Made by a program: the position numbers and the translations under genes
Origin: Treponema sp.
GTDB lineage: Bacteria; Spirochaetota; Spirochaetia; Treponematales; Breznakiellaceae
DNA: 64,000 nucleotides
Direction of reading: 5' to 3'
Assembly: GCA_009780855.1 (NCBI GenBank)
Contig: WQZG01000009.1
Coordinates: forward strand, 4,270-68,269
Part shown: positions 1 to 64,000 of the stretch, piece after piece
Layout of the letters: every line of letters begins with the position of its first letter
Numbering within the stretch: position 1 is the stretch's first letter
Notes under the pieces: generated by a model
Databases searched by the model: none
The model's input: only the letters and a program-made list of their open reading frames with translations
What the model was told of the DNA's origin: nothing

Positions 1-464
1 TCATAAAATACATGGAAAAAATGGGACTCGCGGAGAACGGGATAGTCAGCGATATACTCCATTCGGTACCTTTGATTCTGGATTACCACGGCGAAGGCGA
101 TACAGTATCAAGAGTTATTTTATCCTGGAATGATGAAGGGTACGGGATATGCGGCGGCCTGATGCCGCAGGGCGCAAAATTCAATCTGGGTATCTGGGAT
201 AAACACGATGTACTTAAAACTACCGAGCGTACAATCGAAAAAATTATGCAAAGTGAGGCCGGTACATTTATACTGTATTCCTGCCTGGCCAGAAGTTATT
301 CCCTGGGCACGGAAATTCTGGCGGAGACCGAAAAAATAAACAGATTGATTGCCAAAAAGAAACCGTATATTTTTTCGTATTCGGGAGGCGAGATTTGCCC
401 GCTCAGGAACGAATCGGATTCCAACAGCTTCCAGAACAATACCATTATAGCGTGCGCGTTTTAA
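1..464 (+). CDS. FIST-domain sensor protein, C-terminal part (5' end probably outside the window)
   Basis: The frame is open from the window edge, with no stop upstream of the ATG at 12. The C-terminal 'YSGGEICPL...FQNNTIIACAF' resembles the typical FIST_C ending. It lies 6 nt upstream of a hybrid histidine kinase. Confidence 0.5.
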   Translation, partial: IKYMEKMGLAENGIVSDILHSVPLILDYHGEGDTVSRVILSWNDEGYGICGGLMPQGAKFNLGIWDKHDVLKTTERTIEKIMQSEAGTFILYSCLARSYSLGTEILAETEKINRLIAKKKPYIFSYSGGEICPLRNESDSNSFQNNTIIACAF

Positions 465-470
465 AAACAC

Positions 471-2291
471 ATGGAAAACCGGGAACAGGCCGAAGAAATT
501 TTAAGGCTTAAACTTGAAATAAGAAAACTCAGCCGCCAGCTTAATTTGTCAAATGACAATATGAGGAAATACAGGAGCGTTACCAGCGCAAAGCAAAACC
601 TAAGCGCGGTTATCGCCGCGGAAAAATCAAAACAGGAAAAACAGCTGCAGGTCATTCTGGATAATTCGCCCAATATGGTTATCCTGCTTGACGGCTCATT
701 TAATTTTATGCTTTCTACACAGAGCTTTCTGAATTTTACGGGGATGCCTGGTTTTGAATTTTTGCACAACAAAACTTTCAGACAGGTATTTTCCGTCCTT
801 GCCGGCAGCGCATGGATTGATCGCATGGAAGATATTTTTAAAAAAGCCATTGATACACAACAGACCCAGTTACTTGACGGCAGTTTCAATACCGGCACTC
901 CGGAAAAATTGCATATCTACTCGGTGAGCGTTGTCCCGTTTGTATACAGCGGCGAAAAGGCCGAAGGCATCCTTGTAAATTTCAACGATATTACCGAACA
1001 CATCGAAATGGAGAATTTGATTAAAGAATCTCTCGACAAAGCGACAGCCGCAAGCAAAGCCAAGGGCGATTTCCTGGCGAACATGAGCCACGAAATCCGT
1101 ACGCCGATGAACGCAATCATCGGAATGACCGATATCGGCAAATCCGCAAGCAGCGCGGAACAAAAAAATTACAGTTTACTGAAGATAAGCGACGCGTCAA
1201 AACACCTGCTTGGAATAATCAACGATATTCTGGATATGTCAAAAATCGAAGCCGGTAAATTTGGTCTATGCGAGACCGTTTTTGTCTTTGGCAAAATGCT
1301 GGAACGCGTCGCAAATGTCGTAAGTTACCGGGCAGAAGAAAAAAACCAAAAATTCGAAATTTGCGTTGACAGTAAAATTCCAAAAATATTGATCGGAGAC
1401 GATCAGCGCCTGACCCAGGTCATAACAAACCTAGCAGGCAACGCGATTAAGTTCACGCCAAAGGAAGGTTCGATTAAACTGGACGCGAATTTTTTGGAAG
1501 AAGAAAACGACGTCTGCACACTCAGGATTACGGTAACCGATACCGGAATCGGCATAAGCAAAGAACAGCAGCAAAAACTTTTCCAGTCCTTCCAGCAGGC
1601 AGAAAACCATACATCGCGGAAGTTCGGCGGAACAGGACTGGGGCTCGCTATTTCCAAAAGCATCGTAAACATGATGGACGGCGATATATGGGTACAGTCG
1701 GAACCGGGAAAAGGCTCTGTATTTGGTTTTACAGTCAAGCTAAAACGCGGCAGTGAGGATGAACTTTCCAGAGAACTCCGGGACACAGAAAACGGCGTTG
1801 AAATATCCGGCATTTTTACAGGGCGCCAAATTCTATTGGTAGAAGATATGGAAATTAACCGGGAAATACTGACAACGCTGCTGCAGCCGACAAACCTGGC
1901 AATTGACTGCGCAGTAAACGGCGCAGAGGCTGTAGAGATTTTCAGCAAAACTCCGGATAAATACGAACTTATTTTTATGGATCTGCAGATGCCGGAAATG
2001 GACGGTTTTGAAGCCACGCGCCGTATACGCGCCATTGAAGCCAATAATGCCGCGAGTTTCTTCGAAACAAAAAACGTGCTGGAGTTTGCGCAGCAAACTC
2101 CGCAATTATCGGAACGCCCTAAAGGCGTTCCGATAATTGCAATGACTGCAAATGTATTCAAAAAAGATATTGAACACTGCATAAAAGCCGGCATGGACGG
2201 CCATGTAGGGAAACCAATCGATATAAATGAAATTACCGGGATATTGCAAAAATTTTTGCTTAGGAGGATAATTGTAAAAAACGGAGGATAA
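471..2291 (+). CDS. Hybrid sensor histidine kinase/response regulator (coiled coil, PAS-like, HisKA, HATPase_c, REC)
   Basis: H-box 'SHEIRTPMNAIIGM'. N/G boxes 'NLAGNAIKFT', 'DTGIGI', 'GGTGLGLAISK'. Receiver 'LIFMDLQMPEMDGFEATRRIR ... KAGMDGHVGKP'. Confidence 0.9.
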   Translation: MENREQAEEILRLKLEIRKLSRQLNLSNDNMRKYRSVTSAKQNLSAVIAAEKSKQEKQLQVILDNSPNMVILLDGSFNFMLSTQSFLNFTGMPGFEFLHNKTFRQVFSVLAGSAWIDRMEDIFKKAIDTQQTQLLDGSFNTGTPEKLHIYSVSVVPFVYSGEKAEGILVNFNDITEHIEMENLIKESLDKATAASKAKGDFLANMSHEIRTPMNAIIGMTDIGKSASSAEQKNYSLLKISDASKHLLGIINDILDMSKIEAGKFGLCETVFVFGKMLERVANVVSYRAEEKNQKFEICVDSKIPKILIGDDQRLTQVITNLAGNAIKFTPKEGSIKLDANFLEEENDVCTLRITVTDTGIGISKEQQQKLFQSFQQAENHTSRKFGGTGLGLAISKSIVNMMDGDIWVQSEPGKGSVFGFTVKLKRGSEDELSRELRDTENGVEISGIFTGRQILLVEDMEINREILTTLLQPTNLAIDCAVNGAEAVEIFSKTPDKYELIFMDLQMPEMDGFEATRRIRAIEANNAASFFETKNVLEFAQQTPQLSERPKGVPIIAMTANVFKKDIEHCIKAGMDGHVGKPIDINEITGILQKFLLRRIIVKNGG

Positions 2292-2292
2292 A

Positions 2293-3372
2293 ATGGATAC
2301 ATTAAAAGTCGGCGTTGTAGGATTGGGTTATACTGTCGGAGTCGCAAAACGGCACATAGCGGCATACAAGGCTACAGAAGGTGTAAAGATCACTGCGCTC
2401 TACGATATTATTGACGGACGCGCGGCCGATTATGCGCAAAAGAGTTCTCTTGATCCTTCAGTGGTCTGCTCAAGTCTTGAACAATTGTTTGAAAGAGTGG
2501 ACGCTTTGAGTATCACGGTACCCAATTACATGCACGGAGACATCGTTAAAAAAGCTGTTGACCACAACAAGCATTTTATCTGCGAAAAACCAATGGCGCT
2601 TACCCACAAGGAAGCCCAGGATATATACAATTATGTCAAAAATCACAAAAACAAGGTCGTTTCGCTAATAGGGTTTAATTACCGCGATATTCCGGCGATG
2701 CGGTACGCCAAAAGCATTATCGACAGCGGCAAAATCGGCAAAGTTTACACCTGCGTCCAGCAGCTCGGCGGTTCCCGCATTGCCGATCCCCAGGGCGTAA
2801 TGCGCGAATGGCGGATGGATTTAAAGCAGTCGGGGACCGGTGCGCTTGCGGACTTTGGATGCCACATACTGGATCTATCGGATTTCCTTTTGTCCGGTAC
2901 AAACGGAAAAATCAAACAGGTTCAGGGTTTTAAAAATACTTTTATTAAGGAACGAAACCGCATAGGCGGAGGCGGCAGGGATCCTGTCACCAACGAAGAC
3001 TGCACGGTATTTAACGCAATAACAGAATCGGGAACACTGCTTTCTTTCCATACTTCAAGAATCGGAATGACCAATGAATCTTTGCAGATCATCGCCGAAG
3101 GCGGAATGCTGGTCTTTAACAGCGGGACAGAAGGCAAACTGGGAATACAGTTAAAAGACAAAAACGGCAGGTATACAGGCCCCATGGCTTTTGAAGACGT
3201 CCCCGCGGAATTCCAGGAAGGCAAAAACGGTAAAGGCCTTGTACTGGAACTGCTCAAATGCATCAGGGAAGGAGCCAAGCCGGAAAGGGATCTGGAACAG
3301 GGAGTCTATATCCAGTACCTGCTGGACAAGATCAACGAGTCCATGGAAAAAGGCACTACGCTGACCATTTAA
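2293..3372 (+). CDS. Gfo/Idh/MocA family NAD(P)-dependent oxidoreductase
   Basis: N-terminal Rossmann 'LKVGVVGLGYTVG', then 'EKPMALT' and a C-terminal alpha/beta domain. GGAGGA RBS. Starts 1 nt after the kinase stop. Confidence 0.85.
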   Translation: MDTLKVGVVGLGYTVGVAKRHIAAYKATEGVKITALYDIIDGRAADYAQKSSLDPSVVCSSLEQLFERVDALSITVPNYMHGDIVKKAVDHNKHFICEKPMALTHKEAQDIYNYVKNHKNKVVSLIGFNYRDIPAMRYAKSIIDSGKIGKVYTCVQQLGGSRIADPQGVMREWRMDLKQSGTGALADFGCHILDLSDFLLSGTNGKIKQVQGFKNTFIKERNRIGGGGRDPVTNEDCTVFNAITESGTLLSFHTSRIGMTNESLQIIAEGGMLVFNSGTEGKLGIQLKDKNGRYTGPMAFEDVPAEFQEGKNGKGLVLELLKCIREGAKPERDLEQGVYIQYLLDKINESMEKGTTLTI

Positions 3373-3437
3373 TACATAACAAAAAATTTAGTGCATACAA
3401 AAGAATCTGTAAAAATGAAAAAATGTGGAGGCAGTAA

Positions 3438-4343
3438 ATGAAGATAGGTTTTCTTTCAAATTGTTTCGCAAAGTCTGATATATCAGATTTGATTTCCATG
3501 GCGGACTGGGCTGCGGAAAACGGATTCGGCGCACTCGAAATTGGCCCGTCGATCCCGCTGGACGAAAAAAAATTCGATCAGGTCCTGTCAAAAGGCAAGA
3601 TCACGTTCAGCGCGTTTATTTACTGCCGTAATTTTCTTTCCTCAAATGCAGAAGAAGCTGCAACCCACAAAAACGCCCTGCTTGACAGGATACGATTCGC
3701 AAAAAAGGCGGGCATTAAAAACATTATATGTTCAACAGGCGTAAAGGAAAGCAGCTTTTCAACCTCCAACCCGACTCAGTTTATACCCGAGGCCAGCCTG
3801 GATGACATGGCAGAGCTTTTTAAAATGTTTATTGAAGAAGCCGAAAAGAACGATGTAAGGCTGGCTTTTGAACTCTGCCCGTCCATGAGCAATATAGCTT
3901 TTTCGCCGCACATGTGGGACCAAATTTTTGACAGGGTAAAATCAGACAGACTCGGCCTCTGCTTTGACCCGTCCCATCTTGTCTGGATGTTTATCGATTC
4001 CTATAAAGTGCTTTCAGAATACAGAAACAAAATTTTCCATGTACACGGTAAAGACACCGAAGTCAATTATGACGCTTTGGGAAGATCAGGCATCCTCCAG
4101 ATAGTAACTCAGGAAAAAACCAGCCTCAACCTGCCCCACGGCAACAACAAACACCTGTGGTGGCGGCACCGGCTTCCGGGCCTGGGACAGCTTGATTGGG
4201 GTAAAATAATTTCGCAGCTTTACGAGTACGACTACAGCGGAGTTATTAGCATAGAGCACGAAGACCCGGTATGGAGCGGCAGCCCGGAAAAAATAAAAGC
4301 CGGCCTTTTGCGGTCAAAAAAATACCTGGAGCAGTATTTATAG
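3438..4343 (+). CDS. Sugar phosphate isomerase/epimerase (xylose isomerase-like TIM barrel)
   Basis: 'GFGALEI', 'LAFELCP', 'FDPSHL', 'HVHGKD', 'ISIEHED' pattern of the AP_endonuc_2/XylA-like TIM barrel family. GGAGG RBS. Confidence 0.8.
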   Translation: MKIGFLSNCFAKSDISDLISMADWAAENGFGALEIGPSIPLDEKKFDQVLSKGKITFSAFIYCRNFLSSNAEEAATHKNALLDRIRFAKKAGIKNIICSTGVKESSFSTSNPTQFIPEASLDDMAELFKMFIEEAEKNDVRLAFELCPSMSNIAFSPHMWDQIFDRVKSDRLGLCFDPSHLVWMFIDSYKVLSEYRNKIFHVHGKDTEVNYDALGRSGILQIVTQEKTSLNLPHGNNKHLWWRHRLPGLGQLDWGKIISQLYEYDYSGVISIEHEDPVWSGSPEKIKAGLLRSKKYLEQYL

Positions 4344-4465
4344 GAATTAACCACTGAATACCGGCAGTTTATAACGCCAAGCCGGTGTTCTTAAGTTAGA
4401 CCGCGGTCGATTTATTCCAACCGGCCGCGGGGTATTACTCCATGCCGCGGCACTCACTTAACTTA

Positions 4466-5248
4466 TCAATACCCTATTTTCTTTAAATACTCCCGAGCTC
4501 TGGTGTACCGGCTGTAGTCTTTTTCGCCGGTCTCGTACTCTACCACGATCCAGCCGTCAGCCCCGATTGTTTCCTTTGCCAGCTTAATTACTTTTGGCAA
4601 ATCGGTTACGCCATTGCCAAGGTCGGCAAATTCTTTGCCGCCAGTTTTAACCAGATCGCGCAGATGAACGTATTGCACGCGGCCTTTGGCTTCCTTTAAG
4701 ACTGTCTCAATATTACCGCCGCCGGCTTCCACCCAGCCAAGGTCAAAACCAAAATTCATGTTGGGAATTTTTTCCAGCAGCGTCCGGTAAATGGCGCCGC
4801 CATTTTCAAACTCACGGGCATGGTTGTGGTAATTAATCGATACGCCTTTGGACTTAATCATACCAGCAACTTCGTTAAAATTCAGGACGGCCTTTTCCAG
4901 ATTGGCTTTATCCTGGAGGCCTTCAAAATTGCCTGACATTACGATGTTTTTATAAGGCATAATTGAAGCCGGCACCTGTAAAAGTTTATCCGAAATTTTT
5001 AAAAGCAAATCACCGGCAGGTTCAGGCCCTCCAAGAAAATCGGCGAATTTGGTTCCGGCATGGAACCCGGAAAACAAAAGCCCCTGTTTTTTAATCTCGT
5101 CCAATACCCGGGGAAGATCATCGCCTATAAACCTGAACCCGCATTCAATACCGGCAAATCCTGTTTTCGCAAGATTTTCCAGCACAGCCGCAGTATCTGT
5201 TTTGATTTTTTCGCCGAACAATACGGCATGGCATCCAAAGTACAGCAT
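4466..5248 (-). CDS. Sugar phosphate isomerase/epimerase (xylose isomerase-like TIM barrel)
   Basis: 'GFAGIE', 'INYHNH', 'FDLGW', 'YVHLRD', 'VVEYE' metal-ligand-type motifs. AGGAG RBS. Confidence 0.8.
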   Translation of the reverse strand: MLYFGCHAVLFGEKIKTDTAAVLENLAKTGFAGIECGFRFIGDDLPRVLDEIKKQGLLFSGFHAGTKFADFLGGPEPAGDLLLKISDKLLQVPASIMPYKNIVMSGNFEGLQDKANLEKAVLNFNEVAGMIKSKGVSINYHNHAREFENGGAIYRTLLEKIPNMNFGFDLGWVEAGGGNIETVLKEAKGRVQYVHLRDLVKTGGKEFADLGNGVTDLPKVIKLAKETIGADGWIVVEYETGEKDYSRYTRAREYLKKIGY

Positions 5249-5265
5249 ATTAACTCCTGTATAAC

Positions 5266-6999
5266 CTATTTGGCGTTCTTTAATCTTGCATAAGCGGCCT
5301 GATCCATTGCAAGCAGCTGATCAGAGCCCATTGTCTTGAGATTCTTTACATAGGTATCCCAATCTTTGTCAACATCAAGCTGTCCGGTTGCAAACTGCGC
5401 CAGGCACTGGTTAACATAATTTTTAATGTTGGTTCTGGTCTCTGCATACTGCTCATTTTCCGCGGTGGTAAATATAAGCCCGACAGGATATTCCGCGGGT
5501 TTAAACGGAAGCATACCCAATATGGCCTGCCCGTGCAGATACTCGGGATCTGCCGGATCACCGCTCCAGGCCAGACCGGATTTACGGTTAAGGTAATCAA
5601 TACCAAACTCGCTCTTCCAGTGTGCACTTGTAACCGCGTTGCCCCAGGTCATAATTAACTGGACAACATAGGGAACAATGCCGGATTGCGCGCCGTACAG
5701 TCCTAACTCACCCGGTTGGGCAACACGCCAATCCCTGTCTTTTACACCGTAACGGCAGTAAAGCGGGAAGTCCGGATCGGAGGCAAAAGAATCCATAAAA
5801 CGGAAAGCTGCTTCCGGATACTGGCAATTGGAAGAAATTACCCAGTTAAAATTGGGTGTCTGTTCGAAATATGTCGTGGTAACAAATCCATTTGGGCCCT
5901 GTACAATGGGAATGGGTTTATAGGCCAGACGCGCGTCAGCATCGTAAATACCGATACCGCCGGAAACCGTAACTCCGACTTTATAGGGTTTGGCGTTTAC
6001 GGTAGCTGCCAGGGTAACTGCATTCTGTGTAATTGCGGTTTCGTCAAACAATTTGTCCTTGTACATCCTGTTAAGGAAACGCATAGCTTCTTTATACTCA
6101 GGTGTATCAAAAACATAATAAAGCTGACCGTTCTTGACAGCCCAGAAGTTATCGGTAGATGCGTAATCGCTGTATACATACTGGTTGAGAATCCATCTGA
6201 GCATTTGCTGTCTCCAGCCGACGCCTCCGGTTATCGGGATCTCGTCATTCTTGTCGCCGTTGCCGTTGAGATCATTATCCCGCACTCCCAGCAGATATTT
6301 ATAGAACCAATCCTGGGTAGGCACCTTGCCCTTGCCGCCGCCGCCTGTCCAGTCATCGGAGCTCATTCCCAGTTTCTTTGCGAAGTCTTCGTTATACCAG
6401 GCCCTTGCTGCCCAGGAGTTCGCATAAACTGTTTCATAATACATATATCCCCAGATATTGCCGTCTTCATCCTTGCCGTACATCCACGGATCAACTCCGG
6501 ATTTGGCAAGTATGGTCTGCTCCACAGCCTTGTTGGTAAAATAGCCGAGGTTCGTAATGTAATCATTGAGCGGTACCAATGCACCGGCTTTACCGTATGC
6601 TTCGCGTTTTGTCTTGTCGGCAAGTCCGAGCAGATAAAGCATATCGGGTAGTTTATCGCCGGCGGCAACCTGCAATCCCAGTTTGGTTTCGCCGTCTGTG
6701 CCCGAATCATACAGAACAAAATCCAGGTTAACACCTGTCAGTTTTTCAAGATAATTTGTCAGATCGTTGTTGTTATAATCTGATACCTGAATATTCACCG
6801 GCATACCTACACTCAATGTAATCTGATTTTTTACAATGGGCAGGGTTCCGGGAGGGGTCAGGTTTTGGTCTTTAATTTGGTAGGCACTGGATGATACGTT
6901 TGCTGCAGTTGTCTGGCTGGTATTTTTACTGCAGCCAGAAAAAGCAATGAAAAAAACTAATGCCGCTGCAAAAATGCTAAAAAATTTCCTTACGTTCAA
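5266..6999 (-). CDS. ABC transporter extracellular solute-binding lipoprotein (large LplA-like CUT1 type)
   Basis: Signal peptide with lipobox 'AFSGC'. About 577 aa, the size typical of LplA-like SBPs. Followed by two CUT1 permeases. TTG start with GGAGGA RBS. Confidence 0.85.
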   Translation of the reverse strand: MNVRKFFSIFAAALVFFIAFSGCSKNTSQTTAANVSSSAYQIKDQNLTPPGTLPIVKNQITLSVGMPVNIQVSDYNNNDLTNYLEKLTGVNLDFVLYDSGTDGETKLGLQVAAGDKLPDMLYLLGLADKTKREAYGKAGALVPLNDYITNLGYFTNKAVEQTILAKSGVDPWMYGKDEDGNIWGYMYYETVYANSWAARAWYNEDFAKKLGMSSDDWTGGGGKGKVPTQDWFYKYLLGVRDNDLNGNGDKNDEIPITGGVGWRQQMLRWILNQYVYSDYASTDNFWAVKNGQLYYVFDTPEYKEAMRFLNRMYKDKLFDETAITQNAVTLAATVNAKPYKVGVTVSGGIGIYDADARLAYKPIPIVQGPNGFVTTTYFEQTPNFNWVISSNCQYPEAAFRFMDSFASDPDFPLYCRYGVKDRDWRVAQPGELGLYGAQSGIVPYVVQLIMTWGNAVTSAHWKSEFGIDYLNRKSGLAWSGDPADPEYLHGQAILGMLPFKPAEYPVGLIFTTAENEQYAETRTNIKNYVNQCLAQFATGQLDVDKDWDTYVKNLKTMGSDQLLAMDQAAYARLKNAK

Positions 7000-7066
7000 A
7001 ATGATCCTCCATAAAAAATTTAATTGTGAAAACTCACAAATTTAACACTTGTTTTTTACTTTCGAT

Positions 7067-7966
7067 TCAACCCTTAATCGAACCGATCATAACGCCTTTG
7101 GCAAAATACTTCTGGATAAACGGATACAAAACAATAACCGGCAGCGAACCTATTACAATGAGCGCGTATTTTAATAGCTCAGCCATGCCCTGCATTGCCT
7201 CTATCATCTGGGGATCTGAAAAATCATTTACGCTGATCGTATTGGCCACAAGGATTTGCCGCAAAAAAAGCTGCAGGGGGTAAAGGGCCCTGTCATTGAG
7301 ATACAAAAGGGCAGGGAAATATGAATTCCAATTTTCAACGCCATAATATAAAACAAGAACCGCCATGACCGCTTTTGACAACGGCAAAACTATCTGGAAA
7401 AAATACCTGGTATTGCTGCAGCCGTCAATCTGCGCAGCCTCCAGAAGTTCGCCGGGAATGCTGCTGGAAATAAATGTCCTTGCCACTATCATGTTATAAA
7501 CAGAAATAAGCCCCGGAATAATAAGAACAAGCCTTGTATTAAGCAGATGGAGCTGCCTCATCAGCAAAAAATTGGGGATCATTCCGCCGCCAAAGAACAT
7601 GGTAAATGTAAACAGGAACATAAAGAAATTTTTAAACGGCAGATTCTTTCTGGCAAAAGGATAAGCGGCTACCATTGTAAAAAATACGCTCAGGGCAGTG
7701 GCGGATGTAGTGTATATAATTGAATTGATATAACCGGTGCCGATAAATTTATAACTGAATACAAGTTTATACCCGTCAAAGGACAGCTCAACCGGCCACA
7801 AATATACCCGGCCGTTTAAAATGGCATGGGTGCTGCTGAAGGAACTGGACAAAACATAGACAAGCGGATACAGGACCACGATCAGGACAAGCGATAAAAT
7901 TAAATTGGTCACTATATAGTAGATCCTGTCATCAATTGAATATTTAACTTTTTTACCGACTGCCAA
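7067..7966 (-). CDS. Carbohydrate ABC transporter permease (MalG/LplC-like)
   Basis: Six-TM profile and EAA loop 'EAAQIDGCSNTRYFFQIVLP'. Confidence 0.9.
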   Translation of the reverse strand: MAVGKKVKYSIDDRIYYIVTNLILSLVLIVVLYPLVYVLSSSFSSTHAILNGRVYLWPVELSFDGYKLVFSYKFIGTGYINSIIYTTSATALSVFFTMVAAYPFARKNLPFKNFFMFLFTFTMFFGGGMIPNFLLMRQLHLLNTRLVLIIPGLISVYNMIVARTFISSSIPGELLEAAQIDGCSNTRYFFQIVLPLSKAVMAVLVLYYGVENWNSYFPALLYLNDRALYPLQLFLRQILVANTISVNDFSDPQMIEAMQGMAELLKYALIVIGSLPVIVLYPFIQKYFAKGVMIGSIKG

Positions 7967-8026
7967 AAGAAGCCACCTCTCTAACCACAGGTTAGTTTAC
8001 TAAAGGTTAGTTTACCAAAGGTAAAT

Positions 8027-8986
8027 TTACCACAGGCTCGTATCGTTGATTTTTCTGGAAATTTGATTTACCAAAACCAGCAGGATCAGGTTAATGACAG
8101 AATCAAACAATCCTATCGCCGCGGCGTACGAATAATTTCCGGTACCGCTCTGGAGTCCTACCTGGTACACATAAGTGGAAATTATCTGTGAAGTTTGCCT
8201 GTTCAGATCGTTCTGCATCAGGAACGCTTTTTCGTAACTGACTCCCATAATGCTCCCGCACCGCAGAATCAGCAAAATAACAACGGTCGGCAATATGGCC
8301 GGCAAATCCACATGCAGCACCCGCCTGAACCGGCTTGCGCCGTCTATCATGGCGGCTTCATGCAGCTCCGGATCAACGGCCGATAAAGCGGCAAGGAAAA
8401 TGATGGAATTATAGCCTACATTCTGCCAGGCGCCGGACCAAACAAAAATATGGGGAAACAATTTAGCGCTGCTAAGTACATCCCTTGGGTAAGTTCCGGT
8501 AACAAGTTTATAAAGAATACCGTACATGCCTATGCGGGGATTTAAAAGGGTATACATCATGCCCACAAGAACAACAACAGAAATAAAATGCGGCAGATAT
8601 GTTACCATCTGGATAAATTTTTTATAATGGGCATTCCGCATTGAATTAAGCGCAAGGGCCAGTATTATGGGAATAGGGAAAACGGCAAAAAGGCTGTATA
8701 ATGACAATGTAAGGGTATTTCTTAAAAGTTGCCAGAATACAGGGGAAGTAAAAAATTTTTTAAACTGATCCAGGCCGACCCAGGCGCTGCCCCAGATGCC
8801 TTTGGCAAAAGTAAACTGCTTAAAGGCAATCTGCACCCCATACATCGGGATATATCTAAAAATTATTATATAGGCTACAGGTATAATAAGGAAAATGTAC
8901 AATTCCCAATTGGCCAGCGTATTCTTTTTGGTTCTTATAAACCTTAGCCTGCGTTCTTCATTTTTATTTATTAAACCAGGATCCAC
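8027..8986 (-). CDS. Carbohydrate ABC transporter permease (MalF/LplB-like)
   Basis: EAA loop 'EAAMIDGASRFRRVLHVDLP' and multi-TM profile. Confidence 0.9.
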   Translation of the reverse strand: MDPGLINKNEERRLRFIRTKKNTLANWELYIFLIIPVAYIIIFRYIPMYGVQIAFKQFTFAKGIWGSAWVGLDQFKKFFTSPVFWQLLRNTLTLSLYSLFAVFPIPIILALALNSMRNAHYKKFIQMVTYLPHFISVVVLVGMMYTLLNPRIGMYGILYKLVTGTYPRDVLSSAKLFPHIFVWSGAWQNVGYNSIIFLAALSAVDPELHEAAMIDGASRFRRVLHVDLPAILPTVVILLILRCGSIMGVSYEKAFLMQNDLNRQTSQIISTYVYQVGLQSGTGNYSYAAAIGLFDSVINLILLVLVNQISRKINDTSLW

Positions 8987-9063
8987 AAGTTCTCTCCAAG
9001 ATTACAATCATTATAGATTAATATTATTGTACTGTCAAATAAAACTTTTATCAAATAATAATA

Positions 9064-10080
9064 TTAATCTTCCTGTAAAAAAATCTTTTTATTCTGCCGT
9101 GAAGATTCATAGACCCCAAGCACAACAGCCAGGGTTTTTTTCGCTTCTTCCGGCGGAACCGGATACGGCTCTCCGTTCAGATGCGCGCGGTAACAGTCCT
9201 TAATCTGCAAAAAATGCGTGTGATCCCAGTAGCTTTCTCCGTACATGCCCGCTTTTTCCGGCGCGATAATTTGAGTTCCGTCTTTGGTTGTAATAACCGC
9301 TGTCTCGCCGTCAAAATGGGCGGAGCCGTTTTCTCCGGTAATATCAATGCTGATCGGCGCGTTAACATCGTTGTAATTATTGGCAGAAAGTGAATAAACA
9401 ACGCCGTTCTGGAATTCGACAGTAGCCTGGGCCCAGTCCTCAACTTCAAGTTTTGTAAGAACTTTGGTCCCAATACGGCCGTCAATTGACTTTACAGGAG
9501 ATCCTGCCAGATAACGGACCAAATCAATGGAATGTATGGCCTGATCAATTAACACGCCGCCGCCTTCTTTTTCCCAGCTTCCCTTCCAGTCACATTCGTA
9601 GTAAGAAGGCGGCCTGTGCCAATTTAACGTTGATACAGCGTTTACAAGCCTGCCAAGCCTGCCTTCCAGAATTGCTTTTTTAAGTTCAACAATGCCCTTG
9701 ATATAACGATTCTGAAAAATAATGCCAAGTTTGCTGCCGGTATTTTTTGCGGTATCTATCATTGCCTGGGCATCCGCCAGATTTATGGCGATGGGTTTTT
9801 CGCACAGTACGTTTATTCCGTGTTCCAGACAGGCAATTACCTGTTCCTTGTGCAAAAAGTGGGGAGTGCAGATGTGTACTATATCCGGCTTTGCATCCAG
9901 CATATCTTCCAGTTTATCTGAATACGAAGCGCCAAACTCCGACGCAAACTCCCCGGCTCTGGATAAATCCCTGTCAACCGCAAAGGCCGGCGCGGCCATA
10001 TCAGCCAGTTCCTTAAATACATTTTTATAAACCGCTGAAATCCGTCCGCATCCGACAATTCCGGTTTTTATTTTAGCCAT
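9064..10080 (-). CDS. Gfo/Idh/MocA family oxidoreductase
   Basis: 'IKTGIVGCGRIS', 'CEKPIAINL' and the C-terminal oxidoreductase domain. Confidence 0.85.
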   Translation of the reverse strand: MAKIKTGIVGCGRISAVYKNVFKELADMAAPAFAVDRDLSRAGEFASEFGASYSDKLEDMLDAKPDIVHICTPHFLHKEQVIACLEHGINVLCEKPIAINLADAQAMIDTAKNTGSKLGIIFQNRYIKGIVELKKAILEGRLGRLVNAVSTLNWHRPPSYYECDWKGSWEKEGGGVLIDQAIHSIDLVRYLAGSPVKSIDGRIGTKVLTKLEVEDWAQATVEFQNGVVYSLSANNYNDVNAPISIDITGENGSAHFDGETAVITTKDGTQIIAPEKAGMYGESYWDHTHFLQIKDCYRAHLNGEPYPVPPEEAKKTLAVVLGVYESSRQNKKIFLQED

Positions 10081-10086
10081 GTTTTT

Positions 10087-10896
10087 TTATAGTTCCTTAA
10101 CCTGAATATTCCGCCACCGGCAGGCAGCTCCCGGAGCCCACCGGTAATCACCCATAAGCGGATCGTTGCTGTGGACCTCAAGTGCAATATGCCCGGCAGG
10201 ACCTAATAAATTACTGACCGCTTCCCTGTCATAATGCGGATAAGTAATTGTCCCTGTATCCATCTCGCACATTTTTACACCGTTAATCCATGATGTTAAT
10301 ACAGGGTACTTGCCGACGCAGCGGACAGTAAAACTGTTCCATTCACCCCAGCGCCAGAGTTTAATAAATTTTTCCGGCTCTATCGCGTAACTCATAAGCG
10401 CGAGTTTCTCGCTGGTAATGTTCATAACCCGGACTTCCGGTTTTTCAAGATGAATCCCGATAGGCTTGCCGTTGCTGTCAAAATCCGCGTCAACCGTAAA
10501 ATGGAAAGCGGGGATCTGCCCGATACCGTTCCCGTAAAATCCGCCGATGTTGCCTGACTTGCGGTGGTCCAGTAAAATCTGGAATCCCTGCGAACCAATG
10601 GATGTGGCGCGGACCAGAAGCCCGGTATCAACCGACCAGTCCGGCCGGGCTTCGTAACTTAATTCAATATCCCCGAACGTATCATCGGAGAGCAGGTATC
10701 CGCCAAGGCCCTTGATTTCCTGTCTCCCGATGATCGCGCCGTCTTCAACAGTCCAGGTACCGCTGGTAGAAGCATTGGCTTTGTATTTCTCGGAATTTTT
10801 ATCCGGCTCCGGGCCTCCCGGATATTGGGGCACGGGCAGCCGCGGTACGGCATGCCAGCCTTTTAATGTTTTACCGTCAAATAAATTCTTCGTCAT
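10087..10896 (-). CDS. DUF1080 (3-keto-disaccharide hydrolase family) protein
   Basis: 'LFDGKTLKGWHAV', 'WTVEDGAIIG', 'YLLSDDTFGDIELSYEAR', 'DTGLLVRA', 'IALEVH'. This is the concanavalin-like DUF1080 pattern. Confidence 0.75.
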   Translation of the reverse strand: MTKNLFDGKTLKGWHAVPRLPVPQYPGGPEPDKNSEKYKANASTSGTWTVEDGAIIGRQEIKGLGGYLLSDDTFGDIELSYEARPDWSVDTGLLVRATSIGSQGFQILLDHRKSGNIGGFYGNGIGQIPAFHFTVDADFDSNGKPIGIHLEKPEVRVMNITSEKLALMSYAIEPEKFIKLWRWGEWNSFTVRCVGKYPVLTSWINGVKMCEMDTGTITYPHYDREAVSNLLGPAGHIALEVHSNDPLMGDYRWAPGAACRWRNIQVKEL

Positions 10897-10897
10897 G

Positions 10898-11332
10898 TTA
10901 TTTTTTAACCTCTCTCTGGCTTTTCCTTTGCGGAGATTCCGGGGACAACTGCATCATTTCAATCCTGTTGCCGTCCGGATCGGCGATAAAACATTGATGG
11001 TTAAGGTCGCGGCCAACCCGCGGTCCGCCTACGATTTCAATTCCTTTTTCTTTAAAGTAAGCCAGTGTTTCTTCCATGTTATCCACTTCGAAGCACATAT
11101 GGCCCGCGGTAATTGCCTTGGCATCGGGTTTTTCCTGCTGGGCCGGACCCATTTGTATAAGTTCGACAAAGTTGCCGTCGGGCAGCATCAGGTAGGTAAC
11201 CATCAGCTTACCTTCTTCATTGTGGATCTGGAACGCTAATTTTAACCCCAGCTTATCGCAGTAAAATTCAATAGACTTATCAAGGTTTTTGACTGCCAGA
11301 TTAATATGGCCGAATCTTTTTACTATACCCAT
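10898..11332 (-). CDS. VOC (glyoxalase/bleomycin-resistance/dioxygenase) family protein
   Basis: 'FGHINLAVKNLDKSIEFY', 'GHMCFEVDN', 'DPDGNRIEMMQ'. Confidence 0.8.
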   Translation of the reverse strand: MGIVKRFGHINLAVKNLDKSIEFYCDKLGLKLAFQIHNEEGKLMVTYLMLPDGNFVELIQMGPAQQEKPDAKAITAGHMCFEVDNMEETLAYFKEKGIEIVGGPRVGRDLNHQCFIADPDGNRIEMMQLSPESPQRKSQREVKK

Positions 11333-11343
11333 ACTTTATGCTC

Positions 11344-12939
11344 CTAGTTCTTGCTCATGTAATTGTCAAAAGCCTTCTGGTTCATGGCAATCGCATCTTC
11401 AATACCGTAACTCTTGAGCTGGGCGATATAAGCGTCAAACCTGCTCAGCGGTTCGGCTCCGGTAATGAACTTGAGGGTCATCTCGTCCACATAGGTATTT
11501 ACATCGGTCATTATTTTGCCGGCTCTTGTGACGTCATCAGCTGCGAGGGAATAATTGGGCAGTGTAAAATCGCTGTCGACATCAGGATCCTGGGCAAATT
11601 GCTGTTTGATCGCGAATACATCCGGGAACAAAATGGTGTTGGGATTGCATTCGATTCCGGTCCGGGTAACTTTTGGCCCATGGAAAATTTTGAGAATATA
11701 ATTTACGGCTTCAGGCGGATATTCGGGATTGTTAAGCGCGAAATCGTTAAGCTGCGGTTTCCCGTTCACCATGTTGTAAGTAACGCCTTCCACGCCAAAA
11801 TCATAAACAATGCTGCCTTCTGTTGTGTAACCGTAATTGAGGAATCTGACCGCTTCTGTCTTGTATTTGGTATTGTTGAAAATGGCGACTTTTCCTTCAG
11901 CCTTGACCGGGTATACTTCCCAGTCATATACATGCAGCTTGTCTCCCATATTTATGCGCGGATACAAAGTAGGCATTGTGCCGATTTTGAGGTCCTTTGC
12001 CCAAATAAGGAAGTTATCGATTCCGCCGTTAATTGCCAAAGTATCGCCCTGCTGGAACATTGACTGGCGCTGGGGATTCTTGAGTGACGGGAAATCATTG
12101 TTGATATAGCCAAGCTTATACCAATCGGCAAACTGCTGGAGGTAAGCGCGGTATCCGGCTTCGTAGGGGCCGAATTTTATCTTGCCGTTATCTTTATAAA
12201 AATTGGGAAATACATTGTAGGCGCCGATAAAATATTTTTCACGTCCGTTCTCAACCGGAATAAGGCCGCCCTTCCCGGTCTTGTCCTTATACGCCTTGAA
12301 GATCGCGGTATAGTCTGCGATGGTAACCGGCAGATTATTAAAACCAAGATCTTTTATAAGATCGTCCCTAACCATTATTCTCATCAGCGCAGGATCGGAG
12401 ACAGGCTTTATCTGGTAGAAGGCCGGCAGCAGGTTTTCCGGAGTTGTAACATCACGCCATATTTTGGGATCAGATTTAATCATTTTATAATAATCGGGCG
12501 CATATTGCTGAACATAGGGAGTAAGCTCAAGGAATACACCATCCCTGACGCCGGCAGCTTCACCGCCCCTGTACCTTTCCGGCCCCTCAATAAGATCCGG
12601 AAGATCCTGGGAAGCAATCATCATATTGAACGCTTCCGCTTCCTGACCGGCTACAGGGTGAATAAACGACAGTTTTATACCTGTTTTTTTCTGCAATTCC
12701 TGGAAAGCCAAATTTTCATCGTAGCTGCGGATGTATTTGGACGCGACCGGATTAAGCCCAAGGAAATACTTTAGTGTTACTGAACCGTCGGTCACAATCG
12801 GATAACCGGAGGCTGTTACAGACGCTGCCGAAGGGGCGGCGGACGCTGAGTTCCCGCTTGCCCAGGCCGAAACGGCGCAAATCCCGATAAGCAGGATCAG
12901 GATAAACGCTTTTGAAACTTTACCTGTGAATCTGGACAT
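11344..12939 (-). CDS. ABC transporter extracellular solute-binding protein (paralogue A)
   Basis: N-terminal signal peptide 'LILLIGICAVSAWASG'. LplA-like size. Tandem with a paralogue and two permeases. Confidence 0.85.
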   Translation of the reverse strand: MSRFTGKVSKAFILILLIGICAVSAWASGNSASAAPSAASVTASGYPIVTDGSVTLKYFLGLNPVASKYIRSYDENLAFQELQKKTGIKLSFIHPVAGQEAEAFNMMIASQDLPDLIEGPERYRGGEAAGVRDGVFLELTPYVQQYAPDYYKMIKSDPKIWRDVTTPENLLPAFYQIKPVSDPALMRIMVRDDLIKDLGFNNLPVTIADYTAIFKAYKDKTGKGGLIPVENGREKYFIGAYNVFPNFYKDNGKIKFGPYEAGYRAYLQQFADWYKLGYINNDFPSLKNPQRQSMFQQGDTLAINGGIDNFLIWAKDLKIGTMPTLYPRINMGDKLHVYDWEVYPVKAEGKVAIFNNTKYKTEAVRFLNYGYTTEGSIVYDFGVEGVTYNMVNGKPQLNDFALNNPEYPPEAVNYILKIFHGPKVTRTGIECNPNTILFPDVFAIKQQFAQDPDVDSDFTLPNYSLAADDVTRAGKIMTDVNTYVDEMTLKFITGAEPLSRFDAYIAQLKSYGIEDAIAMNQKAFDNYMSKN

Positions 12940-12953
12940 AATTCATTTCTCCT

Positions 12954-14561
12954 TTAAAATGTTGTTTTGCTCATATAAATATTATAAGCTTTCTGGTTCA
13001 TTGCGATGGCATCTTCAATACCGTAACTTTTTAACTGGGCGATATAGGCATCAAATCTGCTTAACGGCTCAACACCGGTAATAAACTTCAATGTCATCTC
13101 GTCTACATACGTATTAACATCTGCCATTATTTTACCGGATCTGGTGGCGTCATCGGCGGTAAGCGTGTATGTCGGCAAAGCAAATTCCTTGTCAACATCC
13201 GGATCTGCGGCCAGGTCGGTTTTTAACTGATAAATATCCGGGAACAGCAGAGCGTTGGGATTGCGATCCCTGCCGGGACGGGTCAATTTGGGGCCATGGA
13301 ATACAAGGAGAACATAATTAACCCCTTCCGGCGTTAAAGTCGGATTATGAAGCGCGTAATCGGTCAATTTGGGCTGTCCGTTTACCATTGTAAATGTAAC
13401 TCCCTCTACTCCAAAATCATAAATAAGGCTGCCTTCTGTTGTATAACCGTAGTTAAGGAATCTTATGGCCTGTTCTTTATATTTGGTCATATTGGAAATG
13501 GAAATAACTCCGCCGCCGCCGGCCGGTTTTACAGGATACGCTTCCCAATCATCAACATGGAGTTTGTCTCCCATTTTTAAACGCGGATACAATGTTGGAA
13601 TAACATTAACGCCGGCTTCCCTTCCCATAATAAGGCCGTTGTCCACATCCCACTGTATAGCCGCGGTCTCTCCCTGTAAGAACATTGTCTGGCGCTGCTG
13701 AGCCCTGGTTGACGCAAAACCGCTGTATAAATATCCCTGTTTATACCAATCTGCAAAAAGCTGCAGATAATCTTTGTATCTGGGTTCGTAAGGTCCAAAT
13801 TTTATTATGTCGTTTTCTTTATAGAAAGCATTGTAAATATCATATGCTCCCATAAAGAACCGTTCGCGCCCGTTTTCAAGCGGTATATAGGCTGCTTTGC
13901 CTGTCTTTGCCAGGTAAGCCTTAAAAATCGCGGTATACTCATCAATTGTTACAGGCGGTTTAACACCCAAATCTTTTAATACGTCATCCCTGAATACTAT
14001 CCTGTTCAGTGCCGGATCGGTTACCGGTTTTATCTGATAAAAAGCGGCAAATTTATTTTCCGGTGTAGTAACTTCCCGCCAGATTGCGATATCTGATCTT
14101 ACAAGATTGTAATAATCGGGAGCGTATTTTTCGATGTACGGAGTTAAATCAAGATATACTCCGTCAGCAAGGCCTGCTCCTATACCGCCCCTGTAACGCT
14201 GAGGGCCGTCGATCAAATCCGGTAAATCCTGGGAAGCGATCATCATATTGAACGCTTCTGTTTCCTGACCGGCTACCGGGTGAATAAAATCCAGTTTTAT
14301 TCCGGTCTTCTTCATTATCTCCTGGAACGTGATATTTTCCGAATAATTGCGGATATAATTGGCCGCGGTCACATTAAGTCCGATAAAAAATTTTAAAGTT
14401 ACCGAACCGTCTGTTACAATCGGATATCCGGAAGCAGTTACAGAACCCGCGGCAGGAGCAGCAGACGCTGAGCCCCCGCTTGCCCAGGCAGAGGCAGCGC
14501 AAATCCCGATAAGCAGGATCAGGATAAACACTTTGGAAACTTTACCTGTGTTTTTTGGCAT
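12954..14561 (-). CDS. ABC transporter extracellular solute-binding protein (paralogue B)
   Basis: Nearly identical signal peptide and C-terminal ~55 aa to the 11344-12939 product, with a diverged central part. Confidence 0.85.
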   Translation of the reverse strand: MPKNTGKVSKVFILILLIGICAASAWASGGSASAAPAAGSVTASGYPIVTDGSVTLKFFIGLNVTAANYIRNYSENITFQEIMKKTGIKLDFIHPVAGQETEAFNMMIASQDLPDLIDGPQRYRGGIGAGLADGVYLDLTPYIEKYAPDYYNLVRSDIAIWREVTTPENKFAAFYQIKPVTDPALNRIVFRDDVLKDLGVKPPVTIDEYTAIFKAYLAKTGKAAYIPLENGRERFFMGAYDIYNAFYKENDIIKFGPYEPRYKDYLQLFADWYKQGYLYSGFASTRAQQRQTMFLQGETAAIQWDVDNGLIMGREAGVNVIPTLYPRLKMGDKLHVDDWEAYPVKPAGGGGVISISNMTKYKEQAIRFLNYGYTTEGSLIYDFGVEGVTFTMVNGQPKLTDYALHNPTLTPEGVNYVLLVFHGPKLTRPGRDRNPNALLFPDIYQLKTDLAADPDVDKEFALPTYTLTADDATRSGKIMADVNTYVDEMTLKFITGVEPLSRFDAYIAQLKSYGIEDAIAMNQKAYNIYMSKTTF

Positions 14562-14643
14562 AATTTATGTCTCCTTAAAAAAAATTAACGGCTTTATAAA
14601 AAACCGCGATAAACACCCCAAATGTTTTATAAATAAAAATTTT

Positions 14644-15531
14644 TTATTCCTTTAACGAACCAAGCATTACGCCCCTTATAAAAAACTTCTGGCAGAAGGG
14701 ATAAGCGCACAGTATCGGTATGGTAGCGACAATAATCGTACAGTACTTAACAATAATTTCGATAAGCGGCACTATACCTTCCGCACTGGCGTCTGCCATA
14801 ACGTTTCCGCTTGACGAGTTAGCCAAAAGTATTTCCCGCAGTATTACCTGGAGCGGCAGCAGACTTCTGCTTCTGATATATATAATGGCCGGCAGCCAGG
14901 AATTCCAGTTTTCAACAACATAGAACAGCGCGATAACCGCGGTAGTTGCCTTGATCACAGGCAGTATAACCTTGAACAAAATTACAAAGTCATTCGCTCC
15001 GTCGATTTTGGCCGATTCCTCAAGGCTGGGCGGCACCGAATTAAACGCAGTCCTCATAACTATCATGTTCCATGTTGTGATCGCTTCCGGCAGAATCAAA
15101 GCCAGCCGGGTATCATAGATCCCGATGGCGCGGACCAAAAGAAGACTCGGAATAAGCCCTCCCCCAAAATACATGGTAATAATAATCATTATCATAAAAA
15201 ATTTTTTGATATACAGGTTCTTTCTAGACAGGGTATACGCTCCAAGCATTGTCAAAAGCATACTCAATGCCGTTCCAACTAAAACGTAAAATAAAGTATT
15301 CATATAACCGGTAAAAATATTGGGATTCTTGAGAACTACCCTGTACCCGGCCAGGGTAAATCCCAGAGGTTTAAGCAATATACCTGTGAACTTCGTTAAT
15401 TGCTGCGGTTCGCTGAATGACGCAAAAACAACATATAACAGGGGATACACACAAACTACGGCAAATAAAACCATAAAAATATAATTTGCCGAATCAAATA
15501 TATAATCCCCGATATTCCGTTTAGTAACCAT
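14644..15531 (-). CDS. Carbohydrate ABC transporter permease (MalG/LplC-like)
   Basis: EAA loop 'ESAKIDGANDFVILFKVILP' and multi-TM profile. Confidence 0.9.
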   Translation of the reverse strand: MVTKRNIGDYIFDSANYIFMVLFAVVCVYPLLYVVFASFSEPQQLTKFTGILLKPLGFTLAGYRVVLKNPNIFTGYMNTLFYVLVGTALSMLLTMLGAYTLSRKNLYIKKFFMIMIIITMYFGGGLIPSLLLVRAIGIYDTRLALILPEAITTWNMIVMRTAFNSVPPSLEESAKIDGANDFVILFKVILPVIKATTAVIALFYVVENWNSWLPAIIYIRSRSLLPLQVILREILLANSSSGNVMADASAEGIVPLIEIIVKYCTIIVATIPILCAYPFCQKFFIRGVMLGSLKE

Positions 15532-15557
15532 TCACCCGATCTCCCCTGCCTGTTCCG

Positions 15558-16478
15558 TTACCATAAACTTTCATTGGTAATTTTTTTACTTAGCTTGTTC
15601 GCAATTATCAATGTCGCGATATTGATAACCGAGTTAAAAAGCCCGACAGCGGCGCCCAGGCCGTAATTCTGTTCAACCAGTCCGCGTCTGTACACAAAAG
15701 AAGATACGACATCGGCTGTTTCATACGTCAATGGATTATACAGCAGAATAATTTTCCCGAATCCCAGAGACATAATACGGCCCATGCGCATTATCAGAAG
15801 GGTGGTAATTGTCGGTATAAGCGACGGCAGTGTAATATGCAGCGCCTGCCTGAACCTTCCCGCGCCGTCAATTACGGCTGCTTCATAGAGGTTCATGTCG
15901 ACTCCGGACAATGTAGCAAGGTAAATTATGCTTCCCCACCCAATGCCCTGCCAGATATCACTGGCCACAAAAATCGTCCGGAACAGTTCGCTGCGGGTTA
16001 AGAGGCTGGTGGCTTTACCTCCAAACATAACAATAATCTTGTTAAAAAGGCCGTTCATGGTTGAAAAATCGGTAATCATACCGCATATAACAACCAGCGA
16101 AATAAAATGCGGCATATAACTTATAGTCTGAACCACTTTTTTGAAACGTATGGCCCTCATTTCGTTAAGCAGCAGGGCAAGGATTATGGGCGCGGGAAAC
16201 GCGAAAATTATCTGGTAAATATTGATGACAAACGTATTGCGGATGGTCCGCCAGGCATAAGGTCCGGTCAAAAAATCAATAAAATTTCCAAGACCGATCC
16301 AGGCGCTCCCCAATATACCCTTGAACGGCCTGTAATCCTGAAAAGCGACTACAATACCGCCCATTGGTATATAGTGGAAAACGACGTAAAACAGGAGAAC
16401 CGGGAAAAACATTATATAGACAAATTTATTGATCGATATGTCTTTGGATAATTTAACAATAATACCAGGCTTCTTCAT
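15558..16478 (-). CDS. Carbohydrate ABC transporter permease (MalF/LplB-like)
   Basis: EAA loop 'EAAVIDGAGRFRQALHITLP' and multi-TM profile. Confidence 0.9.
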   Translation of the reverse strand: MKKPGIIVKLSKDISINKFVYIMFFPVLLFYVVFHYIPMGGIVVAFQDYRPFKGILGSAWIGLGNFIDFLTGPYAWRTIRNTFVINIYQIIFAFPAPIILALLLNEMRAIRFKKVVQTISYMPHFISLVVICGMITDFSTMNGLFNKIIVMFGGKATSLLTRSELFRTIFVASDIWQGIGWGSIIYLATLSGVDMNLYEAAVIDGAGRFRQALHITLPSLIPTITTLLIMRMGRIMSLGFGKIILLYNPLTYETADVVSSFVYRRGLVEQNYGLGAAVGLFNSVINIATLIIANKLSKKITNESLW

Positions 16479-16602
16479 TCTGCCCCGCCATAAAATTATT
16501 TTATAGTCTTGCCATTTAATTAATTTTTTACTATAAATAATTAATATAAATTACCATGATACCGGTAATTTGTCAAGAAAAATTATTAAAAAGGAGAAAA
16601 TT

Positions 16603-17067
16603 ATGGAAAATCCGGTAGATTTTAACGGTTTTATTCAAATTGCAATCATTGTTAAAGATATTGAAGCGGCAGCAAAGGCCTGGAGCAAATTTTTCAATGT
16701 CCCGATGCCGGAGATCAAAGGAAGCAAAGAAAAAACCGAACGCCCCGGTGTCACATACCGCGGCAAGGATGCTAATTACGGCCTAAGGATTTGTTCCATT
16801 GCGGCAAAAGATCGGGGATTTATCATCGAACTGCACGAATGCAACGGCGGCGACAGCACATTCCAGGAACATCTTGATAAACACGGATACAGTGTTCACC
16901 ATCTTGGTTTTAACATGGGCGAAAAAACAGACGCTGTAATCGCCGAAATGGAAAAAGAAGGAATAAAGATCCGCCAGCACGGCCCGGGCTGGACTGTTAT
17001 GGATACCGAAGAAGTGCTTGGCGTCAACCTGAACATCAAGCCAAAGGGCCCGGTCTTCCGCCATTAA
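16603..17067 (+). CDS. VOC family protein
   Basis: 'IQIAIIVKDIEAAAKAW', 'HHLGFNM'. I prefer the ATG at 16603 (AAGGAG 6 nt upstream) over the TTG at 16570 in the ORF track. Confidence 0.7.
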   Translation: MENPVDFNGFIQIAIIVKDIEAAAKAWSKFFNVPMPEIKGSKEKTERPGVTYRGKDANYGLRICSIAAKDRGFIIELHECNGGDSTFQEHLDKHGYSVHHLGFNMGEKTDAVIAEMEKEGIKIRQHGPGWTVMDTEEVLGVNLNIKPKGPVFRH

Positions 17068-18301
17068 AAAGAAAATGCCGTATGGCGCAGGCCGCGCCGC
17101 CGGCTGAGCAGCGGTCTATATCATAGTCCTTGAATTCAAACTCGGTTTCGGAATCGGTGAGCGCGAAAATATGCTCCCTGACTGTCTCCCGCAGCCTGGT
17201 CTTTAGATCGGGGCGGGAGAAAACCTGGCCGTCAACAAGAACAAGTTTGGGATTAATAAGGTTTATTACATTGGCAATACTGCAGCCGAGGTAATAAATC
17301 CCTTCATTTATAATTTCTGCGGTTTTTTTATCGCCCTTGTCCCAGGCGGACAATATTTCGCCGATTGACGGGTTATTGGGATTTTTGATTTCCTTTTTTA
17401 GCACTGAGGAAGTATTTCCTGCAGAAGTTTTTCCCGCCATATACTCCGCCACCTGTTTTTTAATGCCGTATTCGCTTGCTACTGTTTCAAGACAGCCGAG
17501 TTTGCCGCAGCGGCATTCAGTCCCGTCCCTGACAACAATCGAATGGCCAAGCTGACCGGCCCCGGAAATATTGCCCTGCAGAAGTTCGTTATTGTTCACA
17601 ATGGCGCAGGCTATGCCTTCGCCCACAAATACATATAAAAAATTTCCGGTAATTCCGCAGGTCTTGTTTTTCCATCCTGAAAAAAGCATTTCCCCTATTG
17701 CCATTATGCGGACGTTATTCTCGACACAAACCGGCAGCCCGATGCGGTCTTCCAGCTCCTTTCCGACATTAATATTTTTCCATCCCTGAACAGGCGAATA
17801 ACGTACTATACCGGTTTCTATTTCTACAAAACCGGGAACCCCCACTCCGACTCCCAGGATTTTATCTTTTTGTAAACGGTTCGCTTTTATCAAACGCTTA
17901 ATCATCTCCGATGTTTCGTTAATGACAGAATCCACTTCCCATTTTTTAACCGGGCTCCTGGCCTTATCCAGGACATTACCCCGCAGATCTGTAACTGAAC
18001 AAATTATTCCGTTGGGTCCCCAATCCGCTCCTATGGCATAAGCGGCGTCATTTACTATATCCAGCAGAATCGGTTTTCTTCCCAGGGCTGCGTCGCTGCC
18101 CTGGCCGGATGTCTTCCCGCATTCTGCCACAAGTTTGGCATCTATAAGGCCGGCAATATTGGATGTAATCGTAGGCGGCGCAAGAGAAGTAATATTGGCA
18201 ATTTCTATCCTGGAAATGGGGGCGTGGAAAAAAAGAGTCTGCAGGATTTTGGACTTGTTATTCTGATGTACCAAAACCATATTGGAACCTTTAAAGTTCA
18301 C
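17036..18301 (-). CDS. ROK family transcriptional regulator (NagC/XylR-like)
   Basis: N-terminal wHTH 'ISRIEIANITSLAPPTITSNIAGL'. ROK sugar-kinase fold with 'GHSIV...CRCGKLGCLE' zinc motif. GTG start with GGAGG RBS. Confidence 0.85.
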   Translation of the reverse strand: MNFKGSNMVLVHQNNKSKILQTLFFHAPISRIEIANITSLAPPTITSNIAGLIDAKLVAECGKTSGQGSDAALGRKPILLDIVNDAAYAIGADWGPNGIICSVTDLRGNVLDKARSPVKKWEVDSVINETSEMIKRLIKANRLQKDKILGVGVGVPGFVEIETGIVRYSPVQGWKNINVGKELEDRIGLPVCVENNVRIMAIGEMLFSGWKNKTCGITGNFLYVFVGEGIACAIVNNNELLQGNISGAGQLGHSIVVRDGTECRCGKLGCLETVASEYGIKKQVAEYMAGKTSAGNTSSVLKKEIKNPNNPSIGEILSAWDKGDKKTAEIINEGIYYLGCSIANVINLINPKLVLVDGQVFSRPDLKTRLRETVREHIFALTDSETEFEFKDYDIDRCSAGGAACAIRHFLFNGGRPGPLA

Positions 18302-18435
18302 CGCGCGCCTCCGAAAATTATTCTATCATTGATAGCTGTAACAGACAAGATAATTTATTATTTATTGTAATTAAATAATGGAAATGTACAATAACCCGGC
18401 CGGAACACTGCGGCAGTTCCTGGTCCGGGCTGTAT

Positions 18436-19935
18436 TTACACGCTCCATTTTTCCATTAGAGGATATTTTACGTCGGTATCCTTATATTCTTCCTTGCATC
18501 TTTTAAGCATGATTTTTAATTCATTAACAGTATTTTTATATGAATTATCTTCATACAGGTTCTTTAATTCATACGGGTCATTTTGCATATCGTAAAGTTC
18601 CCAGCCTGCAGGCGTTGGTTCATTAACCGCGCCGGCCGCGTCCAGGGGAAGCCCGTAGTAATAAATCAGTTTCCAGCGTTCGGTCAGAATGCCGTAGTGG
18701 GCCGGGTTATCGTGCCTGTGCGCCCGGTGCATCCAGTAACGGAAGTAAACCGATTCCCTGACGCGCGCCCCGGCAGCGCAGGCGATCATGTTCCGGCAGG
18801 AAAATCCCTGCATTTGCGGCGGAATTTTTATGCCCGCGTAATCAAGCAGGGTGGGCGCGATGTCTATGTTTGCCATAAGTGAATCAAGTACGGAGCCGGC
18901 CATGATTTCTCCGGGATAACTGATCAAAAACGGAGCGCTGAGGCTTTCTTCGTAACTCCAGCGCTTGTCCTGGTAATCGTGTTCTCCAAGGAACATCCCC
19001 TGGTCTGATGTGTAAACAATAACAGTATTGTCCAGGAGGTCCTGGTTCTTTAGTTCATCCAGAACCGATCCAACCGAATCGTCAATTCCCTTTACAGTGC
19101 GCAGATAATCCTTGAGGTACTTTTGATAGGCGGCAAGGCCTTTTTCCTCAAAGGTCATATTCTCGGTATTTTTTAACGGTCCGGTTACATAATCATCCGC
19201 AAGAAAATCCCGGTACAGGCTGCGTACTTTACTGCGCGGAGTAACGGAACTCCCGTAATCCCTTGAGGCAATGCTGCGGTGGCTTTTATCCTCGAACAGG
19301 CTACCTGTAACAGGTATGTCAACGCCGTCAAACAGATGCTCATGCCGTGGGGCATACTCCCAAAAATCATGGGGCGCCTTGTGGTGGCACATCATAAAAA
19401 ACGGCCTGCTTTTATCGCGTACGGCCAGCCAGTCAAGGCATTTTTTTGTAATAATATCGGTTACATAACCGGGATATACTTTTTCGCCCCTGCCCTTGTC
19501 AAAGAAAAGCGGATCGCGGTAAGTGCCCTGTCCGTCCGCGCCGGTTAAAACCGAATAATCGTCAAACCCCTGCGGCTCGCAGTGCAGGTGCCATTTCCCG
19601 AACACCGAAGTTGTATAACCGCCATCACGAAGCAGGGCCGCCAGGCTGAGCCTGGCCGATTGAGCTGCCGTCTGCGAATCCAAAGATGACGGTATCCAGC
19701 GATCGCTGAGCGTACGCACTCCATTAACATGGCCGTACTGGCCTGTCATTATGGTCGCCCTTGCTGGTGTGCAGATTGAATTGGTGCTGTAGAAACGGTT
19801 CAGCCTGGCGCCGGCATCCGCGATCCTGTCAAGATTGGGAGTCTTAAAAACTTCGGCCAATATGGATTGGTAACAGCTCACCGCGTTGGCCGAATGATCG
19901 TCGGACATAATAAACAGAATATTCGGCTTGTTCAA
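18436..19935 (-). CDS. Cys-type sulfatase without a signal peptide
   Basis: 'PNILFIMSDDH' and sulfatase signature 'CTPARATIMTGQ' (C-x-P-x-R), 'GKWH', 'SDQG'. An in-frame TAA sits two codons upstream of the TTG start, so there is no room for a leader peptide. Confidence 0.85.
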   Translation of the reverse strand: MNKPNILFIMSDDHSANAVSCYQSILAEVFKTPNLDRIADAGARLNRFYSTNSICTPARATIMTGQYGHVNGVRTLSDRWIPSSLDSQTAAQSARLSLAALLRDGGYTTSVFGKWHLHCEPQGFDDYSVLTGADGQGTYRDPLFFDKGRGEKVYPGYVTDIITKKCLDWLAVRDKSRPFFMMCHHKAPHDFWEYAPRHEHLFDGVDIPVTGSLFEDKSHRSIASRDYGSSVTPRSKVRSLYRDFLADDYVTGPLKNTENMTFEEKGLAAYQKYLKDYLRTVKGIDDSVGSVLDELKNQDLLDNTVIVYTSDQGMFLGEHDYQDKRWSYEESLSAPFLISYPGEIMAGSVLDSLMANIDIAPTLLDYAGIKIPPQMQGFSCRNMIACAAGARVRESVYFRYWMHRAHRHDNPAHYGILTERWKLIYYYGLPLDAAGAVNEPTPAGWELYDMQNDPYELKNLYEDNSYKNTVNELKIMLKRCKEEYKDTDVKYPLMEKWSV

Positions 19936-19996
19936 TTTTTATTAATCATGAAACAGTCAGCCAGGAAACTGCCATTCAGGATTCCCCGTTAATATT

Positions 19997-20860
19997 TTAA
20001 CCATTCAGATATATATCTGCAATTTCCAAAAACTCTTCCGGGTAAAAACCGATTTCGCCGCTGAACCTTGTGAGCGCGATAAGGCCGCCGTCAATCTCCG
20101 GAATCGAAGCCAGCATTTTGGCGTTGTCCGTTTTTAAACCGCCGCCGTAAACAACCGGAATATCGGCTTTGCTTTTTATAAAACGCGCGATTTTTTCGAT
20201 GTAGGCGCGATCGGGCGGAGTTTTGCCGGGGCCGATTGCCCAGACAGGTTCGTACCCAATGACGAATTGGCGATCCGGAGCCGCGGAAAGCCCGGCTTCG
20301 ATTTGGGCCTCAAGCACCTCCTGCCAGTGATCCTGTTCCTCGGCTTTTTCGCCTATGCAGTAAAGCACTTCCAGGTTCCTCGCCCTGGCGGCGGCGACTT
20401 CTTTGCCAAGAATGCGGTTGACCGCGGCAGCGGCGGCGTCCGCGGAAACTCCGGCTTCCGCAAGAACCGCGGCCAGACTGCGGCGTTCTTCGCAGTGGCC
20501 GATAATCACCGATTTGCAGCCAAGAGCGGTCAATGCGGCCGCGGGCTTCGATGTTGTAAACGCGCCGAAGTTGCCGCCTTTGGCAAGATCGTCCCAATGA
20601 ACACCCTGGCAGCCGATCGTAACTGCGGACTTGCCGCCGGAGCCGGCTGTTACGGAAGCTGCAAAAGCAGCCGGAATTATATGAGCCTCGGGAAAGAAAA
20701 ATGTAAAGGAGGCGTCGCCTCTGTTATATTTTTCCAGCCCCGGATTTACACTGTTGATAATTGTTGCCGCCCATTTATCGGGAGCGGCGATCCGGTTTAC
20801 CCCGCCGAATTCAGCCGGAACATCAAACCGCTTGAGATTTACATAAATATATTTTTTCAT
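19997..20860 (-). CDS. Triose-phosphate isomerase family protein (long, divergent paralogue type)
   Basis: TIM catalytic pattern N-x-K ('VNLKRF'), His ('IGHCEERR' versus canonical GHSERR), Glu ('GYEPVWAIGPG') and 'YGGGL'. It is 287 aa, longer than canonical TpiA. Confidence 0.75.
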   Translation of the reverse strand: MKKYIYVNLKRFDVPAEFGGVNRIAAPDKWAATIINSVNPGLEKYNRGDASFTFFFPEAHIIPAAFAASVTAGSGGKSAVTIGCQGVHWDDLAKGGNFGAFTTSKPAAALTALGCKSVIIGHCEERRSLAAVLAEAGVSADAAAAAVNRILGKEVAAARARNLEVLYCIGEKAEEQDHWQEVLEAQIEAGLSAAPDRQFVIGYEPVWAIGPGKTPPDRAYIEKIARFIKSKADIPVVYGGGLKTDNAKMLASIPEIDGGLIALTRFSGEIGFYPEEFLEIADIYLNG

Positions 20861-20878
20861 TAATGGCCTCCCGATAAT

Positions 20879-22159
20879 TCACGTCGCGAATGTTAATTCG
20901 CGCGCCAGGTTGCGCTTGTACGATTCAACGCCGTTTTGATCGAACGGCTCGACTCCAAGAAACGCCGCGGAAAAATATGTTGAAAGCATCTGCATGTACA
21001 TAAATTCACCGATTGTTTCCTCGTCAACTTTATCCGCGGAAAACTTAAGTACGGGTACGCCGGCTCCGTAGTGAGCGTCCGATGTGGCTTTGGAAACAGC
21101 CGGGTTCAGACAGTCAAGGGATTTACCTTCAAGGTAAGAAAGTCCGTCGTCCCATGCGGAAGCAGGCAGATTAATTTTTTTGGGTTTAAAAAAGTCCAGG
21201 AAAGTTTCAAAGAAGAACCGGCCGCCTTCCTGATAATACTGGCCGATCGCGTGCAGGTCTTCGGAGAAGCAGGACATGGTCGGCAGTACAGCCTGGGTGT
21301 TCTTGCCTTCGGTTTCGCCGTGAAGCTGCAGCCACCAGCGGGCGAGCATCTGGAGAGAAGGCTCAAAATAGGAAAAGGCCTCTGCGGTAAAACCTTTTTG
21401 CCGCAGCAGATGGCGCGCGGCCGCATACCTGACTGACTCATGGCCGCCGGCGTCAGATTTGGCGCCGGACTTGAGCCGCAGCTCGGAATTCAGGCCGCCG
21501 CGCACGAATCCTTCTATGTCAGCGCCCATCACAGCCATGGGCAAAAGTCCGACCGCTGTAAAGGCCGAAAACCTTCCGCCGACCGCTGCCGGGAATTCGA
21601 AGAACGAGTAGCCGTTTGACTGCGCGATATCCGCGAGCTGGCCTTTGCCGTAACTGCCGGTAACCGTAATACGGCTGCTGTAAGAAGGGCCGTATTTTTT
21701 GTTCATCCAGGAACGGATCACGCGGAAAGCCAGAGCGGGTTCCAGGGTCGCGAAGTTCTTTGCTATGATGTTGGCGTAAACGCTTTTTCCTTCAAAGCTT
21801 TCCAGACAGTTGTTAATTTCGTTTGCTGAAAGGGTATTGCCCATGTAGAGGATCTTTGGCTTGCCTTTCCTATGGTATTCCATTCCTTCGATAACACTCT
21901 GGGCCGCCCTGTTCGATCCGCCGACGCCGGCAAGTATGAACACATCGGCGTCCCTTTTTATCTCCGCGGCTTTTACCCGGATTTTTTCCATAAGGGGAGC
22001 GCCGGTGTTCTCCGCAACTTTAAACCAGCCAAGAGCATCGGCCATTCCGTATTGGCCGGCAAGAACTTCAGTAATTATTTTTTTGTTGTCCGCGATAAAT
22101 TTATCAATCGCCCCGGAAGGCAAGGTTTTATCCAGTCCGGATTCGTCAAATTTTATCAT
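20879..22159 (-). CDS. pgi: Glucose-6-phosphate isomerase (short bacterial type)
   Basis: 'ILAGVGGSNRAAQ', 'GGRFSAFTAVGLLP', 'GETEGK'. This is the SIS-domain PGI pattern. Confidence 0.8.
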   Translation of the reverse strand: MIKFDESGLDKTLPSGAIDKFIADNKKIITEVLAGQYGMADALGWFKVAENTGAPLMEKIRVKAAEIKRDADVFILAGVGGSNRAAQSVIEGMEYHRKGKPKILYMGNTLSANEINNCLESFEGKSVYANIIAKNFATLEPALAFRVIRSWMNKKYGPSYSSRITVTGSYGKGQLADIAQSNGYSFFEFPAAVGGRFSAFTAVGLLPMAVMGADIEGFVRGGLNSELRLKSGAKSDAGGHESVRYAAARHLLRQKGFTAEAFSYFEPSLQMLARWWLQLHGETEGKNTQAVLPTMSCFSEDLHAIGQYYQEGGRFFFETFLDFFKPKKINLPASAWDDGLSYLEGKSLDCLNPAVSKATSDAHYGAGVPVLKFSADKVDEETIGEFMYMQMLSTYFSAAFLGVEPFDQNGVESYKRNLARELTFAT

Positions 22160-22184
22160 TTAAATTCCCCAATTTATATCCCAA

Positions 22185-23351
22185 TTAATTCCCAAGATAC
22201 GCGTACTCCGGCATGGGCAGGTCGACAAGGGGCCGGCAGTAGGCGGCGAAATCTTCGGTAAAACCAAGACCGGGTCCCTTAAGCCATTTGTCCGGGAACT
22301 TCTGTTCGACGTTGGCGACTTTCTCCAGCGGAACCAGGGTCATTTTCGAAATGTAACGCGGGCTCCGCTCGGCTGTTATCGCTACCATAAAACCGGTTTT
22401 GCCTTCGGCCGCGTTCTTTACCGCAAAGGCGCCGGCATCGTAGGCTTCCTTCCTGTCAACTTCTGAAACACAGGCCATGCTTACACGGCCAAGGAGACCG
22501 GGTTTTTCCGAACGGGACTTGATATTGAGTTCGCCGATAATAAGGTCTGTTACGGCCTGCGCCGCCCCTCCCGCGATAATGTGTCCGAATCCGTCCTTAA
22601 TGCCGGTATCGCCGTAAGGCGTTCCCTTTTCATCCTTGATACCTTCGCTAACCGCGACAAGAACGCCGCGTTTCTTTTTCCAGGCCGCCTCGATTTGCCC
22701 AAGAAGGGTTTTGCGATCATGCAGATGCTCAGGCAGGCAGACCATAAACTCGCAGGGCATGGCTTTTTGGAAAAGGCCGCAGGCTGCGGTAATCCATCCG
22801 GCGTTGCGGCCCATGGCCTCCATTGTCACCACGTGAATCGGCAGCGAGGCAGCGTCCATGGCGAGCTCAAGCGCGCTGATAGCGGCGTACCGCGCGGCGC
22901 TCCCGTAGCCGGGAGAGTGATCGGTTTCGGCAAGATCGTTGTCGATGGTTTTGGGAATACCTATCACGTTCAGCTCAAAACCGGATTTTTGCGCAAGCAG
23001 GCTGATCTGGTTGCAGGTGTCCATTGAGTCGTTCCCGCCGTTATAAAAAAACCAGCGGATATCGTTCTTCCTAAAACACTCAAGCACTTTTGGATAATCA
23101 TCGGCAGCCAGTTTCCTCCGGCAGCTTCCCAGGGCCGACGCCGGAGTCTGCCCCAGCTTCGCGATAACGCCGGCCGGGGTCCCGGTCAGATCCATCAAAT
23201 CGTTATTCAGAATACCTTCGGCCCCGAAGCGCGCGCCAAAGATTTTTTTAATTGCGCCGTGTTTTCTTGCTTCCTCAACCGCGCCCTGCAGCGAACTGTT
23301 TATGACCGGAGTCGGCCCGCCGCCGTGGGCGACAAACATGTTTGCGCTCAT
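22185..23351 (-). CDS. Phosphofructokinase family enzyme, PPi-dependent-type signature
   Basis: 'GGGPTPVIN', 'NGGNDSMDT', 'IPKTIDNDL', 'MGRNAG'. Asp and Lys occupy the positions equivalent to E. coli PfkA Gly104 and Gly124, the known PPi-type discriminators. Confidence 0.8.
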   Translation of the reverse strand: MSANMFVAHGGGPTPVINSSLQGAVEEARKHGAIKKIFGARFGAEGILNNDLMDLTGTPAGVIAKLGQTPASALGSCRRKLAADDYPKVLECFRKNDIRWFFYNGGNDSMDTCNQISLLAQKSGFELNVIGIPKTIDNDLAETDHSPGYGSAARYAAISALELAMDAASLPIHVVTMEAMGRNAGWITAACGLFQKAMPCEFMVCLPEHLHDRKTLLGQIEAAWKKKRGVLVAVSEGIKDEKGTPYGDTGIKDGFGHIIAGGAAQAVTDLIIGELNIKSRSEKPGLLGRVSMACVSEVDRKEAYDAGAFAVKNAAEGKTGFMVAITAERSPRYISKMTLVPLEKVANVEQKFPDKWLKGPGLGFTEDFAAYCRPLVDLPMPEYAYLGN

Positions 23352-23360
23352 GATTTTTCC

Positions 23361-24515
23361 TTACTGGTTTTTATAGAACTCCCGCATCTGCGCGAGTGTT
23401 TTTATTTCAACATCATCGGCATGGCCGAAAGAACCAAACTGAATGATCAAGGTCCCGACGACTTCCCGCACGCCTTTTTTTACCAGATCCACAAGATCCA
23501 GAATATCGCCGTCTTTGATATCAAACTCAACGATCATCTGGTTCATTACAGGAGGAAGGAAAACCCTGGGGTCGAACTTGTCGGGATTTTTATCCATCAG
23601 TTCCCAGACCGGGCCTACCGACGGACTCTTCTTTTTTTCAGGATACTTGGTAAAGTACTCCCTGAAGTTGCGCGTAACGGCAAGCCTTATGTCTGTATCA
23701 ACGTTGATCTTGCGGATACCGTGCGGAATTACGGCGGTGAGCTCATCGATGGGAATTCCGCTCGCGTCCTTTATGGCGCCGCCCAGGGCGTTGATTCGGT
23801 TGACGACATAGCGGGGGACCGAAGATGATCCGTGCGATACCAGAAGGGCAGTAATGCCGCGGTAACGCAGGTTCTCCGTCGTCGCAATCGCGATCTCCTT
23901 GCGGAGTTTTACATCCGGACCTTTTACCGCGCCGTGCTGGGTTCCGTAGGAAATTGCCAGACAGTCGACTCCGGTCTTTTCCATAAACTCGCAGGCTACG
24001 GTCGGATCGGTGTAGTTGGATTTTTCGGCGGAAACATGATCTTCCACACCGGCAAGCACGCCGAGTTCTCCTTCGACAGTGACGCCCAGCGGATGCGCGT
24101 ACTTTACAACTTCGCGGGTCAGCTCGACATTGTCATGGAATGGCATCGAAGAACCGTCGATCATGACGGAGGTATAGCCGCCGTCAATCGCGGCCTTTAC
24201 GGAATCAACGTCCTTGCCGTGATCAAGGTGAAGGGCCACCGGGATTTCGGCGTCTTTGGCGTAACGGTAGACAGCGTCAGCAATACGTTTTGCGCCCAAA
24301 CGTTTGTCCTCGACAGTACCTTTGGCAAAATCACCCCTGCCGCCCATAAAGGCGTTGGCAAGGTCAGCGCCCTGGATAATGGCGGCGCTGCGGAACATCT
24401 CGTGCACCTCGATAATGGCTTTTGCCTGGGCGACGGTGTTTACGTTAAAAGCTCCCTGGGCATACCCGCCCCGGGCAGCGGCATCCAGAATCGGACGCAT
24501 AGGCATAATCGGCAT
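23361..24515 (-). CDS. Class II ketose-bisphosphate aldolase (FBA/tagatose-bisphosphate aldolase family) with C-terminal extension
   Basis: 'GYAQGAFNVN', 'VALHLDHG', 'SVMIDGS', 'VEGELG', 'AISYGTQHG'. GGAGGA RBS. Confidence 0.8.
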   Translation of the reverse strand: MPIMPMRPILDAAARGGYAQGAFNVNTVAQAKAIIEVHEMFRSAAIIQGADLANAFMGGRGDFAKGTVEDKRLGAKRIADAVYRYAKDAEIPVALHLDHGKDVDSVKAAIDGGYTSVMIDGSSMPFHDNVELTREVVKYAHPLGVTVEGELGVLAGVEDHVSAEKSNYTDPTVACEFMEKTGVDCLAISYGTQHGAVKGPDVKLRKEIAIATTENLRYRGITALLVSHGSSSVPRYVVNRINALGGAIKDASGIPIDELTAVIPHGIRKINVDTDIRLAVTRNFREYFTKYPEKKKSPSVGPVWELMDKNPDKFDPRVFLPPVMNQMIVEFDIKDGDILDLVDLVKKGVREVVGTLIIQFGSFGHADDVEIKTLAQMREFYKNQ

Positions 24516-24708
24516 AACTTTCCTCCAATAATTTATTTTAGTTTTTTCTCACAGAGCCACAAAGTACACAAAGAACACGAAGGAAGATAAAAAACAAGAA
24601 ATAAAAGATAAAGAATACTTCTTTATTCACTTCTATCTCTTTCCTGCTCTGTGTCCTCTGTGTTCTCACGAACCGCAGGTTCGATGCCTCCGTGAGAATA
24701 AATTACAA
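24516..24708. repeat. Structured intergenic element with inverted CACAGAG/CTCTGTG-type arms and nested hairpins
   Basis: The left arm 'TCTCACAGAGCCACAAAGTACACAAAGAACACGAAGG' is inverted relative to the right arm 'GCTCTGTGTCCTCTGTGTTCTCACG'. The right end has 'TCTCACG-N20-CGTGAGA' enclosing 'CGAACC-GCA-GGTTCG'. Confidence 0.5.
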
Positions 24709-26178
24709 CTAAAGTGCTTTGCTGATGGTTCCTCCGTAGGGGTCATTTTTTAAACACAGGTGAACTGCGCCGGTGGTAAATGTTTTGGGCAGAGCGAGAA
24801 TTGCCGGGTTTTGCGGCAGGTATTTTTTCTGCGCGTCGGCCAGAGCTTCGTCAAAAGTTGCCCGGGTCTTAAGCCCCATTCCGCGGGCAATGCCTGTGTC
24901 TCGGGCGCCGACGATATAGATTGCGGCGGTGTTGGATTCGGCAAGGTGGCCGCAGGACATCATCGAGAAACCGTGGAAGGGATGGAAGGCGCCGGCAAAA
25001 CGGTATTTGCGGATGTATTCGGCGTTGGTCGCGTAATACTCGCCGTAACGGTCGAGGTCCGGCAAGGTGTTCATGTAGTCGCGGCCAAAGGCGTCATAAA
25101 GTTCCCTGGTGTAGGGCCACAGTTCATCGTGGAAATAACCGCTGCAGACGGAAGAACAGATAATCACACAGCGGTCGCTCATCACCCTTTTGTGCCGGAT
25201 TACCTGCGCACTTAACGCCTGCATCAGCATTATGGGATTGGTGCCCATTCCGTCTCCGTAATGGAAGGACTGCGGCATGCCAAAAACCATTAGGTCGTAT
25301 TTCTTCTGCGCGAACGGAACGTAGGTGCGCTTGTCCGCGATTTTCCAGCTCTGCGGCTCTATCTGCGCGGCGTATCCGGAGTAGATCGCGATCTGGCGGG
25401 CTTTTGTGTCCAGCACCGCGTCGCAGCAGAAAAACTTTTTACCCATGCGTTTTTCCATGTGCATGCCGATTTCGTCAAACTTGGTCCGCATGGCATTGGA
25501 ACCGGATACAGGGACAAACTCCTGTTTGTGCATCACTTTTGGCGTGTGGTGGCTTGCGATGCTGCGCCAGTGGGTAATGCCGGTTGTGCAGTGTTTGTAG
25601 CCGCCCGAATAACCGCCGTAGGGGTTTCCCTGGACGTGCCCGATCAAAACGGCTACATCGGCTTCGTAAACATACTTGTTCATGATCACCGGATCGCCGG
25701 CTTCTGTAGTACCCAGATCGATTAAGTGATCCCAGTCTTCGCTGTCGTGGTTTATGATTTGTCCTGAATACCAAAACTCGTCAAACAGCGCCTGTCCCAG
25801 AATTCCCCGAATTTCTTTTTCGGTATTTTTAGAATGCAGTCCGTTGGAGCAGATTAAAAGAACGTCTTTCTTCTGAACGCCGGCAGCGTAAAGTTCTTCC
25901 AGTACCAGCGGTATGCTCATCTTGCGGTGCGATGACGCCTGTTCGCCGCCCTTTACGCGGTCCGGGAAAACGATGACGCATTTGCTGCCCTTGTGCGCGA
26001 GCTGCGAAAGCGGCGGCATTCCGATTGGATTATGCAGACTCTGCAGGTAAGCTTCCTTTAGTTTGTCTTCGGGAATAAAAGCGGGATCCGGGATAGTCTC
26101 TCCCGGAATAAAAACATCGGTATTGTCCGGCAGATTGGCTTTTAAAAAACCGTTGCCGTATTCCAAATCAAGCTGCAC
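24709..26178 (-). CDS. LarA-like (DUF2088) nickel-pincer-cofactor-dependent racemase/epimerase family protein
   Basis: N-terminal 'QLDLEYGNGFLKANLP' and 'GHVQGNPYGGYSGGYKHCTTGI', resembling the LarA H-x-GFSGG-x-K cofactor-lysine region. I place the start at GTG 26178 (AGGAGG 6 nt upstream) rather than TTG 26208. Confidence 0.7.
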   Translation of the reverse strand: MQLDLEYGNGFLKANLPDNTDVFIPGETIPDPAFIPEDKLKEAYLQSLHNPIGMPPLSQLAHKGSKCVIVFPDRVKGGEQASSHRKMSIPLVLEELYAAGVQKKDVLLICSNGLHSKNTEKEIRGILGQALFDEFWYSGQIINHDSEDWDHLIDLGTTEAGDPVIMNKYVYEADVAVLIGHVQGNPYGGYSGGYKHCTTGITHWRSIASHHTPKVMHKQEFVPVSGSNAMRTKFDEIGMHMEKRMGKKFFCCDAVLDTKARQIAIYSGYAAQIEPQSWKIADKRTYVPFAQKKYDLMVFGMPQSFHYGDGMGTNPIMLMQALSAQVIRHKRVMSDRCVIICSSVCSGYFHDELWPYTRELYDAFGRDYMNTLPDLDRYGEYYATNAEYIRKYRFAGAFHPFHGFSMMSCGHLAESNTAAIYIVGARDTGIARGMGLKTRATFDEALADAQKKYLPQNPAILALPKTFTTGAVHLCLKNDPYGGTISKAL

Positions 26179-27421
26179 CAAAAACCTCCTCTCCGATTTT
26201 GCGGACAATCTCCACCCAGCGGATCATATTCTGCGGTTTGGCCGCGATAGTTTCAACGTCCTTGAGTGTAATGTCAAAGGGACAATTAAATTCCTTTAAA
26301 ATCTGATAATCCCGTCTTATTATTTTACTGACCAAATCCTCGTCCAGGCCGCCTGCGATCATGTCGGTGGGTTTGGGCCGGTAGGACGCAACATAATCAG
26401 GACCGATAAGCTCTGCGCATTTGCGCACATCGGAGAACGGGGTGATAGCTATGCGCCTCATGTTCTTTATTTTTTTAAGGAGCGGTATTTTGGTGTTCAT
26501 GTCTTCGCAGCAGCCGTAGGCGGATAGACCAAACCGTTCCATTATGGGCTTTTGGTACTGGAGCATAAATTCATCGTAGAGCTCCGGGCCGATTCCGGTA
26601 AATTCCTGGGAAGCCATAAAGACCCACAAATCTGACGGGCCCCGGACTTTATTTTGGGGAACCGGATCCGGGAGTCCTCCGCCGTATGCCATAGCCTGGT
26701 TGTCGCTGTTGAACGCGCGGAAGCTGCCGGCTTTTTCTGTTTTATCAATATCTTCCAGTACAGTGTCCCGCATGATCGTAACAAAACGGTGAAACCATTC
26801 CGGCCGGTCGTACACGTCCCACATTATCTGTTCCAGGCCGCGCAGTTTGGCTATGTCGGTGGAAATGTCCCTGTGCCACTGCTCGCAAAAAACGCCAACC
26901 CGGCTGCAGACCACATCAAGGACGCCGTCCATGTCCGGGCCCAGGGCGTCCTTTACTTTTTCTATCCGTTCCGCCGTTGCTTTTTCGTCAATTTCAAATT
27001 TGGCAGGTTTTATCCTGGCCAGATCTTCTTCATTTTTAATGGGAGGATCAAAGGCGGCCGCGCCGAACTGCGCAGTTTTTTCGCCAAGGGCGCAGGGAAC
27101 GCCCCAGCGGTCTTTTTCGTCAATATTTAAAACTGCCCTTACCGATATCCACGGCTCAAAAATATAATCATCTATGAGTTTCTGCCTGTAAATAACGGAT
27201 TCCGCGAACATTCTTTCAATACCGCGCAGCAGGCGGTCTTCACTTTTGACCGCCGAATAATCAAAGAATTCCCAATACGGAATTTTGCGCACATAAATGG
27301 CGGGCCGGCTGAACTTAAGGCTGTTGAGGTCTCTCCAGAGCCGCCTTTTTTGTTCCTGCGCAGGACTGTGTGCAAGTTCGGCGTATTGTTTGGCGAATTC
27401 ACGGAAAGATTCGTGCTTCAT
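26168..27421 (-). CDS. Hypothetical protein; the C-terminal half is vaguely URO-D/MtaA-like TIM barrel
   Basis: Long clean ORF overlapping the LarA-like start by 11 nt. No diagnostic motif recognised. The ATG at 27421 ('MKHESF') is preferred over the upstream GTG at 27487, but neither has a good RBS. Confidence 0.5.
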   Translation of the reverse strand: MKHESFREFAKQYAELAHSPAQEQKRRLWRDLNSLKFSRPAIYVRKIPYWEFFDYSAVKSEDRLLRGIERMFAESVIYRQKLIDDYIFEPWISVRAVLNIDEKDRWGVPCALGEKTAQFGAAAFDPPIKNEEDLARIKPAKFEIDEKATAERIEKVKDALGPDMDGVLDVVCSRVGVFCEQWHRDISTDIAKLRGLEQIMWDVYDRPEWFHRFVTIMRDTVLEDIDKTEKAGSFRAFNSDNQAMAYGGGLPDPVPQNKVRGPSDLWVFMASQEFTGIGPELYDEFMLQYQKPIMERFGLSAYGCCEDMNTKIPLLKKIKNMRRIAITPFSDVRKCAELIGPDYVASYRPKPTDMIAGGLDEDLVSKIIRRDYQILKEFNCPFDITLKDVETIAAKPQNMIRWVEIVRKIGEEVFGAA

Positions 27422-27499
27422 AGATGAACAGTATATTGATAACCCTGCGGCCATGCAACTGTACAATTTTCGTGCACTGATATACACCAGAAAAGCTTC

Positions 27500-27820
27500 T
27501 TATGTTATTTTTTTTATTGCCCTGTCAAATTCGATTGAAATCCTGTCAAGAAAATCAGCTTTTACAGGATTTATCAATTCCGCCTGTCCGGGTTTTGGCA
27601 ATGATTCTGGCGAATCATCATAGAACAACAGGTATGGTTCAATTCCCAAAGCATCTGCAATTTTTCCAATAAATAAAAATGACGGATTCCCGTTTGCACT
27701 TTCAAGCTGTCTGATATAGGTATAACTTGTTCCGCAGCGTTCCGCCAGGGCTTTCTGGGAAAGGCCTTTTGCCTTGCGCCATTTTTTTAAATTGTAGATA
27801 AAAAGCCGGGTTATATCCAT
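27500..27820 (-). CDS. XRE family helix-turn-helix transcriptional regulator
   Basis: 'LKKWRKAKGLSQKALAERCGTSYTYIRQLESANGNPSFLFIGKIADALGIEPYLLF'. Confidence 0.85.
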   Translation of the reverse strand: MDITRLFIYNLKKWRKAKGLSQKALAERCGTSYTYIRQLESANGNPSFLFIGKIADALGIEPYLLFYDDSPESLPKPGQAELINPVKADFLDRISIEFDRAIKKIT

Positions 27821-27863
27821 CTAACGTATGTTATTAACGAACATTTTACCTCAAAAGGTACGC

Positions 27864-27892
27864 TTGACACGAACTTTTTTTTAAAATAAGAT
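27864..27892 (+). promoter_or_regulatory. Candidate sigma70-type promoter for the BACON lipoprotein gene
   Basis: TTGACA (27864-27869), a 17-nt spacer, then TAAGAT (27887-27892), about 70 nt upstream of the ATG at 27961. Confidence 0.4.
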
Positions 27893-27960
27893 CGTTAAAA
27901 GCTAACTTTATTTTAAATCCTGCAAGAATTTTTCAAAAAATAACATAAAGGAAATTGAGA

Positions 27961-29874
27961 ATGAAAAAATTAGCGTTTCTTATAATCCCGTTAACAGCGT
28001 TATTTTTCTTCGGATGTCCCAATCCCAATAGTTCTACCGATCAAACCAGTCTTAAACTGGGCGAAACATCTTTGGTGTTTACCGAAATAGGCGGCTCAAA
28101 ACTGGTAGCCGTTTCCGGTGATTCAAACTGGACAGCCTCCTCAAATCAGGCCTGGTGCACTGTATCGCCTGACCATGGATCCGGCAGCGGCGCAATAAAC
28201 ATTACAGCAGATATAAACAACACTATTGTACAGCGAACCGCAAAAGTTACCATTAAAACAACAGATAACAAGTTAAGCAGTGAGATCATCATTACCCAAG
28301 CGGCCGGCCAGCCTGCAGGACCGGTCAGCGACGGTCACGGGAACAGCATCGACGCCAATCCAGCGCTGCTGGATTTTTTGAATATCGGGGGGAGTAAAAC
28401 CATACAGGTTAGTTCAACAGTTGACTGGCAAATCGTATCCGATCAGGGCTGGTGCAGTGTTTCAGCCTCCTCCGGAAACGGTAATGTCCAAGTGACAGTA
28501 ACTGTCAGCGCCAATACAGGAACATCGAGCCGAATAGCAAGGCTGAGCATAATCAATAGCACTTATGTTCTGACAAAGACTGTAACAGTAACACAACTTG
28601 GAATAGAGCCTTCGATTGTCATTTTGCCGCCAACTACAAGAAACATTGACGACCAAACACAAACCATTTCTGTCAATGTGTCGGCAAACGTGGACTTTGA
28701 CGTGACGCCAAATGTAAACTGGATCACTGTAACACAGGTAACAGCCGCAGCCGTAACCCTGCAGGCGCAGGCGAATCCGTCAACCATAAGCCGCACAGGA
28801 ACAGTAACGCTCAAACAGAAAAGCGGCTCCGCCATGGCAGTACTGACGGTAGTCCAAGAAGGCAAGCCGCCGGCTGTATATTATGCATCATCTACAGGCA
28901 ATGACTTAAACGATGGAAAATCGTGGAACAATGCTGTTAAAGATATTAATTTAGCTATTTACTTTGCCGCTCCAGGCGATTATGTATGGGTGGAAGAAGG
29001 TGCTTATTCGGAAAATGTAACGATGAAAGATGGTGTGAATGTGTATGGAGGATTCAACCGCTCAGACATCAATATTTCCAATCGGGGTACCAGGCGAAGC
29101 GTGCTTACAGGAGGCGTTTTTACAAGCGCCAATAACTTCAGCATCCCAACTATTTTAGACGGGTTCACCATTTTTAATGATAACCTCAATACACGGCAAA
29201 CGCTTAATAAAAACAGTATCATTAATAATTGCGAACTAGAAGCAACTATTGATGGCTTACCAATTAGTTGGTCATTACTAACAATTTCTGGCGGAATCAT
29301 TTCCGATTCATCAATAGTTATTAAGGGTAAATATTCTTTGGATGGTACTACCGCTATATATACTACATCTGGCGGCATGATACTCAACAGCAATATATCA
29401 AATTACGTGACGAATTATCCAGGCTATAACTACCCTGTATGCAGTGTTACTATATTTTTAAACGGCGGCCGGGTGGAGGGATGCATAATATCGGGATGTA
29501 CAAGCAATTCTATCGTAAAGTACAGCAGCGGCGGTAATAACATTGTTAATTGTACATTTAATAATCTTCAGGGCACATGGAGTACCGGGAGTAATATTTT
29601 TTTGAATGGCAGCGGCTCTCTGAATTTTGTCAATAACATCGTTTTGCCTCATGGACATATAAATACAGTGACCGGACTTTATGAAGCCAATAATATGCAA
29701 GGGCTGGCAAATGATAATGTATATCTCCTGAATGCTGACTGGTCGCCCATGCCGTTATCTGGGGCTGTAAATAAAGGCGACAATTCATTTGTTACCATTG
29801 ATAAAGATATACTTGGCAATCCCCGTATCCAGAACGGCAGGGTAGATATCGGTGCGATTGAGTCGTCATATTAA
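27961..29874 (+). CDS. Lipoprotein with three BACON domains and a C-terminal right-handed beta-helix-like domain
   Basis: Lipobox 'FFFGC'. Three ~80-aa repeats of the pattern 'GGSK..V.VS....W...S.Q.WC.VS...G.G......V..N.....R.A...I'. C-terminal 'GNPRIQNGRVDIGAIES', typical of beta-helix/choice-of-anchor-type domains. Confidence 0.75.
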   Translation: MKKLAFLIIPLTALFFFGCPNPNSSTDQTSLKLGETSLVFTEIGGSKLVAVSGDSNWTASSNQAWCTVSPDHGSGSGAINITADINNTIVQRTAKVTIKTTDNKLSSEIIITQAAGQPAGPVSDGHGNSIDANPALLDFLNIGGSKTIQVSSTVDWQIVSDQGWCSVSASSGNGNVQVTVTVSANTGTSSRIARLSIINSTYVLTKTVTVTQLGIEPSIVILPPTTRNIDDQTQTISVNVSANVDFDVTPNVNWITVTQVTAAAVTLQAQANPSTISRTGTVTLKQKSGSAMAVLTVVQEGKPPAVYYASSTGNDLNDGKSWNNAVKDINLAIYFAAPGDYVWVEEGAYSENVTMKDGVNVYGGFNRSDINISNRGTRRSVLTGGVFTSANNFSIPTILDGFTIFNDNLNTRQTLNKNSIINNCELEATIDGLPISWSLLTISGGIISDSSIVIKGKYSLDGTTAIYTTSGGMILNSNISNYVTNYPGYNYPVCSVTIFLNGGRVEGCIISGCTSNSIVKYSSGGNNIVNCTFNNLQGTWSTGSNIFLNGSGSLNFVNNIVLPHGHINTVTGLYEANNMQGLANDNVYLLNADWSPMPLSGAVNKGDNSFVTIDKDILGNPRIQNGRVDIGAIESSY

Positions 29875-29883
29875 GGGTATTGT

Positions 29884-30303
29884 ATGAAAACGCCGTTTAA
29901 AAAATTCAGTCTTTTAATATTGATAATCTTCGCATTTACCTTTGTTACCTGTCCCAATCCGAATGGCAGCGGTAATCCCGGTAATGGCGGTACCGACGGT
30001 AATAAAGGCGGCGGCGGTACCATTAAAATGCCGCCTGCGCCAACTGATGCGTGGGTTACAGGGGTTTCCGGTACTTCAATCAGGGTTACCTGGTATGTGG
30101 TTATAGGAGCGGATAAAATCAGGGTTCAATACTCAACTTCTCCAACCGGACCATTTGCTTCAGTTGAAACTACAGCGTTAACTCAAATAATAATTGATGG
30201 TCTGCAGCCCAATACCAAGTATTATGTCAGAGTTTCTGCAATAAACAGCGCCGGGGAGGGGCCGTATAGATCTGCCTATGGATCAACAAATCCCGGATTT
30301 TAG
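29884..30303 (+). CDS. Small lipoprotein with a fibronectin type III domain
   Basis: Lipobox 'FVTC', Gly-rich linker, and FN3 pattern 'PTDAWVTGVSGTSIRVTW...LQPNTKYYVRVSAINSAGEG'. Confidence 0.75.
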   Translation: MKTPFKKFSLLILIIFAFTFVTCPNPNGSGNPGNGGTDGNKGGGGTIKMPPAPTDAWVTGVSGTSIRVTWYVVIGADKIRVQYSTSPTGPFASVETTALTQIIIDGLQPNTKYYVRVSAINSAGEGPYRSAYGSTNPGF

Positions 30304-30452
30304 ATTAGCGGCAGGATTGTCCTCCTTTTGAGACGATCAATGCCACGCACGAGATATTCCATCGGTACGCCCAGGGCAACGGAAATATCACAGGCGCTTT
30401 CGGCGTCAGGTATCCGGTCGTTATATTTCCAGCAGCTGAAAGTGAAAAATAT
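30300..30452 (-). pseudogene. Remnant of an XRE-type HTH gene (C-terminal half only, no start codon)
   Basis: My hand translation gives '..SCWKYNDRIPDAESACDISVALGVPMEYLVRGIDRLKRR..', the second half of an XRE HTH domain. The frame is closed by TAA at 30453-30455 with no start codon inside. Confidence 0.45.
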
Positions 30453-30514
30453 TTATAATAAATACAGCAGAATAGATGCAAAAGCGGGAGGCTGATTCTT
30501 CTCAAAATGATTGA

Positions 30515-30538
30515 ATATATTCCATATATGGAATATAT
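30515..30538. promoter_or_regulatory. Perfect 24-bp palindrome upstream of the HigB-like/HigA pair (candidate operator)
   Basis: 'ATATATTCCATATATGGAATATAT' is self-complementary over 12+12 nt. It lies 43 nt upstream of the toxin-fragment ATG in an AT-rich stretch. Confidence 0.5.
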
Positions 30539-30580
30539 AATAAATATAGTTCGAGAATTGAACAATCAAGGCATGGCTCA

Positions 30581-30775
30581 ATGCGTGAATTACGCAGCCA
30601 ATGTAAGGGCCGGCCATTACGTACCTTTTATGCTTTTGATCCTAAGCGATTCGCAATTCTGTTAATTGGTGCGGACAAAACAGGAAATGACAGGTTTTAT
30701 GAAGAAATGATCCCATTGGCAGATAAAATCTTTGAAGATTACCTAATAGAAATCCGGGAGGAGAATAATGGCTAG
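30581..30775 (+). CDS. RelE/ParE-superfamily (HigB/Gp49-like) toxin, N-terminally truncated
   Basis: 'RELRSQCKGRPLRTFYAFDPKRFAILLIGADKTGN' matches the C-terminal two-thirds of Gp49-like toxins (about 110 aa when intact). The upstream in-frame sequence is AT-rich junk closed by TGA at 30512. It overlaps the antitoxin start by 8 nt. Confidence 0.65.
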   Translation: MRELRSQCKGRPLRTFYAFDPKRFAILLIGADKTGNDRFYEEMIPLADKIFEDYLIEIREENNG

Positions 30776-31076
30776 GAAATTTTCAGAACTTGAAGAAAAA
30801 ATGAGTCCGGAATCAAGGCAATGGGTAAACCAGGAAGTCGAAAAGGCTTTGGCTGCAATGCCGCTAAGTGAATTGCGAAATGCCCGCGGCCTTTCCCAAA
30901 AGATGCTTGCAGAAGCCCTGCATATTCAGCAACCCGCAATAGCAAAGCTGGAAAAACGAACTGATATGTATATCTCCACTCTGCGAAGCCATATTAAAGC
31001 AATGGGGGGAGAACTTGAGATTATTGCCCGGTTTCCGGATGGGGACGTGAGTATATCCAATTTTTCACAGATTTAA
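30768..31076 (+). CDS. HigA-like XRE-family antitoxin
   Basis: 'LSELRNARGLSQKMLAEALHIQQPAIAKLEKRTDMYISTLRSHIKAMGGELEI'. This is the typical partner of Gp49-like toxins. Confidence 0.8.
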   Translation: MARKFSELEEKMSPESRQWVNQEVEKALAAMPLSELRNARGLSQKMLAEALHIQQPAIAKLEKRTDMYISTLRSHIKAMGGELEIIARFPDGDVSISNFSQI

Positions 31077-31155
31077 TGTTGTCCAATTTCCGCCTGGATT
31101 ACTGCTTCCATATTTAAATTATAACGTCTTTCTGTGTAAAATACAAACATACAAG

Positions 31156-32031
31156 TTAAATTACAGGCGCCGAATTCCTTAAAACTTCCCACATAAAAAT
31201 ACCGGCCGCGCAGGAAATGTTTAATGAATTAACCTCGCCTGTAACCGGAATGCCGATAATTCCGTCACAGAGCGACCTGAGGGCCTGGCTCATGCCTTTC
31301 GCTTCATTGCCAAGCACAAGGGCGAGCGGCCTTTTGATGACAGTATTGGTCAGGGACGAGGAACCCTGCGTGTCGGTGCCCCAGATTTTTAGAGAGCATT
31401 TATTTTTTAGAGTTTTTAGAGATTCAGAAAATTCATCCAGCGACTCAAGTTGTATTGGCGCCGTAAAAAAAACGCTTCCCAAACTTGCGCGTATGGTTTT
31501 GGGGTCCCAGGGATCAACGCCGTGGCCGATCAGCAGAACCGCGTCAACACCGAACGCGTTTGCGGAACGGATTATTGAACCGAGGTTTCCGGTATCCGAT
31601 GGTCTGTCCAGGACAAGGATAAAAGGATTATCGGGCAATTGAAGCCCGCCGGCGGTCAGACCCGGGAGCTGAAGCCCGTCTGCGCCGGGCATTCTGGCGG
31701 TAACCAGCATTTCCGAAGGTTCATTGCGGTCGCAAAGTTTTTTATACAGGTCATCTGTCATTTCGATGATCCTGGGCGCGGAGAAGGTTTGTGCGTCAGC
31801 GGCATTATCACCTGCCCCTCCAAAAAAACGTATTTTATCTTCGGCCCATTCTGATATTTTACCTGTTGTTATGATCCGGGTAATTTCAATACCGGATTTA
31901 AAGGCCTGTTTGATTGACTCAATGCCCTCGATAAAAATCTCCCGGTGCTGCGCCCTTTTGGTTCTGTTTGTCTTTAAGGATTCGATAATCTGAAACTCCG
32001 CGTTTTCCGCGCTGATTAAAAACTTTTTCGT
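31156..32031 (-). CDS. TrmH/SpoU family RNA 2'-O-methyltransferase; full-length frame without a canonical start codon
   Basis: SpoU motifs 'LVLGNEAKGMS' and 'IPVTGEVNSLNISCAAGIFMWE'. The N-terminal substrate-binding domain ('NAEFQIIESLKTNRTKRAQHREIFIEGIESIKQA') is in frame upstream of the first ATG (31761). Confidence 0.8.
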   Translation of the reverse strand, partial: TKKFLISAENAEFQIIESLKTNRTKRAQHREIFIEGIESIKQAFKSGIEITRIITTGKISEWAEDKIRFFGGAGDNAADAQTFSAPRIIEMTDDLYKKLCDRNEPSEMLVTARMPGADGLQLPGLTAGGLQLPDNPFILVLDRPSDTGNLGSIIRSANAFGVDAVLLIGHGVDPWDPKTIRASLGSVFFTAPIQLESLDEFSESLKTLKNKCSLKIWGTDTQGSSSLTNTVIKRPLALVLGNEAKGMSQALRSLCDGIIGIPVTGEVNSLNISCAAGIFMWEVLRNSAPVI

Positions 32032-32928
32032 TTAGTCCTCCCGGAACAGCGCAAGCTGGCCTTCGTTTGCGGATTTTTCACTAAGGGCAGTTCCCCCAAA
32101 TGTATGCAGATATTTGAACACTTCATCAGTGCCATAAAGGATGTTATTGGCTTTGCATACATTGCCGAAGATCGCCATGAGCTTTTGGCTGTTATCGCTT
32201 GACAGTTCGTAACTGTTGCCGTATTTTTGGATGTATTTTTTCTTTAAACCAGGAAAATGTTTGTCGAGTTTGGCGTAATAATACTCGCGGTCGCCTTCCC
32301 GCAATGTCATGCCCATTCCAAAACAGAGAATGCCGTGTACATCCGCTTCTATACAGTAATCTAGGATACCGCGAAGGTTTTCTTCGGTATCGTTAATAAA
32401 AGGTAAAATAGGACAAAGCCAGACAACGGTTGGGATTCCGCTGCTGCGCATAATTTTTAATACTTCATAACGTTCTTTGGTGGTGCAGACATTGGGTTCC
32501 AGGATTTTACAGAGATCCTCATCAAAGGTAGTTAGTGTTATCTGGACAACACATACGGATTTTTGGTTAATTTTTTTTAACAAATCTAAATCGCGCAGTA
32601 TGAGGTTTGACTTGGTCTGGATCGCGAGACCGTACCCGGCCTTTTCAATAATTTCAAGGCAGGCCCTTGTTATGGCCAGGCTCTCCGGAATCGGAATATA
32701 GGGATCGCTCATCGCGCCTGTGCCGATTACACATTTTTGCCGTTTGCGCCTTAGTCTGTCTTCCAGCAGGGCCGGGGCATTGATTTTGATTTCCACATCT
32801 TCAAAATCGTGGTTAATGCCGTAGCACTTGCTGCGTGAATCACAGTAAATGCAGCCGTGGGTACAGCCGCGGCAAAGGTTCATGCCGTTGGAAGCGGAAA
32901 GTATGCCTTTGGCTTCGGTAAAGTGCAT
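32032..32928 (-). CDS. Radical SAM protein (SplB/COG1533-like family)
   Basis: 'CRGCTHGCIYCDS' with a CxxxCxxC cluster motif near the N-terminus. About 298 aa. Confidence 0.8.
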   Translation of the reverse strand: MHFTEAKGILSASNGMNLCRGCTHGCIYCDSRSKCYGINHDFEDVEIKINAPALLEDRLRRKRQKCVIGTGAMSDPYIPIPESLAITRACLEIIEKAGYGLAIQTKSNLILRDLDLLKKINQKSVCVVQITLTTFDEDLCKILEPNVCTTKERYEVLKIMRSSGIPTVVWLCPILPFINDTEENLRGILDYCIEADVHGILCFGMGMTLREGDREYYYAKLDKHFPGLKKKYIQKYGNSYELSSDNSQKLMAIFGNVCKANNILYGTDEVFKYLHTFGGTALSEKSANEGQLALFRED

Positions 32929-32952
32929 GACATAATTTATACACCAAAAAAA

Positions 32953-33366
32953 TCAATCGGTCACAGTCCCGTAAGGCCAGTTAATGATTCCGCCCAGATC
33001 ATAAATATTGGTATATCCCAAGCCGGCCAAAACCTTTGCGGCTCCGGAAGACCTCGCACCGCTGCGGCAGTATACAATTATTACCGCATCTTTGTCCGGA
33101 AGTTCCTTTGAGGCGCGGGCCGCGATTTCGTTGTCCGGAAACAGGATTGCGCCCTTGATATGGCCCGTGCTGAACTCCGCGGCGGTTCGCACATCCACAA
33201 GCGTATAGGGGCTTCCGCTGTCCATCATTGTTTTTGCCTGCTGCGGCGTTAATTTTTTGGGCGCAGCCGCGGCTGTCCGGTCTGGTCCTTTTGCCTGCTC
33301 CTGTGCGGAACATCCGGTAAAAATAAAGAACAGGACCAGCAGGCCGGCAGCGATAATTTTTTTCAT
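32953..33366 (-). CDS. Rhodanese-domain lipoprotein
   Basis: 'MKKIIAAGLLVLFFIFTGC' lipobox and active-site loop 'YCRSGARS'. The ATG at 33366 lies 1 nt after the upstream stop. Confidence 0.8.
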   Translation of the reverse strand: MKKIIAAGLLVLFFIFTGCSAQEQAKGPDRTAAAAPKKLTPQQAKTMMDSGSPYTLVDVRTAAEFSTGHIKGAILFPDNEIAARASKELPDKDAVIIVYCRSGARSSGAAKVLAGLGYTNIYDLGGIINWPYGTVTD

Positions 33367-33367
33367 T

Positions 33368-33685
33368 TTAACCGCTGATCGTATCATAGGGCCAGCTCAT
33401 GATACCGCCAAAGTTACTGACATTGGTGTAACCCATGTTAGCCAGCAATTTACAGGCTCTTGAGCTTCTGCCCCCGCTAAGACAATAAACCAGGATAACC
33501 GCGTTCTTGTCCCTGAGTTTGGATTCGGCGGCAGACTCAACTTCATCAACGGGGATATTGATTGCGCCCTTGATCCGCTTCTCCTCAAATTCATCCCTGG
33601 TCCTTACATCGACCAGTGTATAGGGCTGGCCGCTGTCCATTACCGCTTTGGCATCCTTTGCCGATATGTTTTTTGGATTTTTCAT
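33368..33685 (-). CDS. Rhodanese-domain protein (no signal peptide)
   Basis: Active-site loop 'YCLSGGRS'. The ATG at 33685 has an AGGAG RBS and overlaps the arsR-family stop (ATGA). Confidence 0.8.
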   Translation of the reverse strand: MKNPKNISAKDAKAVMDSGQPYTLVDVRTRDEFEEKRIKGAINIPVDEVESAAESKLRDKNAVILVYCLSGGRSSRACKLLANMGYTNVSNFGGIMSWPYDTISG

Positions 33686-33978
33686 GGTTTTTTCTCCTGT
33701 GATCTGCAATAATATTTTCTTAACACATTTATTGTGTTTTCCACCCGTTTGTCGGCAACCGAATAAATAATATTCTGGCCGGATTTTTTGGAATCAAGGT
33801 AATTATGCGCTTTTAATAAAGTAAGGTGCTGAGAAAGCGCGGACTGCGTAATGCCGGGAACATGTTTGGCAATTCCGGCCGGCGTCATCGGCTGCCCGAT
33901 AAGGGCGCACAGAATCAGGAGCCGGTTTTCGTTGGCAAGCACCTTGAGCATGCGGGCTATTTCTTTTACCTCATCCAT
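33682..33978 (-). CDS. ArsR/SmtB family transcriptional regulator
   Basis: 'LKVLANENRLLILCALIGQPMTPAGIAKHVPGITQSALSQHLTLLKAHNYL' wHTH. It lacks the ELCVCDL metal site. Confidence 0.85.
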   Translation of the reverse strand: MDEVKEIARMLKVLANENRLLILCALIGQPMTPAGIAKHVPGITQSALSQHLTLLKAHNYLDSKKSGQNIIYSVADKRVENTINVLRKYYCRSQEKKP

Positions 33979-34147
33979 TATCTGACTAAACCTTCCGTAT
34001 AAACCTTTAATATTAAATTTACTTACATAAACAGTTTAGTGTACATAAGTAATTTAGATATTGCTAATATACTGTATTATAAAAATAATTGCAAGGGGGG
34101 TTATTTCGGTTAGATTTTTACATGAGGCATTACAGCGGAAGAATCCT

Positions 34148-34717
34148 TCAGCCATTATTAATTTTGTTTTCCTGAACTATTTTTTCTATTCCCTTTACAA
34201 ACACATTAAAACTATGAGATTTATTTTTTGTAATATCCATATATTGGGCTATTTTTTTTGCTCCGGTTATTTGTTGGTAAGCAGGAACAAGTTTTCTTAA
34301 TTCTTGTTTTGCATTCGCTATAGAATCTGGATTACGAAAAATAGCTTTTGCCTTATAACCAGAGAGACTAATACCATAGCCTTTTTCGACAGCATCAAGA
34401 TCACCCAGATACCAGGATTCCAGTTCTGTACATACTATTCTTATGAGTGTATCAGAATGTCTGGTTTCGTATATAAGATTATGTAAATCTGTTTTTAGTT
34501 TTTTACAATCAGCAGAGTCTTTATCACAAACAATCACAAATTGTACATTTTGTTCTTTCCACCCCCGTGTTTTAATCGGGATTGATTTTTTAAGAGCAGG
34601 CTTGCCATTATGGGCAATACATTGAAATGTATAAGACTGAGGAAAGATTTGCGGAAGAATAATCGACAAAAGTTCTTTCATTGATGATTCTTCCAGAAGA
34701 AAGACGATTTTTACCAT
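34148..34717 (-). CDS. DUF4276 family protein (Toprim-like)
   Basis: 'MVKIVFLLEESSMKELL', 'FVIVCDKDSADC', 'ELESWYLGDLDA', 'KSHSFNVF' match my recollection of the DUF4276 pattern. The ATG at 34717 lies 1 nt after the ATPase stop. Confidence 0.65.
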   Translation of the reverse strand: MVKIVFLLEESSMKELLSIILPQIFPQSYTFQCIAHNGKPALKKSIPIKTRGWKEQNVQFVIVCDKDSADCKKLKTDLHNLIYETRHSDTLIRIVCTELESWYLGDLDAVEKGYGISLSGYKAKAIFRNPDSIANAKQELRKLVPAYQQITGAKKIAQYMDITKNKSHSFNVFVKGIEKIVQENKINNG

Positions 34718-34718
34718 T

Positions 34719-35888
34719 CTATAAAAGTCCTTCCTGCCATAATTCACCCAATTTATCTCCATTTTGATAAAGGGAAACAATGTTTTTATCATTTAAAGCA
34801 GCAACTATGTCTGATACACCGTTTTGTTTTTTAATTATGAACAATTCTTCCGGTTCAATGGCATTTACAAAGTTGGGTGAATGGGTAGAAATAAAAACTT
34901 GCCCTCCGGAGAATGAATATTCCCTGAATTCTTCCGCAAGAATTTCCAATAAATGCGGGTATAACTGATTCTCCGGTTCTTCTATACAGAGCAGTTTATG
35001 CGGATTTGGGTCTGCCAACATTACCAGATATGCGAACATCTTAATTGTTCCGTCAGATACAAATCTGGCAGAAAAGGGATTTTTGAACTTACCGTCCGAA
35101 AAACGCAGAAATATTTGCCCTTCTTCTGTCTGTTTTGACTCAACATTACTTATTCCCGGAATTTTTTCACGCATTTTCTGTAAAATTCCTTTAAATTTAT
35201 CCGGATGTTTATCATGAAGAAATTGCGTAACATTCGCTAAATTATCCCCGCTTCGGCTAAGCTGCTCAATATAAGAAATATCCTGAGTTTGGCGCGCGGC
35301 GTAAATATGGAAATCCGAGACAAACCAATCTTCAATAAATTTCCGAAAATCGACTACTGCAGTAAAATGTTTGATTTGTCCAAATGTTTTTATAGCCAGT
35401 ATATCCGGTGAATCCAATGTAAATTTTTCATGTTTAGTATCAAGTATATTTTTAAATTCAGCATTATCATTTGCTATTGCTTCTCCCACCCCCTGTGAAA
35501 AATCAATAATTTTTACAGTTGATACTTGTTTTTCTCTTGTTACTTCAATAATTAATTGCTCTTTAACAATGATTGGCGTGTTTTTTGTATCTGTGTTTAA
35601 TCGAAGCTCATAAGTATAAAAGGGAGAGGTATCAAATGTTTTATATTGAAAGCTTAGGCAAATATCGCCCATTGTTTCTCTTGTGTGAACTTCATCGTAT
35701 CCGCCGCGCGCCTGCAATGCGGAACGTATATTTTCTGTCAGACATTGTTTCATAAATCCAAAAACATCAAAAAAAGTCGATTTACCGGAACCATTTTCAC
35801 CCAGAAACACAGCAAGCTGACCTATATTCTTAATATCCACATTCTGCAATGTTTTGTAGTTTTCAATGTGAATGTTAATGATTTTCAT
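34719..35888 (-). CDS. AAA_21-type ABC/SMC-like ATPase
   Basis: Walker A 'GENGSGKST', signature-like 'FVSDGT', Walker B 'LLCIEEPENQLYP', H-loop 'STHSP'. Confidence 0.85.
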   Translation of the reverse strand: MKIINIHIENYKTLQNVDIKNIGQLAVFLGENGSGKSTFFDVFGFMKQCLTENIRSALQARGGYDEVHTRETMGDICLSFQYKTFDTSPFYTYELRLNTDTKNTPIIVKEQLIIEVTREKQVSTVKIIDFSQGVGEAIANDNAEFKNILDTKHEKFTLDSPDILAIKTFGQIKHFTAVVDFRKFIEDWFVSDFHIYAARQTQDISYIEQLSRSGDNLANVTQFLHDKHPDKFKGILQKMREKIPGISNVESKQTEEGQIFLRFSDGKFKNPFSARFVSDGTIKMFAYLVMLADPNPHKLLCIEEPENQLYPHLLEILAEEFREYSFSGGQVFISTHSPNFVNAIEPEELFIIKKQNGVSDIVAALNDKNIVSLYQNGDKLGELWQEGLL

Positions 35889-36066
35889 GTTTTACCTGCC
35901 TTTTTAATACTTTACAGTGAGAATAGTTTAACTTTTAAATAAAATCAAACATATCATAAGCCGTGTCTGCAATACAATGCAGCGCTCCTAAATAAAAAAA
36001 ATTTCTATGTAAACTTTTCTCCATGCTCTTCTATAATTGCAATTTTTCATCTATAATGGTTCGATT

Positions 36067-37788
36067 ATGGCGGCCTCCGGGTCTTCAATTCCGCAAAATC
36101 CTCTTATTATCCAAAGCGACAGAACTTTGCTTCTTGATGTACACGCGCCCAGGGCGGAGGAAGCCCGCGCCGCGATTTTGCCTTTTGCGGAACTGGAAAA
36201 ATCCCCGGAGCATATCCATACCTACCGCATTACTTCCCTTTCGCTGTGGAACGCGGCCGGCGCCGGGTTTTCTCCGGCAGATGTGGCAAATACCCTTAAC
36301 GAGTTTACCCGTTATCCGGTTCCGTCCGGCATTATCGAGGGATTCGGCGATACCATGTCCAGGTACGGGAAGATTCGCATGGCCTCAGGAGGTTCAGATT
36401 CAGGCGAACTTTCACTGGTCTGCGATGACCAGGCGATCGTTACAGAAATTGCCGCGGCAAAAAGCCTGGCAAAACTGCTTAACAAAACATCAAGCGGTTT
36501 TTGCCTTAAGCTGACCGACAGGGGAAGCGTCAAACGGGAGCTGATTAGGCTGGGCTGGCCGGTGCACGATGAAGCCCCTCTTGTCGAAGGGGAGCCGATG
36601 GAGATTACGCTTAAGCAGCCGGATACTCCGGGAAATCCCCTTGTGCTGCGCGATTACCAGATCGAAGCAGCCCGCGCTGTTACAGGATCGGGGGGGCCGG
36701 GAACAGGTTACGGGGTGGTTGTCCTGCCGTGCGGGGCGGGCAAGACTGTAGTCGGAATTATCCTGATGTCCATGCTAAAAACCAATACATTGATCCTCAC
36801 AGCGAATGTGGCGGCGGTTCACCAGTGGATGCAGGAACTTCTGGACAAGACCTTTCTTAAACCGGAAGATATAGCCGAATATTCCGGCGATACAAAATCT
36901 ACGGCGCCGGTCACGGTCGCGACTTACCAGATTATTACATGGCGGCCTGACAAGGACGGGGAATTCCCGCACTTTAAACTGTTCAGGGAAAGGCCCTGGG
37001 GATTAATCATCTATGATGAAGTCCACCTGCTGCCGGCTCCGGTATTCAGGGTGACCGCTGAATTGCAGGCGGTCAGGCGGCTGGGCCTTACAGCGACACT
37101 GGTCAGGGAAGACGGCGCCGAAGATGCGGTATTCAGCCTTGTGGGGCCGAAACGCTACGATGTGCCGTGGAAGGATCTGGAGGCAAAGGGCTGGATTGCG
37201 GAAGCTTTGTGTACGGAAATACGTCTTGATTTGCCGGATAATCTCAAGATTCCGTACGCGTCGGCTTCAAAACGGGAGAAGTACAGGACAGCCAGCGAAA
37301 ACCCGCTCAAGGAAACTGTTGTCCGCGAATTAATCGAGAACCACAGCGAAGATCAAATTCTGGTAATCGGACAGTATATCAGCCAGCTTGAGTCCCTGGC
37401 TAAAATGTTAAAGACTCCGATTATTACCGGCAGCACGCCGAACAGGGAAAGGGAGACAATTTACAGCGCCTTCCGCAAGGGCGAGATTCCGGTCATTGTC
37501 GTCAGCAGGGTGGCGAACTTCGCAATCGATCTGCCGGACGCTTCAATGGCGATTCAGGTGTCAGGCACCTTTGGTTCCCGCCAGGAGGAGGCGCAGAGAC
37601 TGGGAAGGGTACTCAGGCCCAAAGGCATGGGACACAATTCGTGGTTTTATACGCTGGTGTCGCGGGGCACTGTCGAAGAGGACTTCGCGGCAAAGCGCAG
37701 GCAGTTTCTCGCGGAGCAGGGATACAAGTACACAATCCAGCACTGGACCGCAGATGAATTAAAAATGCCCGGAGGCGCACAGCCGTGA
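36067..37788 (+). CDS. XPB/ERCC3-type SF2 DNA helicase
   Basis: Walker A 'CGAGKT', 'YDEVHLL', and the XPB-specific RED motif in 'TATLVREDG'. The N-terminal domain 'PLIIQSDRTLLLDV...IHTYRITSLSLWNA' is typical of bacterial/archaeal XPB. The ATG at 36067 is preferred over the TTG at 36037. Confidence 0.9.
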   Translation: MAASGSSIPQNPLIIQSDRTLLLDVHAPRAEEARAAILPFAELEKSPEHIHTYRITSLSLWNAAGAGFSPADVANTLNEFTRYPVPSGIIEGFGDTMSRYGKIRMASGGSDSGELSLVCDDQAIVTEIAAAKSLAKLLNKTSSGFCLKLTDRGSVKRELIRLGWPVHDEAPLVEGEPMEITLKQPDTPGNPLVLRDYQIEAARAVTGSGGPGTGYGVVVLPCGAGKTVVGIILMSMLKTNTLILTANVAAVHQWMQELLDKTFLKPEDIAEYSGDTKSTAPVTVATYQIITWRPDKDGEFPHFKLFRERPWGLIIYDEVHLLPAPVFRVTAELQAVRRLGLTATLVREDGAEDAVFSLVGPKRYDVPWKDLEAKGWIAEALCTEIRLDLPDNLKIPYASASKREKYRTASENPLKETVVRELIENHSEDQILVIGQYISQLESLAKMLKTPIITGSTPNRERETIYSAFRKGEIPVIVVSRVANFAIDLPDASMAIQVSGTFGSRQEEAQRLGRVLRPKGMGHNSWFYTLVSRGTVEEDFAAKRRQFLAEQGYKYTIQHWTADELKMPGGAQP

Positions 37789-39974
37789 CAGGTTCTGCAT
37801 ACCGTTTCCGTTCAACAGAAGAATGGAAATCCGCGATCATGAACCTTCCCCTTTTTTTTGAGCTGATGAGGAGTGTCTTTGGCAACATAAAAACTCCCTA
37901 CAACAAGCAGCGCCTGTTGGAAGATCTGTTTGTGTTCCTGTCCAGGGATGATATTCAGAAAACAATTTTGTCCATGATTGATGAAGACGATCACAGGGTA
38001 ATTGCGGCGGCGGCCCTCCTCGGTGATCCGACTCCCACGGAACTGGAAGAATTTTTCCAGGGTGAAAAGAACAGCGCCGTTCTGCGCGGACATCTGCTTA
38101 ACATGGAAGAAAGACTGTTATTGTTCAGGTTCAATGATGATACCCGGCGCGTGCGCAGGCTTGCCCTCAATCCGGTTCTTGTATCCATACTTGGACCCCT
38201 TGCCGCTGATACGGGAATATTGTTCCCGTCACAGGCAATAGCACAGTCTGACGCGGCCGGGCAGGCAGCAGTATACAACGACACCCGCACAGGAGAATTT
38301 TCTGCCGGAGACGACAGGGCCCTTGGCGCTTTTTTTGCGTTTGTATCCGCGGAAGAAGAATTTTTTAAAACAGACGGTATACGCAAAAAAGTTTATGACC
38401 AGGGCCAAAAACTTTTCCCTGGCCTGGACCTGGGAACGGCCGCTGAAGTGCTTATCAACCTGGGGCTTTTTTATACCGAAGGAGAAAAGTTCCTCCCTGT
38501 TAACAGAAAAATCCGGAGATTCGGGGAACTGGAACCTGGCGGGAGACGGGAGTACTGGGCTGCCGGCCTCTATTTTAATCTGGAAGAAAAAAAGGGAGAA
38601 AATAAAAACGGCGCTTACGGCATCTTTGGGCTGTCAAACCGGATCAGCAGCCTGGCTTCCCTGATTCATCAGTTCTGCTGCTGCCTGGCCGGCGACAGGA
38701 AATATTTAAAAGCAACCCTGTTAAAAATTTTAAAAATTTTGGAACAGCAGAATATAAACGGCTCACGGGAGTTTACCGGAAGGATCAACGCGCGGGTTTT
38801 TCTTGACGCGCTGATCACGGCGGGGATACTAAAAAATTGCGCTGCGGAAAATTATTGCAGCTATATACCGGTGACCGCCGCGGAAACCAGGGGCCCGCAA
38901 ATTGCGATGGATTCGCCGTTTACTTTTATTTTGTATCCGGGAATACGGTTCAAGGATATTTTAAAATTTTGTGTCTTTGCGGATTTAAGGGAAGAAGAAC
39001 CGTTTGGGTTTGAACTGACCAAAACGTCGGCGGTGCGCGGTTTCGACTTCGGCCTGGATTCCAAAAGCATGATCGCGATCCTCAATGACCTGTCAGGGAA
39101 CCGTATTGACGAAGGTTTGATATGGACGCTTAAGGACTGGGAGTCCAGATACGCTTCGGTTTTGCTGCATGACGGATTGGTACTTTATCTTTCCCAGGAT
39201 AAACAATACCTGGCGGACGCCGAACCAATTGTTTCGCTGATCCAGAATAAAATCGCGCCCGGCCTGTATGTGTTAAAAGGAGAAAGCGGTCCGGCGGCGG
39301 CCGCGCTGCAGAGGGCGGGCGTGGATATTGTCGCAAGGCCCCGCCGGCAGACAGAATCCGGATACGGATCAACATTCCCGTCTCCGTCAGGATCAGCAAA
39401 CGATACGCAGGTTTTTGCGATTGGAAATCCCGAATCTTCAAGTGCATCGGCTCCCGCGCCGGAAGACAGTCCGGCGGATGGTAATCCGGCTGCAGTCAGT
39501 TTACCTCCGGGAAATTCCAAAGATGAGACCAAAAATCATTTTTTAAAATTACTTGATAAAATGAAACTGACCGGACCGGAAAGGGAAGAACTGGCGGCCC
39601 GCATAGAACGCCGCGTTATAATCACGGAAACCCAACTGGACAGGACCGCGATAAAGCATCAGAAACTTGAAGCCAGGGGACTGGATTACGCCGGAAAAAT
39701 TTCCATTGTCAAACAGGCATTAATAGACGGTTCTTCGCTTGAGGTTTCCCGTACAGACATGGGGACGGAATCCGGCGTCACAGCCGGGGTTCCTTCGGCC
39801 CTGGAAAAAAAAGAAGGCGAAAGCGTGCTTGTTCTAAAACCATTCAGCGGGCAAGAATCCGGCTGGGCCGGTGAAACAGAGGCCGGCGGCGATCTGCAGG
39901 AAAATCTGATCCGTATCCCGTTGGGAAAGATCAGTTTATTGCGCATGATCAAAAGATCGATTTTTAATTATTAG
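37785..39974 (+). CDS. XPB-associated large protein (helicase-associated, p52/Tfb2-like by synteny only)
   Basis: The GTG start overlaps the XPB TGA (GTGA at 37785-37788). As I recall, actinobacterial XPB genes have a similar ~750-aa neighbour. I recognise no catalytic motif. There is a Pro/Ser-rich linker around 39330-39520. Confidence 0.55.
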   Translation: MTGSAYRFRSTEEWKSAIMNLPLFFELMRSVFGNIKTPYNKQRLLEDLFVFLSRDDIQKTILSMIDEDDHRVIAAAALLGDPTPTELEEFFQGEKNSAVLRGHLLNMEERLLLFRFNDDTRRVRRLALNPVLVSILGPLAADTGILFPSQAIAQSDAAGQAAVYNDTRTGEFSAGDDRALGAFFAFVSAEEEFFKTDGIRKKVYDQGQKLFPGLDLGTAAEVLINLGLFYTEGEKFLPVNRKIRRFGELEPGGRREYWAAGLYFNLEEKKGENKNGAYGIFGLSNRISSLASLIHQFCCCLAGDRKYLKATLLKILKILEQQNINGSREFTGRINARVFLDALITAGILKNCAAENYCSYIPVTAAETRGPQIAMDSPFTFILYPGIRFKDILKFCVFADLREEEPFGFELTKTSAVRGFDFGLDSKSMIAILNDLSGNRIDEGLIWTLKDWESRYASVLLHDGLVLYLSQDKQYLADAEPIVSLIQNKIAPGLYVLKGESGPAAAALQRAGVDIVARPRRQTESGYGSTFPSPSGSANDTQVFAIGNPESSSASAPAPEDSPADGNPAAVSLPPGNSKDETKNHFLKLLDKMKLTGPEREELAARIERRVIITETQLDRTAIKHQKLEARGLDYAGKISIVKQALIDGSSLEVSRTDMGTESGVTAGVPSALEKKEGESVLVLKPFSGQESGWAGETEAGGDLQENLIRIPLGKISLLRMIKRSIFNY

Positions 39975-40020
39975 TTTTAATTATCAGGCGCGGACAGCGC
40001 CGGTTATACAGGAGTTACAT

Positions 40021-40800
40021 ATGCCGTTACTGCCATTTTCGGTACAGCAAACAGAAACAAGCCAGGAGAAACTGGCTGTGCTTATTGACGCGGACAACAC
40101 ACAGCCTGCGATTATAGAAGGTCTTTTAAACGAAGTAGCCAAATACGGGATCGCGAGCATCAAACGAATTTACGGAGACTGGACAAGCACAAACCTGCGA
40201 TCCTGGAAAGACAGGCTGCTTGAATACGCGATACAGCCCATTCAGCAGTTCTCGTACACAACGGGAAAAAACGCGACAGACTCGGCCATGATCATTGACG
40301 CCATGGATCTGCTTTACAGCGGCAAACTGGACGGCTTCTGCATTGTCTCAAGCGACTCCGATTTTACCCGCCTGGCCGCCCGCCTGCGCGAAAGCGGCCA
40401 CATGGTATACGGCTTTGGCGAAAAGAAAACCCCGCGCGCCTTTGTCTCTGTCTGTGACAAGTTCATCTACACCGAAATACTTAGGGACGCCCAGGTCGAG
40501 GAAGAAGCCGACGAAGACAAAAAGACAGTCGCAAAACGCAAAGAATTCAAAGTCGACCAGAAATTACTGAGACTGCTCCACGACGCCGTTGACGACCAGG
40601 CCGACGAATCAGGCTGGGCCAATCTTTCAAAAGTAGGCCAGGGAATCAACAAAAGGTCAAGCGAGTTTGACCCGCGCAACTACGGCTTCCGCAAACTCGG
40701 TGATCTCTTCAGGGCAATTTCCCAGTTTGAAACCGAGGAACGCCCGCAGGAAAACGGCATGGGCCGGCAGGTCAACATACGCTGGAAGAAGAAGCGGTAG
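40021..40800 (+). CDS. NYN (LabA-like PIN-fold nuclease) + OST-HTH/LOTUS domain protein
   Basis: 'KLAVLIDADN', 'KRIYGDW', 'GKNATDSAMIIDAMD', 'FCIVSSDSDFTRLAARLRESG'. The C-terminal 'GWANLSKVGQGINKRSSEFDPRNYGFRKLGDLF' is LOTUS-like. AGGAG RBS. Confidence 0.85.
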   Translation: MPLLPFSVQQTETSQEKLAVLIDADNTQPAIIEGLLNEVAKYGIASIKRIYGDWTSTNLRSWKDRLLEYAIQPIQQFSYTTGKNATDSAMIIDAMDLLYSGKLDGFCIVSSDSDFTRLAARLRESGHMVYGFGEKKTPRAFVSVCDKFIYTEILRDAQVEEEADEDKKTVAKRKEFKVDQKLLRLLHDAVDDQADESGWANLSKVGQGINKRSSEFDPRNYGFRKLGDLFRAISQFETEERPQENGMGRQVNIRWKKKR

Positions 40801-40929
40801 GGGGATTATTATTGGCAAAGTGTTGATGTTCTTGCCAATTACAAAAGCCGTTTTGAGATTAGAAGTAAACTACCTACTATAGAACGCACAATTGCACAAA
40901 AGGGGGTTGTTCTTTATGACTGCGCTTGA
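40801..40929 (+). pseudogene. C-terminal fragment of a minimal nucleotidyltransferase (MNT) gene
   Basis: My hand translation 'GDLLLAKVDVLANYKSRFEIRSKLPTIERTIAQKGVVLYDCA*' resembles the MNT C-terminus ('VDLV....l.p.lr..I..eg..ly'). There is no start codon, and the frame begins at the NYN gene's stop codon. Confidence 0.45.
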
Positions 40930-40996
40930 TTTGGCCAATGAATGGATTCATTATGCAAAAAGCGATTTGGCAACTGCTCAACACATTTGTTTATAG
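40916..40996 (+). pseudogene. N-terminal fragment of a HEPN-domain gene
   Basis: 'MTALDLANEWIHYAKSDLATAQHICL*' is only 26 aa, with a HEPN-like N-terminal helix. It overlaps the MNT fragment by 14 nt, as in MNT-HEPN pairs, and ends where the LacI gene begins. Confidence 0.5.
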
Positions 40997-42088
40997 ATTC
41001 ATATTAGATTCCCATAGAAGACTGTGATTCGTTATATAACTGACATTTTCTTTAAGTATAAGACTATGAGATATCATTATTTCTCTCCGGGATATTGGAT
41101 TTTTTTGGTCGAGTATTTTTTCCAGTATCCGGACTGCGGTATATCCCTGTAATATTGGATCCTGGTAAACCACTGCGCCCAGTTTCCCTTTTTCAAGACA
41201 TTCCACTGCTTCATCATCAATATCGTGCTGAATAATAACCGATTTTTGACATTCATATTTTTTAAGAATATTATGCAATTGGGTACAATGTGAAGAAAGC
41301 ATATATATTACATCAGGTTTCTTTTTTACTTCTTTAAGAAAAGATGCAAATTTTTGTTCGATTTTAGGATCATTAAAATATGTATCTATGTAATTTATGG
41401 AACGGTAAATTAACGGATATTGCTCTTCGATAACCGATAAAAATCCCTTTAACCGTTGTACATCCGGATTTGATAAATTTATTTGATTTTTACCCGGTGA
41501 TTTATGGACAATCAGGACTTCACGTTCTGACTTTGATTCCAGAATTTTACCGGTAAAATTAGCTGCCAGACGGCCGCCTTCATTTGTATTTGTTCCGACA
41601 TAACCTAATCCCCGTTTTAGGGGATCATCAATATTAAAAAAGATAAAAGGAATGTTGGCTTTTTCAACCAGTTTTATAATTTTGTCCATATCGAAAAGAT
41701 TCAGATACACAAATGCCGCGGCATCCAACCCGTTTTTTATTTCATTTTTTAACAAATTACAGTATTTTTCCGTATCATATGAGGGTATCTTAATAAAATG
41801 GACTTCATAGTTGAGGGATTTTAAATAATCAGCAGCTATTAATGCGCCTTTTTCAATATCCTGCCAAAAAAAATCAGGTTGTATTGCCGTAAACAGGGCA
41901 ATTTTTTGAATTTTTTTTCTTACAAGAATTTGAGAAGCTCTATGCGGAATATAATTGCTTTTTTCAGCATAATCCAGGATACGTTTTCTTAATGCTGCCG
42001 AGACATAACCTGAATTATTGAATACACGGCTTACCGTTATGAAAGAAATACCCAAATCGTTGGCTATTTCCTTCTGGGTTATGGACAT
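40991..42088 (-). CDS. LacI family transcriptional regulator
   Basis: 'ITQKEIANDLGISFITVSRVFNNSGYVSAALRKRILDYAEKSNYIP' HTH plus a periplasmic-binding-like sugar domain. Confidence 0.9.
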   Translation of the reverse strand: MSITQKEIANDLGISFITVSRVFNNSGYVSAALRKRILDYAEKSNYIPHRASQILVRKKIQKIALFTAIQPDFFWQDIEKGALIAADYLKSLNYEVHFIKIPSYDTEKYCNLLKNEIKNGLDAAAFVYLNLFDMDKIIKLVEKANIPFIFFNIDDPLKRGLGYVGTNTNEGGRLAANFTGKILESKSEREVLIVHKSPGKNQINLSNPDVQRLKGFLSVIEEQYPLIYRSINYIDTYFNDPKIEQKFASFLKEVKKKPDVIYMLSSHCTQLHNILKKYECQKSVIIQHDIDDEAVECLEKGKLGAVVYQDPILQGYTAVRILEKILDQKNPISRREIMISHSLILKENVSYITNHSLLWESNMNL

Positions 42089-42157
42089 AATTAAATTATA
42101 TAAAAATTAAACAAATGTATCAATGCGAAAATTTCACTTGACAAATATATATTGGAT

Positions 42158-42175
42158 ATGATATACGTATATCAT
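42158..42175. promoter_or_regulatory. Candidate LacI-family operator (18-bp perfect palindrome with central CG)
   Basis: 'ATGATATACGTATATCAT' lies in the LacI/GH31 divergent region. A TTGACA sits at 42138-42143, 14 nt upstream. Confidence 0.55.
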
Positions 42176-42209
42176 ACGGGATTGAAAATAAAATAATTGA
42201 GGTTTGAAT

Positions 42210-44228
42210 ATGCCTTTATTTACAAGAGACGGTAACCGCTTAATATATCAATTTGATGCAGAAAAGCTTTGGGCAGAGCCGTGGGGAGTAAATAGTCTTC
42301 GTATTCGTTCGGCAAAAAGTGCAAAAATGCCCGGCGCCGCAGAAGATAATGAAGATTGGGCTTTGCTTTCACCAAAACCGTATGTTTCAGAAATTACTAT
42401 CAATGATGATATTGCAAAAATTAAGAATGGCAAAATCGAACTTCAGATAACCCGGTATGGAGTTATAAAAGTTTTTAATGATAAAGGAAAACTCCTGCTT
42501 GCCGAGTATATGAGGATCCGCAAAGATATAACTGATTCTCATACATACAGCAGCCTTAAAATAGAAGCCAGGGAATTTAAACCAAATATTGGCGGTGATT
42601 TTGAACTAACAATGCGTTTTGAATCTGTCTCGCAGGATGAAAAAATATACGGTATGGGCCAATATCAGCATCCTTACTTAAATTTAAAAGGAATGGAACT
42701 GGAATTGGCTCAAAGAAACACCCAGGCCAGTGTACCTTTTGCTGTTTCTAACCTTGGATATGGGTTCCTTTGGAATAATCCGGCTGTAGGAAGGGTATGT
42801 TTTGGCCGCAATATTACAACCTGGACAGCTAAATCCACAAAAAAACTTGATTATTGGGTTACTGCCGGAGATAATCCTGCAGAAATAATAAAAACATATG
42901 CCAGTGTTACCGGAACTGTTCCCATGATGCCCGATTATGCAATGGGTTTTTGGCAATGTAAATTACGTTATCAAACGCAGGAAGAGCTGCTTAATATAGC
43001 AAAAGAATATAAAAAACGTGAATTGCCAATTTCTGTAATAGTTGTGGATTTTTTTCATTGGCCTTTGCAGGGCGAATGGAAATTTGATCCGGTTTATTGG
43101 CCAAATCCGGACGCCATGGTCCGGGAACTTAAAGATATGGGTATTGAACTCATGGTTTCTGTTTGGCCCACAGTTGATTATAAAAGTGAAAATTGGAATG
43201 AAATGATTGAAAATGGATATCTTATACGCACAGAACGGGGTTTTCGCATTAGCCTGGGAGTGCAGGGCAATACAGTTTATTTCGATACGACAAATCCCGA
43301 TGCCAGAGCCTATTTGTGGGAAAAAATAAAAAAGAATTATTACAATAAAGGAATTAAAATTTTTTGGCTTGATGAAGCCGAACCGGAATATACAGTCTAT
43401 GATTTTGATAATTACCGTTATTATTTGGGACCGAATATCCAAATCGGCAATATTTATCCTGTTATGTATGCAAAAACCCTTTTTGACGGAATGAAAGCAG
43501 AAGGTCAGGAAAAAATTATTAATCTGGTCCGCTGCGCATGGGCAGGAAGTCAGCATTACGGTGCATTGGTTTGGAGCGGCGATGTATATTCATCATTTGA
43601 ATCGCTTCGATGTCAATTACCTGCCGGATTAAATATGGGTCTTGCCGGAATTCCGTGGTGGACCACAGATATTGGAGGTTTTATCGGAGGAAATATAAAT
43701 GATCCTCATTTTCATGAATTATTTATCCGCTGGTTTGAATGGAGTTGTTTTTGCCCGGTGATGAGGCTTCATGGTGATCGTGCGCCAAAAAAACCTCCGA
43801 TTGGAATGACAGGAGGAGCTCTTTGTTCATCAGGCGCGGATAATGAAGTATGGTCATTTTCTCCTGAAGTTTATGAAATCTGCAAAAAATATCTATTTTT
43901 AAGGGAAAAACTTAAACCGTATATAACAATTCAAATGAAAGAAGCTCATGAAAACGGAACCCCGGTAATGCGCCCATTATTTTATGATTTTCCTGATGAT
44001 TCTGCTGCGTGGGAAACAGAAGACGAGTATATGTTTGGTCCGGATTATCTTGTTGCCCCTGTATTATATGAAGGACAAACAGAAAGAGAAGTATATCTGC
44101 CTGTCGATCGGTCTATCGAACAAACATGGACAAATATGTGGACAAATGAAACTTTTAATGGAGGGAAACGGATTATTGCGGCCGCTCCCCTGGAAACCAT
44201 ACCTGTCTTTATCAGGACAAAAATATAA
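42210..44228 (+). CDS. Glycoside hydrolase family 31 (alpha-xylosidase/alpha-glucosidase-like)
   Basis: 'GFWQCKLRYQTQEEL', 'VIVVDFFHW', 'KIFWLDEAEPE' (nucleophile region), 'WSGD', 'WWTTDIGGF', 'MRLHGD'. ATG at 42210 with a GAGG RBS. Confidence 0.85.
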   Translation: MPLFTRDGNRLIYQFDAEKLWAEPWGVNSLRIRSAKSAKMPGAAEDNEDWALLSPKPYVSEITINDDIAKIKNGKIELQITRYGVIKVFNDKGKLLLAEYMRIRKDITDSHTYSSLKIEAREFKPNIGGDFELTMRFESVSQDEKIYGMGQYQHPYLNLKGMELELAQRNTQASVPFAVSNLGYGFLWNNPAVGRVCFGRNITTWTAKSTKKLDYWVTAGDNPAEIIKTYASVTGTVPMMPDYAMGFWQCKLRYQTQEELLNIAKEYKKRELPISVIVVDFFHWPLQGEWKFDPVYWPNPDAMVRELKDMGIELMVSVWPTVDYKSENWNEMIENGYLIRTERGFRISLGVQGNTVYFDTTNPDARAYLWEKIKKNYYNKGIKIFWLDEAEPEYTVYDFDNYRYYLGPNIQIGNIYPVMYAKTLFDGMKAEGQEKIINLVRCAWAGSQHYGALVWSGDVYSSFESLRCQLPAGLNMGLAGIPWWTTDIGGFIGGNINDPHFHELFIRWFEWSCFCPVMRLHGDRAPKKPPIGMTGGALCSSGADNEVWSFSPEVYEICKKYLFLREKLKPYITIQMKEAHENGTPVMRPLFYDFPDDSAAWETEDEYMFGPDYLVAPVLYEGQTEREVYLPVDRSIEQTWTNMWTNETFNGGKRIIAAAPLETIPVFIRTKI

Positions 44229-44241
44229 CGTAAATACAATT

Positions 44242-45162
44242 ATGATAACATCAGGAAAAATCAATAAAAACATATTATTGATCAAAAAAAATTATACGCT
44301 TTATCTTTTTTTACTTCCCGCCATTATTCTATATTTTTGTTTTTATTATATCCCCATTTATGGCGTACAAATTGCCTTTAAAAATTATTCCCCTGCAGCC
44401 GGTATTACCGGCAGTCCATGGGTTGGATTCACTCATTTTTTGAGATTTTTCAGGACCAATCAGTTTAAAGTAGTTATAAGTAATACTTTAATACTTAGTT
44501 TATATGGATTGATCGCCGGATTTCCCATGCCCATAATTTTGGCTTTGATTATGAATTCAATCAAATCCAATAAATTTAAACGGGTTTTACAAACTGTTAC
44601 ATATTTACCTCATTTTATTTCAACTGTTGTATTTGTCAGCATGATTTTACTTTTTTTATCTCCTTCAGGCCTTTTTGGACAAATTAGCAGACTTATGGGA
44701 TCAACACCCGGAAATATTATGGGAGAAGCTTATATGTTTCCCCATATTTATGTTTGGTCCGGAATATGGCAGCAAATTGGCTGGAGCAGTATCATCTATC
44801 TTGCTGCTCTCTCATCGATTGATCCAACGCTTTATGAGGCAGCTACAATAGACGGCGCAAGCAAATGGCAAAAAATAATTCAAATAGAAATTCCTTCCAT
44901 TATGCCTACCTGTATTATTTTACTAATTCTTAATGCCGGTAATATTTTAAATGTAAGTTTTGAAAAAACCTTTTTACTTCAAAACAGTCTTAATCTCTCG
45001 CGAAGTGAGGTAATAACTACCTATATCTATAAAATAGGAATTCAAAGTACTCAATATAGTTTTTCTGCGGCAGTAGGTTTGTTCAATAATATCATAAATT
45101 TTATAGTCCTTGCCCTGGTTAATTATATTTCGGGGAAATTAAGTGAAACAAATCTTTGGTAA
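44242..45162 (+). CDS. Carbohydrate ABC transporter permease (LplB-like)
   Basis: EAA loop 'EAATIDGASKWQKIIQIEIP'. The true start is likely the ATG at 44242, after the GH31 stop. The longer ORF-track start (43984) overlaps GH31. Confidence 0.9.
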   Translation: MITSGKINKNILLIKKNYTLYLFLLPAIILYFCFYYIPIYGVQIAFKNYSPAAGITGSPWVGFTHFLRFFRTNQFKVVISNTLILSLYGLIAGFPMPIILALIMNSIKSNKFKRVLQTVTYLPHFISTVVFVSMILLFLSPSGLFGQISRLMGSTPGNIMGEAYMFPHIYVWSGIWQQIGWSSIIYLAALSSIDPTLYEAATIDGASKWQKIIQIEIPSIMPTCIILLILNAGNILNVSFEKTFLLQNSLNLSRSEVITTYIYKIGIQSTQYSFSAAVGLFNNIINFIVLALVNYISGKLSETNLW

Positions 45163-45173
45163 GAGGTATATGG

Positions 45174-46049
45174 ATGATCGGCAAACAAAAATCATACAAT
45201 GACTTATTTTTTGATTTGTTTGTTTTTATCTTTGGCATTGTTATTTTAATAATAACGGCTTATCCTCTGTACTTTATTATAATTGCTTCCTTTAGTGATT
45301 CCATAGCGGTTAATTCCGGTAAAGTCTGGTTATTGCCTTCAAATATTACCTTTGAAGGTTATATAAAAGTCTTTCAGGATGAGCGAATCTGGAGAGGTTA
45401 TCGGAATACAATTTTGTATACAATATCGGGTACTTTTATCAGTCTTTTGTTCACTCTGCCTGCTGCATATTCACTTTCGCGCAAAGATCTGCCGGGCAGA
45501 AAAATTATCATGATGTATTTTATTTTCACAATGTTTTTTTCCGGCGGATTAATTCCGACGTACCTGACAGTCAGACAATTTGGGCTGGCCAACACATTTT
45601 GGGTTCTCATTATACCTTTCTCGGTGAGTGCCTATAACCTGATAATTGCCAGAACATTCTTCTCATCTACAATACCTGTGGAACTTTTTGAAGCCGCTAC
45701 CATTGATGGATGCGGTAATACCAGATTTTTTGTATTAATAGTACTTCCTTTATCAAAAGCCATCATTGCAGTTATTGGTTTATATTATGCGGTTGGTCAG
45801 TGGAATCAATTTTTTCTTTCCCTGATTTATGTCCGTAAGGAATCATTGGTTCCTCTCCAAATGGTATTGAGAAATTTACTTTTACAAAACCAATTGATAT
45901 CCGGAGTATATAACGAAGAAGACCAAAGAATCGGCGAAATAATGCGCTATAGTTTTATCATTGTTTCTACAGTACCAATTATGTTTTTTTATCCGCTTAT
46001 TCAAAAATATTTTACCAAAGGAGTAATGATTGGTTCCATCAAGGGCTGA
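45174..46049 (+). CDS. Carbohydrate ABC transporter permease (LplC-like)
   Basis: EAA loop 'EAATIDGCGNTRFFVLIVLP'. ATG at 45174 with an AAGAGG RBS. Confidence 0.9.
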   Translation: MIGKQKSYNDLFFDLFVFIFGIVILIITAYPLYFIIIASFSDSIAVNSGKVWLLPSNITFEGYIKVFQDERIWRGYRNTILYTISGTFISLLFTLPAAYSLSRKDLPGRKIIMMYFIFTMFFSGGLIPTYLTVRQFGLANTFWVLIIPFSVSAYNLIIARTFFSSTIPVELFEAATIDGCGNTRFFVLIVLPLSKAIIAVIGLYYAVGQWNQFFLSLIYVRKESLVPLQMVLRNLLLQNQLISGVYNEEDQRIGEIMRYSFIIVSTVPIMFFYPLIQKYFTKGVMIGSIKG

Positions 46050-46094
46050 TATTACTGCCTATTGGTAATATATAAATTTTTTCAGGAGGATTTT

Positions 46095-47672
46095 ATGAAG
46101 AATTTTATCATTTTTTTCTTTGTTTTGTCGTTATTGATACCTGCTGCTGTATTTTCAGGCGGCAGCAGTGCCGGCCGGGGTGCTGAAACGAACAGCGTTG
46201 CTTTTAATAAAGAAGGATATCCCATTGTAACAGCGCCATATACTTTAAAAGCAGTAACTGTTAAGCAGCAATTCACCAGGCTTTATGATCAATTACCTGC
46301 ATTCCAAAGATTAGAAGCCAAAACAGGAGTTCACATTGATTGGGATTATATTGGCGCCGATTGGGCAACTCAAAAACCTCTTGTACTTGCTTCCGGTGAT
46401 TTACCTGATATTTTTTACGGACGAACTGTTTTAACAGAAGATGATGTGATTTCAAACCGGGAATTATTTTATAACCTTACTCCGCTAATCGATCAATATG
46501 GCAATAATTTAAAAAACATATTTCAGGAAAATCCGATTATGCTTAATTTGGCAAAAGCTTATGATGGCAATATTTGGGGGCTCCCTCACAGACAATTTTA
46601 CAGACCCCAAAATTATGCCCTTTGGATGATTAATCAAAATTGGCTGGATAAACTTGGTTTAAGTATGCCGACAACAACCGATGAATTAATAACTGTATTA
46701 AGGGCTTTTAAAAATGGCGATCCCAACGGTAACGGAAAAGCTGATGAAATACCATGGTCATGGACATGGGTTTCCGGAATTGCCGGTCCAATGGATATAT
46801 TCGGAGCATTCGGCGTCGTTATAGACAGCTCCAATTCAGGATTCCTCTCCGTTACCAATGGAAAAGTACAATATGTTTTTGCACAGGATGGTTTTCAGGA
46901 TGGCGTTGCTTACCTGCATCAATTATATGCTGAAGGATTAATTGATCAGGAAGTTTTTACCCATGATAATTCAATGTGGAGGGCAAAAGTTCTGCAAAAT
47001 GATCCTGAAATTGTAGGTATGTTCGGGCAATGGGGAAGATCCAGTTTTATTGGAGCGGATCGTGCCGCGTATTATCCAATGGTAATGCCCTTAAAGGGAC
47101 CAAAAGGATACCAGTTTTGGGATCAAAATCCCGAAGTTACCGAGTATGCCAGATATACTTTTGAAATATCAAAAGCATGTACAAGACCGGAAATCGCAAT
47201 GCGCTGGATTGACACTATTTATGATGACATGACAAGTTTGGAAGTATTTTTGGGCACAGATAATTTAAAAATGCTTGATAATGGCAGAATTGAAGTAATT
47301 GAAAGCGGCAATGATAAATGGATTTATGGATTAAATGATTTATTTGCAGGTTATGCAAGCGATCAATTAAATTCAAAATTAATAATGACAGTTGAAGATG
47401 AAATGATGGCGGACAAAAAACGTTTATCTGCCTATTATCCCAAAGAATACTATCCTTACGGGATGGTTGCCATGACACCGCAGGAAGTGGATGAACTGGC
47501 TTTGCTCCGTACTGACATACAATCATTTGCCATGCAGCAAACAGCCACCTGGATAACCAAGGGTGGTGTAGAAAATGAATACGCAGGCTTTATCAAACAA
47601 TTGGAAAATATGGGCCTTCGCAGAATGGAGCAGATTTATCAGCAAATTTATGATCGATATATTGGAAAATAA
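46095..47672 (+). CDS. ABC transporter extracellular solute-binding protein
   Basis: Signal peptide 'MKNFIIFFFVLSLLIPAAVFSGG' with no lipobox Cys. LplA-like size. ATG at 46095 with an AGGAGGA RBS. Confidence 0.85.
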   Translation: MKNFIIFFFVLSLLIPAAVFSGGSSAGRGAETNSVAFNKEGYPIVTAPYTLKAVTVKQQFTRLYDQLPAFQRLEAKTGVHIDWDYIGADWATQKPLVLASGDLPDIFYGRTVLTEDDVISNRELFYNLTPLIDQYGNNLKNIFQENPIMLNLAKAYDGNIWGLPHRQFYRPQNYALWMINQNWLDKLGLSMPTTTDELITVLRAFKNGDPNGNGKADEIPWSWTWVSGIAGPMDIFGAFGVVIDSSNSGFLSVTNGKVQYVFAQDGFQDGVAYLHQLYAEGLIDQEVFTHDNSMWRAKVLQNDPEIVGMFGQWGRSSFIGADRAAYYPMVMPLKGPKGYQFWDQNPEVTEYARYTFEISKACTRPEIAMRWIDTIYDDMTSLEVFLGTDNLKMLDNGRIEVIESGNDKWIYGLNDLFAGYASDQLNSKLIMTVEDEMMADKKRLSAYYPKEYYPYGMVAMTPQEVDELALLRTDIQSFAMQQTATWITKGGVENEYAGFIKQLENMGLRRMEQIYQQIYDRYIGK

Positions 47673-47726
47673 AAGGTACCAATACCAGGGCAAGCCCTGC
47701 ACCCGGCTAAAGTCCATGCAGCAAAC

Positions 47727-48359
47727 TTATTTTTTCCCAAGCCCCAAAAAATAAGTTTCAAACGATTCTGAACGGCAGGCCTGGGGCTTAAAACTTTTGG
47801 CGGATTTAAAAAGATCACGCATGGATTTTAAAAAATTACCGGTGTCTCCGCCCTGGAAAACTTTTACAGCCATGTTCCCGTTATTGGCCAGAGCCGTATG
47901 AGCGTAACTCAGCGCGGTCTCGGCAAGTTCCAGGGAACGCAGAGTATCAACCGAACGGATGCCGGTTGTGGCCGGAGCGGCGTCGCTGATTATCAGGTTA
48001 AACGGACCGTGCGATTCAATGGTTTCCCTGATTCCGGCAAGGGTAAAATCACCCTGAATAAAAACAAGCTCCGGCCTGTCAAAAAGGCCCCTGTCATACT
48101 GGCGCGAAAGCGGGCACAAGTCGACAGACACAAGTGACAGGCCGGAACTGCCGCAAAATTTACGCAGCAGGTAAAGGCTCCAGCTCCCGGGCGCGGCGCC
48201 CAGTTCGAGTACCTTTATACCCCTGCCTGACCCGGCGCCTGAGTATCTGAGCAGATTAAATTTTTCGTCAATTTCCATGAGTTTATAGACGGAACGGGCC
48301 GGGTAGCCTTCTTTTTGCGCCTTTAGTGACCAGTGGTCGGGTTTGCTGTAATTTGCCAT
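47727..48359 (-). CDS. rlmE: 23S rRNA (uridine-2'-O)-methyltransferase RlmE/FtsJ
   Basis: 'ARSVYKLMEIDEKFNLL', 'VLELGAAPGSWS', 'IISDAAPATTG', 'MAVKVFQG'. Confidence 0.8.
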   Translation of the reverse strand: MANYSKPDHWSLKAQKEGYPARSVYKLMEIDEKFNLLRYSGAGSGRGIKVLELGAAPGSWSLYLLRKFCGSSGLSLVSVDLCPLSRQYDRGLFDRPELVFIQGDFTLAGIRETIESHGPFNLIISDAAPATTGIRSVDTLRSLELAETALSYAHTALANNGNMAVKVFQGGDTGNFLKSMRDLFKSAKSFKPQACRSESFETYFLGLGKK

Positions 48360-48369
48360 AATTAAATAA

Positions 48370-49473
48370 ATGGAAAATCAGTATAAACTCAGACTGGAAA
48401 AAATTGAAGAGGTTCTTGATTCATGGCTGCCTGTGAACCCGGAACATAAGTGGGCAGAAAAAATTTTTGGAACCAGGGCAGACAGAATAGATGCCCGGCT
48501 ATTAAAATCACTTTCCGCACCGGGCAGGGATCTGATTGACCGCGGCGGCAAACGATGGCGGCCACTGCTCATGCTGCTTATTGCCCAGGCCATTGGCGGC
48601 GAGAAGGCAGCAGCAGCGGCTCTTCCGCTTACTGTACTGGTAGAGCTTTGCCACAATGCCAGCCTTATTCATGATGATATAGAAGACAATTCAGATGAAC
48701 GCCGCGGCAAACCCGCGGTTCACCTTGTCTACGGCAGCGATACCGCGATTAACAGCGGCTCATTTCTTTATTTTTTACCCCTGGCCTGCCTGGATTCCGG
48801 ACTGCAGAATTTTTCGGCAGAAACCAAAAATCAAATTTTAAAAACCTGGGGTATATATATGAGACGGCTGCATCTGGGGCAGGCAATGGACATTAGCTGG
48901 CACCGGGATTTTTATTCCCTTCCCCAAATCTCGGAATACGAAAAAATGTGCCGGTTAAAAACAGGATGTCTTGCAGGGATGGCCGCGGCTTTGGCAGTAG
49001 TCTGCGCAGGTGACTGCCTCAAAGCGAATGGCTGCGCAGCGGCGGCAACACCGGAGGCAATTTCAGATGAATTGTCCGCAAAACTAACAGATGCGGCGGA
49101 GAAACTGGGAGTGGGTTTTCAGATTCTCGATGATGTAAAAAATCTAAGGACCGGAAATCCCGGGAAAAAACGGGGCGATGATATTGTTGAAGGCAAAAAA
49201 AGTCTGCCCGTTCTTTTGTACCTTCATAAATATCCGGAGAAACGCGAATTCACCGCCGCCTGTTTCAGGGCAGCAAGTTCAAAAGGCATTGCCGCCCCGG
49301 AACTTGAGGAAATAATTTTGGCCATGCAGAACGCCGGCGTACTGGATGAGGCGCAAAGGAGGGGAGCGGAGCTTATCGGCGGGAGCCGTCAGACTTTTAT
49401 CCAAACTGATTTTTTTGACGCACAGGCTAAAGCCCTTCTTGGGGGGCTGATAGATTTTATATCTGATATATAG
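48370..49473 (+). CDS. Polyprenyl diphosphate synthase family protein
   Basis: First Asp-rich motif 'LIHDDIEDNSDERRGKP'. Second motif 'GFQILDDVKN' (DDxxN rather than DDxxD). Confidence 0.8.
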   Translation: MENQYKLRLEKIEEVLDSWLPVNPEHKWAEKIFGTRADRIDARLLKSLSAPGRDLIDRGGKRWRPLLMLLIAQAIGGEKAAAAALPLTVLVELCHNASLIHDDIEDNSDERRGKPAVHLVYGSDTAINSGSFLYFLPLACLDSGLQNFSAETKNQILKTWGIYMRRLHLGQAMDISWHRDFYSLPQISEYEKMCRLKTGCLAGMAAALAVVCAGDCLKANGCAAAATPEAISDELSAKLTDAAEKLGVGFQILDDVKNLRTGNPGKKRGDDIVEGKKSLPVLLYLHKYPEKREFTAACFRAASSKGIAAPELEEIILAMQNAGVLDEAQRRGAELIGGSRQTFIQTDFFDAQAKALLGGLIDFISDI

Positions 49474-49505
49474 ATTTTTTTTCTGATGTATAAATTTCAT
49501 TTCTG

Positions 49506-50498
49506 ATGTATAATGGGTGCAAGGTGATTAATACGGACAAGCTCCCGCAGAGGGAACAGTTTTTTTTACAGTTGCTGATGCTGGCCGCAATGGCATTTAC
49601 ACTGATCAACCCGGTATTTACAGCAAGGGAAACAGGATCGCGGCAGGCAGCGGCCGAAAGCGATATGGGCGTGGGCGGCGGCATGGTTACAGGCCAGGTT
49701 GTTCCGGCAGGGACTGTTGGGGAGGCCCTTGAAATATTGGGAGATCCCGAGCCAATTGAATTATCCAGGCCCAAGATCCTTGTTTATGATTCATATAAAG
49801 TTGTAAAGGGCGATACCATAAGCCAGATTGCGGTAAGTACTGGTCTTAACGAAGACACCCTGCTGTCGGTCAATCAAATAAAAAATTCCAGGCTTCTCCA
49901 AATTGGGCAGATTTTAAAAATCCCCAACCAGGACGGCATTTATTATACAACGGCAGGCAAGGATACCCTGGCTTCTGTTGCCGAAACATATCAGACAGAT
50001 CCGGAAACGATAAAAACGGCAAACGAGTTGTTTACTGATACAATTACCAAAAATATCAGCCTGTTTATTCCCGGAGCCAGGATGGACTGGGTAAACCGCC
50101 AGGAAATTAACGGCGACCTTTTTATATGGCCGGTTAACGGTTATATAACTTCGCTTTACGGCTACAGGGATGATCCCTTCGGAAGGGGCTGGCAGTTCCA
50201 TAACGGTCTAGACATAGGAGTTCCGGCAGGGACAACAATAAAAGCGGCCATGGCCGGACGCGTAGCTTTTGCCGGGTATGACGATTCGTACGGCAATTAT
50301 ATAATAATTTCACATCATTCAGGTTACCGTACATTGTACGCACACTTAAGCGTAATTTCCGTAAAGTCCGGCGCCTATGTAGCGGCAGGCGAAAAAATCG
50401 GACTTGTGGGTACTACAGGATTAAGCACAGGGCCGCATCTGCATTTTACTGTATTTAAAGACGGAGTGACGGTCAACCCAAGAGCGCTGATGAAATAA
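49506..50498 (+). CDS. LysM-domain M23 family metallopeptidase
   Basis: Two LysM-like segments ('YKVVKGDTISQIA...', 'YYTTAGKDTLASVA...'). M23 motifs 'HNGLDIGVPAGT' and 'GLSTGPHLHF'. Confidence 0.85.
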   Translation: MYNGCKVINTDKLPQREQFFLQLLMLAAMAFTLINPVFTARETGSRQAAAESDMGVGGGMVTGQVVPAGTVGEALEILGDPEPIELSRPKILVYDSYKVVKGDTISQIAVSTGLNEDTLLSVNQIKNSRLLQIGQILKIPNQDGIYYTTAGKDTLASVAETYQTDPETIKTANELFTDTITKNISLFIPGARMDWVNRQEINGDLFIWPVNGYITSLYGYRDDPFGRGWQFHNGLDIGVPAGTTIKAAMAGRVAFAGYDDSYGNYIIISHHSGYRTLYAHLSVISVKSGAYVAAGEKIGLVGTTGLSTGPHLHFTVFKDGVTVNPRALMK

Positions 50499-50528
50499 GG
50501 GTATTAAAACGGCAGTTTATTTAAAGTT

Positions 50529-53060
50529 TCAATCAAGAATGGAATCAACAAGTTTTTTAAAATCCTGATTCAAATCAGCGGATTCGCTGTCAACTGTAAC
50601 CTTGTTAATATACGGCACGCCGTCTTTCTCGTTAATTACATTTTCCTCGGTATTTTCCTGAGCCTGCAATTCTTCCAGTACTTCATCATCCTGGGCCTGC
50701 AGTATTTGCGGATTTAAATCCACAGCCTGGAAAGGCCTGTAAATAATTGCAGGCCCGGTTTTTATTGGCAGCGCTTCAAGACCGGAATAGTCTGCGGCAT
50801 CGGAATCTGCCGGATCAGTCAGGTTTTTTTTTTCCTCTTCCTCGGCCGGAGCCAGCTCAGGCAAATCCTCATTTGGTTCATTGACAGGTTTTATTTCAGG
50901 AGATCCGGAATCAGTCCATTCAGGTTCATGGATCTCGTTAAACATGGTTTTAAAGGGAGAGGCAATTTCAAAATCTCCGGAAAAAATCACATCCGCGTCT
51001 TCATCGTCAGCGGGGATTACATCGCTGTATTCAATTTGCCTGGCAAGCTCATCAAGATTAACTTCAGACTGGGCAGCGGGCATTGCACCGGTTTCATCGG
51101 GGGAAAGTTCTTCAAGTTCACCGGCAACTTCGCCGGATTCCAGTTCAATTGATTCGGTTTCCGCTGAATCAAGTTCTTCCAGTTCTCCAACCTCTTCGGC
51201 CAGATCAAGTTCTTCAAGGTCTTCGAATTCCCCTATTTCTTCCAGCAGTTCCGGCTCAGCCGTCTGTTCCGCGGCAGTTTGCGATCCGGCAAGTTCGCTA
51301 AATCCAGAATCTGCGGATACCTGTATTTCTGCGGCCGCCTCAGCAGGTTCAAGCTCCGCTGGTTCCGCATCAACCAGCTCAAGCTCCGCTGGCTCAAGCT
51401 CCGCCGGTTCAAGTTCCTCAACCGTATCAACCGCTTCTGCCAGCTCTGCGTCAGCAGGTTCAAGCTCTGCTGGTTCCAGGTCGGCTGGTTCAAGCTCTGC
51501 AGGTTCCGAGTCAACCGGCTCAAGTTCTGCTGGTTCAAGCTCCGCTGGTTCCAGGTCGGCCGGTTCAAGTTCTTCAACCGCATCAACCGCTTCTGTCAGC
51601 TCAGCGTCAGCAGGTTCAAGCTCCGCAGGTTCCAGGTCGGCTGGCTCAAGTTCTGCTGGTTCAAGCTCCGCTGGTTCCAGGTCGGCCGGTTCCGGGTTAG
51701 CGGGTCCTGATTTTTCCGGCAGGACAACAGGCCGGACTGCTGCGGTATTCACCGGGGCTTTATTGACCGGGGCAGTAAGCTGTTCAGCGGAAACAGGGGC
51801 CGCCAGGATACGGTTCACAATGGCCTGCAGTTTTTCTTCGTCAATGCCGGAGTCGCGCCGGCCGCCGATTACGGCCAGCAGTTCATCCCAGGATTTATCT
51901 ATAAGCTGATCGATATCATTGCCGCCGTCTTTGGTTTTTCTGTTGTCCCTGATTCCTTTTTTTAGCTCGGCCCGGATTTCGTCGCGCCGCTGTTCAAGTT
52001 CCCTGCTCCACCGGCCCCAGTCCATAACGGATTTGCGTTCGTAATATTGCTCAATAAGGGAAATCTGTAACTGCCTTAGCCGGTTCTGGACGACGGTAAC
52101 GGAATCCTGGCGCAGATTCAGCAATAAAAAAATAATCAGATAGATGGTCAGGAAAAAAGAAATTAACAGGATGATCTTCATCGGCATGGGGAAGGAAAAA
52201 ACATTTTCGTTTACAAGCCGGCCTACAAATATTCCCTGCGGAGTCTGGGCAGAGAGCAGAACAAGCGAGTTTAATGTCCCCGATGAATCTGCGGAATCTA
52301 TGGCCGCAAGACTCAGAATCCCGCTGTTCCAGACAGAAGCTACCTGCGGAAAAAATGATTTCCCGGCCGAAACCGGCCTTCCTATAAGAACGCCGCGGGG
52401 ATCGGCCAGCACCGTAACATCATCCCCGGCCTTGATCAATCCTTCGTTAATTAACTGCTCGGAAAGTCCCCTGATCGAAATGGAAAAAAGCGCGGTGCCG
52501 CGGAATACTTCGTAATAATCATAAAAGGGAAGAGAAACAAGAACCCTTTCGCCGTCCTCATCAAAAATAATTTTCCCGTTTTCGCCGTCATGCGAGGCGA
52601 TAGATTCGTACGGAAGAGAACCTGTTAACCCGGGATAATTGCGGTACGCGGTAAAATTCCTGTCCTGGCTAAGAATGTCAGACGGATAAGTTGAATAGTT
52701 AAGCCTGATTCCGCCCGAATCAATAAACCTGGCCCATTGAAATCCCCCCAAAGATTCCTGGAGGGTCCCAAAAATCCTGGAACGTTCAAAAATATCTTCG
52801 GCGGTTTGGTTGGAAAGAAAACTCCGCCTTACAGACGGCTCCGACAGGGCCGCGGAAAATTTTGCCTGCCAGGAATTCAGAATGCTGTCTATGGCAACAG
52901 CATTACGGTTAAGTTCCCTGTTAAGGGAAGATGTAATGGAAGGATTATAAAAGGAAGTTTCGATTAAGTTAAACAGACCGGTAAAAGCCAAAACCGTGAA
53001 CACGGCAAAAAGCAAAACCGAGACTAGGAGACTTAAAGCTGCTTTCTGCGATACTGTCAC
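50529..53060 (-). CDS. Membrane protein with an extracytoplasmic domain and a long acidic (E-P-A-E/D-L)n repeat region
   Basis: N-terminal TM 'ALSLLVSVLLFAVFTVLAF', second TM 'IILLISFFLTIYLIIFLLL', then about 200 aa of PAELE/PADLE repeats and an acidic tail. No family recognised. Confidence 0.6.
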   Translation of the reverse strand: MTVSQKAALSLLVSVLLFAVFTVLAFTGLFNLIETSFYNPSITSSLNRELNRNAVAIDSILNSWQAKFSAALSEPSVRRSFLSNQTAEDIFERSRIFGTLQESLGGFQWARFIDSGGIRLNYSTYPSDILSQDRNFTAYRNYPGLTGSLPYESIASHDGENGKIIFDEDGERVLVSLPFYDYYEVFRGTALFSISIRGLSEQLINEGLIKAGDDVTVLADPRGVLIGRPVSAGKSFFPQVASVWNSGILSLAAIDSADSSGTLNSLVLLSAQTPQGIFVGRLVNENVFSFPMPMKIILLISFFLTIYLIIFLLLNLRQDSVTVVQNRLRQLQISLIEQYYERKSVMDWGRWSRELEQRRDEIRAELKKGIRDNRKTKDGGNDIDQLIDKSWDELLAVIGGRRDSGIDEEKLQAIVNRILAAPVSAEQLTAPVNKAPVNTAAVRPVVLPEKSGPANPEPADLEPAELEPAELEPADLEPAELEPADAELTEAVDAVEELEPADLEPAELEPAELEPVDSEPAELEPADLEPAELEPADAELAEAVDTVEELEPAELEPAELELVDAEPAELEPAEAAAEIQVSADSGFSELAGSQTAAEQTAEPELLEEIGEFEDLEELDLAEEVGELEELDSAETESIELESGEVAGELEELSPDETGAMPAAQSEVNLDELARQIEYSDVIPADDEDADVIFSGDFEIASPFKTMFNEIHEPEWTDSGSPEIKPVNEPNEDLPELAPAEEEEKKNLTDPADSDAADYSGLEALPIKTGPAIIYRPFQAVDLNPQILQAQDDEVLEELQAQENTEENVINEKDGVPYINKVTVDSESADLNQDFKKLVDSILD
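51335..51700. repeat. Coding tandem repeat: 15-bp units nested in a 156-bp higher-order duplication
   Basis: Units such as GGTTCAAGCTCCGCT / GGTTCCAGGTCGGCT. The block starting 'GGTTCAAGTTCCTCAACCGTATCAACCGCTTCTGCC' at 51406 recurs at 51562. Confidence 0.85.
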
Positions 53061-53183
53061 ACTTATATATCCTGTTATTTGAAAGTTATACTTATCTTCT
53101 TATAGTATCGGTTTATCATATACATTTATATAGAAATATATCTCAATATACAAGATTTTCAAAATTTATGTTATAAGTAAATA

Positions 53184-54455
53184 ATGAAATCACCTGTTGA
53201 GACTGAAATAAAACCGCCGAACGTTTATCTGGTAGGAATCAGGGACGCAAAAACCGCAAAAGAAGAAAGCGAATCCCTGATCCGCGAGCTTGCCAGCCTT
53301 GCCGATACCCTGGGCCTGCCGATAATTGGCCGGGAAATCGTCAATTTAAGGGAAAATAACGTACAGTACGGAATGGGAACAGGAAAAGCCGCCGAAGTTA
53401 GTGAAAAAGCGGCCTCATTGGGCGCGGAATGCCTGCTTTTTGACAGGGATATAAGCCCTTCGCAGCAAAGAAACTGGGAAAAACTGTCAAACCTTTCTGT
53501 AATGGACAGACAGGAACTGATTATTCAGATTTTCAGCAGCAGGGCCCATACAAGAGAAGCCGCACTGCAGACGGAACTGGCCGAACTCAAGTATTCCCTG
53601 CCCCGGCTTCAGCATAAATACATAGACTTAAACCGCCAGAGGGGCGGCAGATACGGAACCAGGGGTTCAGGGGAAACCAGGCTGGAAACAGACAGGCGCC
53701 AGGTGGAACAGCGTATTAGCCGCCTGGAAAAAGAAATCGAAGAGGTCAGCCAGCAGCGCGAAACCCAGAGAAAAATGCGCCAGCGCAGGCAGGTACCGGC
53801 CGCGGCGATAGTCGGTTATACAAACGCGGGCAAATCCTCGCTGTTTAACCGGTTAACAGGCGCGGAAGTCTTTGCCGAAAATAAATTGTTCGCCACTCTG
53901 GATTCTACTTCCAGACGCATAGAGCTTCCCGGCGGACTCCCTGTACTGCTTATCGACACTGTCGGTTTTATACGAAAGCTGCCGCACAACCTGATCAAGG
54001 CTTTCCATTCCACCCTGGAAGAAGCCTGTATCTCCGATCTCCTTATCCATGTCCTGGACTCAAGCGATCCCGACGCGGAAAAATATTATGAAACAACCAT
54101 GTCGGTAATAAGGGAACTGGGAGCGGACGGGATTCCGGTGATTACCGTTCTTAACAAGACTGACAAACCGGAAGCCGCAGGTTTTATTGAACGGCTGCAA
54201 AGCCTTTATCCGGATTCCATGGCAATATCGGCGGCAACAGGAAAGGGGCTGCAGGAACTGCTTGTCAGGATGGAATCGGTGCTGGCAGGCGGCCGCCATC
54301 TTTATTTATTCCCGGCCGATCGCACCGATCTGGCGGCCATGCTTTACAGGAGCGGCACAGTACTTTCAGAGAAGTACACAGATGACAAGATTGAAATGGA
54401 AGCCCTGGTAGACGAAGCAGTAGCGGGCAGATTAGAAGAATACACCAAAAAATGA
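53184..54455 (+). CDS. hflX: GTPase HflX
   Basis: 'ELAELKYSLPRL', 'RGSGETRLETDRR', G1 'GYTNAGKSSLFN', 'FATLD', 'DTVGF', 'NKTD'. Confidence 0.9.
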   Translation: MKSPVETEIKPPNVYLVGIRDAKTAKEESESLIRELASLADTLGLPIIGREIVNLRENNVQYGMGTGKAAEVSEKAASLGAECLLFDRDISPSQQRNWEKLSNLSVMDRQELIIQIFSSRAHTREAALQTELAELKYSLPRLQHKYIDLNRQRGGRYGTRGSGETRLETDRRQVEQRISRLEKEIEEVSQQRETQRKMRQRRQVPAAAIVGYTNAGKSSLFNRLTGAEVFAENKLFATLDSTSRRIELPGGLPVLLIDTVGFIRKLPHNLIKAFHSTLEEACISDLLIHVLDSSDPDAEKYYETTMSVIRELGADGIPVITVLNKTDKPEAAGFIERLQSLYPDSMAISAATGKGLQELLVRMESVLAGGRHLYLFPADRTDLAAMLYRSGTVLSEKYTDDKIEMEALVDEAVAGRLEEYTKK

Positions 54456-54462
54456 GGAAACA

Positions 54463-56184
54463 ATGCGCATCGCAATAGCACAAGTAAATCCCGTGATTGG
54501 AGATTTTCCGGGAAACCGCAAAAAAATTCTTGATTGCGCCTGGAAGGCCAAAAACGATTACCAGGCCGACCTGGTATTATTTTCTGAATTATCAATTTGC
54601 GGTTATCCGCCCCTGGATCTCCTGGGACAGCCGGAGTTCACCGAGCAAAACACCATGACCCTGCGGAACCTGCAGGAATTTTTACCCGAGGATCTGGCAG
54701 CCGGTGTCGGGTATGTCAAAAGGAGCCCCTATTCCGCACAGAGACTTTTGAACGCCTACGGCATCATACTGGGCCATGAACTGGTTTTTGAACAATTCAA
54801 AATAAATATTACCTCCCATGATTATTTTGACGAGGCCAAATATTTTGAGCCGGGGCGGTATCCTGCGGGCAAACAGTACCCGGATGTATTTGAATATCTG
54901 GGAGAACGGATAGGCATTGCGGCAGGCGAAGACGCCCGGACAGGAGATTTTATTAACCGCGGAATTTCCATGTTATGTATACCGGAGGCCGTTCCTTTTA
55001 CCGCCGGCCAATTTGAAAACATCCGCAAAACAATGGAACAGTTAAGCAAAAAGCTGAATATACCGGTTATACGAATTAACCAGGCCGGCGCCAATGATTC
55101 GATTATTTTTGACGGCAGATCAATGATAACTTTACCTTTAATAACTGAATCCAATGATGAGTGTGCGCACACGCAAATTACAAAGGCCTTTGAAGAGGAC
55201 CTTTTGTTCGCGGAATTGCCTTATCAGAATAATAAAGCCGCGATAAAGACTGAAGCTTCCGTTATAACATCTGATGTAACGGTTAAAAACAACGCCGGGA
55301 ATGAACCGGAACTGACTTCCGATAACAGCGACGAACTGGAACAGGCCCTTGTTTTGGGTATAAAAGACTATATGAAAAAATGCGGCTTTACCAAAGTTCA
55401 CCTGGGACTTTCCGGCGGCATAGATTCCGCGCTTGCAGCCTATTTGGCCGCAAAAGCAGCCGGCCCGCAAAACGTAACATGCTTTAATATGCCGTCCAGG
55501 TTTTCTTCGGCAGGGTCAAAAGACGATTCGCGGCTTCTTGCGCAGAACCTCGGATGCCGTTATGAAGTACTGCCGATTGAGAGCATTTACACCGCCTGCA
55601 TGTCTGTCCTTGAAGATGTATTTGAAAAACGTCCATTTGATGTCGCGGAGGAAAATCTCCAGGCCAGAATACGGGGTCTTTTGTGGATGGGCTACGCGAA
55701 CAAATTCAATTCGATGCTTGTCTCCTGCGGAAACAAAAGCGAGTTGGCAATGGGCTACTGCACCCTTTACGGTGACACAAACGGAGCGCTCGCGCCAATC
55801 GGCGACCTGTTTAAAACTGAAGTAATCAGCCTGTGTAAAAGAATCAATGAACGCTCGGTGCGGGAAACAGGAAAAACGATCATACCCCAGGCCATTATCG
55901 ACAAGCCGCCTTCCGCTGAACTGCGGCCCAACCAAACCGACCAGGACAGTCTGCCGCCCTACGAAGTTCTGGATAAAATCCTTAAATTGATAATTTACGA
56001 TAATCTGTCTGCGCAGGAAATTATCGCAAGAGGTTTTGATCCGGACACGGTCAAAAAAATTTACAGGACAATGATCCGTTCGGAATGGAAACGCCGCCAG
56101 ACTCCTCCGGTGCTCAGGGTATCTCCAAAAGCTTTTGGCATCGGAAGAAACCAGCCTCTTGCCAGGGCCATTTTTGAAATATGA
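54463..56184 (+). CDS. nadE: Glutamine-dependent NAD+ synthetase (CN-hydrolase + NAD synthase domains)
   Basis: 'MRIAIAQVNPVIGDF', 'LVLFSELSICGYP', PP-loop 'LGLSGGIDSAL', 'SCGNKSELAMGYCTLYGD'. Confidence 0.9.
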   Translation: MRIAIAQVNPVIGDFPGNRKKILDCAWKAKNDYQADLVLFSELSICGYPPLDLLGQPEFTEQNTMTLRNLQEFLPEDLAAGVGYVKRSPYSAQRLLNAYGIILGHELVFEQFKINITSHDYFDEAKYFEPGRYPAGKQYPDVFEYLGERIGIAAGEDARTGDFINRGISMLCIPEAVPFTAGQFENIRKTMEQLSKKLNIPVIRINQAGANDSIIFDGRSMITLPLITESNDECAHTQITKAFEEDLLFAELPYQNNKAAIKTEASVITSDVTVKNNAGNEPELTSDNSDELEQALVLGIKDYMKKCGFTKVHLGLSGGIDSALAAYLAAKAAGPQNVTCFNMPSRFSSAGSKDDSRLLAQNLGCRYEVLPIESIYTACMSVLEDVFEKRPFDVAEENLQARIRGLLWMGYANKFNSMLVSCGNKSELAMGYCTLYGDTNGALAPIGDLFKTEVISLCKRINERSVRETGKTIIPQAIIDKPPSAELRPNQTDQDSLPPYEVLDKILKLIIYDNLSAQEIIARGFDPDTVKKIYRTMIRSEWKRRQTPPVLRVSPKAFGIGRNQPLARAIFEI

Positions 56185-56191
56185 CGGAGAT

Positions 56192-56710
56192 ATGATGATG
56201 AACGGCCAGACAGATGCCATACTGAAAACAAAAAGGCTGCGTTTAAGGTACCAGGAAAACACTGACCTGGATTTTTTGATAAAATTATGGACAGATCCGG
56301 AAATCACCAAATATGTGGGCGGCCCAAGAACAAAAGAGAGTTTGGAAAAAAACTTTAATGAGACAGCTGCGGACCCTCAAAAAGAAGAATATGATTTGCG
56401 GTACGTTGTTTTAAAAGAAACAAATGAACTTATCGGAATGGCAGGCATTATACCCAAAGACATAGAAGGCCAAAATTTTTATGAGATAAATTATTACATT
56501 GATAAGAACCATCAAAACATTGGTTTTGCCGCTGAGATAGCAGCCGGAATATTATCGCACCACAGGGAGAAAGCGGGAATTAATACTTTTATCGTCATTA
56601 TCGACAAAAACAATATTGCCTCAATAAAGGTCGCAGAGAAAATTGGGTTCCGCTTCTGGAAGACGGTAACCAGAAGCAGCGGCCCAAAGGATATTTACAG
56701 GATTGATTAG
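56192..56710 (+). CDS. GNAT family N-acetyltransferase (RimJ/RimL-like)
   Basis: 'LKTKRLRLR', 'IGMAGI', 'QNIGFAAEIA', 'NIASIKVAEKIGF'. The ATG cluster at 56192 lies just after the nadE stop. Confidence 0.8.
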   Translation: MMMNGQTDAILKTKRLRLRYQENTDLDFLIKLWTDPEITKYVGGPRTKESLEKNFNETAADPQKEEYDLRYVVLKETNELIGMAGIIPKDIEGQNFYEINYYIDKNHQNIGFAAEIAAGILSHHREKAGINTFIVIIDKNNIASIKVAEKIGFRFWKTVTRSSGPKDIYRID

Positions 56711-56722
56711 CACGATCCCTAA

Positions 56723-57550
56723 TCAATTTGATAAAACATCAAATAATTTACGCTGAGAATCATTTAATATTTTTAAATCATTTTTAATGGTATTATCCGG
56801 TTTATACCATTTGAATTTATTAAAAAATATTTTCCATTCATCGGTCTTGAATTCATAACCGGCCAATGCAAACATGGCATTAATAATAATTCTTTTATCA
56901 GTATCACTTAATTTTGCAATATATTTCAGCATTTCATTATCCCGTAAACCAGTCCTGGCACAGGAAATTTTTATATCTTCCCGCCACTCATACTCTATCA
57001 GCCAGATTGGACTTGACAGCGGATACATTGTGTATTTATATTTTACGGGATAATTAAGCGGAAAATCCCATAAAATTATCGGCAATGAGGGATCCGCCGG
57101 AATTAAATTAATACCATCATTGGTTAATTGCAGTGAAACGGTATTTATTTCGGAATTATCAAAAACCATTTTGCCGGTTTTTAACAGCCAGCCGTTAAAT
57201 TCCAAATGGGAATATCCGGATTCTGAAAAGTCATAAAAAATTATTTCATCATTGGATTTTACAAGACCGTTTTTTGAGATTTTTAAAAATTGAATAATAT
57301 TTATGCCATCGGTCTTGATTAATACTGCATCTGTAAAGGGGATCCAAATATTATTATCAGGCGAAGCATCATTGTAGGGATTAAAAAATAAATAGGTATA
57401 TTCATTACCATTTTTTAATCCTAAATCCAATATTGTATAATCAGTGATTAAATTATTCTCTGTAATGAATTTTTTGCAAACTGATAATTCATTACAGAAA
57501 ATAATCAGGGAAGTAAGAATAAATACCAAAAATAAAAATATCTTTTTCAT
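56723..57550 (-). CDS. Signal-peptide protein with a C-terminal YARHG-like domain
   Basis: N-terminal 'MKKIFLFLVFILTSLIIFC'. C-terminal 'IIINAMFALAGYEFKTDEWKIFFNKFKWYKP' resembles the YARHG motif. AT-rich. Confidence 0.5.
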   Translation of the reverse strand: MKKIFLFLVFILTSLIIFCNELSVCKKFITENNLITDYTILDLGLKNGNEYTYLFFNPYNDASPDNNIWIPFTDAVLIKTDGINIIQFLKISKNGLVKSNDEIIFYDFSESGYSHLEFNGWLLKTGKMVFDNSEINTVSLQLTNDGINLIPADPSLPIILWDFPLNYPVKYKYTMYPLSSPIWLIEYEWREDIKISCARTGLRDNEMLKYIAKLSDTDKRIIINAMFALAGYEFKTDEWKIFFNKFKWYKPDNTIKNDLKILNDSQRKLFDVLSN

Positions 57551-57558
57551 AAAAACTT

Positions 57559-58404
57559 TTATATTTGCCGGACAATCCAGTGGTTGGGATGATTTTTCTT
57601 TAAATCATCATACTTAATTTTTTTGACAGCAGGATCTGTTTCAAGCTGCCAGCTGTAAACGAGCGCCGGAACGAAATCCGGATTGGCCGATAATATTGAT
57701 TCTATTACAGGTCTTGCGTAATCCCCGTATCCAAGATTAATCATGCTTTCGGCTGTATGCAGCAAAAACAGGGGATGAACGCTGCCGAACCTGCTGTTGT
57801 ATCTTATACCCAGCTCGGTTATTAGCATCAATGCCAGATTGGGATATTTGGAGAGACTGTAATATTCCAGCATGCCGTAGAAAAGATCCCGGTTTTCAAC
57901 AGCAAGGCCGGTATTGTTGGAATAATTCATTACATAATTCTGAATAATTCCATTCTGATAAGGATTATCGTCGCTGTTGAACATTTCCAAACCATTATCC
58001 AGATACGGCAAAAGGTTGTTGGCCGATGATATTTTTGTATAGTCTGACCCGGATAAAACCCAAAAGGGCATAAACAGTAAATTAAAACCAATATCAAGTA
58101 TTCCATCGCCGGTAATATCGTAAAGAATGTTTGTTGTGCCGTTTTCTGACTGCATAACTCCAAATACTGTCGATCCCTGTACAAGGAATTTGGTATCGGT
58201 ATCGGCAGTCTCGGCTTTGTATTTATAAAAATCAATTCTGCCGTCCGGTGAATCAAGAACCGCTGTTCCCTGGGTCAGGTAAGCAGGTGGATTTTTATCG
58301 ATGTAATCAAGAATATTATCGTTGATTTTAAATAATATCTGCTGGGAGAAGATAAATGTGTTAATAAAAATAAAACCAAAAATTGCAAAAAATAATCTCT
58401 TCAT
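57559..58404 (-). CDS. Signal-peptide hypothetical protein immediately downstream of the RHS toxin (immunity candidate)
   Basis: ATG at 58404 with GGAGG 6 nt upstream. 'MKRLFFAIFGFIFINTFIFS' signal peptide. No family recognised. AT-rich. Confidence 0.5.
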   Translation of the reverse strand: MKRLFFAIFGFIFINTFIFSQQILFKINDNILDYIDKNPPAYLTQGTAVLDSPDGRIDFYKYKAETADTDTKFLVQGSTVFGVMQSENGTTNILYDITGDGILDIGFNLLFMPFWVLSGSDYTKISSANNLLPYLDNGLEMFNSDDNPYQNGIIQNYVMNYSNNTGLAVENRDLFYGMLEYYSLSKYPNLALMLITELGIRYNSRFGSVHPLFLLHTAESMINLGYGDYARPVIESILSANPDFVPALVYSWQLETDPAVKKIKYDDLKKNHPNHWIVRQI

Positions 58405-58442
58405 TTGTGGCCTCCGTAAAATCAATTGGATAAAATTAAATT

Positions 58443-61400
58443 TCATTTTTCTTTGTCTGGTTTGGGTGTATCATCACCATTATTGCCGGCCGGCGGTGAT
58501 GCTGCAGGCGGTGATGCCGGCGCCGCCGGTGCTTTTGGTTCAGGCAGCGGTTCTTGTCTCTGGGCAACATTGGAAAGATCAAACTTGTCAAACTGCTGGT
58601 TTTTATCGTAATAATAAACAACCGGAGCGCCCTTAAAAGCGTCATTCGCGTTCATAACGCCGTTTACTGCTCCTACATTAGAAATAGTCGGGCTGATGTT
58701 AAGCATATTTTTGGTAGGATCCGGAACTACTGTTGCCAAATGTCCGTTACCGGAATCGTTTTTGGAAGCGGCTACAACAGTGTAACCCATATTGGCAAGC
58801 CTCTGGGCTTCCAGCTCACTTATTACTGTTACCGTACCGGCTACAGCGGCTGCCGCGAGATTGTCTGCAGCTGTATTAGCTTTTACATTGTCCCGGTCGG
58901 CTCCGTTAAATAAAGCATCTGCATTGAATCCTGTAGCGAGAGCTATATCAAATGTCGCCTGGTTGCAGAAAGTAGCATCGGCGCCTGGAGCGCCGCTTGG
59001 ATATCTGCCGCCTCCGCCCTTTTCATACATATCAGCTTCCCGTGTTATATCCTGGGCGGCAATTAAATTCCTGGCGTTTTCGTTAAGCAAAAAAGGTTCA
59101 GTAAAATCTGTCGGTTTTAGTAGATAATCATATTCTGTTGCCAGCCCCCATAAATCCACCCAATTGACAGGATCGTTATTGACATAAGCGTACCAGTTGT
59201 TTCCGTCGCGGACTGGATCGATTGTAGTAAACCTGGCGGATGCGGGACGGTAATCCCGGAAACCGTAATTGTAAAGACGGGCAGATGTGTCAAATGGTTT
59301 GCAGGTGTATCCCAGATTCATGGCGCCGCTTAGGTCGCCGGAGTACGGCTGGCCGAACGCGTCGTATTCGTATCTGCTGCTTGAAGCGGCGCCGGCTGTC
59401 GTTACGCTGCGGACGCTTCCCTGGATATCTTTGCCAAGGTACATCGAAAGATTTGCGCCGCCGGAGTTTACACCGATTGCTACGGCTTCTCCTTTACCGT
59501 ACAGGATAACCGAACTTCCGGCTAAACTGCCGCTTTGATCTGTAATCCAGCGGTACCGTTCTCCGTATGTTGACTGGGAGGCAAGACTTTTGTCTGTGAA
59601 AGTTTGTCCGCGCCGGATTATTTCAAAACCAAAGCCGTCGTACAATGTGCGCTGCGTCAATCCGGCGGTGTTTGACGTTATGGTTCTTCGGCCAAAAGCG
59701 TCATATTCGTACACGTTTGAGGCACTTGTTTCATCAACATGGCTGGTTACTTCAGAATAAACCATCCTGTTTTGATCATTGTAGACATAGCTGGCTTCAA
59801 ACCGCAGACCCTTTTCGTTTATTAAGTTCCCGTCTTTGTCGTTTACATATAAAATATCGCCCTTGTTTAACAGGCGGTTCTCGGCGTCATACCCATATGT
59901 AACAGTACCCCACGGAGTGGTTTTGGTAATTCGGTTTCCGCGGCTGTCATATGAATAGGTCTCCCTCCACATCATCTGGTTTTGGCCGATTGAATTTCCA
60001 AGGAAAGGCCATGCACGGTTCAGGATGTTTTTGACGGCATTGTATTCATCCACAGCGAGACTGTAACGCTCGCCGTTTCCCCTGTCCGGGGTAAAGTAAA
60101 GTCCGGCTTCTTCGGCTTCAATGCGGTCGGAATCGGCTTTATCGCTGGTCCACGGATACAATACCGCCGCAAGCCGGGATTGTCTGTCATATTCGTACCT
60201 GGTTACCAGGCCTTTCTCGTCTACGCTGTGGCTCCTTCTGCCTTTATTGTCGTAGACATAACCTTCCGCGCGGAGCAGAAGGCCCTGCGCATCCAGTTCC
60301 CTTATCAGAACCACACGGCCGGCAATGTCGTAAAATGTTTCCTGTTTAACCCCGTTTCCGAATGTCCGTCTGGTTTCCCTTCCCCTTTCATCATATTCAT
60401 AGTCAACCTGCAGACGCTGGCCCTGATCCGTTACCTTCAGCAGTTCTCCGTTTTTGCCGTAACTGTAAGTTACATCGCGGTCGCCGCTGGTCATCCTTAT
60501 CCGCTGGCCTGCCCTGTCATATGTGTAACGGGTAATTTCTTTGGCGCTGTCGTCAACCTGCTCGATCAGCCTGCCTCCGGTATCATACCTGTAACGGATC
60601 GCCGCTGTTTCATTTACAGCGCTGATTATATTGCCGGATTTGTCGCGTTCGATTGTGCTTTGGCCGCCGCCGGCAAATGCGGTGACGGTTAATCCAAGGG
60701 CGTCATGGTATTCAGTTTTGGTTTGCTTGCCGGAGAAGGCCGCTGACAAAACAGGCCTGCCTTCCGCGTCATAATTGTACGATGCAATGTCCTGCAGGCG
60801 GTTTACTTCGCCCGTAATTTCACCGTAAGCGTTTTTTTTCTGCAGGAAAGAAGCGCCGCTGCCGTCAATAAAAAATGTTTCGCGCCCCCTGTCGGCGTAC
60901 ACGTATTTTTCCTCGGTTACCCCGTTGTTCCTGACTTCGGTTACCCTGCCGACAGCATCGTAACAGTATTCCTTTTCCAGTCCGGGCCAGCCGGTTTCTT
61001 TTATCAGACGCCCGCCCTGATCGTACTCACCGGCCCAGAACACCCCTGCGGCATTGCGGATTTTTTTTAGGTTTCCCAGGTGGTCATATGAGTACTCATC
61101 CTTCATGTTATCAATATACGTTATGGCTGAAATTTTTTCCAATTCGTTCCATTCAACAGAAACCGGGCGTCCGTATCCGTCAATTATTTTGGCAATACGG
61201 CCTGCGCTGTCATATTCATATTTTTTTTCGCTGCCCTCGCCGTTAACCAATTTAACGGTTTCTCCCCAGGCATTAAGGAAAATGGTCCCGGTGTATTTGC
61301 CGCCGGCGGTAACTGTCACTGTCCGATCTGCGTCATTGTATTGCCATTGCGCGCTGTAAATTATGCCGGTGCTGTTAAGCGTCTGTCTGCCGGTAATACG

Positions 61401-64000
61401 GCCGGCGTTATCGTAAAAATATTTTTCTTCTCCAAGGGCATTGGTTTCGCCTGCCGGCAGCCCCCTTTCGTCATAGGTATATCTGGTTACATTTCCAAGA
61501 CGGTCGATTTTTTCCGCAACGCTGCTGTCCCGGTTATAATTGATATGAACGCTGTTTTCTCCTTCGCGGCCGGCCTGCGCCAGGCGGCCCATGCTGTCGT
61601 AACTGTATTCGTAGAAACCGCCGGAACTTCCCTGCTCCCGGGTCGCATTACCGGCTCCGTTCAATGTCCTTGCCGAAACCTCGCCAAGGGCGTTTGTTAT
61701 CGAGGTAATTGCGCCCCAGGGATCGATATTAAAGCCGGTTACGCCGGAGCCCGGTATCATGGTTTCCCGGTATTCATATCCGCCGGCCAGGCTGGTATAC
61801 GAGTAGGATTCGGTATATTTTTCATCGCTGCCGGCCATTCCCCTTGTGATCGAATTGATCCGGCCGGTAAAATCGTAGTTGTATTCCAGATACCAGGGCC
61901 CCATAATTTTTTTGGTCATTTTACCGTCCGGTCTATATTCGTACCGGGTAATGTTTCCGGTTCCGTCAGTAACGGCAAGGGGCAGATGGCGTTTGTCGTA
62001 ATCAATATCAATTTTACGTTCCAGGCCGGTCAAAAGATCTTTTTCTATAATACGGACCAGATCTTTTCTGTTGCTGTAAAAAAAGGAAGTTTCCAGTTTT
62101 AAAGGGTTTGTCTGGATTATTTGATTTTTAAAGTAGAAATATTCATTAACCCTGCCGGCGCCGTCGGTGTATCCGGTTACGCGTCCGAGTCCGTCATATT
62201 TCCATGATTCCCTTATTTCCCGGCCTCCGGCAGTAATTATTCTTGCTGTCAGATAATCATTGCCGTCATACCCGTACTTTATTTCCGCGCGATCGCCTTC
62301 GCGGCTTGAAGTCAGCCTGTTGGCGCTGTCATAAATTCCTGTAAAAACCAAAATCCCGCCGCGCGAAATCCCGGTACAATTGTCGCTGGTGTCATACCGG
62401 TATTCGGTCACAATGTTGTCCGTGTCCGTATACATTGTCAGCCGGTCGTTATTATTCCATTCCCAGGTTTCCCGTTTGCTGCCGCTGTATATTTTTTGGG
62501 CGATGTTTCCGCGCGAATCATAAATGTAATTGGTTTCAAACCCGTTGATATTTTCCCGTTCGAGCTGGCCGGCCGCGTTATAACTGCAGGTCCTTATACT
62601 GCCGTCTGCGGATTCGGTACGGACAGTCCGGTGACTTTCATCATAATAATGGCGCGTTATCAAACCTGAATAATTGGTGTATACAGTCAGATGCTGCAGG
62701 GGGTAATATTCAAACTGCTCGTCTGCGCCTTCTTCGTTGGTTGTCGCAGTTACAAGCATTGTACCTGCAGGCCCGGTATAGCCGTAATGGATTTTTATGG
62801 AACTGTTGTCCGGTTTTTTGATTTCATTCAACCGTCCGTTCCCGTAAACAAATTCAACCGAGTCTGTGTCCGTATCGGTTACTCCCGCAAGGCTGCTGCC
62901 TGTATATTTATAGCGTACTTCTGTCATTGCAGGCGTCACGATACTGCTTATAAAATTACCGGAATAATTTATTATCCATTCATTTTTATGGGGCCCAACA
63001 ACACGGACAGCTTTTGAATTTTCGTCCCTTATTATTTGGGTTTGGGTATTATCCGGCTGAGTTATATTGATGAGCAGACCGTTTCCGTTATATTCCCGGA
63101 CAACTCCGCCCCGGCCGTAAAGCAGGAAACCTGCCGTACTTTGGGCGCCCTTACCGTCTTTGGTTTCAATGCGCATATACAGACGCTGCGGACTATCTAC
63201 CGGAATCCACACGCCGCCGCCGGAGGGTTCAAATACAACCGGAGTCCCGTCTTCGTCAATCAATGTTAATTTACCGATGCCGGTTACTTCATAATATGAC
63301 GGCGCTCCGCTGAACCTGACATATTGATTAAGACCGTACAGTTCATCGTTGAGCAGTTTTGTTGTTTTAAAACTTTCAAGTTTGGCAAGTGCCGGAAGGT
63401 AAATATCCCGGTACACAGAATTTGCAATAGAAGGATTTGCGATCTGTCTGTACAGTTCAGAAATTTCGGCCGTAAGTTTTTCTGCTGTATGCAGAGCGTC
63501 ATTATCCAGTACAGTAATACCGCGGATAATTCTGCTGTCCAGAGAAACTAGCCAGCCTGTTCCCATGCTGCCGCAGGTTTTTTCGTCGCTTAAATATTTG
63601 CGCTTTATATTAAACACGCTGCCGTTAATTTTTATATCAGTTGTTTCCATTGTGTACCTGCCGGAAGTAACAAGTACGGGATCACCGTCGTCATCCGACT
63701 CTTTACTTTTTCTTTCATCGTACGCGGCCTGTAAATCATCAATGACCTGCTGCCTTTCTTCATCGGTTAATTCACTTACATCCTTGCCCAATTCTTTAGC
63801 TCTCTCTTCCAGGGCCGCGTCAATTTCATCCTGGGTCGGGCCGGATGGTTCCTCATCATCAACCGGAAGAGGATCCTCGGGAGGCGGGAGCGGGGGCGGT
63901 TCGGGATTTACATTTCCGTTATCGCCTCCGTCCGAACCGGCAAACAGGAGTGGAGTATTAAATGCGGCAAAAAGCGCGCACACAATTAACACAAGAAAAA
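58443..64000 (-). CDS. RHS/YD-repeat polymorphic toxin (5' end at or beyond the window edge)
   Basis: More than 1849 aa. Many YD repeats (e.g. 'YEYDxxGR', 'YxYDxxGN'). RHS core end motif 'DPVRDGNNWYAYVNNDPVNWVDLWGL'. N-terminal hydrophobic leader '..LIVCALFAAFNTPLLFAG'. The frame is still open at nt 64000. Confidence 0.9.
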   Translation of the reverse strand, partial: FLVLIVCALFAAFNTPLLFAGSDGGDNGNVNPEPPPLPPPEDPLPVDDEEPSGPTQDEIDAALEERAKELGKDVSELTDEERQQVIDDLQAAYDERKSKESDDDGDPVLVTSGRYTMETTDIKINGSVFNIKRKYLSDEKTCGSMGTGWLVSLDSRIIRGITVLDNDALHTAEKLTAEISELYRQIANPSIANSVYRDIYLPALAKLESFKTTKLLNDELYGLNQYVRFSGAPSYYEVTGIGKLTLIDEDGTPVVFEPSGGGVWIPVDSPQRLYMRIETKDGKGAQSTAGFLLYGRGGVVREYNGNGLLINITQPDNTQTQIIRDENSKAVRVVGPHKNEWIINYSGNFISSIVTPAMTEVRYKYTGSSLAGVTDTDTDSVEFVYGNGRLNEIKKPDNSSIKIHYGYTGPAGTMLVTATTNEEGADEQFEYYPLQHLTVYTNYSGLITRHYYDESHRTVRTESADGSIRTCSYNAAGQLERENINGFETNYIYDSRGNIAQKIYSGSKRETWEWNNNDRLTMYTDTDNIVTEYRYDTSDNCTGISRGGILVFTGIYDSANRLTSSREGDRAEIKYGYDGNDYLTARIITAGGREIRESWKYDGLGRVTGYTDGAGRVNEYFYFKNQIIQTNPLKLETSFFYSNRKDLVRIIEKDLLTGLERKIDIDYDKRHLPLAVTDGTGNITRYEYRPDGKMTKKIMGPWYLEYNYDFTGRINSITRGMAGSDEKYTESYSYTSLAGGYEYRETMIPGSGVTGFNIDPWGAITSITNALGEVSARTLNGAGNATREQGSSGGFYEYSYDSMGRLAQAGREGENSVHINYNRDSSVAEKIDRLGNVTRYTYDERGLPAGETNALGEEKYFYDNAGRITGRQTLNSTGIIYSAQWQYNDADRTVTVTAGGKYTGTIFLNAWGETVKLVNGEGSEKKYEYDSAGRIAKIIDGYGRPVSVEWNELEKISAITYIDNMKDEYSYDHLGNLKKIRNAAGVFWAGEYDQGGRLIKETGWPGLEKEYCYDAVGRVTEVRNNGVTEEKYVYADRGRETFFIDGSGASFLQKKNAYGEITGEVNRLQDIASYNYDAEGRPVLSAAFSGKQTKTEYHDALGLTVTAFAGGGQSTIERDKSGNIISAVNETAAIRYRYDTGGRLIEQVDDSAKEITRYTYDRAGQRIRMTSGDRDVTYSYGKNGELLKVTDQGQRLQVDYEYDERGRETRRTFGNGVKQETFYDIAGRVVLIRELDAQGLLLRAEGYVYDNKGRRSHSVDEKGLVTRYEYDRQSRLAAVLYPWTSDKADSDRIEAEEAGLYFTPDRGNGERYSLAVDEYNAVKNILNRAWPFLGNSIGQNQMMWRETYSYDSRGNRITKTTPWGTVTYGYDAENRLLNKGDILYVNDKDGNLINEKGLRFEASYVYNDQNRMVYSEVTSHVDETSASNVYEYDAFGRRTITSNTAGLTQRTLYDGFGFEIIRRGQTFTDKSLASQSTYGERYRWITDQSGSLAGSSVILYGKGEAVAIGVNSGGANLSMYLGKDIQGSVRSVTTAGAASSSRYEYDAFGQPYSGDLSGAMNLGYTCKPFDTSARLYNYGFRDYRPASARFTTIDPVRDGNNWYAYVNNDPVNWVDLWGLATEYDYLLKPTDFTEPFLLNENARNLIAAQDITREADMYEKGGGGRYPSGAPGADATFCNQATFDIALATGFNADALFNGADRDNVKANTAADNLAAAAVAGTVTVISELEAQRLANMGYTVVAASKNDSGNGHLATVVPDPTKNMLNISPTISNVGAVNGVMNANDAFKGAPVVYYYDKNQQFDKFDLSNVAQRQEPLPEPKAPAAPASPPAASPPAGNNGDDTPKPDKEK
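58446..59141 (-). other. C-terminal toxin domain of the RHS protein (232 aa after the DLWGL cleavage motif); papain-like Cys/His hydrolase predicted
   Basis: 'ATFCNQATFDIALATGF' (Cys) and, 75 aa later, 'GNGHLATVVP' (His). This is like the NlpC/P60-CHAP/Tae-type spacing. It ends in a Pro/Ala-rich tail 'EPLPEPKAPAAPASPPAASPPAG'. Confidence 0.45.

Follow-up and report, generated by a model that had tools for sequence, protein, structure and literature searches.

The window analysed here, a stretch of 64,000 nucleotides from a Treponema sp. contig, carries on its minus strand a string of genes from four glycolytic families, together with genes for a LarA-like enzyme and a sulfatase, which raises the question whether this set belongs to the core glycolysis of the organism or is dedicated to another substrate. 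Our preferred answer, to which we give a probability of about 0.45, is that 6-sulfated hexoses or hexosamines are broken down by a route resembling sulfo-EMP2, in which the TIM-like enzyme and LarA would handle a sulfated triose. ORF and domain checks confirmed all eight ORFs previously proposed on the minus strand, in the same order and with short gaps between them. The features of the region are as follows:

27500–27820, minus strand: small regulator of the HTH_3 (XRE) type (Pfam PF01381, 54.6 bits)
26168–27421, minus strand: 417-aa protein with a predicted URO-D fold (AlphaFold2 model and Foldseek)
24709–26208, minus strand: LarA-like enzyme (Lar_N domain, 133.9 bits)
24516–24708, minus strand: 193-nt larA/fba interval with a long hairpin (folding energy against shuffles)
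23361–24515, minus strand: class II ketose-bisphosphate aldolase (PF01116, 248.5 bits)
22185–23351, minus strand: PPi-type 6-phosphofructokinase-family 1-kinase (NCBIfam NF010675, PRK14072, 425.9 bits; cut-off 273)
20879–22159, minus strand: PGI-family aldose-ketose isomerase (NF010697, 354.2 bits; cut-off of 443 missed)
19997–20860, minus strand: TIM-family isomerase of 287 aa (PF00121, 116.6 bits)
18436–19935, minus strand: leaderless formylglycine sulfatase (PF00884, 165.6 bits; SGSH_C, 146.1 bits)
17036–18301, minus strand: ROK-family, NagC/Mlc-like transcription regulator (PF00480, 153.2 bits)

The gaps measure 61 nt between the sulfatase and TIM genes, 18 nt between TIM and PGI, 25 nt between PGI and PFK, and 9 nt between PFK and aldolase. 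The ROK gene, expected downstream, is indeed present and separated from the sulfatase gene by 134 nt; residues 6–414 of its product align to NagC with 179 bits, under the equivalog cut-off. It is followed by genes of a CUT1-type sugar ABC transporter, with permeases and binding proteins at 12954–16478.

The simplest explanation is that these are the core glycolysis genes of the organism in an unusual neighbourhood. The four families are classical and the PFK clears its NCBIfam subfamily cut-off; however, the TIM-like enzyme, the PGI-like enzyme and the aldolase all stay below the equivalog cut-offs. Furthermore, a search of the genome for a second pgi/pfk/fba/tpi set, as suggested in the earlier note, found higher-scoring copies of all four on other contigs, which justifies its description of a "shadow" set. 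The TIM on contig C92 (318 bits) is fused to PGK and carries every canonical TIM motif, another PGI is encoded on C7 (390.6 bits), other PFKs on C53 (350.6 bits), C1, C141 and C46, and other FBAs on C75, C141 and C15; the copies in the window are therefore not the only ones. Only 1 of 40 relatives encodes a LarA of the window type, and the other 39 lack the cassette. Given these paralogues and this absence, we reject the core-glycolysis reading as highly improbable. With this cassette the organism has the upper half of glycolysis a second time, acquired by horizontal transfer; the cassette genes have a GC3 of 0.57–0.64 versus a genome GC of 0.464.

The LarA protein of the window aligns over about 478 residues with PDB entries 9q2u (825.8 bits) and 9q3j (823.7 bits), the structures reported in 2025 for the single-histidine LarA subfamily (PMC12611868). 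All published active-site residues are retained: D83, K86, H125, N195, K205, H221, H316, Y317, H412 and R442 correspond to D73, K76, H115, N185, K195, H211, H306, Y307, H401 and R431 of LarA_Sp, respectively. The window enzyme is thus a member of this single-histidine (His to Asn) subfamily of the nickel-pincer-nucleotide type. The subfamily and its glycolytic neighbourhood have been known since that study, in which the function was given as not assigned (PMC12611868).

Single-histidine LarA is encoded in at least 503 species genomes, and neighbours were counted in the best 79 LarA loci of these, which are not phylogenetically independent. A divergent TIM-like gene occurs in 69 of the 79, usually immediately upstream of LarA (PFK-TIM-LarA), a PFK gene in 62 and a distinct class II aldolase of 382–387 aa in 53; NagA (39/79), NagB-like (34/79) and PGI-like (17/79) genes are also common. 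Taurine/sulfonate-type ABC genes were found in 44, TauE-family permeases in 17, sulfatases in 10 and the sulfatase-maturing enzyme anSME in 6 of these best 79 loci; 59 loci have one or more of the first three classes. In 24 genomes, TauE was observed near LarA 5 times with 0.31 expected by chance, and a sulfatase 5 times with 1.13 expected. The proposed link of the set to desulfation and to a nickel-pincer-type enzyme is seen again in other genomes. The commonest architecture is LacI, then PFK-TIM-LarA-NagB-NagA-FBA-tauCBA, and encodes neither a hexose 6-kinase nor a PTS. This comparison shows the window string to be a local mosaic form of an accessory cassette that is widespread. The core of the cassette consists of the single-histidine LarA and a dedicated TIM-like isomerase, and it is completed by a PFK-family 1-kinase, an entry isomerase and a class II aldolase of a special type.

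Detailed analysis of the enzymes revealed a common pattern of changes. The TIM-like protein, which is the paralogue seen in those 69 loci, fails every TpiA equivalog cut-off (best 81 vs 255) and keeps the catalytic Asn, Lys, His and Glu, while GGAS of loop 8 is replaced by an invariant ALTRF (ALTR) and the motif GHCEERR is followed by an Ala-rich insertion of 15–20 aa; Treponema and gut metagenomes contain homologues with 60–78% identity. The PGI-like protein, which shares only 17% identity with the C7 PGI of the same genome, aligns with PDB entry 1b0z (E = 9e-76), with NVISKSGTTTEP opposite NIIAKNFATLEP. In its family, SKSGTTT has become AKNF(E/A)TL (consensus AKNFETLEP), and the catalytic motifs GE(T/S)EGK, H, GGR(F/Y)S and FDQxGVExYK are intact. 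The aldolase belongs to the LarA-linked subfamily of 382–387 aa; it clears only the TIGR00167 subfamily cut-off (225.2 vs 215.6) and is 34–40% identical to the genome's own FBAs, versus a median of 63% and a maximum of 75% to all 56 co-clustered aldolases, outliers at 29–34% included. Its Q-x-S motif is changed to QGA, followed by an insertion with a conserved Arg. The C-terminal extension of about 100 aa proposed earlier is not seen as such, as the extra length (384 vs 323 aa in the Giardia enzyme) is made up of internal insertions, one after β2 and two within the C-terminal third. In the NagB-like family of other loci, PTGGTP is replaced by PVGPVGQ and the Lys of VPKYALT by His or Tyr. At the sequence level, all four families have thus kept their catalytic residues and rebuilt the motifs to which a phosphate-binding role is assigned from the structures of PGI, NagB, TIM and FBA.

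The PFK was examined in the same way. The motifs GGNDS and PKTIDND are present as described, but of the two enzymes called divergent in the earlier note only the TIM deserves the term, the PFK being an ordinary-looking PRK14072 PPi-PFK. Nor is the Asn at the "Asp103" position unusual, since it is also found in the best-scoring PFK of the genome (C53) and in the second one of PPi type (C141). In the PFK tree, the window enzyme falls outside the 59-member LarA-linked clade and groups with the C141 PFK (82/98, on long branches), and it shares an RSEKPGxxGR segment with the LarA-linked family. Its position outside that clade and its retention of Arg162, Arg243 and Arg252 are observations that speak against a sulfo-type substrate.

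Taken together, the gene neighbours and the altered phosphate pockets suggest a substrate of the hexose or hexosamine class, in which a C6 sulfate ester (or sulfonate) would replace the phosphate of glucose-6-phosphate; this assignment was deduced from gene context and motif changes. In such a route, the adjacent ABC system would import the sulfated sugar or oligosaccharide and the PGI-like enzyme would convert a 6-sulfo-aldose into the 6-sulfo-ketose, whereas in most other genomes NagA and the NagB-like deaminase would form the ketose from GlcNAc-6-sulfate, which Bifidobacterium bifidum BbhII sets free in the gut (PMC11186840). After phosphorylation at C1 by the PPi-PFK, aldolase cleavage would yield DHAP and a 3-sulfated triose, the latter to be processed by the TIM-like enzyme and LarA; the roles of these two are speculative. 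In the window's genome, the leaderless 6-O-sulfatase-type enzyme would then free sulfate, either that of the triose or a second one on the sugar. A precedent is sulfo-EMP2, where the kinase SqiK (PF00365) and the aldolase SqiA (PF01116) act on 6-sulfofructose (PMC9594981). The earlier note had offered sulfoglycolysis as an analogy only; the neighbours and pockets now point towards it. The tagatose, allose and sedoheptulose ideas found no support.

Two observations on LarA bear on its proposed role. LarA_Sp was co-purified with a 316.5-Da ligand reaching the active-site entrance (PMC12611868), which hints at a substrate bigger than a triose and counts against a triose role. In addition, no LarB, LarC or LarE genes were found in the MAG of the window, and LarC is missing in 7 of 10 spirochaete carriers of LarA, so LarA may lack its cofactor here.

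The sulfatase opens another explanation. It carries the CTPAR motif, and its ORF, with no in-frame start upstream, cannot be extended, which bears out the prediction of a leaderless and hence cytoplasmic enzyme; all 16 of 16 cassette sulfatases are leaderless. Among PDB entries it matches the exo-L-galactose-6-sulfatase 7lha (2.9e-113) and the GlcNAc-6-sulfatase 5g2v (2e-100), and it is closest to S1_11-type 6-O-sulfatases. If this enzyme stripped the 6-sulfate from the imported sugar first, a sulfo route would be needless. A kinase encoded elsewhere would make the 6-phosphate, PGI, PFK, FBA and TIM would form an extra, co-regulated glycolytic branch working on normal phosphates, and LarA would feed this pathway by epimerising or isomerising an unusual sugar phosphate, e.g. 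a C2 or C4 epimer. This resembles the ats2 system of Bifidobacterium breve, which reportedly combines a transporter, an intracellular sulfatase and anSME; anSME genes exist in the window's genome as well. The similarity of the sulfatase to monosaccharide 6-O-sulfatases fits such chemistry. So does the PFK, with its PPi-PFK score and the Args that hold the 6-phosphate of F6P, as well as the NagA of other loci, which clears the equivalog cut-off for GlcNAc-6-P deacetylase (281 vs 225.65), and a phosphorylated linear sugar was the tentative model for the LarA_Sp ligand (PMC12611868). However, 69 of the best 79 loci have no sulfatase and the commonest architecture has no 6-kinase or PTS, and the loss of canonical phosphate-binding residues in four enzyme families and the recruitment of taurine/sulfonate-family importers and TauE exporters would be left unexplained. 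We consider this explanation rather unlikely, at perhaps one chance in four. With at least 60 sulfatase genes in the genome, a sulfatase would lie within 10 kb by chance about one time in three, which counts against the preferred sulfo-type reading.

The C6 anion could also be a carboxylate or another non-sulfur group, with an acidic sugar such as a hexuronate or aminouronate being degraded to DHAP and tartronate semialdehyde, and the TIM-like enzyme and LarA leading to hydroxypyruvate or glycerate-level products. Characterised LarA homologues use 2-hydroxy acids including sugar acids, the nearest NCBIfam family to the window LarA is LarAH14/15/16, of which LarAH15 epimerises gluconate at C2 (PMC11770544). 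A planar mono-anion would fit the pockets as well as sulfate does, since the TIM-like enzyme and aldolase gain Arg and the PGI-like enzyme loses Ser/Thr. The sulfur-type genes would then have an incidental presence or be used for sulfated fragments of glycosaminoglycans. Yet uronate-pathway genes are not prominent among the recurrent neighbours, a C6 carboxylate is not a possible target of 6-O-sulfatase-type enzymes, and TauE, SsuA-like binding proteins and anSME indicate sulfur, which makes an acidic sugar improbable.

The 417-aa protein had been counted as part of the system and proved to be an accessory neighbour. It has no sequence match in Pfam, NCBIfam or the PDB, but Foldseek matched its AlphaFold2 model (pLDDT 92.4) to uroporphyrinogen decarboxylases and to a methyltransferase of Methanosarcina mazei, which make up the 25 top hits (E down to 6e-7) and predict a URO-D/MtaA-like TIM-barrel fold. 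The protein carries an invariant YGCCE motif, has 7 paralogues in the genome and occurs just once among 80 LarA loci; other Treponema have its orthologues next to GFO/MocA and URO-D genes or next to GH92 genes. The most likely true start of LarA is GTG 26178 (489 aa), which stands behind a GGAGAGGAGG Shine-Dalgarno sequence and shortens the overlap with the upstream ORF (stop 26168–26170) from 41 to about 11 nt. The HTH_3 gene, 12 nt upstream of the next ORF and not conserved with the cassette, may be the head of the string; a promoter-like site near it at 27870–27843 is a consensus match only.

The 193-nt gap, described earlier as structured, is strongly so: its MFE of −67.6 kcal/mol compares with −40.3 ± 3.9 for shuffles (z = −6.94), none of 200 equalling it. 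An Rfam search returned no family, only a single chance miRNA match (E 0.12), and the hairpin was not found as a genome-wide repeat, with one 47-nt partial match on contig C36. It may serve as an attenuator or as an element for the processing or stability of the mRNA.

The minus-strand gene string that the earlier note had read from the sequence was recovered by ORF calling, and every family call in it was upheld by Pfam and NCBIfam. The genes form a tight co-directional string spanning 17.0–27.8 kb of the window:

27500–27820, minus strand: HTH_3 regulator (Pfam/NCBIfam)
26168–27421, minus strand: 417-aa protein with a URO-D/MtaA-like predicted fold
24709–26208, minus strand: LarA-like enzyme (Lar_N PF09861, 133.9 bits)
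24516–24708, minus strand: 193-nt gap with a long hairpin, between larA and fba
23361–24515, minus strand: class II aldolase (FBA; PF01116, 248.5 bits)
22185–23351, minus strand: PFK (PRK14072, 425.9 bits against a cut-off of 273)
20879–22159, minus strand: PGI-family protein (354.2 bits against the PRK14097 cut-off of 443)
19997–20860, minus strand: TIM-family protein (best NCBIfam TIM score 81 against a cut-off of 255)
18436–19935, minus strand: sulfatase with a CTPAR motif
17036–18301, minus strand: ROK/NagC-like regulator, 134 nt past the sulfatase

Sugar ABC-transporter genes come after the ROK gene. The motifs reported earlier (GGNDS and PKTIDND in the PFK, GHCEERR with an Ala-rich insertion in the TIM) were all found, and the gap that had been called structured indeed folds as a long hairpin (−67.6 kcal/mol, z = −6.9). 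A riboswitch or other known RNA was rejected for this gap, which has no Rfam match, as was a repeated element, with a single partial match in the genome (47 nt, 89%, contig C36); a scan for promoters and terminators stayed at chance level. The extra length of the aldolase, previously described as a C-terminal extension, consists of internal insertions instead.

A search of the rest of the Treponema MAG (3.97 Mb, 201 contigs, 96% complete, 5.9% contamination) gave other, better-scoring genes for all four glycolytic families, in agreement with the dedicated 'shadow' set proposed in the earlier note. TIM is encoded on contig C92 (318 bits), with a weaker match on C21, PFK on C53 (350.6 bits), C1, C141 and C46, FBA on C75, C141 and C15, and PGI on C7 (390.6 bits). 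The C92 TIM carries every canonical TIM motif and is translationally fused to phosphoglycerate kinase (PGK) in a 701-aa open frame (C92:~3000–5060, plus strand); such TIM-PGK fusions are known in Thermotoga. The window copies are 31% (TIM), 17% (PGI), 34–40% (FBA) and 21–40% (PFK) identical to these paralogues, and none of the TIM-like, PGI-like and aldolase proteins reaches an NCBIfam equivalog cut-off. Furthermore, GC3 of the five cassette genes is 0.57–0.64 against a genome GC of 0.464, and among 40 relatives, 24 from its own family and a further 16 from its order, a single one encodes this LarA, as a copy only 64% identical. Therefore, the block is an accessory cassette that was probably acquired horizontally; named matches to its proteins come from Treponema and Spirochaetaceae MAGs. 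Compared with the canonical EMP enzymes (Pgi, PfkA/Pfp, FbaA and TpiA), the same four families are present with their catalytic residues kept, whereas the TIM-like, PGI-like and FBA proteins fall below equivalog cut-offs, the phosphate-binding motifs are changed and the canonical copies of this genome sit on other contigs. We give the core-glycolysis reading next to no credence, as it is refuted by the better-scoring copies of the four families, the C92 PGK-TIM fusion and the single occurrence among 40 relatives.

Residues 12–489 of the LarA protein match PDB entries 9q2u (E = 1e-247) and 9q3j (E = 4.4e-247), with scores of 824–826 bits over ~478 residues against LarA_Sp from Streptococcus plurextorum (9q2u/9q3k) and LarA_Bw from Blautia wexlerae (9q3j). 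These octameric structures represent the single-histidine subfamily, whose defining trait is that Asn takes the position of the second catalytic His (Gatreddi et al., Protein Sci 2025, PMC12611868). In the window LarA, residues H125, N195, K205 and H221 correspond to H115, N185, K195 and H211 of LarA_Sp, so that the second catalytic His is replaced by Asn while the first His is kept, as are the Lys that tethers the cofactor and the His that binds Ni. Likewise, H316, Y317, H412 and R442 correspond to His306, Tyr307, His401 and the dimer-interface Arg431, and D73 and K76 of LarA_Sp are also kept. By its sequence, the window LarA is a member of the published subfamily. Its true start is probably GTG 26178, located behind a GGAGAGGAGG Shine-Dalgarno and in agreement with the N-terminus of the solved relatives. 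In the subfamily, no lactate racemase activity was detected, a covalently bound 316.5-Da ligand was seen in LarA_Sp, and the neighbouring genes are annotated as PGI, PPi-PFK, TIM, FBA, FBPase and NagB; the authors' conclusion is limited to the statement that single-histidine LarA enzymes may process carbohydrates (PMC12611868). Our full-text literature searches found no paper tying LarA to sulfo-sugars or sulfatases.

The window LarA thus resembles LarA_Sp and LarA_Bw in the Asn swap, in the key Lys, His and Tyr residues and in its glycolytic neighbours (PGI, PPi-PFK, TIM and FBA). In contrast to both, its string includes a leaderless sulfatase, and its host is a spirochaete MAG in which LarB, LarC and LarE were not detectable: in this 96%-complete assembly, tblastn with the three proteins from related loci gave nothing, PF01969 had no match, and TIGR00268 returned sub-threshold matches only. 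Among carriers of this LarA, 12 of 14 Clostridia encode LarC, versus 3 of 10 other spirochaetes. The supply of LarB/C/E bears on the function of LarA, not on its membership by sequence.

A scan taking one genome per species revealed LarA relatives in at least 503 species genomes, and the best 80 of these are 71–77% identical, mostly from Lachnospiraceae and other Clostridia but also from Treponema, Sphaerochaetaceae and Paenibacillaceae. ORFs were called within ±10 kb and clustered by BLAST, the clusters were annotated with NCBIfam, and counts refer to the 79 LarA-holding loci unless all 83 clustered loci are named. The TIM-like gene is nearly constant (69/79) and usually lies immediately upstream of LarA in the order PFK-TIM-LarA, unlike the window, where the order is LarA-FBA-PFK-PGI-TIM-sulfatase. 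PFK was found in 62/79 loci, a 382–387-aa aldolase in 53/79, NagA in 39/79, a divergent NagB-like gene in 34/79 and a PGI-like gene in 17/79, while 54 of the 83 clustered loci hold a LacI regulator, 21 a mutarotase-like gene and 9 LarC. The commonest architecture comprises LacI and PFK-TIM-LarA-NagB-NagA-FBA-tauCBA plus a mutarotase. No hexose 6-kinase or PTS occurs in this architecture, which fits a substrate that is imported with an anion already at C6. A carboxylate or another anion at this position would be one such group, and we consider it improbable; at least one of a Tau-type ABC component, TauE or a sulfatase is present in 59/79 loci. Taken separately, taurine/sulfonate-type ABC components occur in 44/79 loci, TauE-family permeases in 17/79, sulfatases in 10/79 (16 copies over all loci, all leaderless) and anSME in 6/79, the latter judged by eye from the radical-SAM/SPASM sequence. 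From genome-wide gene counts in 24 genomes, 0.31 TauE and 1.13 sulfatase genes were expected near LarA, and 5 of each were observed; these figures are indicative only because the loci are not independent. A FucI-like cluster (c27), recognised by eye only, occurs in 5 loci. One locus (L059, JAWZDV010000024.1) belongs to a MAG labelled Bacteroides thetaiotaomicron, and the PFK of its cassette has the Hungatella hathewayi PFK as its sister; this is probably a mis-binned Clostridia contig.

The cassette enzymes were then compared at the motifs that, from known structures, we take to hold the distal phosphate of the sugar in the canonical enzymes. In the PGI-like protein, the canonical NVISKSGTTTEP (1b0z, 3ifs) is replaced by NIIAKNFATLEP, with AKNFATL aligned to SKSGTTT of both structures and AKNFETLEP found family-wide, while the catalytic Glu, His, Lys and Arg motifs are kept (GETEGK, LHAIGQY, GGRFS and FDQNGVESYK); the protein fails the Bacillus-type PRK14097 equivalog. 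In the NagB-like proteins of other loci, PTGGTP becomes PVGPVGQ, GNDGH becomes GINGH, and the Lys of VPKYALT becomes His or Tyr. The TIM-like protein, which fails the TpiA equivalog, has an invariant ALTRF instead of GGAS in the phosphate-gripping loop 8 and a 15–20-aa insertion after GHCEERR, and its catalytic Asn, Lys, His and Glu and loop-6 lid are kept in 71 family members (LNLK, GHCEERR and YEPVWAIGPGK). In the aldolase, QGA stands in place of Q-x-S, and the insertion that comes after it contains a conserved Arg; the metal motif HLDHG is present (ALHLDHG), and the protein passes TIGR00167 (225.2 vs 215.6) and falls below every FBA and tagatose-bisphosphate aldolase equivalog cut-off. Changes of the same functional element in four enzymes argue against a phosphate dianion as the distal group.

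The PFK is less informative on the phosphate pocket than the other cassette enzymes: it retains Arg162, Arg243 and Arg252, and Leu replaces His249. Judged by its score, it is a regular PRK14072-type PPi enzyme and not the divergent form described earlier; Asp and Lys occupy the two positions that discriminate between ATP and PPi (GGNDS and PKTIDND). The Asn at 'position 103', which had been singled out as special, is shared by the other PFKs of this genome. In the PFK tree, the window enzyme groups with the C141 paralogue (82/98), outside the 59-member LarA-linked clade (96/88), although long branches make this placement uncertain; therefore, the window cassette appears to be a mosaic. The C141 gene, the closest paralogue of the window PFK (40% identity), encodes a GGNDS-type PPi-PFK and lies beside a class II aldolase gene (C141:1469–4752).

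The sulfatase carries the C-T-P-A-R formylglycine motif and begins right at the conserved N-terminal strand. It has no in-frame start upstream and therefore no signal peptide, as the earlier description of a leaderless enzyme had held. Its closest solved relative is the exo-L-galactose-6-sulfatase 7lha (2.9e-113), followed by the GlcNAc-6-sulfatase 5g2v (2e-100) and the mucin-desulfating sulfatase 7p24 (1.4e-80), which suggests an S1 formylglycine enzyme of the 6-O-sulfatase (S1_11-like) group, a subfamily name inferred from the PDB entries and not from SulfAtlas. Since the 3.97-Mb genome contains at least 60 sulfatase-family genes, the adjacency of a sulfatase is by itself weak evidence in this genome and was down-weighted. 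The anSME genes are located on C5 and C50. The anSME on C5 (radical SAM) forms a cluster with a permease of the TauE family and two sulfatases (C5:14664–25299), an arrangement that connects TauE with the handling of sulfate in this organism. The sulfatase type agrees with a route in which the sugar is first desulfated and then follows ordinary phospho-sugar chemistry, with LarA as an epimerase. Such a route would leave the 69 sulfatase-free loci and the altered pockets without explanation, and it seems unlikely to us.

In sulfo-EMP2 of Bacillus urumqiensis, the SqvD isomerase is combined with a PF00365 kinase (SqiK) and a PF01116 aldolase (SqiA) acting on 6-sulfofructose (PMC9594981), and free GlcNAc-6-sulfate is released from gut mucin by BbhII of B. 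bifidum (PMC11186840). This precedent, the availability of the free sugar in the gut and the lack of a 6-kinase or PTS in the commonest architecture together lead us to favour, with a probability of about 0.45, a route resembling sulfo-EMP in which 6-sulfated hexoses or hexosamines are the substrates. An entry isomerase (PGI-like here, NagA plus NagB-like elsewhere) would act first, followed by a 1-kinase and an aldolase yielding DHAP and a sulfated triose. The near-constant TIM-LarA pair would then work on this triose, roles that are speculative, and in this genome sulfate would be freed by the cytoplasmic 6-O-sulfatase-type enzyme. The link of the gene set to desulfation and to a nickel-pincer enzyme, suggested in the earlier note together with the dedicated shadow set, stands. 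A tagatose, allose, psicose or sedoheptulose pathway was rejected: it has no supporting neighbour, and the aldolase lies under the tagatose-bisphosphate aldolase cut-offs.

The closest kin of the cassette are the published single-His LarA clusters and sulfo-EMP2. Like the latter, the window contains, at the family level, a PF00365 (PfkA-family) kinase and a PF01116 class II aldolase in one catabolic cluster, the counterparts of SqiK and SqiA, which convert a hexose with a sulfur oxyanion at C6 to DHAP and a sulfo-triose; genes of the mutarotase-like and TauE types are also recurrent members of the wider cassette. Unlike in sulfo-EMP2, the entry enzymes are PGI-like or NagA/NagB-like, the cassette additionally contains TIM-like and LarA genes, and the sulfatases and anSME imply sulfate esters instead of the C–S sulfonate of sulfoquinovose. 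Sulfoquinovosidase (YihQ), the SqvD isomerase and sulfolactaldehyde reductase/dehydrogenase are absent from the window and were not noticed among the recurrent clusters, the rare clusters being partly annotated. For GlcNAc-6-sulfate, Bifidobacterium breve reportedly uses an ats2-type system of transporter, intracellular sulfatase and anSME, in which the sulfated monosaccharide is imported and the cytoplasmic sulfatase is matured by anSME. The leaderless 6-O-sulfatase-type enzyme and the anSME genes of the present genome resemble this system. To our knowledge, however, it comprises neither a dedicated PGI/PFK/FBA/TIM set nor LarA, and the majority of LarA cassettes, unlike it, lack any sulfatase.

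Sulfate is a far better leaving group than phosphate. A step in which the TIM-like enzyme eliminates sulfate to give methylglyoxal, which LarA turns into lactate, is chemically coherent, and we think it very improbable. Extended to a whole sulfatase-free glycolysis of sulfate esters, the 6-O-sulfate of GlcNAc-6-sulfate or glucose-6-sulfate would replace the 6-phosphate and persist through isomerisation, 1-phosphorylation and aldol cleavage. The TIM-like protein would then enolise glyceraldehyde-3-sulfate and, in the manner of methylglyoxal synthase, sulfate would be eliminated. The nickel-pincer cofactor of LarA would act as an internal hydride shuttle, converting methylglyoxal hydrate via enzyme-bound pyruvate to one lactate enantiomer, and a TauE-type permease would export the sulfate. 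If true, this scheme would explain why TIM and LarA are paired almost constantly, why the second catalytic histidine was lost and why sulfur-type genes are neighbours; as a whole, we hold it to be highly improbable.

Single-histidine LarA belongs to the few known nickel-pincer enzymes, as a branch with solved structures but an orphan function. The window and its 79 relatives narrow the candidate substrates to those hexoses or hexosamines whose C6 carries a sulfur oxyanion, and they provide a full set of partner enzymes. If the sulfo-EMP-like reading is true, the cassette would be a fifth family-level solution to sulfo-sugar glycolysis and would show how, whether or not they have sulfatases, gut Clostridia and spirochaetes consume sulfated host sugars, for example GlcNAc-6-sulfate of mucin, and nickel-pincer chemistry would reach past 2-hydroxy-acid racemisation. 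Should this reading fail, the cassette would still represent a widespread pathway, found in at least 503 species.

The 417-aa protein, listed earlier as part of the pathway, is unlinked to LarA in other genomes and was ruled out as a core member. Its confident URO-D/MtaA-like fold is a prediction from the fold search alone, as hhalign against a neighbouring URO-D protein gave nothing (probability 1.3%). It belongs to a ~410-aa family without a Pfam model, with an invariant Y-G-C-C-E (YGCCE) and Cys335, which may form a Zn site. This genome holds eight copies, the seven paralogues being located on C174, C2, C36, C30, C56, C107 and C198, and in other Treponema the family is found beside GFO/IDH/MocA, URO-D or GH92 genes. 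On contig C15, what looks like a second sulfated amino-sugar locus (C15:1370–9390) combines a ROK gene and a class II aldolase gene with a NagB-like gene that shares 44% identity with the NagB-like family of the cassette; five sulfatase matches lie further along the contig (13–43 kb). In the window, the divergent gene at 27955–29874 (plus strand) encodes a protein of 639 aa in which three BACON domains are combined with a choice-of-anchor Q domain; it probably binds glycans at the cell surface. Downstream of the string (4466–16478, minus strand) are two ABC systems of the CUT1 type, whose large binding proteins are DUF3502-type. They are accompanied by genes for a GFO/IDH/MocA oxidoreductase, a protein resembling 3-keto-disaccharide hydrolases and a TIM barrel similar to xylose isomerase, and such a gene set is typical of oxidative (3-keto) glycoside cleavage.

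Follow-up and report, generated by a model that had tools for sequence, protein, structure and literature searches.

The two genes that occupy positions 34148-35888 of the window (the whole stretch of 64,000 nucleotides analysed from a Treponema sp. contig, WQZG01000009.1) are an intact copy of the PADLOC candidate anti-phage system HEC-01, which is a type already catalogued. They encode an ABC ATPase and a small DUF4276 protein, and both the ATPase and the TOPRIM/DUF4276 components of HEC-01 are recognised in them by PADLOC HMMs at full length. Judged on these profile searches, the strength of the Pfam and PADLOC matches of the pair is far beyond chance, and the exact proteins are annotated by NCBI as "AAA family ATPase" and "DUF4276 family protein". 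The locus is probably best explained as an intact, horizontally acquired and self-contained HEC-01 module, kin to OLD, Gabija, PARIS and the Mad3-Mad4 pair of MADS. The identities and fold of the proteins, their intact catalytic motifs, the upstream position of the ATPase gene in the relatives, the co-evolution of the two genes and the foreign composition of the locus were established in this work. As HEC-01 is already in the catalogue, the Treponema locus is an ordinary new copy and not a new kind of system; PADLOC would call it automatically and a single instance is of little weight.

[quoted passage not shown] The HEC-01 representative of that study gave no protection in E. coli against any phage tried, and the majority of its candidates were not enriched near defence systems (10.1101/2024.01.29.577857). 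On the other hand, a HEC-01 from a cold seep was reported to protect E. coli B from one or more of the phages T4, T5 and T7 (Nat Commun 2026, PMC12881386); this result is given without fold-reduction or mutant controls, and AAA_21 is the only domain named. DUF4276 has been assigned to the Toprim members and recognised as a homologue of Mad4 of the MADS system (PMC12065111; PMC11464382), and MADS3-4 has been classed with the ABC ATPase + TOPRIM systems (PMC11464382). The sequence-only reading of this locus had proposed an uncharacterised module, a novelty which does not stand: the PADLOC models of HEC-01 cover both proteins at full length, and the system was described and tested by Payne et al. 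and tested again with the cold-seep copy.

Both genes lie on the minus strand, as seen in the ORF list and in the sequence itself, first the ATPase gene (34719..35888, 389 aa) and then the DUF4276 gene (34148..34717, 189 aa), whose start ATG is at 34717..34715 and whose stop ends at 34148. They are adjacent, co-directional and 1 nt apart, which is the arrangement of HEC-01. The junction (34715..34721, minus strand) consists of TAG (34721-34719), A (34718) and ATG (34717-34715), and a purine-rich GGAAGGA is located about 11 nt upstream of the start of the DUF4276 gene; together, both features suggest that the two genes are translationally coupled. The mechanical ORF list prolongs the DUF4276 ORF to 34792 (214 aa). 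The start of the protein is placed at 34717 and not at 34792, because the homologues all begin with M-x-K-[LIF]-VFLLEE. A scan for promoters and terminators at the locus returned sites that are no commoner than in shuffled sequence.

The ATPase matches Pfam AAA_21 (E 2.1e-30) and AAA_15 (E 5e-19). Its best PADLOC model is PDLC04144 of HEC-01 (E 3.6e-141, 468.8 bits), aligned from residues 1-388 on positions 1-388 of the 395 of the model, followed by PDLC04182 (E 1e-125). All the elements of an ABC ATPase of the Rad50/SMC/OLD clade are present (minus strand in all cases). The Walker A or P-loop GENGSGKST (residues 30-38; 35775..35801) keeps G30, G33, G35 and K36 in 77/77 relatives, and the Q-loop Q171 is invariant in the alignment. 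The ABC signature-like VSDGT (residues 277-281; 35046..35060), quoted in the earlier reading as FVSDGT (276-281), lies about 20 residues ahead of Walker B; V277, S278, D279, G280 and T281 are invariant in the alignment, with S278 and G280 kept in all 77 relatives. Walker B and the D-loop form LLCIEEPE (residues 299-306; 34971..34994), and the longer stretch quoted before, LLCIEEPENQLYP, corresponds to residues 299-311; E303 and E304 are kept in 77/77 relatives and E306 in 76/77. Finally, H336 of the H-loop STHSP (residues 334-338; 34875..34889) is found in every one of the 77. By sequence, solved homologues are matched at P-loop level only. The AF2 model (pLDDT 83.3) has an ABC head fold and its closest solved structures are the retron I-A ATPase (9n69), Septu PtuA (8eea), Rad50/SMC heads and GajA (8x5i), with E values about 1e-12 for the Rad50, SMC, PtuA and GajA heads. 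The protein is a compact ABC ATPase whose head is Rad50/SMC-like and which has no long coiled coil.

The small protein matches only DUF4276 in Pfam (E 1.6e-13, 51.8 bits vs a cut-off of 30.2) and only HEC-01 models in PADLOC, namely PDLC04143 (E 5.6e-61, residues 1-183 on positions 1-186 of 190) and PDLC04202 (E 6.5e-41); no NCBIfam model was matched. A search for solved homologues with the DUF4276 profile found none by sequence (best E 0.14). Its AF2 model (pLDDT 91.3, pTM 0.87) presents a three-layer alpha/beta fold with a four-stranded parallel sheet built from alternating beta-alpha units (E2-8, H11-24, E29-35, H39-52, E58-65, H71-83, E91-95). When this model was compared with the PDB by Foldseek, the three best and sole significant matches were 6nk8_B, 6njw and 6njv, all of them Toprim/C-terminal regions of OLD nucleases (probability 1.00, TMq 0.50-0.58), with 6nk8_B at the top (E 9.7e-5, TMq 0.58).

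The predicted strands also place the conserved acidic residues where an OLD-type Toprim carries them, that is, a Glu behind beta-1 and DxD behind beta-3. The motifs LLEESS and CDKDSADC are residues 7-12 and 64-71. Within the first, the Glu pair E9-E10 (34688..34693, minus strand) directly follows strand beta-1 (E2-8), E9 being kept in 77/77 relatives and E10 in 76/77; within the second, D65-K66-D67 (34517..34525, minus strand) stands at the end of strand beta-3 (E58-65), with D65 in 77/77 and D67 in 76/77. Behind strand beta-4 (E91-95) there is a further acidic motif, ELESW (residues 98-102; 34412..34426, minus strand), in which E100 and W102 are kept in all 77 relatives and E98 in 72; it probably supplies an additional metal ligand. 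His36, Cys71 and Cys96, beside the DxD site, are invariant (77/77). On the basis of the model, the DUF4276 protein is a putative metal-dependent nuclease, a stand-alone protein with the OLD-type Toprim fold. The claims that had been made from the sequence alone about the two proteins were borne out at this level: the layout was exact to the base, every quoted motif is found in both proteins at the locus, and the Pfam searches gave AAA_21/AAA_15 for the first protein, as an ABC ATPase of AAA_21 type, and DUF4276, above the cut-off, for the second. The proposed Toprim core and the logic of an OLD-like ATPase plus Toprim split over two genes also stand, because of the OLD fold match and the conserved Glu and DxD.

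With regard to the genomic context, the GC content is 0.30-0.39 (about 0.33) from about 33,950 to 36,000, compared with 0.47-0.58 (about 0.50) on both sides, so that the AT-rich patch remarked on before is real. The resulting islet (33980..36030) carries the gene pair as its only cargo and was probably acquired by horizontal transfer, inserted between an ArsR-family gene with its two downstream ORFs and an XPB helicase cluster. The ArsR-family regulator gene (33682-33978) borders the islet, with two ORFs downstream that are rhodanese-like as read from their translations, and the other neighbours are a radical-SAM enzyme and a triad of XPB helicase, a 729-aa protein and a NYN-LOTUS protein. Neither direct nor inverted repeats flank the islet more than chance would give, and there is no tRNA or Rfam element near it, no integrase among the neighbours and no plasmid or mobile-element gene adjacent to the pair. 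When metagenomes were scanned with the XPB protein, close relatives (71-88% identity) were recovered, but no empty site could be demonstrated, because their contigs stop at XPB or immediately upstream of it.

A defence-island context, which had been suggested for this region, was considered and rejected. PADLOC gave no convincing defence match for the eight window neighbours; there are weak domain-level matches of XPB to the PbeA helicase core and of ArsR to the Csa3 HTH, and the 729-aa and NYN-LOTUS proteins had no match. Of the flanks described in the earlier reading, the XPB/NYN cluster is indeed adjacent, but decayed toxin-antitoxin genes do not flank the pair directly: the only such remnant, a truncated Gp49 gene with an HTH gene, is about 3 kb away.

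The association of the two genes is not peculiar to Treponema. Wherever a relative locus extends far enough to show it (about 76 loci), the ATPase gene is directly upstream on the same strand, and one further locus (L012) is a decayed copy. In the relatives the two reading frames either adjoin or share 4 nt (e.g. 8826-10004 and 10001-10558 in L002), and their identity matrices are strongly correlated (r = 0.80; permutation maximum 0.13), which indicates co-evolution. At least 532 relatives with 44-64% identity were found in a collection with one genome per species; they range over spirochaetes, Methylococcales, cyanobacteria, Bacillota, Planctomycetota, Chloroflexota and methanogenic archaea, and their distribution is extremely patchy. 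The wider family counts 2019 cluster representatives at 50% identity, and among the 150 best-scoring DUF4276 relatives of these there are no fusions with the ATPase, all being stand-alone proteins of 127-235 aa. A single distant relative (39% identity) was found on viral contigs, on one IMG/VR contig among 2.9 million.

As far as their surroundings are concerned, most of 33 non-redundant relatives' loci are stand-alone, and the adjoining genes are mainly housekeeping ones (aminoacyl-tRNA synthetases, RF2, transporters) which vary from lineage to lineage. In this small census a defence-island context is not supported for most relatives. The pair is located between prfB and lysS in Methylococcales and beside ileS in cyanobacteria. 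The translation genes beside the relatives were considered as a functional clue and rejected: the events are not independent, because related genomes (Methylococcales, cyanobacteria) share one insertion site each. In other genomes the pair lies inside a type III R-M system (L006) or type I R-M loci (two cases), or adjoins mad3/mad5-like genes.

Solitary pairs among genes such as prfB/lysS and ileS are what could be expected from a selfish addiction module of toxin-antitoxin type, in which a Toprim toxin would be checked by the ATPase and which would serve post-segregational killing or mobility, with no dedicated anti-phage role. The foreign GC of the islet and the Pfam label of AAA_21 ('putative AbiEii toxin, Type IV TA system') are in line with this idea, as are the candidates of Payne et al., mostly unenriched near defence, and the failure of HEC-01 to protect in their assay. 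Nevertheless, it is unlikely, considering that phage protection by a HEC-01 system is described in one experimental report (PMC12881386), that the pair recurs within R-M and MADS-like loci and that plasmid or mobile-element genes are missing beside this locus. Besides, many abortive-infection defence systems are formally toxin-antitoxin-like, so the addiction and defence readings overlap.

Quite improbable, too, is a reading in which the pair serves some larger methylation-linked system (MADS, Hma or R-M) as an accessory and depends on partners, so that the copy in the window would be an orphan, inactive alone. HEC-01 was first found inside Hma loci, Mad3/Mad4 are homologous components of the eight-gene MADS, and both the type III R-M locus and the relatives next to mad3/mad5-like genes fit such a dependence. 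The ATPase also matches NCBIfam MAD3 (E 1.4e-35) and PADLOC mad3, but its 123.3 bits contrast with an equivalog cut-off of 420, the DUF4276 protein matches HEC-01 models only in PADLOC and no NCBIfam model, and no methyltransferase or other mad gene is near the pair in the window. Moreover, most of the 33 loci are stand-alone and their catalytic residues are still invariant, which argues for an autonomous function under selection. A housekeeping role in DNA repair or replication, with a Rad50-like ATPase and a Toprim nuclease working alongside the adjacent XPB cluster, is scarcely credible: the XPB/ERCC3-type gene is divergently adjacent (148 bp) and the ATPase fold resembles Rad50/SMC heads, but the XPB cluster has a GC of about 0.55 and the pair one of about 0.33, relatives (L089) retain the XPB/729-aa/NYN triad while the neighbours of the pair differ by lineage, and the pair is extremely patchy in its phyletic distribution.

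To our knowledge, nuclease activity, a complex or a trigger has been shown for no HEC-01 system. For the self-contained HEC-01 module preferred here, complex formation, trigger, substrate and anti-phage activity of the Treponema copy can be proposed by analogy with its kin. The ATPase would oligomerise, bind the Toprim protein and hold it inactive; a phage-derived cue (for instance a protein of the phage or nucleic acid of aberrant structure) would then be sensed through variable inserts of the ATPase, and ATP binding or hydrolysis would activate or release the Toprim subunit. This subunit would cleave nucleic acid in a divalent-metal-dependent reaction via E9/E10, D65-x-D67 and E98/E100. Its target may be DNA, like that of OLD/GajA, or tRNA, like that of AriB of PARIS, and the outcome would be a halt of phage replication, possibly with sacrifice of the infected cell. 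There is a small chance that the mechanism of this compact HEC-01 subfamily is unlike that of OLD/Gabija, with a PARIS-like release of a Toprim RNase (acting on tRNA or the translation machinery) or a redox- or metal-sensitive switch on His36 and Cys71/Cys96, or that the subfamily persists mainly as a solitary addiction-type islet inside housekeeping operons.

The HEC-01 family is reasonably suited to mechanistic study, as it is widespread in bacteria and archaea, its ATPase is invariably upstream and the phage assays are in conflict. Two results obtained here are useful to research on HEC-01: the subfamily is usually solitary among housekeeping genes, and its two genes co-evolve strongly.

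Compared with the HEC-01 already described, the Treponema copy has the same order of components (ABC ATPase, then small TOPRIM/DUF4276 protein) and the same likeness to the OLD structure of B. pseudomallei (6NK8), recovered here by the fold search; it differs in being a solitary AT-rich islet in a MAG, outside Hma or any other defence locus. In Gabija, the GajA model of PADLOC matches part of the ATPase (E 1.8e-15), but no UvrD-like GajB is found beside the pair, whose neighbours are ArsR and XPB. Like the pair, OLD nucleases of class 1 (P2 Old) and class 2 (GajA) combine an ABC ATPase with a Toprim that carries the catalytic Glu and DxD; OLD C-terminal regions come first among the fold matches of the small protein, and GajA is among those of the ATPase. 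However, these activities are fused in one polypeptide in OLD and encoded by two separate ORFs here, and the sequence similarity of the ATPase is confined to the P-loop region (6p74, E 0.0011).

MADS has in Mad3-Mad4 the same pairing of an AAA_15/21 ABC ATPase with a DUF4276 Toprim, and the ATPase partially matches the MAD3 models, below the equivalog cut-off. On the other hand, the small protein has no Mad4-type match, and MADS is a system of eight genes whereas the pair in the window consists of two, with no further mad gene nearby. PARIS, composed of AriA (ABC ATPase) and AriB (DUF4435 Toprim nuclease), has the same split two-gene architecture, and the ATPase gives weak sequence matches to the AriA chains 8ux9 and 8v45, in the Walker B/H-loop region only. 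The effector is DUF4276 here instead of the DUF4435 of AriB, the ATPase has 389 aa compared with 464 aa in the solved AriA chains, and the relatives of HEC-01 are very rare on viral contigs. PARIS offers a plausible logic of sensor, release and nuclease for HEC-01.

[quoted passage not shown] Both proteins match the HEC-01 models of PADLOC-DB from end to end: the ATPase with PDLC04144 (E 3.6e-141) and the DUF4276 protein with PDLC04143 (E 5.6e-61). The family calls of the sequence-only reading were confirmed by Pfam profile searches, in which the 389-aa protein was assigned to AAA_21 (E 2.1e-30) and AAA_15 (E 5e-19), and the 189-aa protein to DUF4276 (E 1.6e-13, 51.8 bits against a cut-off of 30.2). 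In NCBIfam, the ATPase shows a sub-threshold match with MAD3, a component of MADS (123 bits against a cut-off of 420), and the DUF4276 protein has no match. Identical sequences of both proteins are already public, from a Treponema sp. metagenome-assembled genome, annotated as "AAA family ATPase" and "DUF4276 family protein". Regarding the nomenclature, PADLOC labels the best match of the ATPase (PDLC04144) as HEC-01B and that of the DUF4276 protein (PDLC04143) as HEC-01A, whereas in the HEC-01 paper the ATPase is HEC-01A and the TOPRIM protein is HEC-01B (10.1101/2024.01.29.577857); the model names appear to be swapped relative to the paper.

The ATPase ORF occupies 34719..35888 on the minus strand (TAG stop at 34721-34719), and the DUF4276 ORF starts one nucleotide later on the same strand, with ATG at 34717, and ends at 34148. 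This layout is exact, and the motifs previously quoted for both proteins are all in place. A mechanical ORF list also offers a 214-aa version of the small ORF starting at 34792; since M-x-K-[LIF]-VFLLEE is the N-terminus of 37/37 DUF4276 homologues, 34717 is the true start. The AT-rich patch in which the pair had been placed is real, because GC drops to 0.30-0.39 over ~33,950-36,000 against 0.47-0.58 in both flanks, and its extent is almost exactly that of the two genes. The window contains a second AT-rich patch (40750-43500, GC 0.31-0.39), which may be another acquired segment; it includes the gene of a LacI-family regulator (40991-42088, minus strand) and only the start of that of a GH31 glycoside hydrolase (42204-44228).

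The AlphaFold2 model of the DUF4276 protein, built from a 38-sequence alignment (pLDDT 91.3, pTM 0.87), has four beta-alpha units and ends in a helical C-terminal part. Three PDB matches were found by Foldseek at E ≤ 0.001, namely 6nk8_B (E 9.7e-5, TMq 0.58), 6njw and 6njv, and all of them are C-terminal regions of OLD nucleases, composed of the Toprim plus a helical part. The proposal would have been refuted by a small protein matching neither DUF4276 nor a Toprim-like fold; it matches both, so the proposal survives. The canonical Toprim residues occupy the expected positions: E9-E10 immediately follow beta-1, D65-x-D67 is at the end of beta-3 and E98/E100 come after beta-4. In 77 sequences (the window and 76 genome loci), E9, D65 and E100 are present in 77/77, and E10 and D67 in 76/77; H36, C71, C96 and W102 are also invariant (77/77), and His36 and the Cys71/Cys96 pair would lie near the active site. 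The ATPase was modelled as an ABC head (pLDDT 83.3); among solved structures it is closest to the retron type I-A ATPase 9n69, Septu PtuA 8eea/8sux, Rad50/SMC heads and GajA 8x5i, all with E ~1e-12 and TMq ~0.45-0.54. Its Walker A, Q-loop Q171, signature-like VSDGT, Walker B LLCIEEPE and H336 are invariant. A search of solved structures by sequence only gave no close relative of either protein.

At least 532 matches encoding relatives of the DUF4276 protein (44-64% identity) were obtained in a scan of one genome per species; they occur in spirochaetes, Methylococcales, cyanobacteria, Bacillota, Planctomycetota, Acidobacteriota, Chloroflexota, Desulfobacterota and methanogenic archaea. Apart from contig ends and a single locus with a decayed ATPase (L012), all fetched loci with 1.2 kb or more of sequence upstream (~76) carry an ATPase homologue directly in front of the DUF4276 gene, in the same orientation. 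The identity matrices of both proteins are correlated (r = 0.80; maximum of 999 permutations, 0.13), and from this value and the constant adjacency it follows that the two genes move and evolve as a single unit. When 1.84 billion cluster representatives were searched with a profile, 2019 relatives of DUF4276 scored E ≤ 0.001 and 353 of them E ≤ 1e-30; the 150 top-scoring of the 2019 are all small stand-alone proteins, with no ATPase-DUF4276 fusion among them. From 2.9 million viral contigs, a single distant relative (39% identity to the DUF4276 protein) was recovered, at 8800-10540 of the locus fetched from IMGVR_UViG_3300025711_000083. Directly upstream of it the DNA weakly matches the ATPase gene, and this contig could be either prophage or a misbinned piece of host DNA.

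The defence-island-like context previously suggested for the pair is not sustained. On one side there are an ArsR regulator, two further ORFs that read as rhodanese-like when translated, a radical-SAM enzyme and a 201-aa ORF, a putative SpoU/TrmH-type methyltransferase from its translation, without PADLOC match. The opposite side (36037-40800) encodes an XPB/ERCC3-type helicase, a helicase-associated protein of 729 aa (weak Helicase_C_3 match) and a NYN + OST-HTH/LOTUS protein. None of these three proteins matches PADLOC, NYN candidate HEC-09 included, and no window neighbour of the pair gave a convincing PADLOC match. The triad has host-like GC and is conserved on a metagenome contig (L089) with ~77% DNA identity (90% amino-acid identity for NYN), and thus resembles the core genome of the lineage more than an island. 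As for the decayed toxin-antitoxin genes said to flank the pair, the only remnant is ~3 kb away, at 30581-31076: a 64-aa Gp49/HigB-like ORF that lacks its N-terminal part (it covers positions 40-89 of a 90-position profile) and overlaps the beginning of a 102-aa HTH_37 antitoxin-like gene, itself intact; together they look like a decayed toxin-antitoxin pair. Unrelated to the ATPase-DUF4276 pair, the gene of a 639-aa protein with three BACON domains precedes a 139-aa ORF (27955-30303) that, from its translation, resembles a small secreted protein carrying a fibronectin-type-III-like repeat; the two look like a surface or glycan-binding pair.

Across 33 non-redundant loci, a census of the nearest two genes to the left and to the right of the pair is dominated by housekeeping genes (class II aminoacyl-tRNA synthetase, five; RF2, four; IleRS, three), counts that reflect shared insertion sites in Methylococcales and cyanobacteria and not independent events. 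In five Methylococcales loci (L009, L018, L024, L030 and L038, ~7,700-12,300) the pair lies between same-strand genes of ~349 and ~499 aa; these flanks, together with RF-1/PCRF and class II tRNA-synthetase domains at matching counts in the census, indicate a position apparently between prfB and lysS, which appears to be kept in several genera. Defence-related neighbours are less common: type I R-M flanks (2/33), a second mad3-like ATPase (3/33), mad5-like genes (2/33) and Uma2/PDC-S03 (3/33). In GCA_964520785.1 the pair is clearly embedded in a type III R-M system (4881-11188 of the locus), as it lies between genes for an N6_N4 methyltransferase (639 aa) and a ResIII/RE_endonuc protein (873 aa). 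Two tandem pairs (382+234 aa, then 387+200 aa) occur in Breznakiellaceae bacterium SP9 (JBTZSX010000017.1; 6909-13091 of the locus), directly followed by an 831-aa T5orf172/MUG113 + ResIII protein, and this may be a composite defence locus.

In the definition of Payne et al., HEC-01 pairs an ABC ATPase with a TOPRIM protein whose metal site, by structure prediction, is that of B. pseudomallei OLD (6NK8); the representative that they assayed in E. coli protected against none of the phages in their panel (10.1101/2024.01.29.577857). A 2026 study of cold-seep microbes in Nature Communications, however, reports that E. coli B was protected by one HEC-01 cluster from at least one of T7, T5 and T4, with no quantitative detail and no HEC-01 mutants (PMC12881386). 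The two experimental tests of this pairing are in conflict. The negative assay and the solitary islets among housekeeping genes would fit a purely selfish addiction module, an explanation that overlaps conceptually with defence by abortive infection. That most copies stand alone and are still under purifying selection counts against an orphaned accessory of a larger methylation-linked system. A repair factor partnered with XPB is opposed by the GC content, the patchy distribution and the variable neighbours.

As a HEC-01 member, the pair keeps the fold and the logic of the split OLD-like ATPase + Toprim module initially proposed, but it is not uncharacterised, the system being published and tested twice; the residual interest is in the mechanism of the family rather than in this particular locus. 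The intact motifs, the tight coupling of the genes and their co-evolution speak for a complex with the ATPase as sensor and regulator and the Toprim protein as executor. DUF4276 has been described in the Menshen paper as a new Toprim member, with Mad4 of MADS as a homologue (PMC12065111), and the PARIS paper counts MADS3-4 and AbiL as ABC-ATPase + TOPRIM systems and places DUF4276 in its domain tree (PMC11464382). If the pair works like PARIS, the ATPase would keep the nuclease sequestered and free it upon a trigger; if it works like OLD and Gabija, ATP would modulate the nuclease activity. In either model, infection would be expected to lead to ATP-dependent activation of metal-dependent DNA or tRNA cleavage.

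What the first reader, a model, noticed from the sequence alone, without database searches (positions are those of the whole stretch)
36037..40800. XPB helicase, translationally coupled 729-aa partner and a NYN-LOTUS nuclease as one plus-strand cluster
36067-37788 is an unmistakable XPB (GAGKT, DEVH, RED motif).

Its TGA overlaps the GTG of a 729-aa ORF (GTGA at 37785-37788). That ORF has no catalytic motif I can recognise, a Pro/Ser-rich linker and a charged C-terminal domain.

A NYN (PIN-like RNase) + OST-HTH/LOTUS protein follows 46 nt downstream, with its own AGGAG.

Bacterial XPB has no settled pathway. Archaeal XPB partners with the nuclease Bax1, and eukaryotic XPB partners with p52/Tfb2. 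Animal LOTUS domains (Oskar/TDRD) bind and stimulate the SF2 helicase Vasa.

A helicase + adaptor + LOTUS-tethered nuclease unit is therefore a coherent but untested hypothesis. Its location between an OLD-like module and MNT/HEPN debris suggests a conflict or nucleic-acid surveillance role rather than housekeeping repair.
Basis: partly seen in the sequence, partly recalled or inferred. Interest (0 to 1): 0.68.

Follow-up and report, generated by a model that had tools for sequence, protein, structure and literature searches.

The report
XPB–p52-like–NYN-LOTUS operon in spirochaetes
A termite-gut spirochaete has a tightly packed three-gene operon for the DNA helicase XPB, a bacterial look-alike of XPB's eukaryotic TFIIH partner p52, and an RNA-cutting NYN-LOTUS enzyme; the first two genes are paired across bacterial phyla, the third joins them only in spirochaetes, and the set looks like core nucleic-acid maintenance, not anti-phage defence.

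Summary
XPB (36067-37788), a 729-aa ORF that starts in a GTGA overlap (37785-39974) and a NYN+LOTUS protein 46 nt downstream (40021-40800) form one plus-strand operon.

The 729-aa partner is a p52/Tfb2-like protein. All 12 best PDB fold matches are TFIIH p52/Tfb2. It carries the XPB-N-terminal-like "clutch" domain (PF13625). Some relatives hit Pfam Tfb2. Its C-terminal domain is WYL-like by fold only.

XPB plus a PF13625 partner recurs in Bacillota, Deinococcota, Actinomycetota, Cyanobacteriota and Spirochaetota.

NYN-LOTUS directly follows the partner in 38 of 44 informative termite-type Treponema genomes, and in a separate high-GC Spirochaetia lineage. It does so in none of 46 XPB loci from more distant bacteria. 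In one subclade XPB has moved away but partner and NYN-LOTUS stay adjacent.

The conflict-island reading is not supported. The HEC-01 module and the sugar-utilisation cluster are low-GC, strain-specific insertions. The ancestral neighbours are FtsJ, polyprenyl synthase and an M23 peptidase. PADLOC, plasmid and viral searches give nothing for the partner or NYN-LOTUS.

The LOTUS domain is the minimal bacterial type, which lacks the Vasa-binding extension.

Verdict: a new variant of the XPB-plus-partner(-plus-nuclease) theme. Physical coupling of the nuclease is untested.

The parts
36052..36057 (+). TATAAT -10 box 9 nt before the XPB ATG; predicts a leaderless or near-leaderless operon mRNA
   Evidence: Sequence. 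A -10-like hexamer sits exactly 9 nt upstream of an in-frame start in 38 of 54 loci of the same clade, against 3 of 50 (any spacing) in other phyla.
36067..37788 (+). XPB helicase/translocase (573 aa). N-terminal domain aa 13-139 (36103-36483); helicase core aa 193-557 (36643-37737).
   Evidence: NCBIfam NF045503, 834 bits. Pfam Helicase_C_3, ResIII and ERCC3_RAD25_C. GAGKT, DEVH and RED motifs.
37785..39974 (+). p52/Tfb2-like XPB partner (729 aa); its GTG start overlaps the XPB TGA
   Evidence: All homologues carry PF27388 'TP_0021_N'. All 12 top Foldseek matches are TFIIH p52/Tfb2. 3 of 22 homologues hit Pfam Tfb2.
37812..38894 (+). Partner N-terminal helical/winged-helix region (aa ~10-370). 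aa 1-170 are modelled poorly; aa 170-370 are modelled well.
   Evidence: AF2 pLDDT profile. Foldseek alignments to p52 span 320-475 columns. Domain borders are approximate.
38901..39344 (+). Partner 'clutch'-like domain, homologous to the XPB N-terminal domain (aa ~373-520)
   Evidence: PF13625 match at aa 409-475, 24 bits in the window protein (below the cut-off). 22 of 22 homologues match at E up to 1, best 4.7e-11. In a distant paralogue the Tfb2 profile (positions 264-354) aligns to the same region.
39351..39518 (+). Disordered Pro/Ser-rich linker (aa 523-578)
   Evidence: pLDDT 30-43. Length and sequence vary among homologues.
39519..39953 (+). Conserved C-terminal domain with a WYL/Sm-like barrel fold (aa 579-723)
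   Evidence: Most conserved part of the partner. AF2 pLDDT 71. Top Foldseek matches are BrxR, PafBC, CapW and DriD, E 5e-4 to 2e-2. No sequence-level match.
40010..40014 (+). AGGAG ribosome-binding site of the NYN-LOTUS gene
   Evidence: Read. No terminator-like site lies between the three genes.
40021..40800 (+). NYN (aa 17-151, 40069-40473) + minimal LOTUS/OST-HTH (aa 177-245, 40549-40755) nuclease, 259 aa
   Evidence: Pfam NYN 130 bits and OST-HTH 65 bits. Acidic residues D23, D25, D112 and D114 are present. 74-90% identical across the clade.
34148..35888 (-). Not part of the unit: HEC-01 candidate defence pair (ABC/OLD-like ATPase + DUF4276), a low-GC strain-specific insertion
   Evidence: PADLOC HEC-01, 469 and 203 bits. 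GC 33.6%. No homologue in any related locus.
40991..47672 (.). Not part of the unit: LacI/GH31/ABC-permease block inserted between NYN-LOTUS and the ancestral neighbour FtsJ
   Evidence: Pfam. GC 35-41%. Absent from related loci, where FtsJ follows NYN-LOTUS directly.
47727..50498 (.). Ancestral housekeeping neighbours: FtsJ (-), polyprenyl synthase (+), LysM-M23 peptidase (+)
   Evidence: The same genes follow the trio in the same order in Leadbettera azotonutricia (L158) and in L012, L015, L018 and L039, at 50-67% identity.

Best explanation
This is a chromosomal housekeeping operon built on a bacterial XPB/p52-like pair.

Step 1, shown for genomics and inferred for biochemistry. XPB and the 729-aa protein are made in fixed proportion from a leaderless mRNA by translational coupling. 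They form a heterodimer through pairing of the XPB N-terminal domain with the partner's homologous 'clutch' domain. This is how p52 holds and stimulates XPB in TFIIH.

Step 2, inferred from fold only. The partner's C-terminal WYL-like barrel, on a flexible linker, binds a single-stranded nucleic-acid cue and targets or licenses the translocase.

Step 3, shown for conserved co-transcription only. In Spirochaetia a NYN-LOTUS endonuclease is expressed with the pair and acts in the same pathway. It most plausibly cuts RNA or single-stranded flaps exposed when XPB opens or translocates on DNA, for example at stalled transcription complexes, R-loops or G-rich structures. This would make it a functional analogue of XPB-Bax1 or TFIIH-XPG.

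The role is genome and transcript maintenance, not phage defence.
For: Partner is p52-like:
- The 12 best PDB matches are all p52/Tfb2 (E 4e-7 to 1e-4, 320-475 columns). The next matches are XPB N-terminal domains.
- PF13625 is found in 22 of 22 family members and Pfam Tfb2 in 3 of 22 (best 2.6e-7).
- In a distant paralogue, Tfb2 profile positions 264-354 align to the PF13625 region.

Pairing with XPB:
- 39 of 42 informative partner-centred loci have XPB immediately upstream.
- 33 of 45 loci have 4- or 8-nt overlaps.
- The same pairing occurs in Paenibacillus, Deinococcus, Gloeocapsopsis and, 3.5 kb apart, Tsukamurella.
- It occurs in at least 25 of 46 distant metagenomic XPB loci.

NYN-LOTUS linkage:
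- 38 of 44 informative loci have it directly after the partner.
- It is the only recurrent third gene in an XPB-centred sample of 80 loci.
- It is present in a second, high-GC Spirochaetia lineage.
- It stays next to the partner in the subclade where XPB is no longer adjacent.
- The median intergenic gap is 10 nt, and there is no terminator.

Housekeeping role:
- The ancestral neighbours are housekeeping genes.
- XPB is 70-77% and NYN-LOTUS 74-85% identical across the clade.
- There are no PADLOC hits for the partner or NYN-LOTUS.
- No XPB orthologue was found on viral contigs, and the partner has no match in the plasmid collection.
- In T. pallidum, TP0380 (XPB), TP0894 (NYN-LOTUS) and the Pfam namesake TP_0021 all persist.

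Link to transcription and repair:
- An M. tuberculosis ercc3 knockout is hypersusceptible to rifampicin (PMC10534295).
- A TP0380 variant is associated with a faster SNP rate (PMC8735616).
Against:
- TM-scores to p52 are low (0.2-0.3) because the model is multi-domain and aa 1-170 are poorly predicted.
- The window protein's own PF13625 score is below Pfam's cut-off.
- The WYL assignment rests on marginal fold matches only.
- The NYN-LOTUS linkage has been lost at least three times within the clade.
- The linkage is absent from gut and rumen Treponema, Sphaerochaetaceae, Oceanispirochaeta and all other phyla sampled.
- The three genes appear to be dispersed in T. pallidum, so the pair does not need the nuclease in cis.
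- The T. pallidum two-hybrid interolog tables contain no TP0380-TP0894 pair, and TP0021 is absent from them.
- The 2010 survey described bacterial NYN+OST-HTH proteins as stand-alone enzymes.
Confidence: 0.55

Rival explanations
1. Operon passenger. XPB and the partner are a functional pair, but NYN-LOTUS is an independent housekeeping RNase, the 'stand-alone RNA-degradation enzyme' of Anantharaman et al. 2010. It merely shares a promoter with them in one part of the spirochaete tree.
For: - The linkage is restricted to Spirochaetia and has been lost at least three times.
- T. pallidum keeps the genes at distant locus tags.
- NYN-LOTUS is far more conserved than the partner (74-85% against 31-47%), as expected for an enzyme with its own essential substrates.
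- More than 8000 relatives exist across bacteria, and the 2010 survey found no conserved neighbourhoods for them.
Against: - Flanking genes are otherwise almost completely scrambled, yet this adjacency survives in 38 of 44 genomes and in a second, high-GC lineage.
- The gap is often 1-4 nt.
- The partner/NYN-LOTUS adjacency persists even where XPB has left.
- It is the only recurrent third gene around XPB.
Confidence: 0.3
2. Defence or conflict system. A helicase-adaptor-nuclease module senses and destroys invading nucleic acid.
For: - In the window the operon sits next to a HEC-01 candidate defence pair and a HEPN-like stub.
- WYL-like domains occur in the defence regulators BrxR and CapW.
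- XPB gives weak hits to SF2 helicases of defence systems such as PbeA.
- Some plasmid-borne XPB loci lie near toxin-antitoxin genes or transposases.
Against: - HEC-01 and the stub are unique to this genome and have low GC.
- The ancestral context is housekeeping.
- The family is near-universal and slowly evolving within the clade.
- There is no PADLOC match for the partner or NYN-LOTUS.
- No XPB orthologue occurs in viral contigs, and the partner has no plasmid match.
- All three families are retained in T. pallidum.
Confidence: 0.08
3. Oskar/Vasa-like tether. The LOTUS domain binds the XPB helicase core directly and stimulates it, bringing the NYN nuclease along.
For: - Animal LOTUS domains bind and activate the SF2 helicase Vasa (PMC7498356 and PMC12803171).
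- Gene adjacency is consistent with it.
Against: - Vasa binding needs the extended LOTUS helix, which is found only in animals.
- Bacterial minimal LOTUS domains, including Treponema TP0894, bind G4 RNA.
- Only 14 residues follow the LOTUS match here.
- Adjacency tracks the partner rather than XPB: in the L033/L035/L038 clade XPB is not adjacent but NYN-LOTUS still follows the partner.
Confidence: 0.05
4. The 729-aa protein is itself the nuclease, a Bax1-like partner.
For: Archaeal XPB is paired with the nuclease Bax1.
Against: - There is no nuclease family in Pfam, NCBIfam or PADLOC.
- No Bax1 structure appears among the top 50 Foldseek matches.
- No catalytic motif is conserved outside the clutch and C-terminal barrel.
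Confidence: 0.02

Closest known systems
Eukaryotic TFIIH XPB-p52(-p8) module
   Same: - An XPB with an N-terminal domain is paired with a multi-winged-helix protein that carries a homologous 'clutch' domain.
- The best structural matches of the partner are p52/Tfb2.
- Weak Pfam Tfb2 hits occur in relatives.
   Different: - No other TFIIH subunits are present.
- In place of the p8-binding C-terminus, the partner has a disordered linker and a WYL-like barrel.
- It is 729 aa against about 460.
- Sequence similarity is marginal.
- It is encoded as an overlapping bacterial operon.
- Some phyla have two tandem partner paralogues.
Archaeal XPB-Bax1 helicase-nuclease
   Same: - An XPB gene is adjacent to a dedicated partner, and a nuclease is in the same unit.
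- It is a plausible 'unwind and cut' logic.
   Different: - The partner here is not Bax1-like and has no nuclease domain.
- The nuclease is a separate NYN (PIN-like) + LOTUS protein.
- That nuclease is present only in Spirochaetia.
Bacterial NYN + OST-HTH/LOTUS proteins (LabA/COG1432 group; the MARF1-like 'LK-nuclease + OST-HTH')
   Same: - The domain architecture is identical and scores well above the Pfam cut-offs.
- The Treponema orthologue TP0894 has a LOTUS domain that binds G4 RNA.
   Different: - These proteins were reported to have no conserved gene neighbourhood.
- Here the gene sits in a conserved operon with XPB and its partner.
WYL-domain sensors (PafBC, DriD, CapW, BrxR)
   Same: The partner's C-terminal domain has its best fold matches to these proteins. 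Several of those solved structures are complexes with single-stranded DNA (entry titles).
   Different: - There is no sequence-level WYL match.
- The domain is fused to a p52-like scaffold rather than to an HTH transcription factor.
- Ligand binding is untested.
Mycobacterial XPB (Rv0861c/Ercc3)
   Same: - It is an orthologous helicase, about 50% identical to actinobacterial XPBs.
- A PF13625 'helicase-associated domain' protein lies nearby in Tsukamurella.
   Different: - No NYN-LOTUS is linked.
- The 2012 biochemical study stated that no p52 homologue was known in bacteria.

Membership tests
XPB/ERCC3/Rad25 helicase | Scores above the curated equivalog cut-off; has Walker A, DEVH and RED motifs plus the N-terminal domain | tested here: met
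   NF045503 834 bits against a cut-off of 610. PF13625 109 bits at aa 13-139 and ERCC3_RAD25_C 157 bits. Motifs seen.
TFIIH p52/Tfb2 | Overall fold: an array of winged-helix domains like p52 | tested here: met
   All 12 best Foldseek PDB matches are p52/Tfb2 from human, yeast and Chaetomium, E 4e-7 to 1e-4, 320-475 aligned columns. Caveats: low TM-scores and a poorly modelled N-terminus.
TFIIH p52/Tfb2 | 'Clutch' domain homologous to the XPB N-terminal domain | tested here: met
   PF13625 matches 22 of 22 family members at E up to 1. The window protein scores 24 bits, below the 34.2 cut-off. Tfb2 profile positions 264-354 align to this region in L118.
TFIIH p52/Tfb2 | Sequence membership of Pfam Tfb2 (PF03849) above the gathering score | tested here: not met
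   The window protein has no hit. 3 of 22 relatives hit, best E 2.6e-7. L118 scores 25 bits against a cut-off of 34.5. This is homology-level similarity, not family membership.
TFIIH p52/Tfb2 | C-terminal p8/Tfb5-binding domain | tested here: inconclusive
   The C-terminus is a linker plus a WYL-like barrel. No p8-like gene was seen in the loci. Residue-level mapping onto the p52 C-terminus is not available with these tools.
TFIIH p52/Tfb2 | Binds XPB and stimulates its ATPase | not testable with these tools
   Only genomic coupling is available: overlapping genes in 33 of 45 loci and pairing across five phyla.
Bacterial NYN + OST-HTH (LabA/COG1432, MARF1-like) | NYN and OST-HTH domains above Pfam cut-offs, with the catalytic acidic residues | tested here: met
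   NYN 130 bits (cut-off 24.2) and OST-HTH 64.7 bits (cut-off 23.8). D23, D25, D112 and D114 are present.
Extended LOTUS (Vasa-binding type) | Extra C-terminal helix after the LOTUS core | tested here: not met
   The LOTUS match ends at aa 245 of 259. The extended type is reported only in animals (PMC7498356). This was judged from sequence length, not from a structure.
WYL domain | Sm-like barrel matching WYL proteins, and a Pfam WYL hit | tested here: inconclusive
   By fold, BrxR, PafBC, CapW and DriD are the top matches, E 5e-4 to 2e-2. By sequence there is no hit.
XPB-Bax1 system | Bax1 nuclease adjacent to XPB | tested here: not met
   There is no Bax1-like fold or family in the partner or in NYN-LOTUS.
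Known or candidate anti-phage defence systems (PADLOC) | Component proteins match defence-system models; patchy, island-associated distribution | tested here: not met
   Partner and NYN-LOTUS have 0 hits. XPB has only generic SF2 hits. The genes sit in a conserved core context. No XPB orthologue occurs on viral contigs.

The most novel reading that the evidence does not exclude
XPB, the p52-like partner and NYN-LOTUS form a ternary machine, a minimal bacterial counterpart of TFIIH-XPG. The partner's WYL-like domain senses exposed single strands at stalled transcription complexes, R-loops or G-quadruplexes. XPB translocates to open or remodel the DNA. The LOTUS-guided NYN nuclease cuts the trapped G-rich RNA or flap. 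If so, the XPB-p52 pairing is not a eukaryotic invention but an ancient module, either shared with bacteria or acquired from them.
Probability: 0.18. Interest if true: 0.82.

Novelty: new variant of a known kind. Interest (0 to 1): 0.6.

Why it matters
- What bacterial XPB does, and with whom, has been open since the 1990s. The 2012 biochemical study stated that no p52 homologue exists in bacteria, and a 2026 review still calls the bacterial role elusive.
- A pan-bacterial, translationally coupled p52-like partner gives a concrete complex to reconstitute.
- It bears on where the TFIIH core came from.
- The spirochaete-specific NYN-LOTUS gene is the first conserved neighbourhood found here for a nuclease family reported in 2010 to have none. 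It gives a testable clue to the substrate (RNA or G-rich strands).
- Three cultured species with complete genomes carry the trio: T. primitia ZAS-2, L. azotonutricia ZAS-9 and B. homolactica.

Tried and rejected
- Sequence searches of the partner profile and of its C-terminal domain against PDB gave nothing meaningful.
- tblastn of the partner against plasmids found no match, because the protein evolves too fast.
- I briefly suspected XPB-partner gene fusions in the high-GC loci L074 and L086. I rejected this: the long ORFs are out-of-frame artefacts of high GC.
- A scan for XPB orthologues in viral contigs returned only distant helicase cores at 24-31% identity.
- Rfam found nothing in 33.5-42.5 kb.
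- I inspected the upstream regions by eye for a shared operator or SOS-type palindrome. None was evident; only the conserved -10 box stood out.
- The T. pallidum two-hybrid supplements have no TP0380-TP0894 pair in the interolog tables, and TP0021 is absent. This is uninformative rather than negative. The main interaction table (file 1) was not read line by line.
- Literature searches for a described bacterial p52 homologue, or for XPB as a defence gene, found none.
- The first attempt at iterative profile building timed out and was rerun with faster settings.


Full report
**1. Observation**

ORF listing and direct reading confirm three consecutive plus-strand genes.
- XPB: ATG at 36067, with an alternative TTG at 36037; stop at 37788.
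- A 729-aa ORF at 37785-39974. Its GTG overlaps the XPB TGA as GTGA.
- A 259-aa ORF at 40021-40800, 46 nt further on, preceded by AGGAG at 40010-40014.

XPB scores 834 bits on NCBI's equivalog model for 'DNA repair helicase XPB' (cut-off 610). It has the N-terminal PF13625 domain, GAGKT, DEVH and RED. The third protein is NYN (130 bits) plus OST-HTH/LOTUS (65 bits) and has the expected acidic residues. No terminator-like site separates the genes, and no Rfam family lies in the region.

**2. What the 729-aa protein is**

Pfam on the window protein gives only a sub-threshold match to PF13625, the XPB N-terminal domain, at aa 409-475. NCBIfam and PADLOC give nothing.

Its homologues are annotated 'helicase-associated domain-containing protein' and carry PF27388, whose name is 'TP_0021_N'. 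The family is large: a profile search of 1.84 billion cluster representatives finds 1497 at E up to 0.001.

An AlphaFold2 model built on 22 homologues has these features:
- mean pLDDT 67;
- aa 170-520 at 80-89;
- N-terminal 170 aa poorly predicted;
- aa 523-578 disordered.

Searched against the PDB, its twelve best matches are all TFIIH p52/Tfb2 from human, yeast and Chaetomium (E 4e-7 to 1e-4, 320-475 aligned columns). XPB N-terminal domains come next.

At sequence level:
- all 22 members match PF13625 at E up to 1, and 3 of 22 match Pfam Tfb2, best 2.6e-7;
- in a distant paralogue the C-terminal part of the Tfb2 profile aligns to the PF13625 region, which is the p52 'clutch'.

A separate model of the conserved C-terminal domain (aa 575-729, pLDDT 71) has its best matches to the WYL-domain proteins BrxR, PafBC, CapW and DriD (E 5e-4 to 2e-2). 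It has no sequence-level support, so I treat this as a lead. No Bax1-like or nuclease fold appears.

**3. Is XPB-partner a general pair?**

A partner-centred scan of one genome per species gave 49 loci. Almost all are termite-gut Treponema or Spirochaetaceae, plus Sphaerochaetaceae and Oceanispirochaeta.
- XPB lies immediately upstream in 39 of 42 informative loci.
- The overlap is 4 or 8 nt in 33 of 45 measured junctions.

XPB orthologues at about 50% identity in the plasmid collection were inspected in four further phyla:
- Paenibacillus: an overlapping downstream partner.
- Deinococcus: one small gene lies between XPB and the partner.
- Gloeocapsopsis: the partner is immediately upstream.
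- Tsukamurella: the partner is 3.5 kb away.
All four partners carry PF13625.

In an XPB-centred metagenome sample of 80 loci, iterative profiles detect a partner beside XPB in most spirochaete loci. They detect one in at least 25 of 46 loci with XPB identity below 57%. Four loci have two tandem paralogues, and the two pairs scanned (L108, L118) have a SAP-domain match. The pair is therefore pan-bacterial.

The literature held here does not describe it. A 2012 paper states that no p52 homologue is known in bacteria. A 2026 review calls bacterial XPB function elusive.

**4. Is NYN-LOTUS part of the unit?**

In the partner-centred set, NYN-LOTUS follows the partner directly in 38 of 44 informative loci. 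The median gap is 10 nt, and 15 of 41 gaps are 4 nt or less. All other flanking genes are essentially unconserved.

Two look-ups that started from NYN-LOTUS returned the same trio: the complete Breznakiella homolactica genome and a JGI contig. T. primitia ZAS-2 and L. azotonutricia ZAS-9 also have it.

In the XPB-centred sample:
- NYN-LOTUS is the only recurrent third gene, in 10 loci; the next most frequent neighbour is a generic ABC-F ATPase.
- It is present in 7 of 10 informative loci of the termite-type clade.
- It is present in three loci of a separate high-GC (67-73%) Spirochaetia lineage whose XPB is 61% identical.
- It is present in none of 46 loci with XPB identity below 57%.

A neighbour-joining tree of partners indicates at least three independent losses of the adjacency. 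It also shows one subclade (L033, L035, L038) in which XPB is no longer adjacent while partner and NYN-LOTUS remain together.

The adjacency is absent in gut and rumen Treponema, Sphaerochaetaceae and Oceanispirochaeta. In T. pallidum the three families carry distant locus tags: TP0380, TP_0021 and TP0894. That TP_0021 is the orthologue is my inference from the Pfam name.

The linkage is therefore real and selected within Spirochaetia, but it is lineage-specific and dispensable.

**5. Context: defence or housekeeping?**

The upstream pair at 34148-35888 is a PADLOC HEC-01 candidate system (OLD/ABC-type ATPase plus DUF4276) with 33.6% GC. A 26-aa HEPN-like stub follows the operon. Neither these nor the LacI/GH31/ABC block at 40991-47672 (35-41% GC) has a counterpart in any related locus.

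In L. azotonutricia and four other genomes NYN-LOTUS is followed directly by FtsJ, polyprenyl synthase and, in four of the five, a LysM-M23 peptidase. HflX follows in one of them. These are the same genes found at 47727-54455 in the window. The window's 'conflict' neighbours are thus strain-specific insertions into a housekeeping block.

Further points against a defence role:
- no PADLOC hits for the partner or NYN-LOTUS;
- no XPB orthologue on viral contigs;
- no partner match on plasmids;
- strong conservation of XPB (70-77%) and NYN-LOTUS (74-85%) across the clade.

**6. Mechanism**

*Shown.* The operon structure and its conservation are shown. So is a conserved -10 box exactly 9 nt before the XPB start in 38 of 54 clade loci, which implies a leaderless transcript.

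*Inferred from family knowledge.* In TFIIH, p52 grips XPB through the clutch/N-terminal-domain pair and stimulates its ATPase (PMC6422496 and PMC3353954). Here XPB carries the N-terminal domain and the partner carries the clutch.

*Inferred from fold only.* The WYL-like domain may sense single strands.

*For NYN-LOTUS.* Bacterial LOTUS domains, including Treponema TP0894, bind G-rich/G4 RNA and lack the animal helix used for Vasa binding. An RNA- or flap-cutting role alongside the translocase is therefore more plausible than a LOTUS-helicase tether.

*Phenotypic hints.* These point to transcription or repair: rifampicin hypersusceptibility of an M. tuberculosis ercc3 knockout, and a TP0380 variant associated with a higher SNP rate.

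**7. Verdict**

The Vasa analogy and the conflict role are not supported.
- The closest known systems are TFIIH XPB-p52 and archaeal XPB-Bax1.
- This is a new variant of that theme, with a lineage-specific NYN-LOTUS nuclease.
- Physical coupling of the nuclease is the key untested step.

Noticed in passing
window 34148-35888 (-): A two-gene PADLOC HEC-01 candidate defence module (AAA_21/AAA_15 OLD-like ATPase overlapping a DUF4276 protein). It has 33.6% GC, is absent from all related loci, and looks like a recent insertion just upstream of the XPB promoter.
   Followed up: partly
window 40917-40997 (+): A 26-aa ORF (MTALDLANEWIHYAKSDLATAQHICL*) that looks like the N-terminus of a HEPN-domain protein. 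It is truncated where the LacI gene ends. The resemblance was judged by eye only.
   Followed up: no
window 40991-47672: A low-GC (35-41%) block of LacI, GH31 glycosidase, two ABC permeases and an unannotated 536-aa protein. It interrupts the otherwise conserved order NYN-LOTUS -> FtsJ -> polyprenyl synthase -> LysM-M23.
   Followed up: partly
window 36052-36069; loci L001-L098: A TATAAT-like box sits exactly 9 nt before the XPB start codon in 38 of 54 clade loci and there is no Shine-Dalgarno sequence, so XPB is probably translated from a leaderless mRNA. The pattern is weaker in other spirochaetes (11 of 16 loci, mostly at 8 nt). It is absent in other phyla (3 of 50).
   Followed up: partly
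L033 6980-10012, L035 1681-4648, L038 6980-9974: In this subclade the partner and NYN-LOTUS stay adjacent, but the upstream genes are amino-acid ABC transport/DDAH-like genes or a histidine kinase/sigma-54 activator, not XPB. Whether XPB is elsewhere in these genomes is unknown.
   Followed up: partly
L074 5824-10527, L077, L086 5950-10672: A high-GC (67-73%) Spirochaetia lineage from anaerobic digesters carries the same XPB-partner-NYN-LOTUS order. Long out-of-frame ORFs there mimic an XPB-partner fusion but are artefacts.
   Followed up: yes
L108 2253-6913, L118 7818-12424, L129 2883-7615, L135 4860-9393: In some non-spirochaete lineages XPB is followed by two tandem partner paralogues of about 750-790 aa. 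In the two pairs scanned (L108, L118) the first paralogue has a SAP-domain match. In L118 the second has a weak Tfb2 hit.
   Followed up: partly
L051 7661-8881 (-): In Tsukamurella an HNH endonuclease gene abuts XPB convergently, and the PF13625 partner lies 3.5 kb upstream beyond a sigma-70 factor gene. This may be a different nuclease association.
   Followed up: no
L065 6200-6757 (-): A second, inverted copy of the partner's C-terminal domain (185 aa, 173 bits) lies at the contig end, about 2.2 kb downstream of the complete partner gene.
   Followed up: no
window 58443-63992 (-), 50529-53060 (-), 27955-29874 (+): A 1849-aa ORF runs towards the window end and was not examined. An 843-aa ORF has no Pfam hit; its positional counterpart in L. 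azotonutricia carries PF27485 TP_0593_N. There is also a BACON-repeat protein. None was examined further.
   Followed up: no
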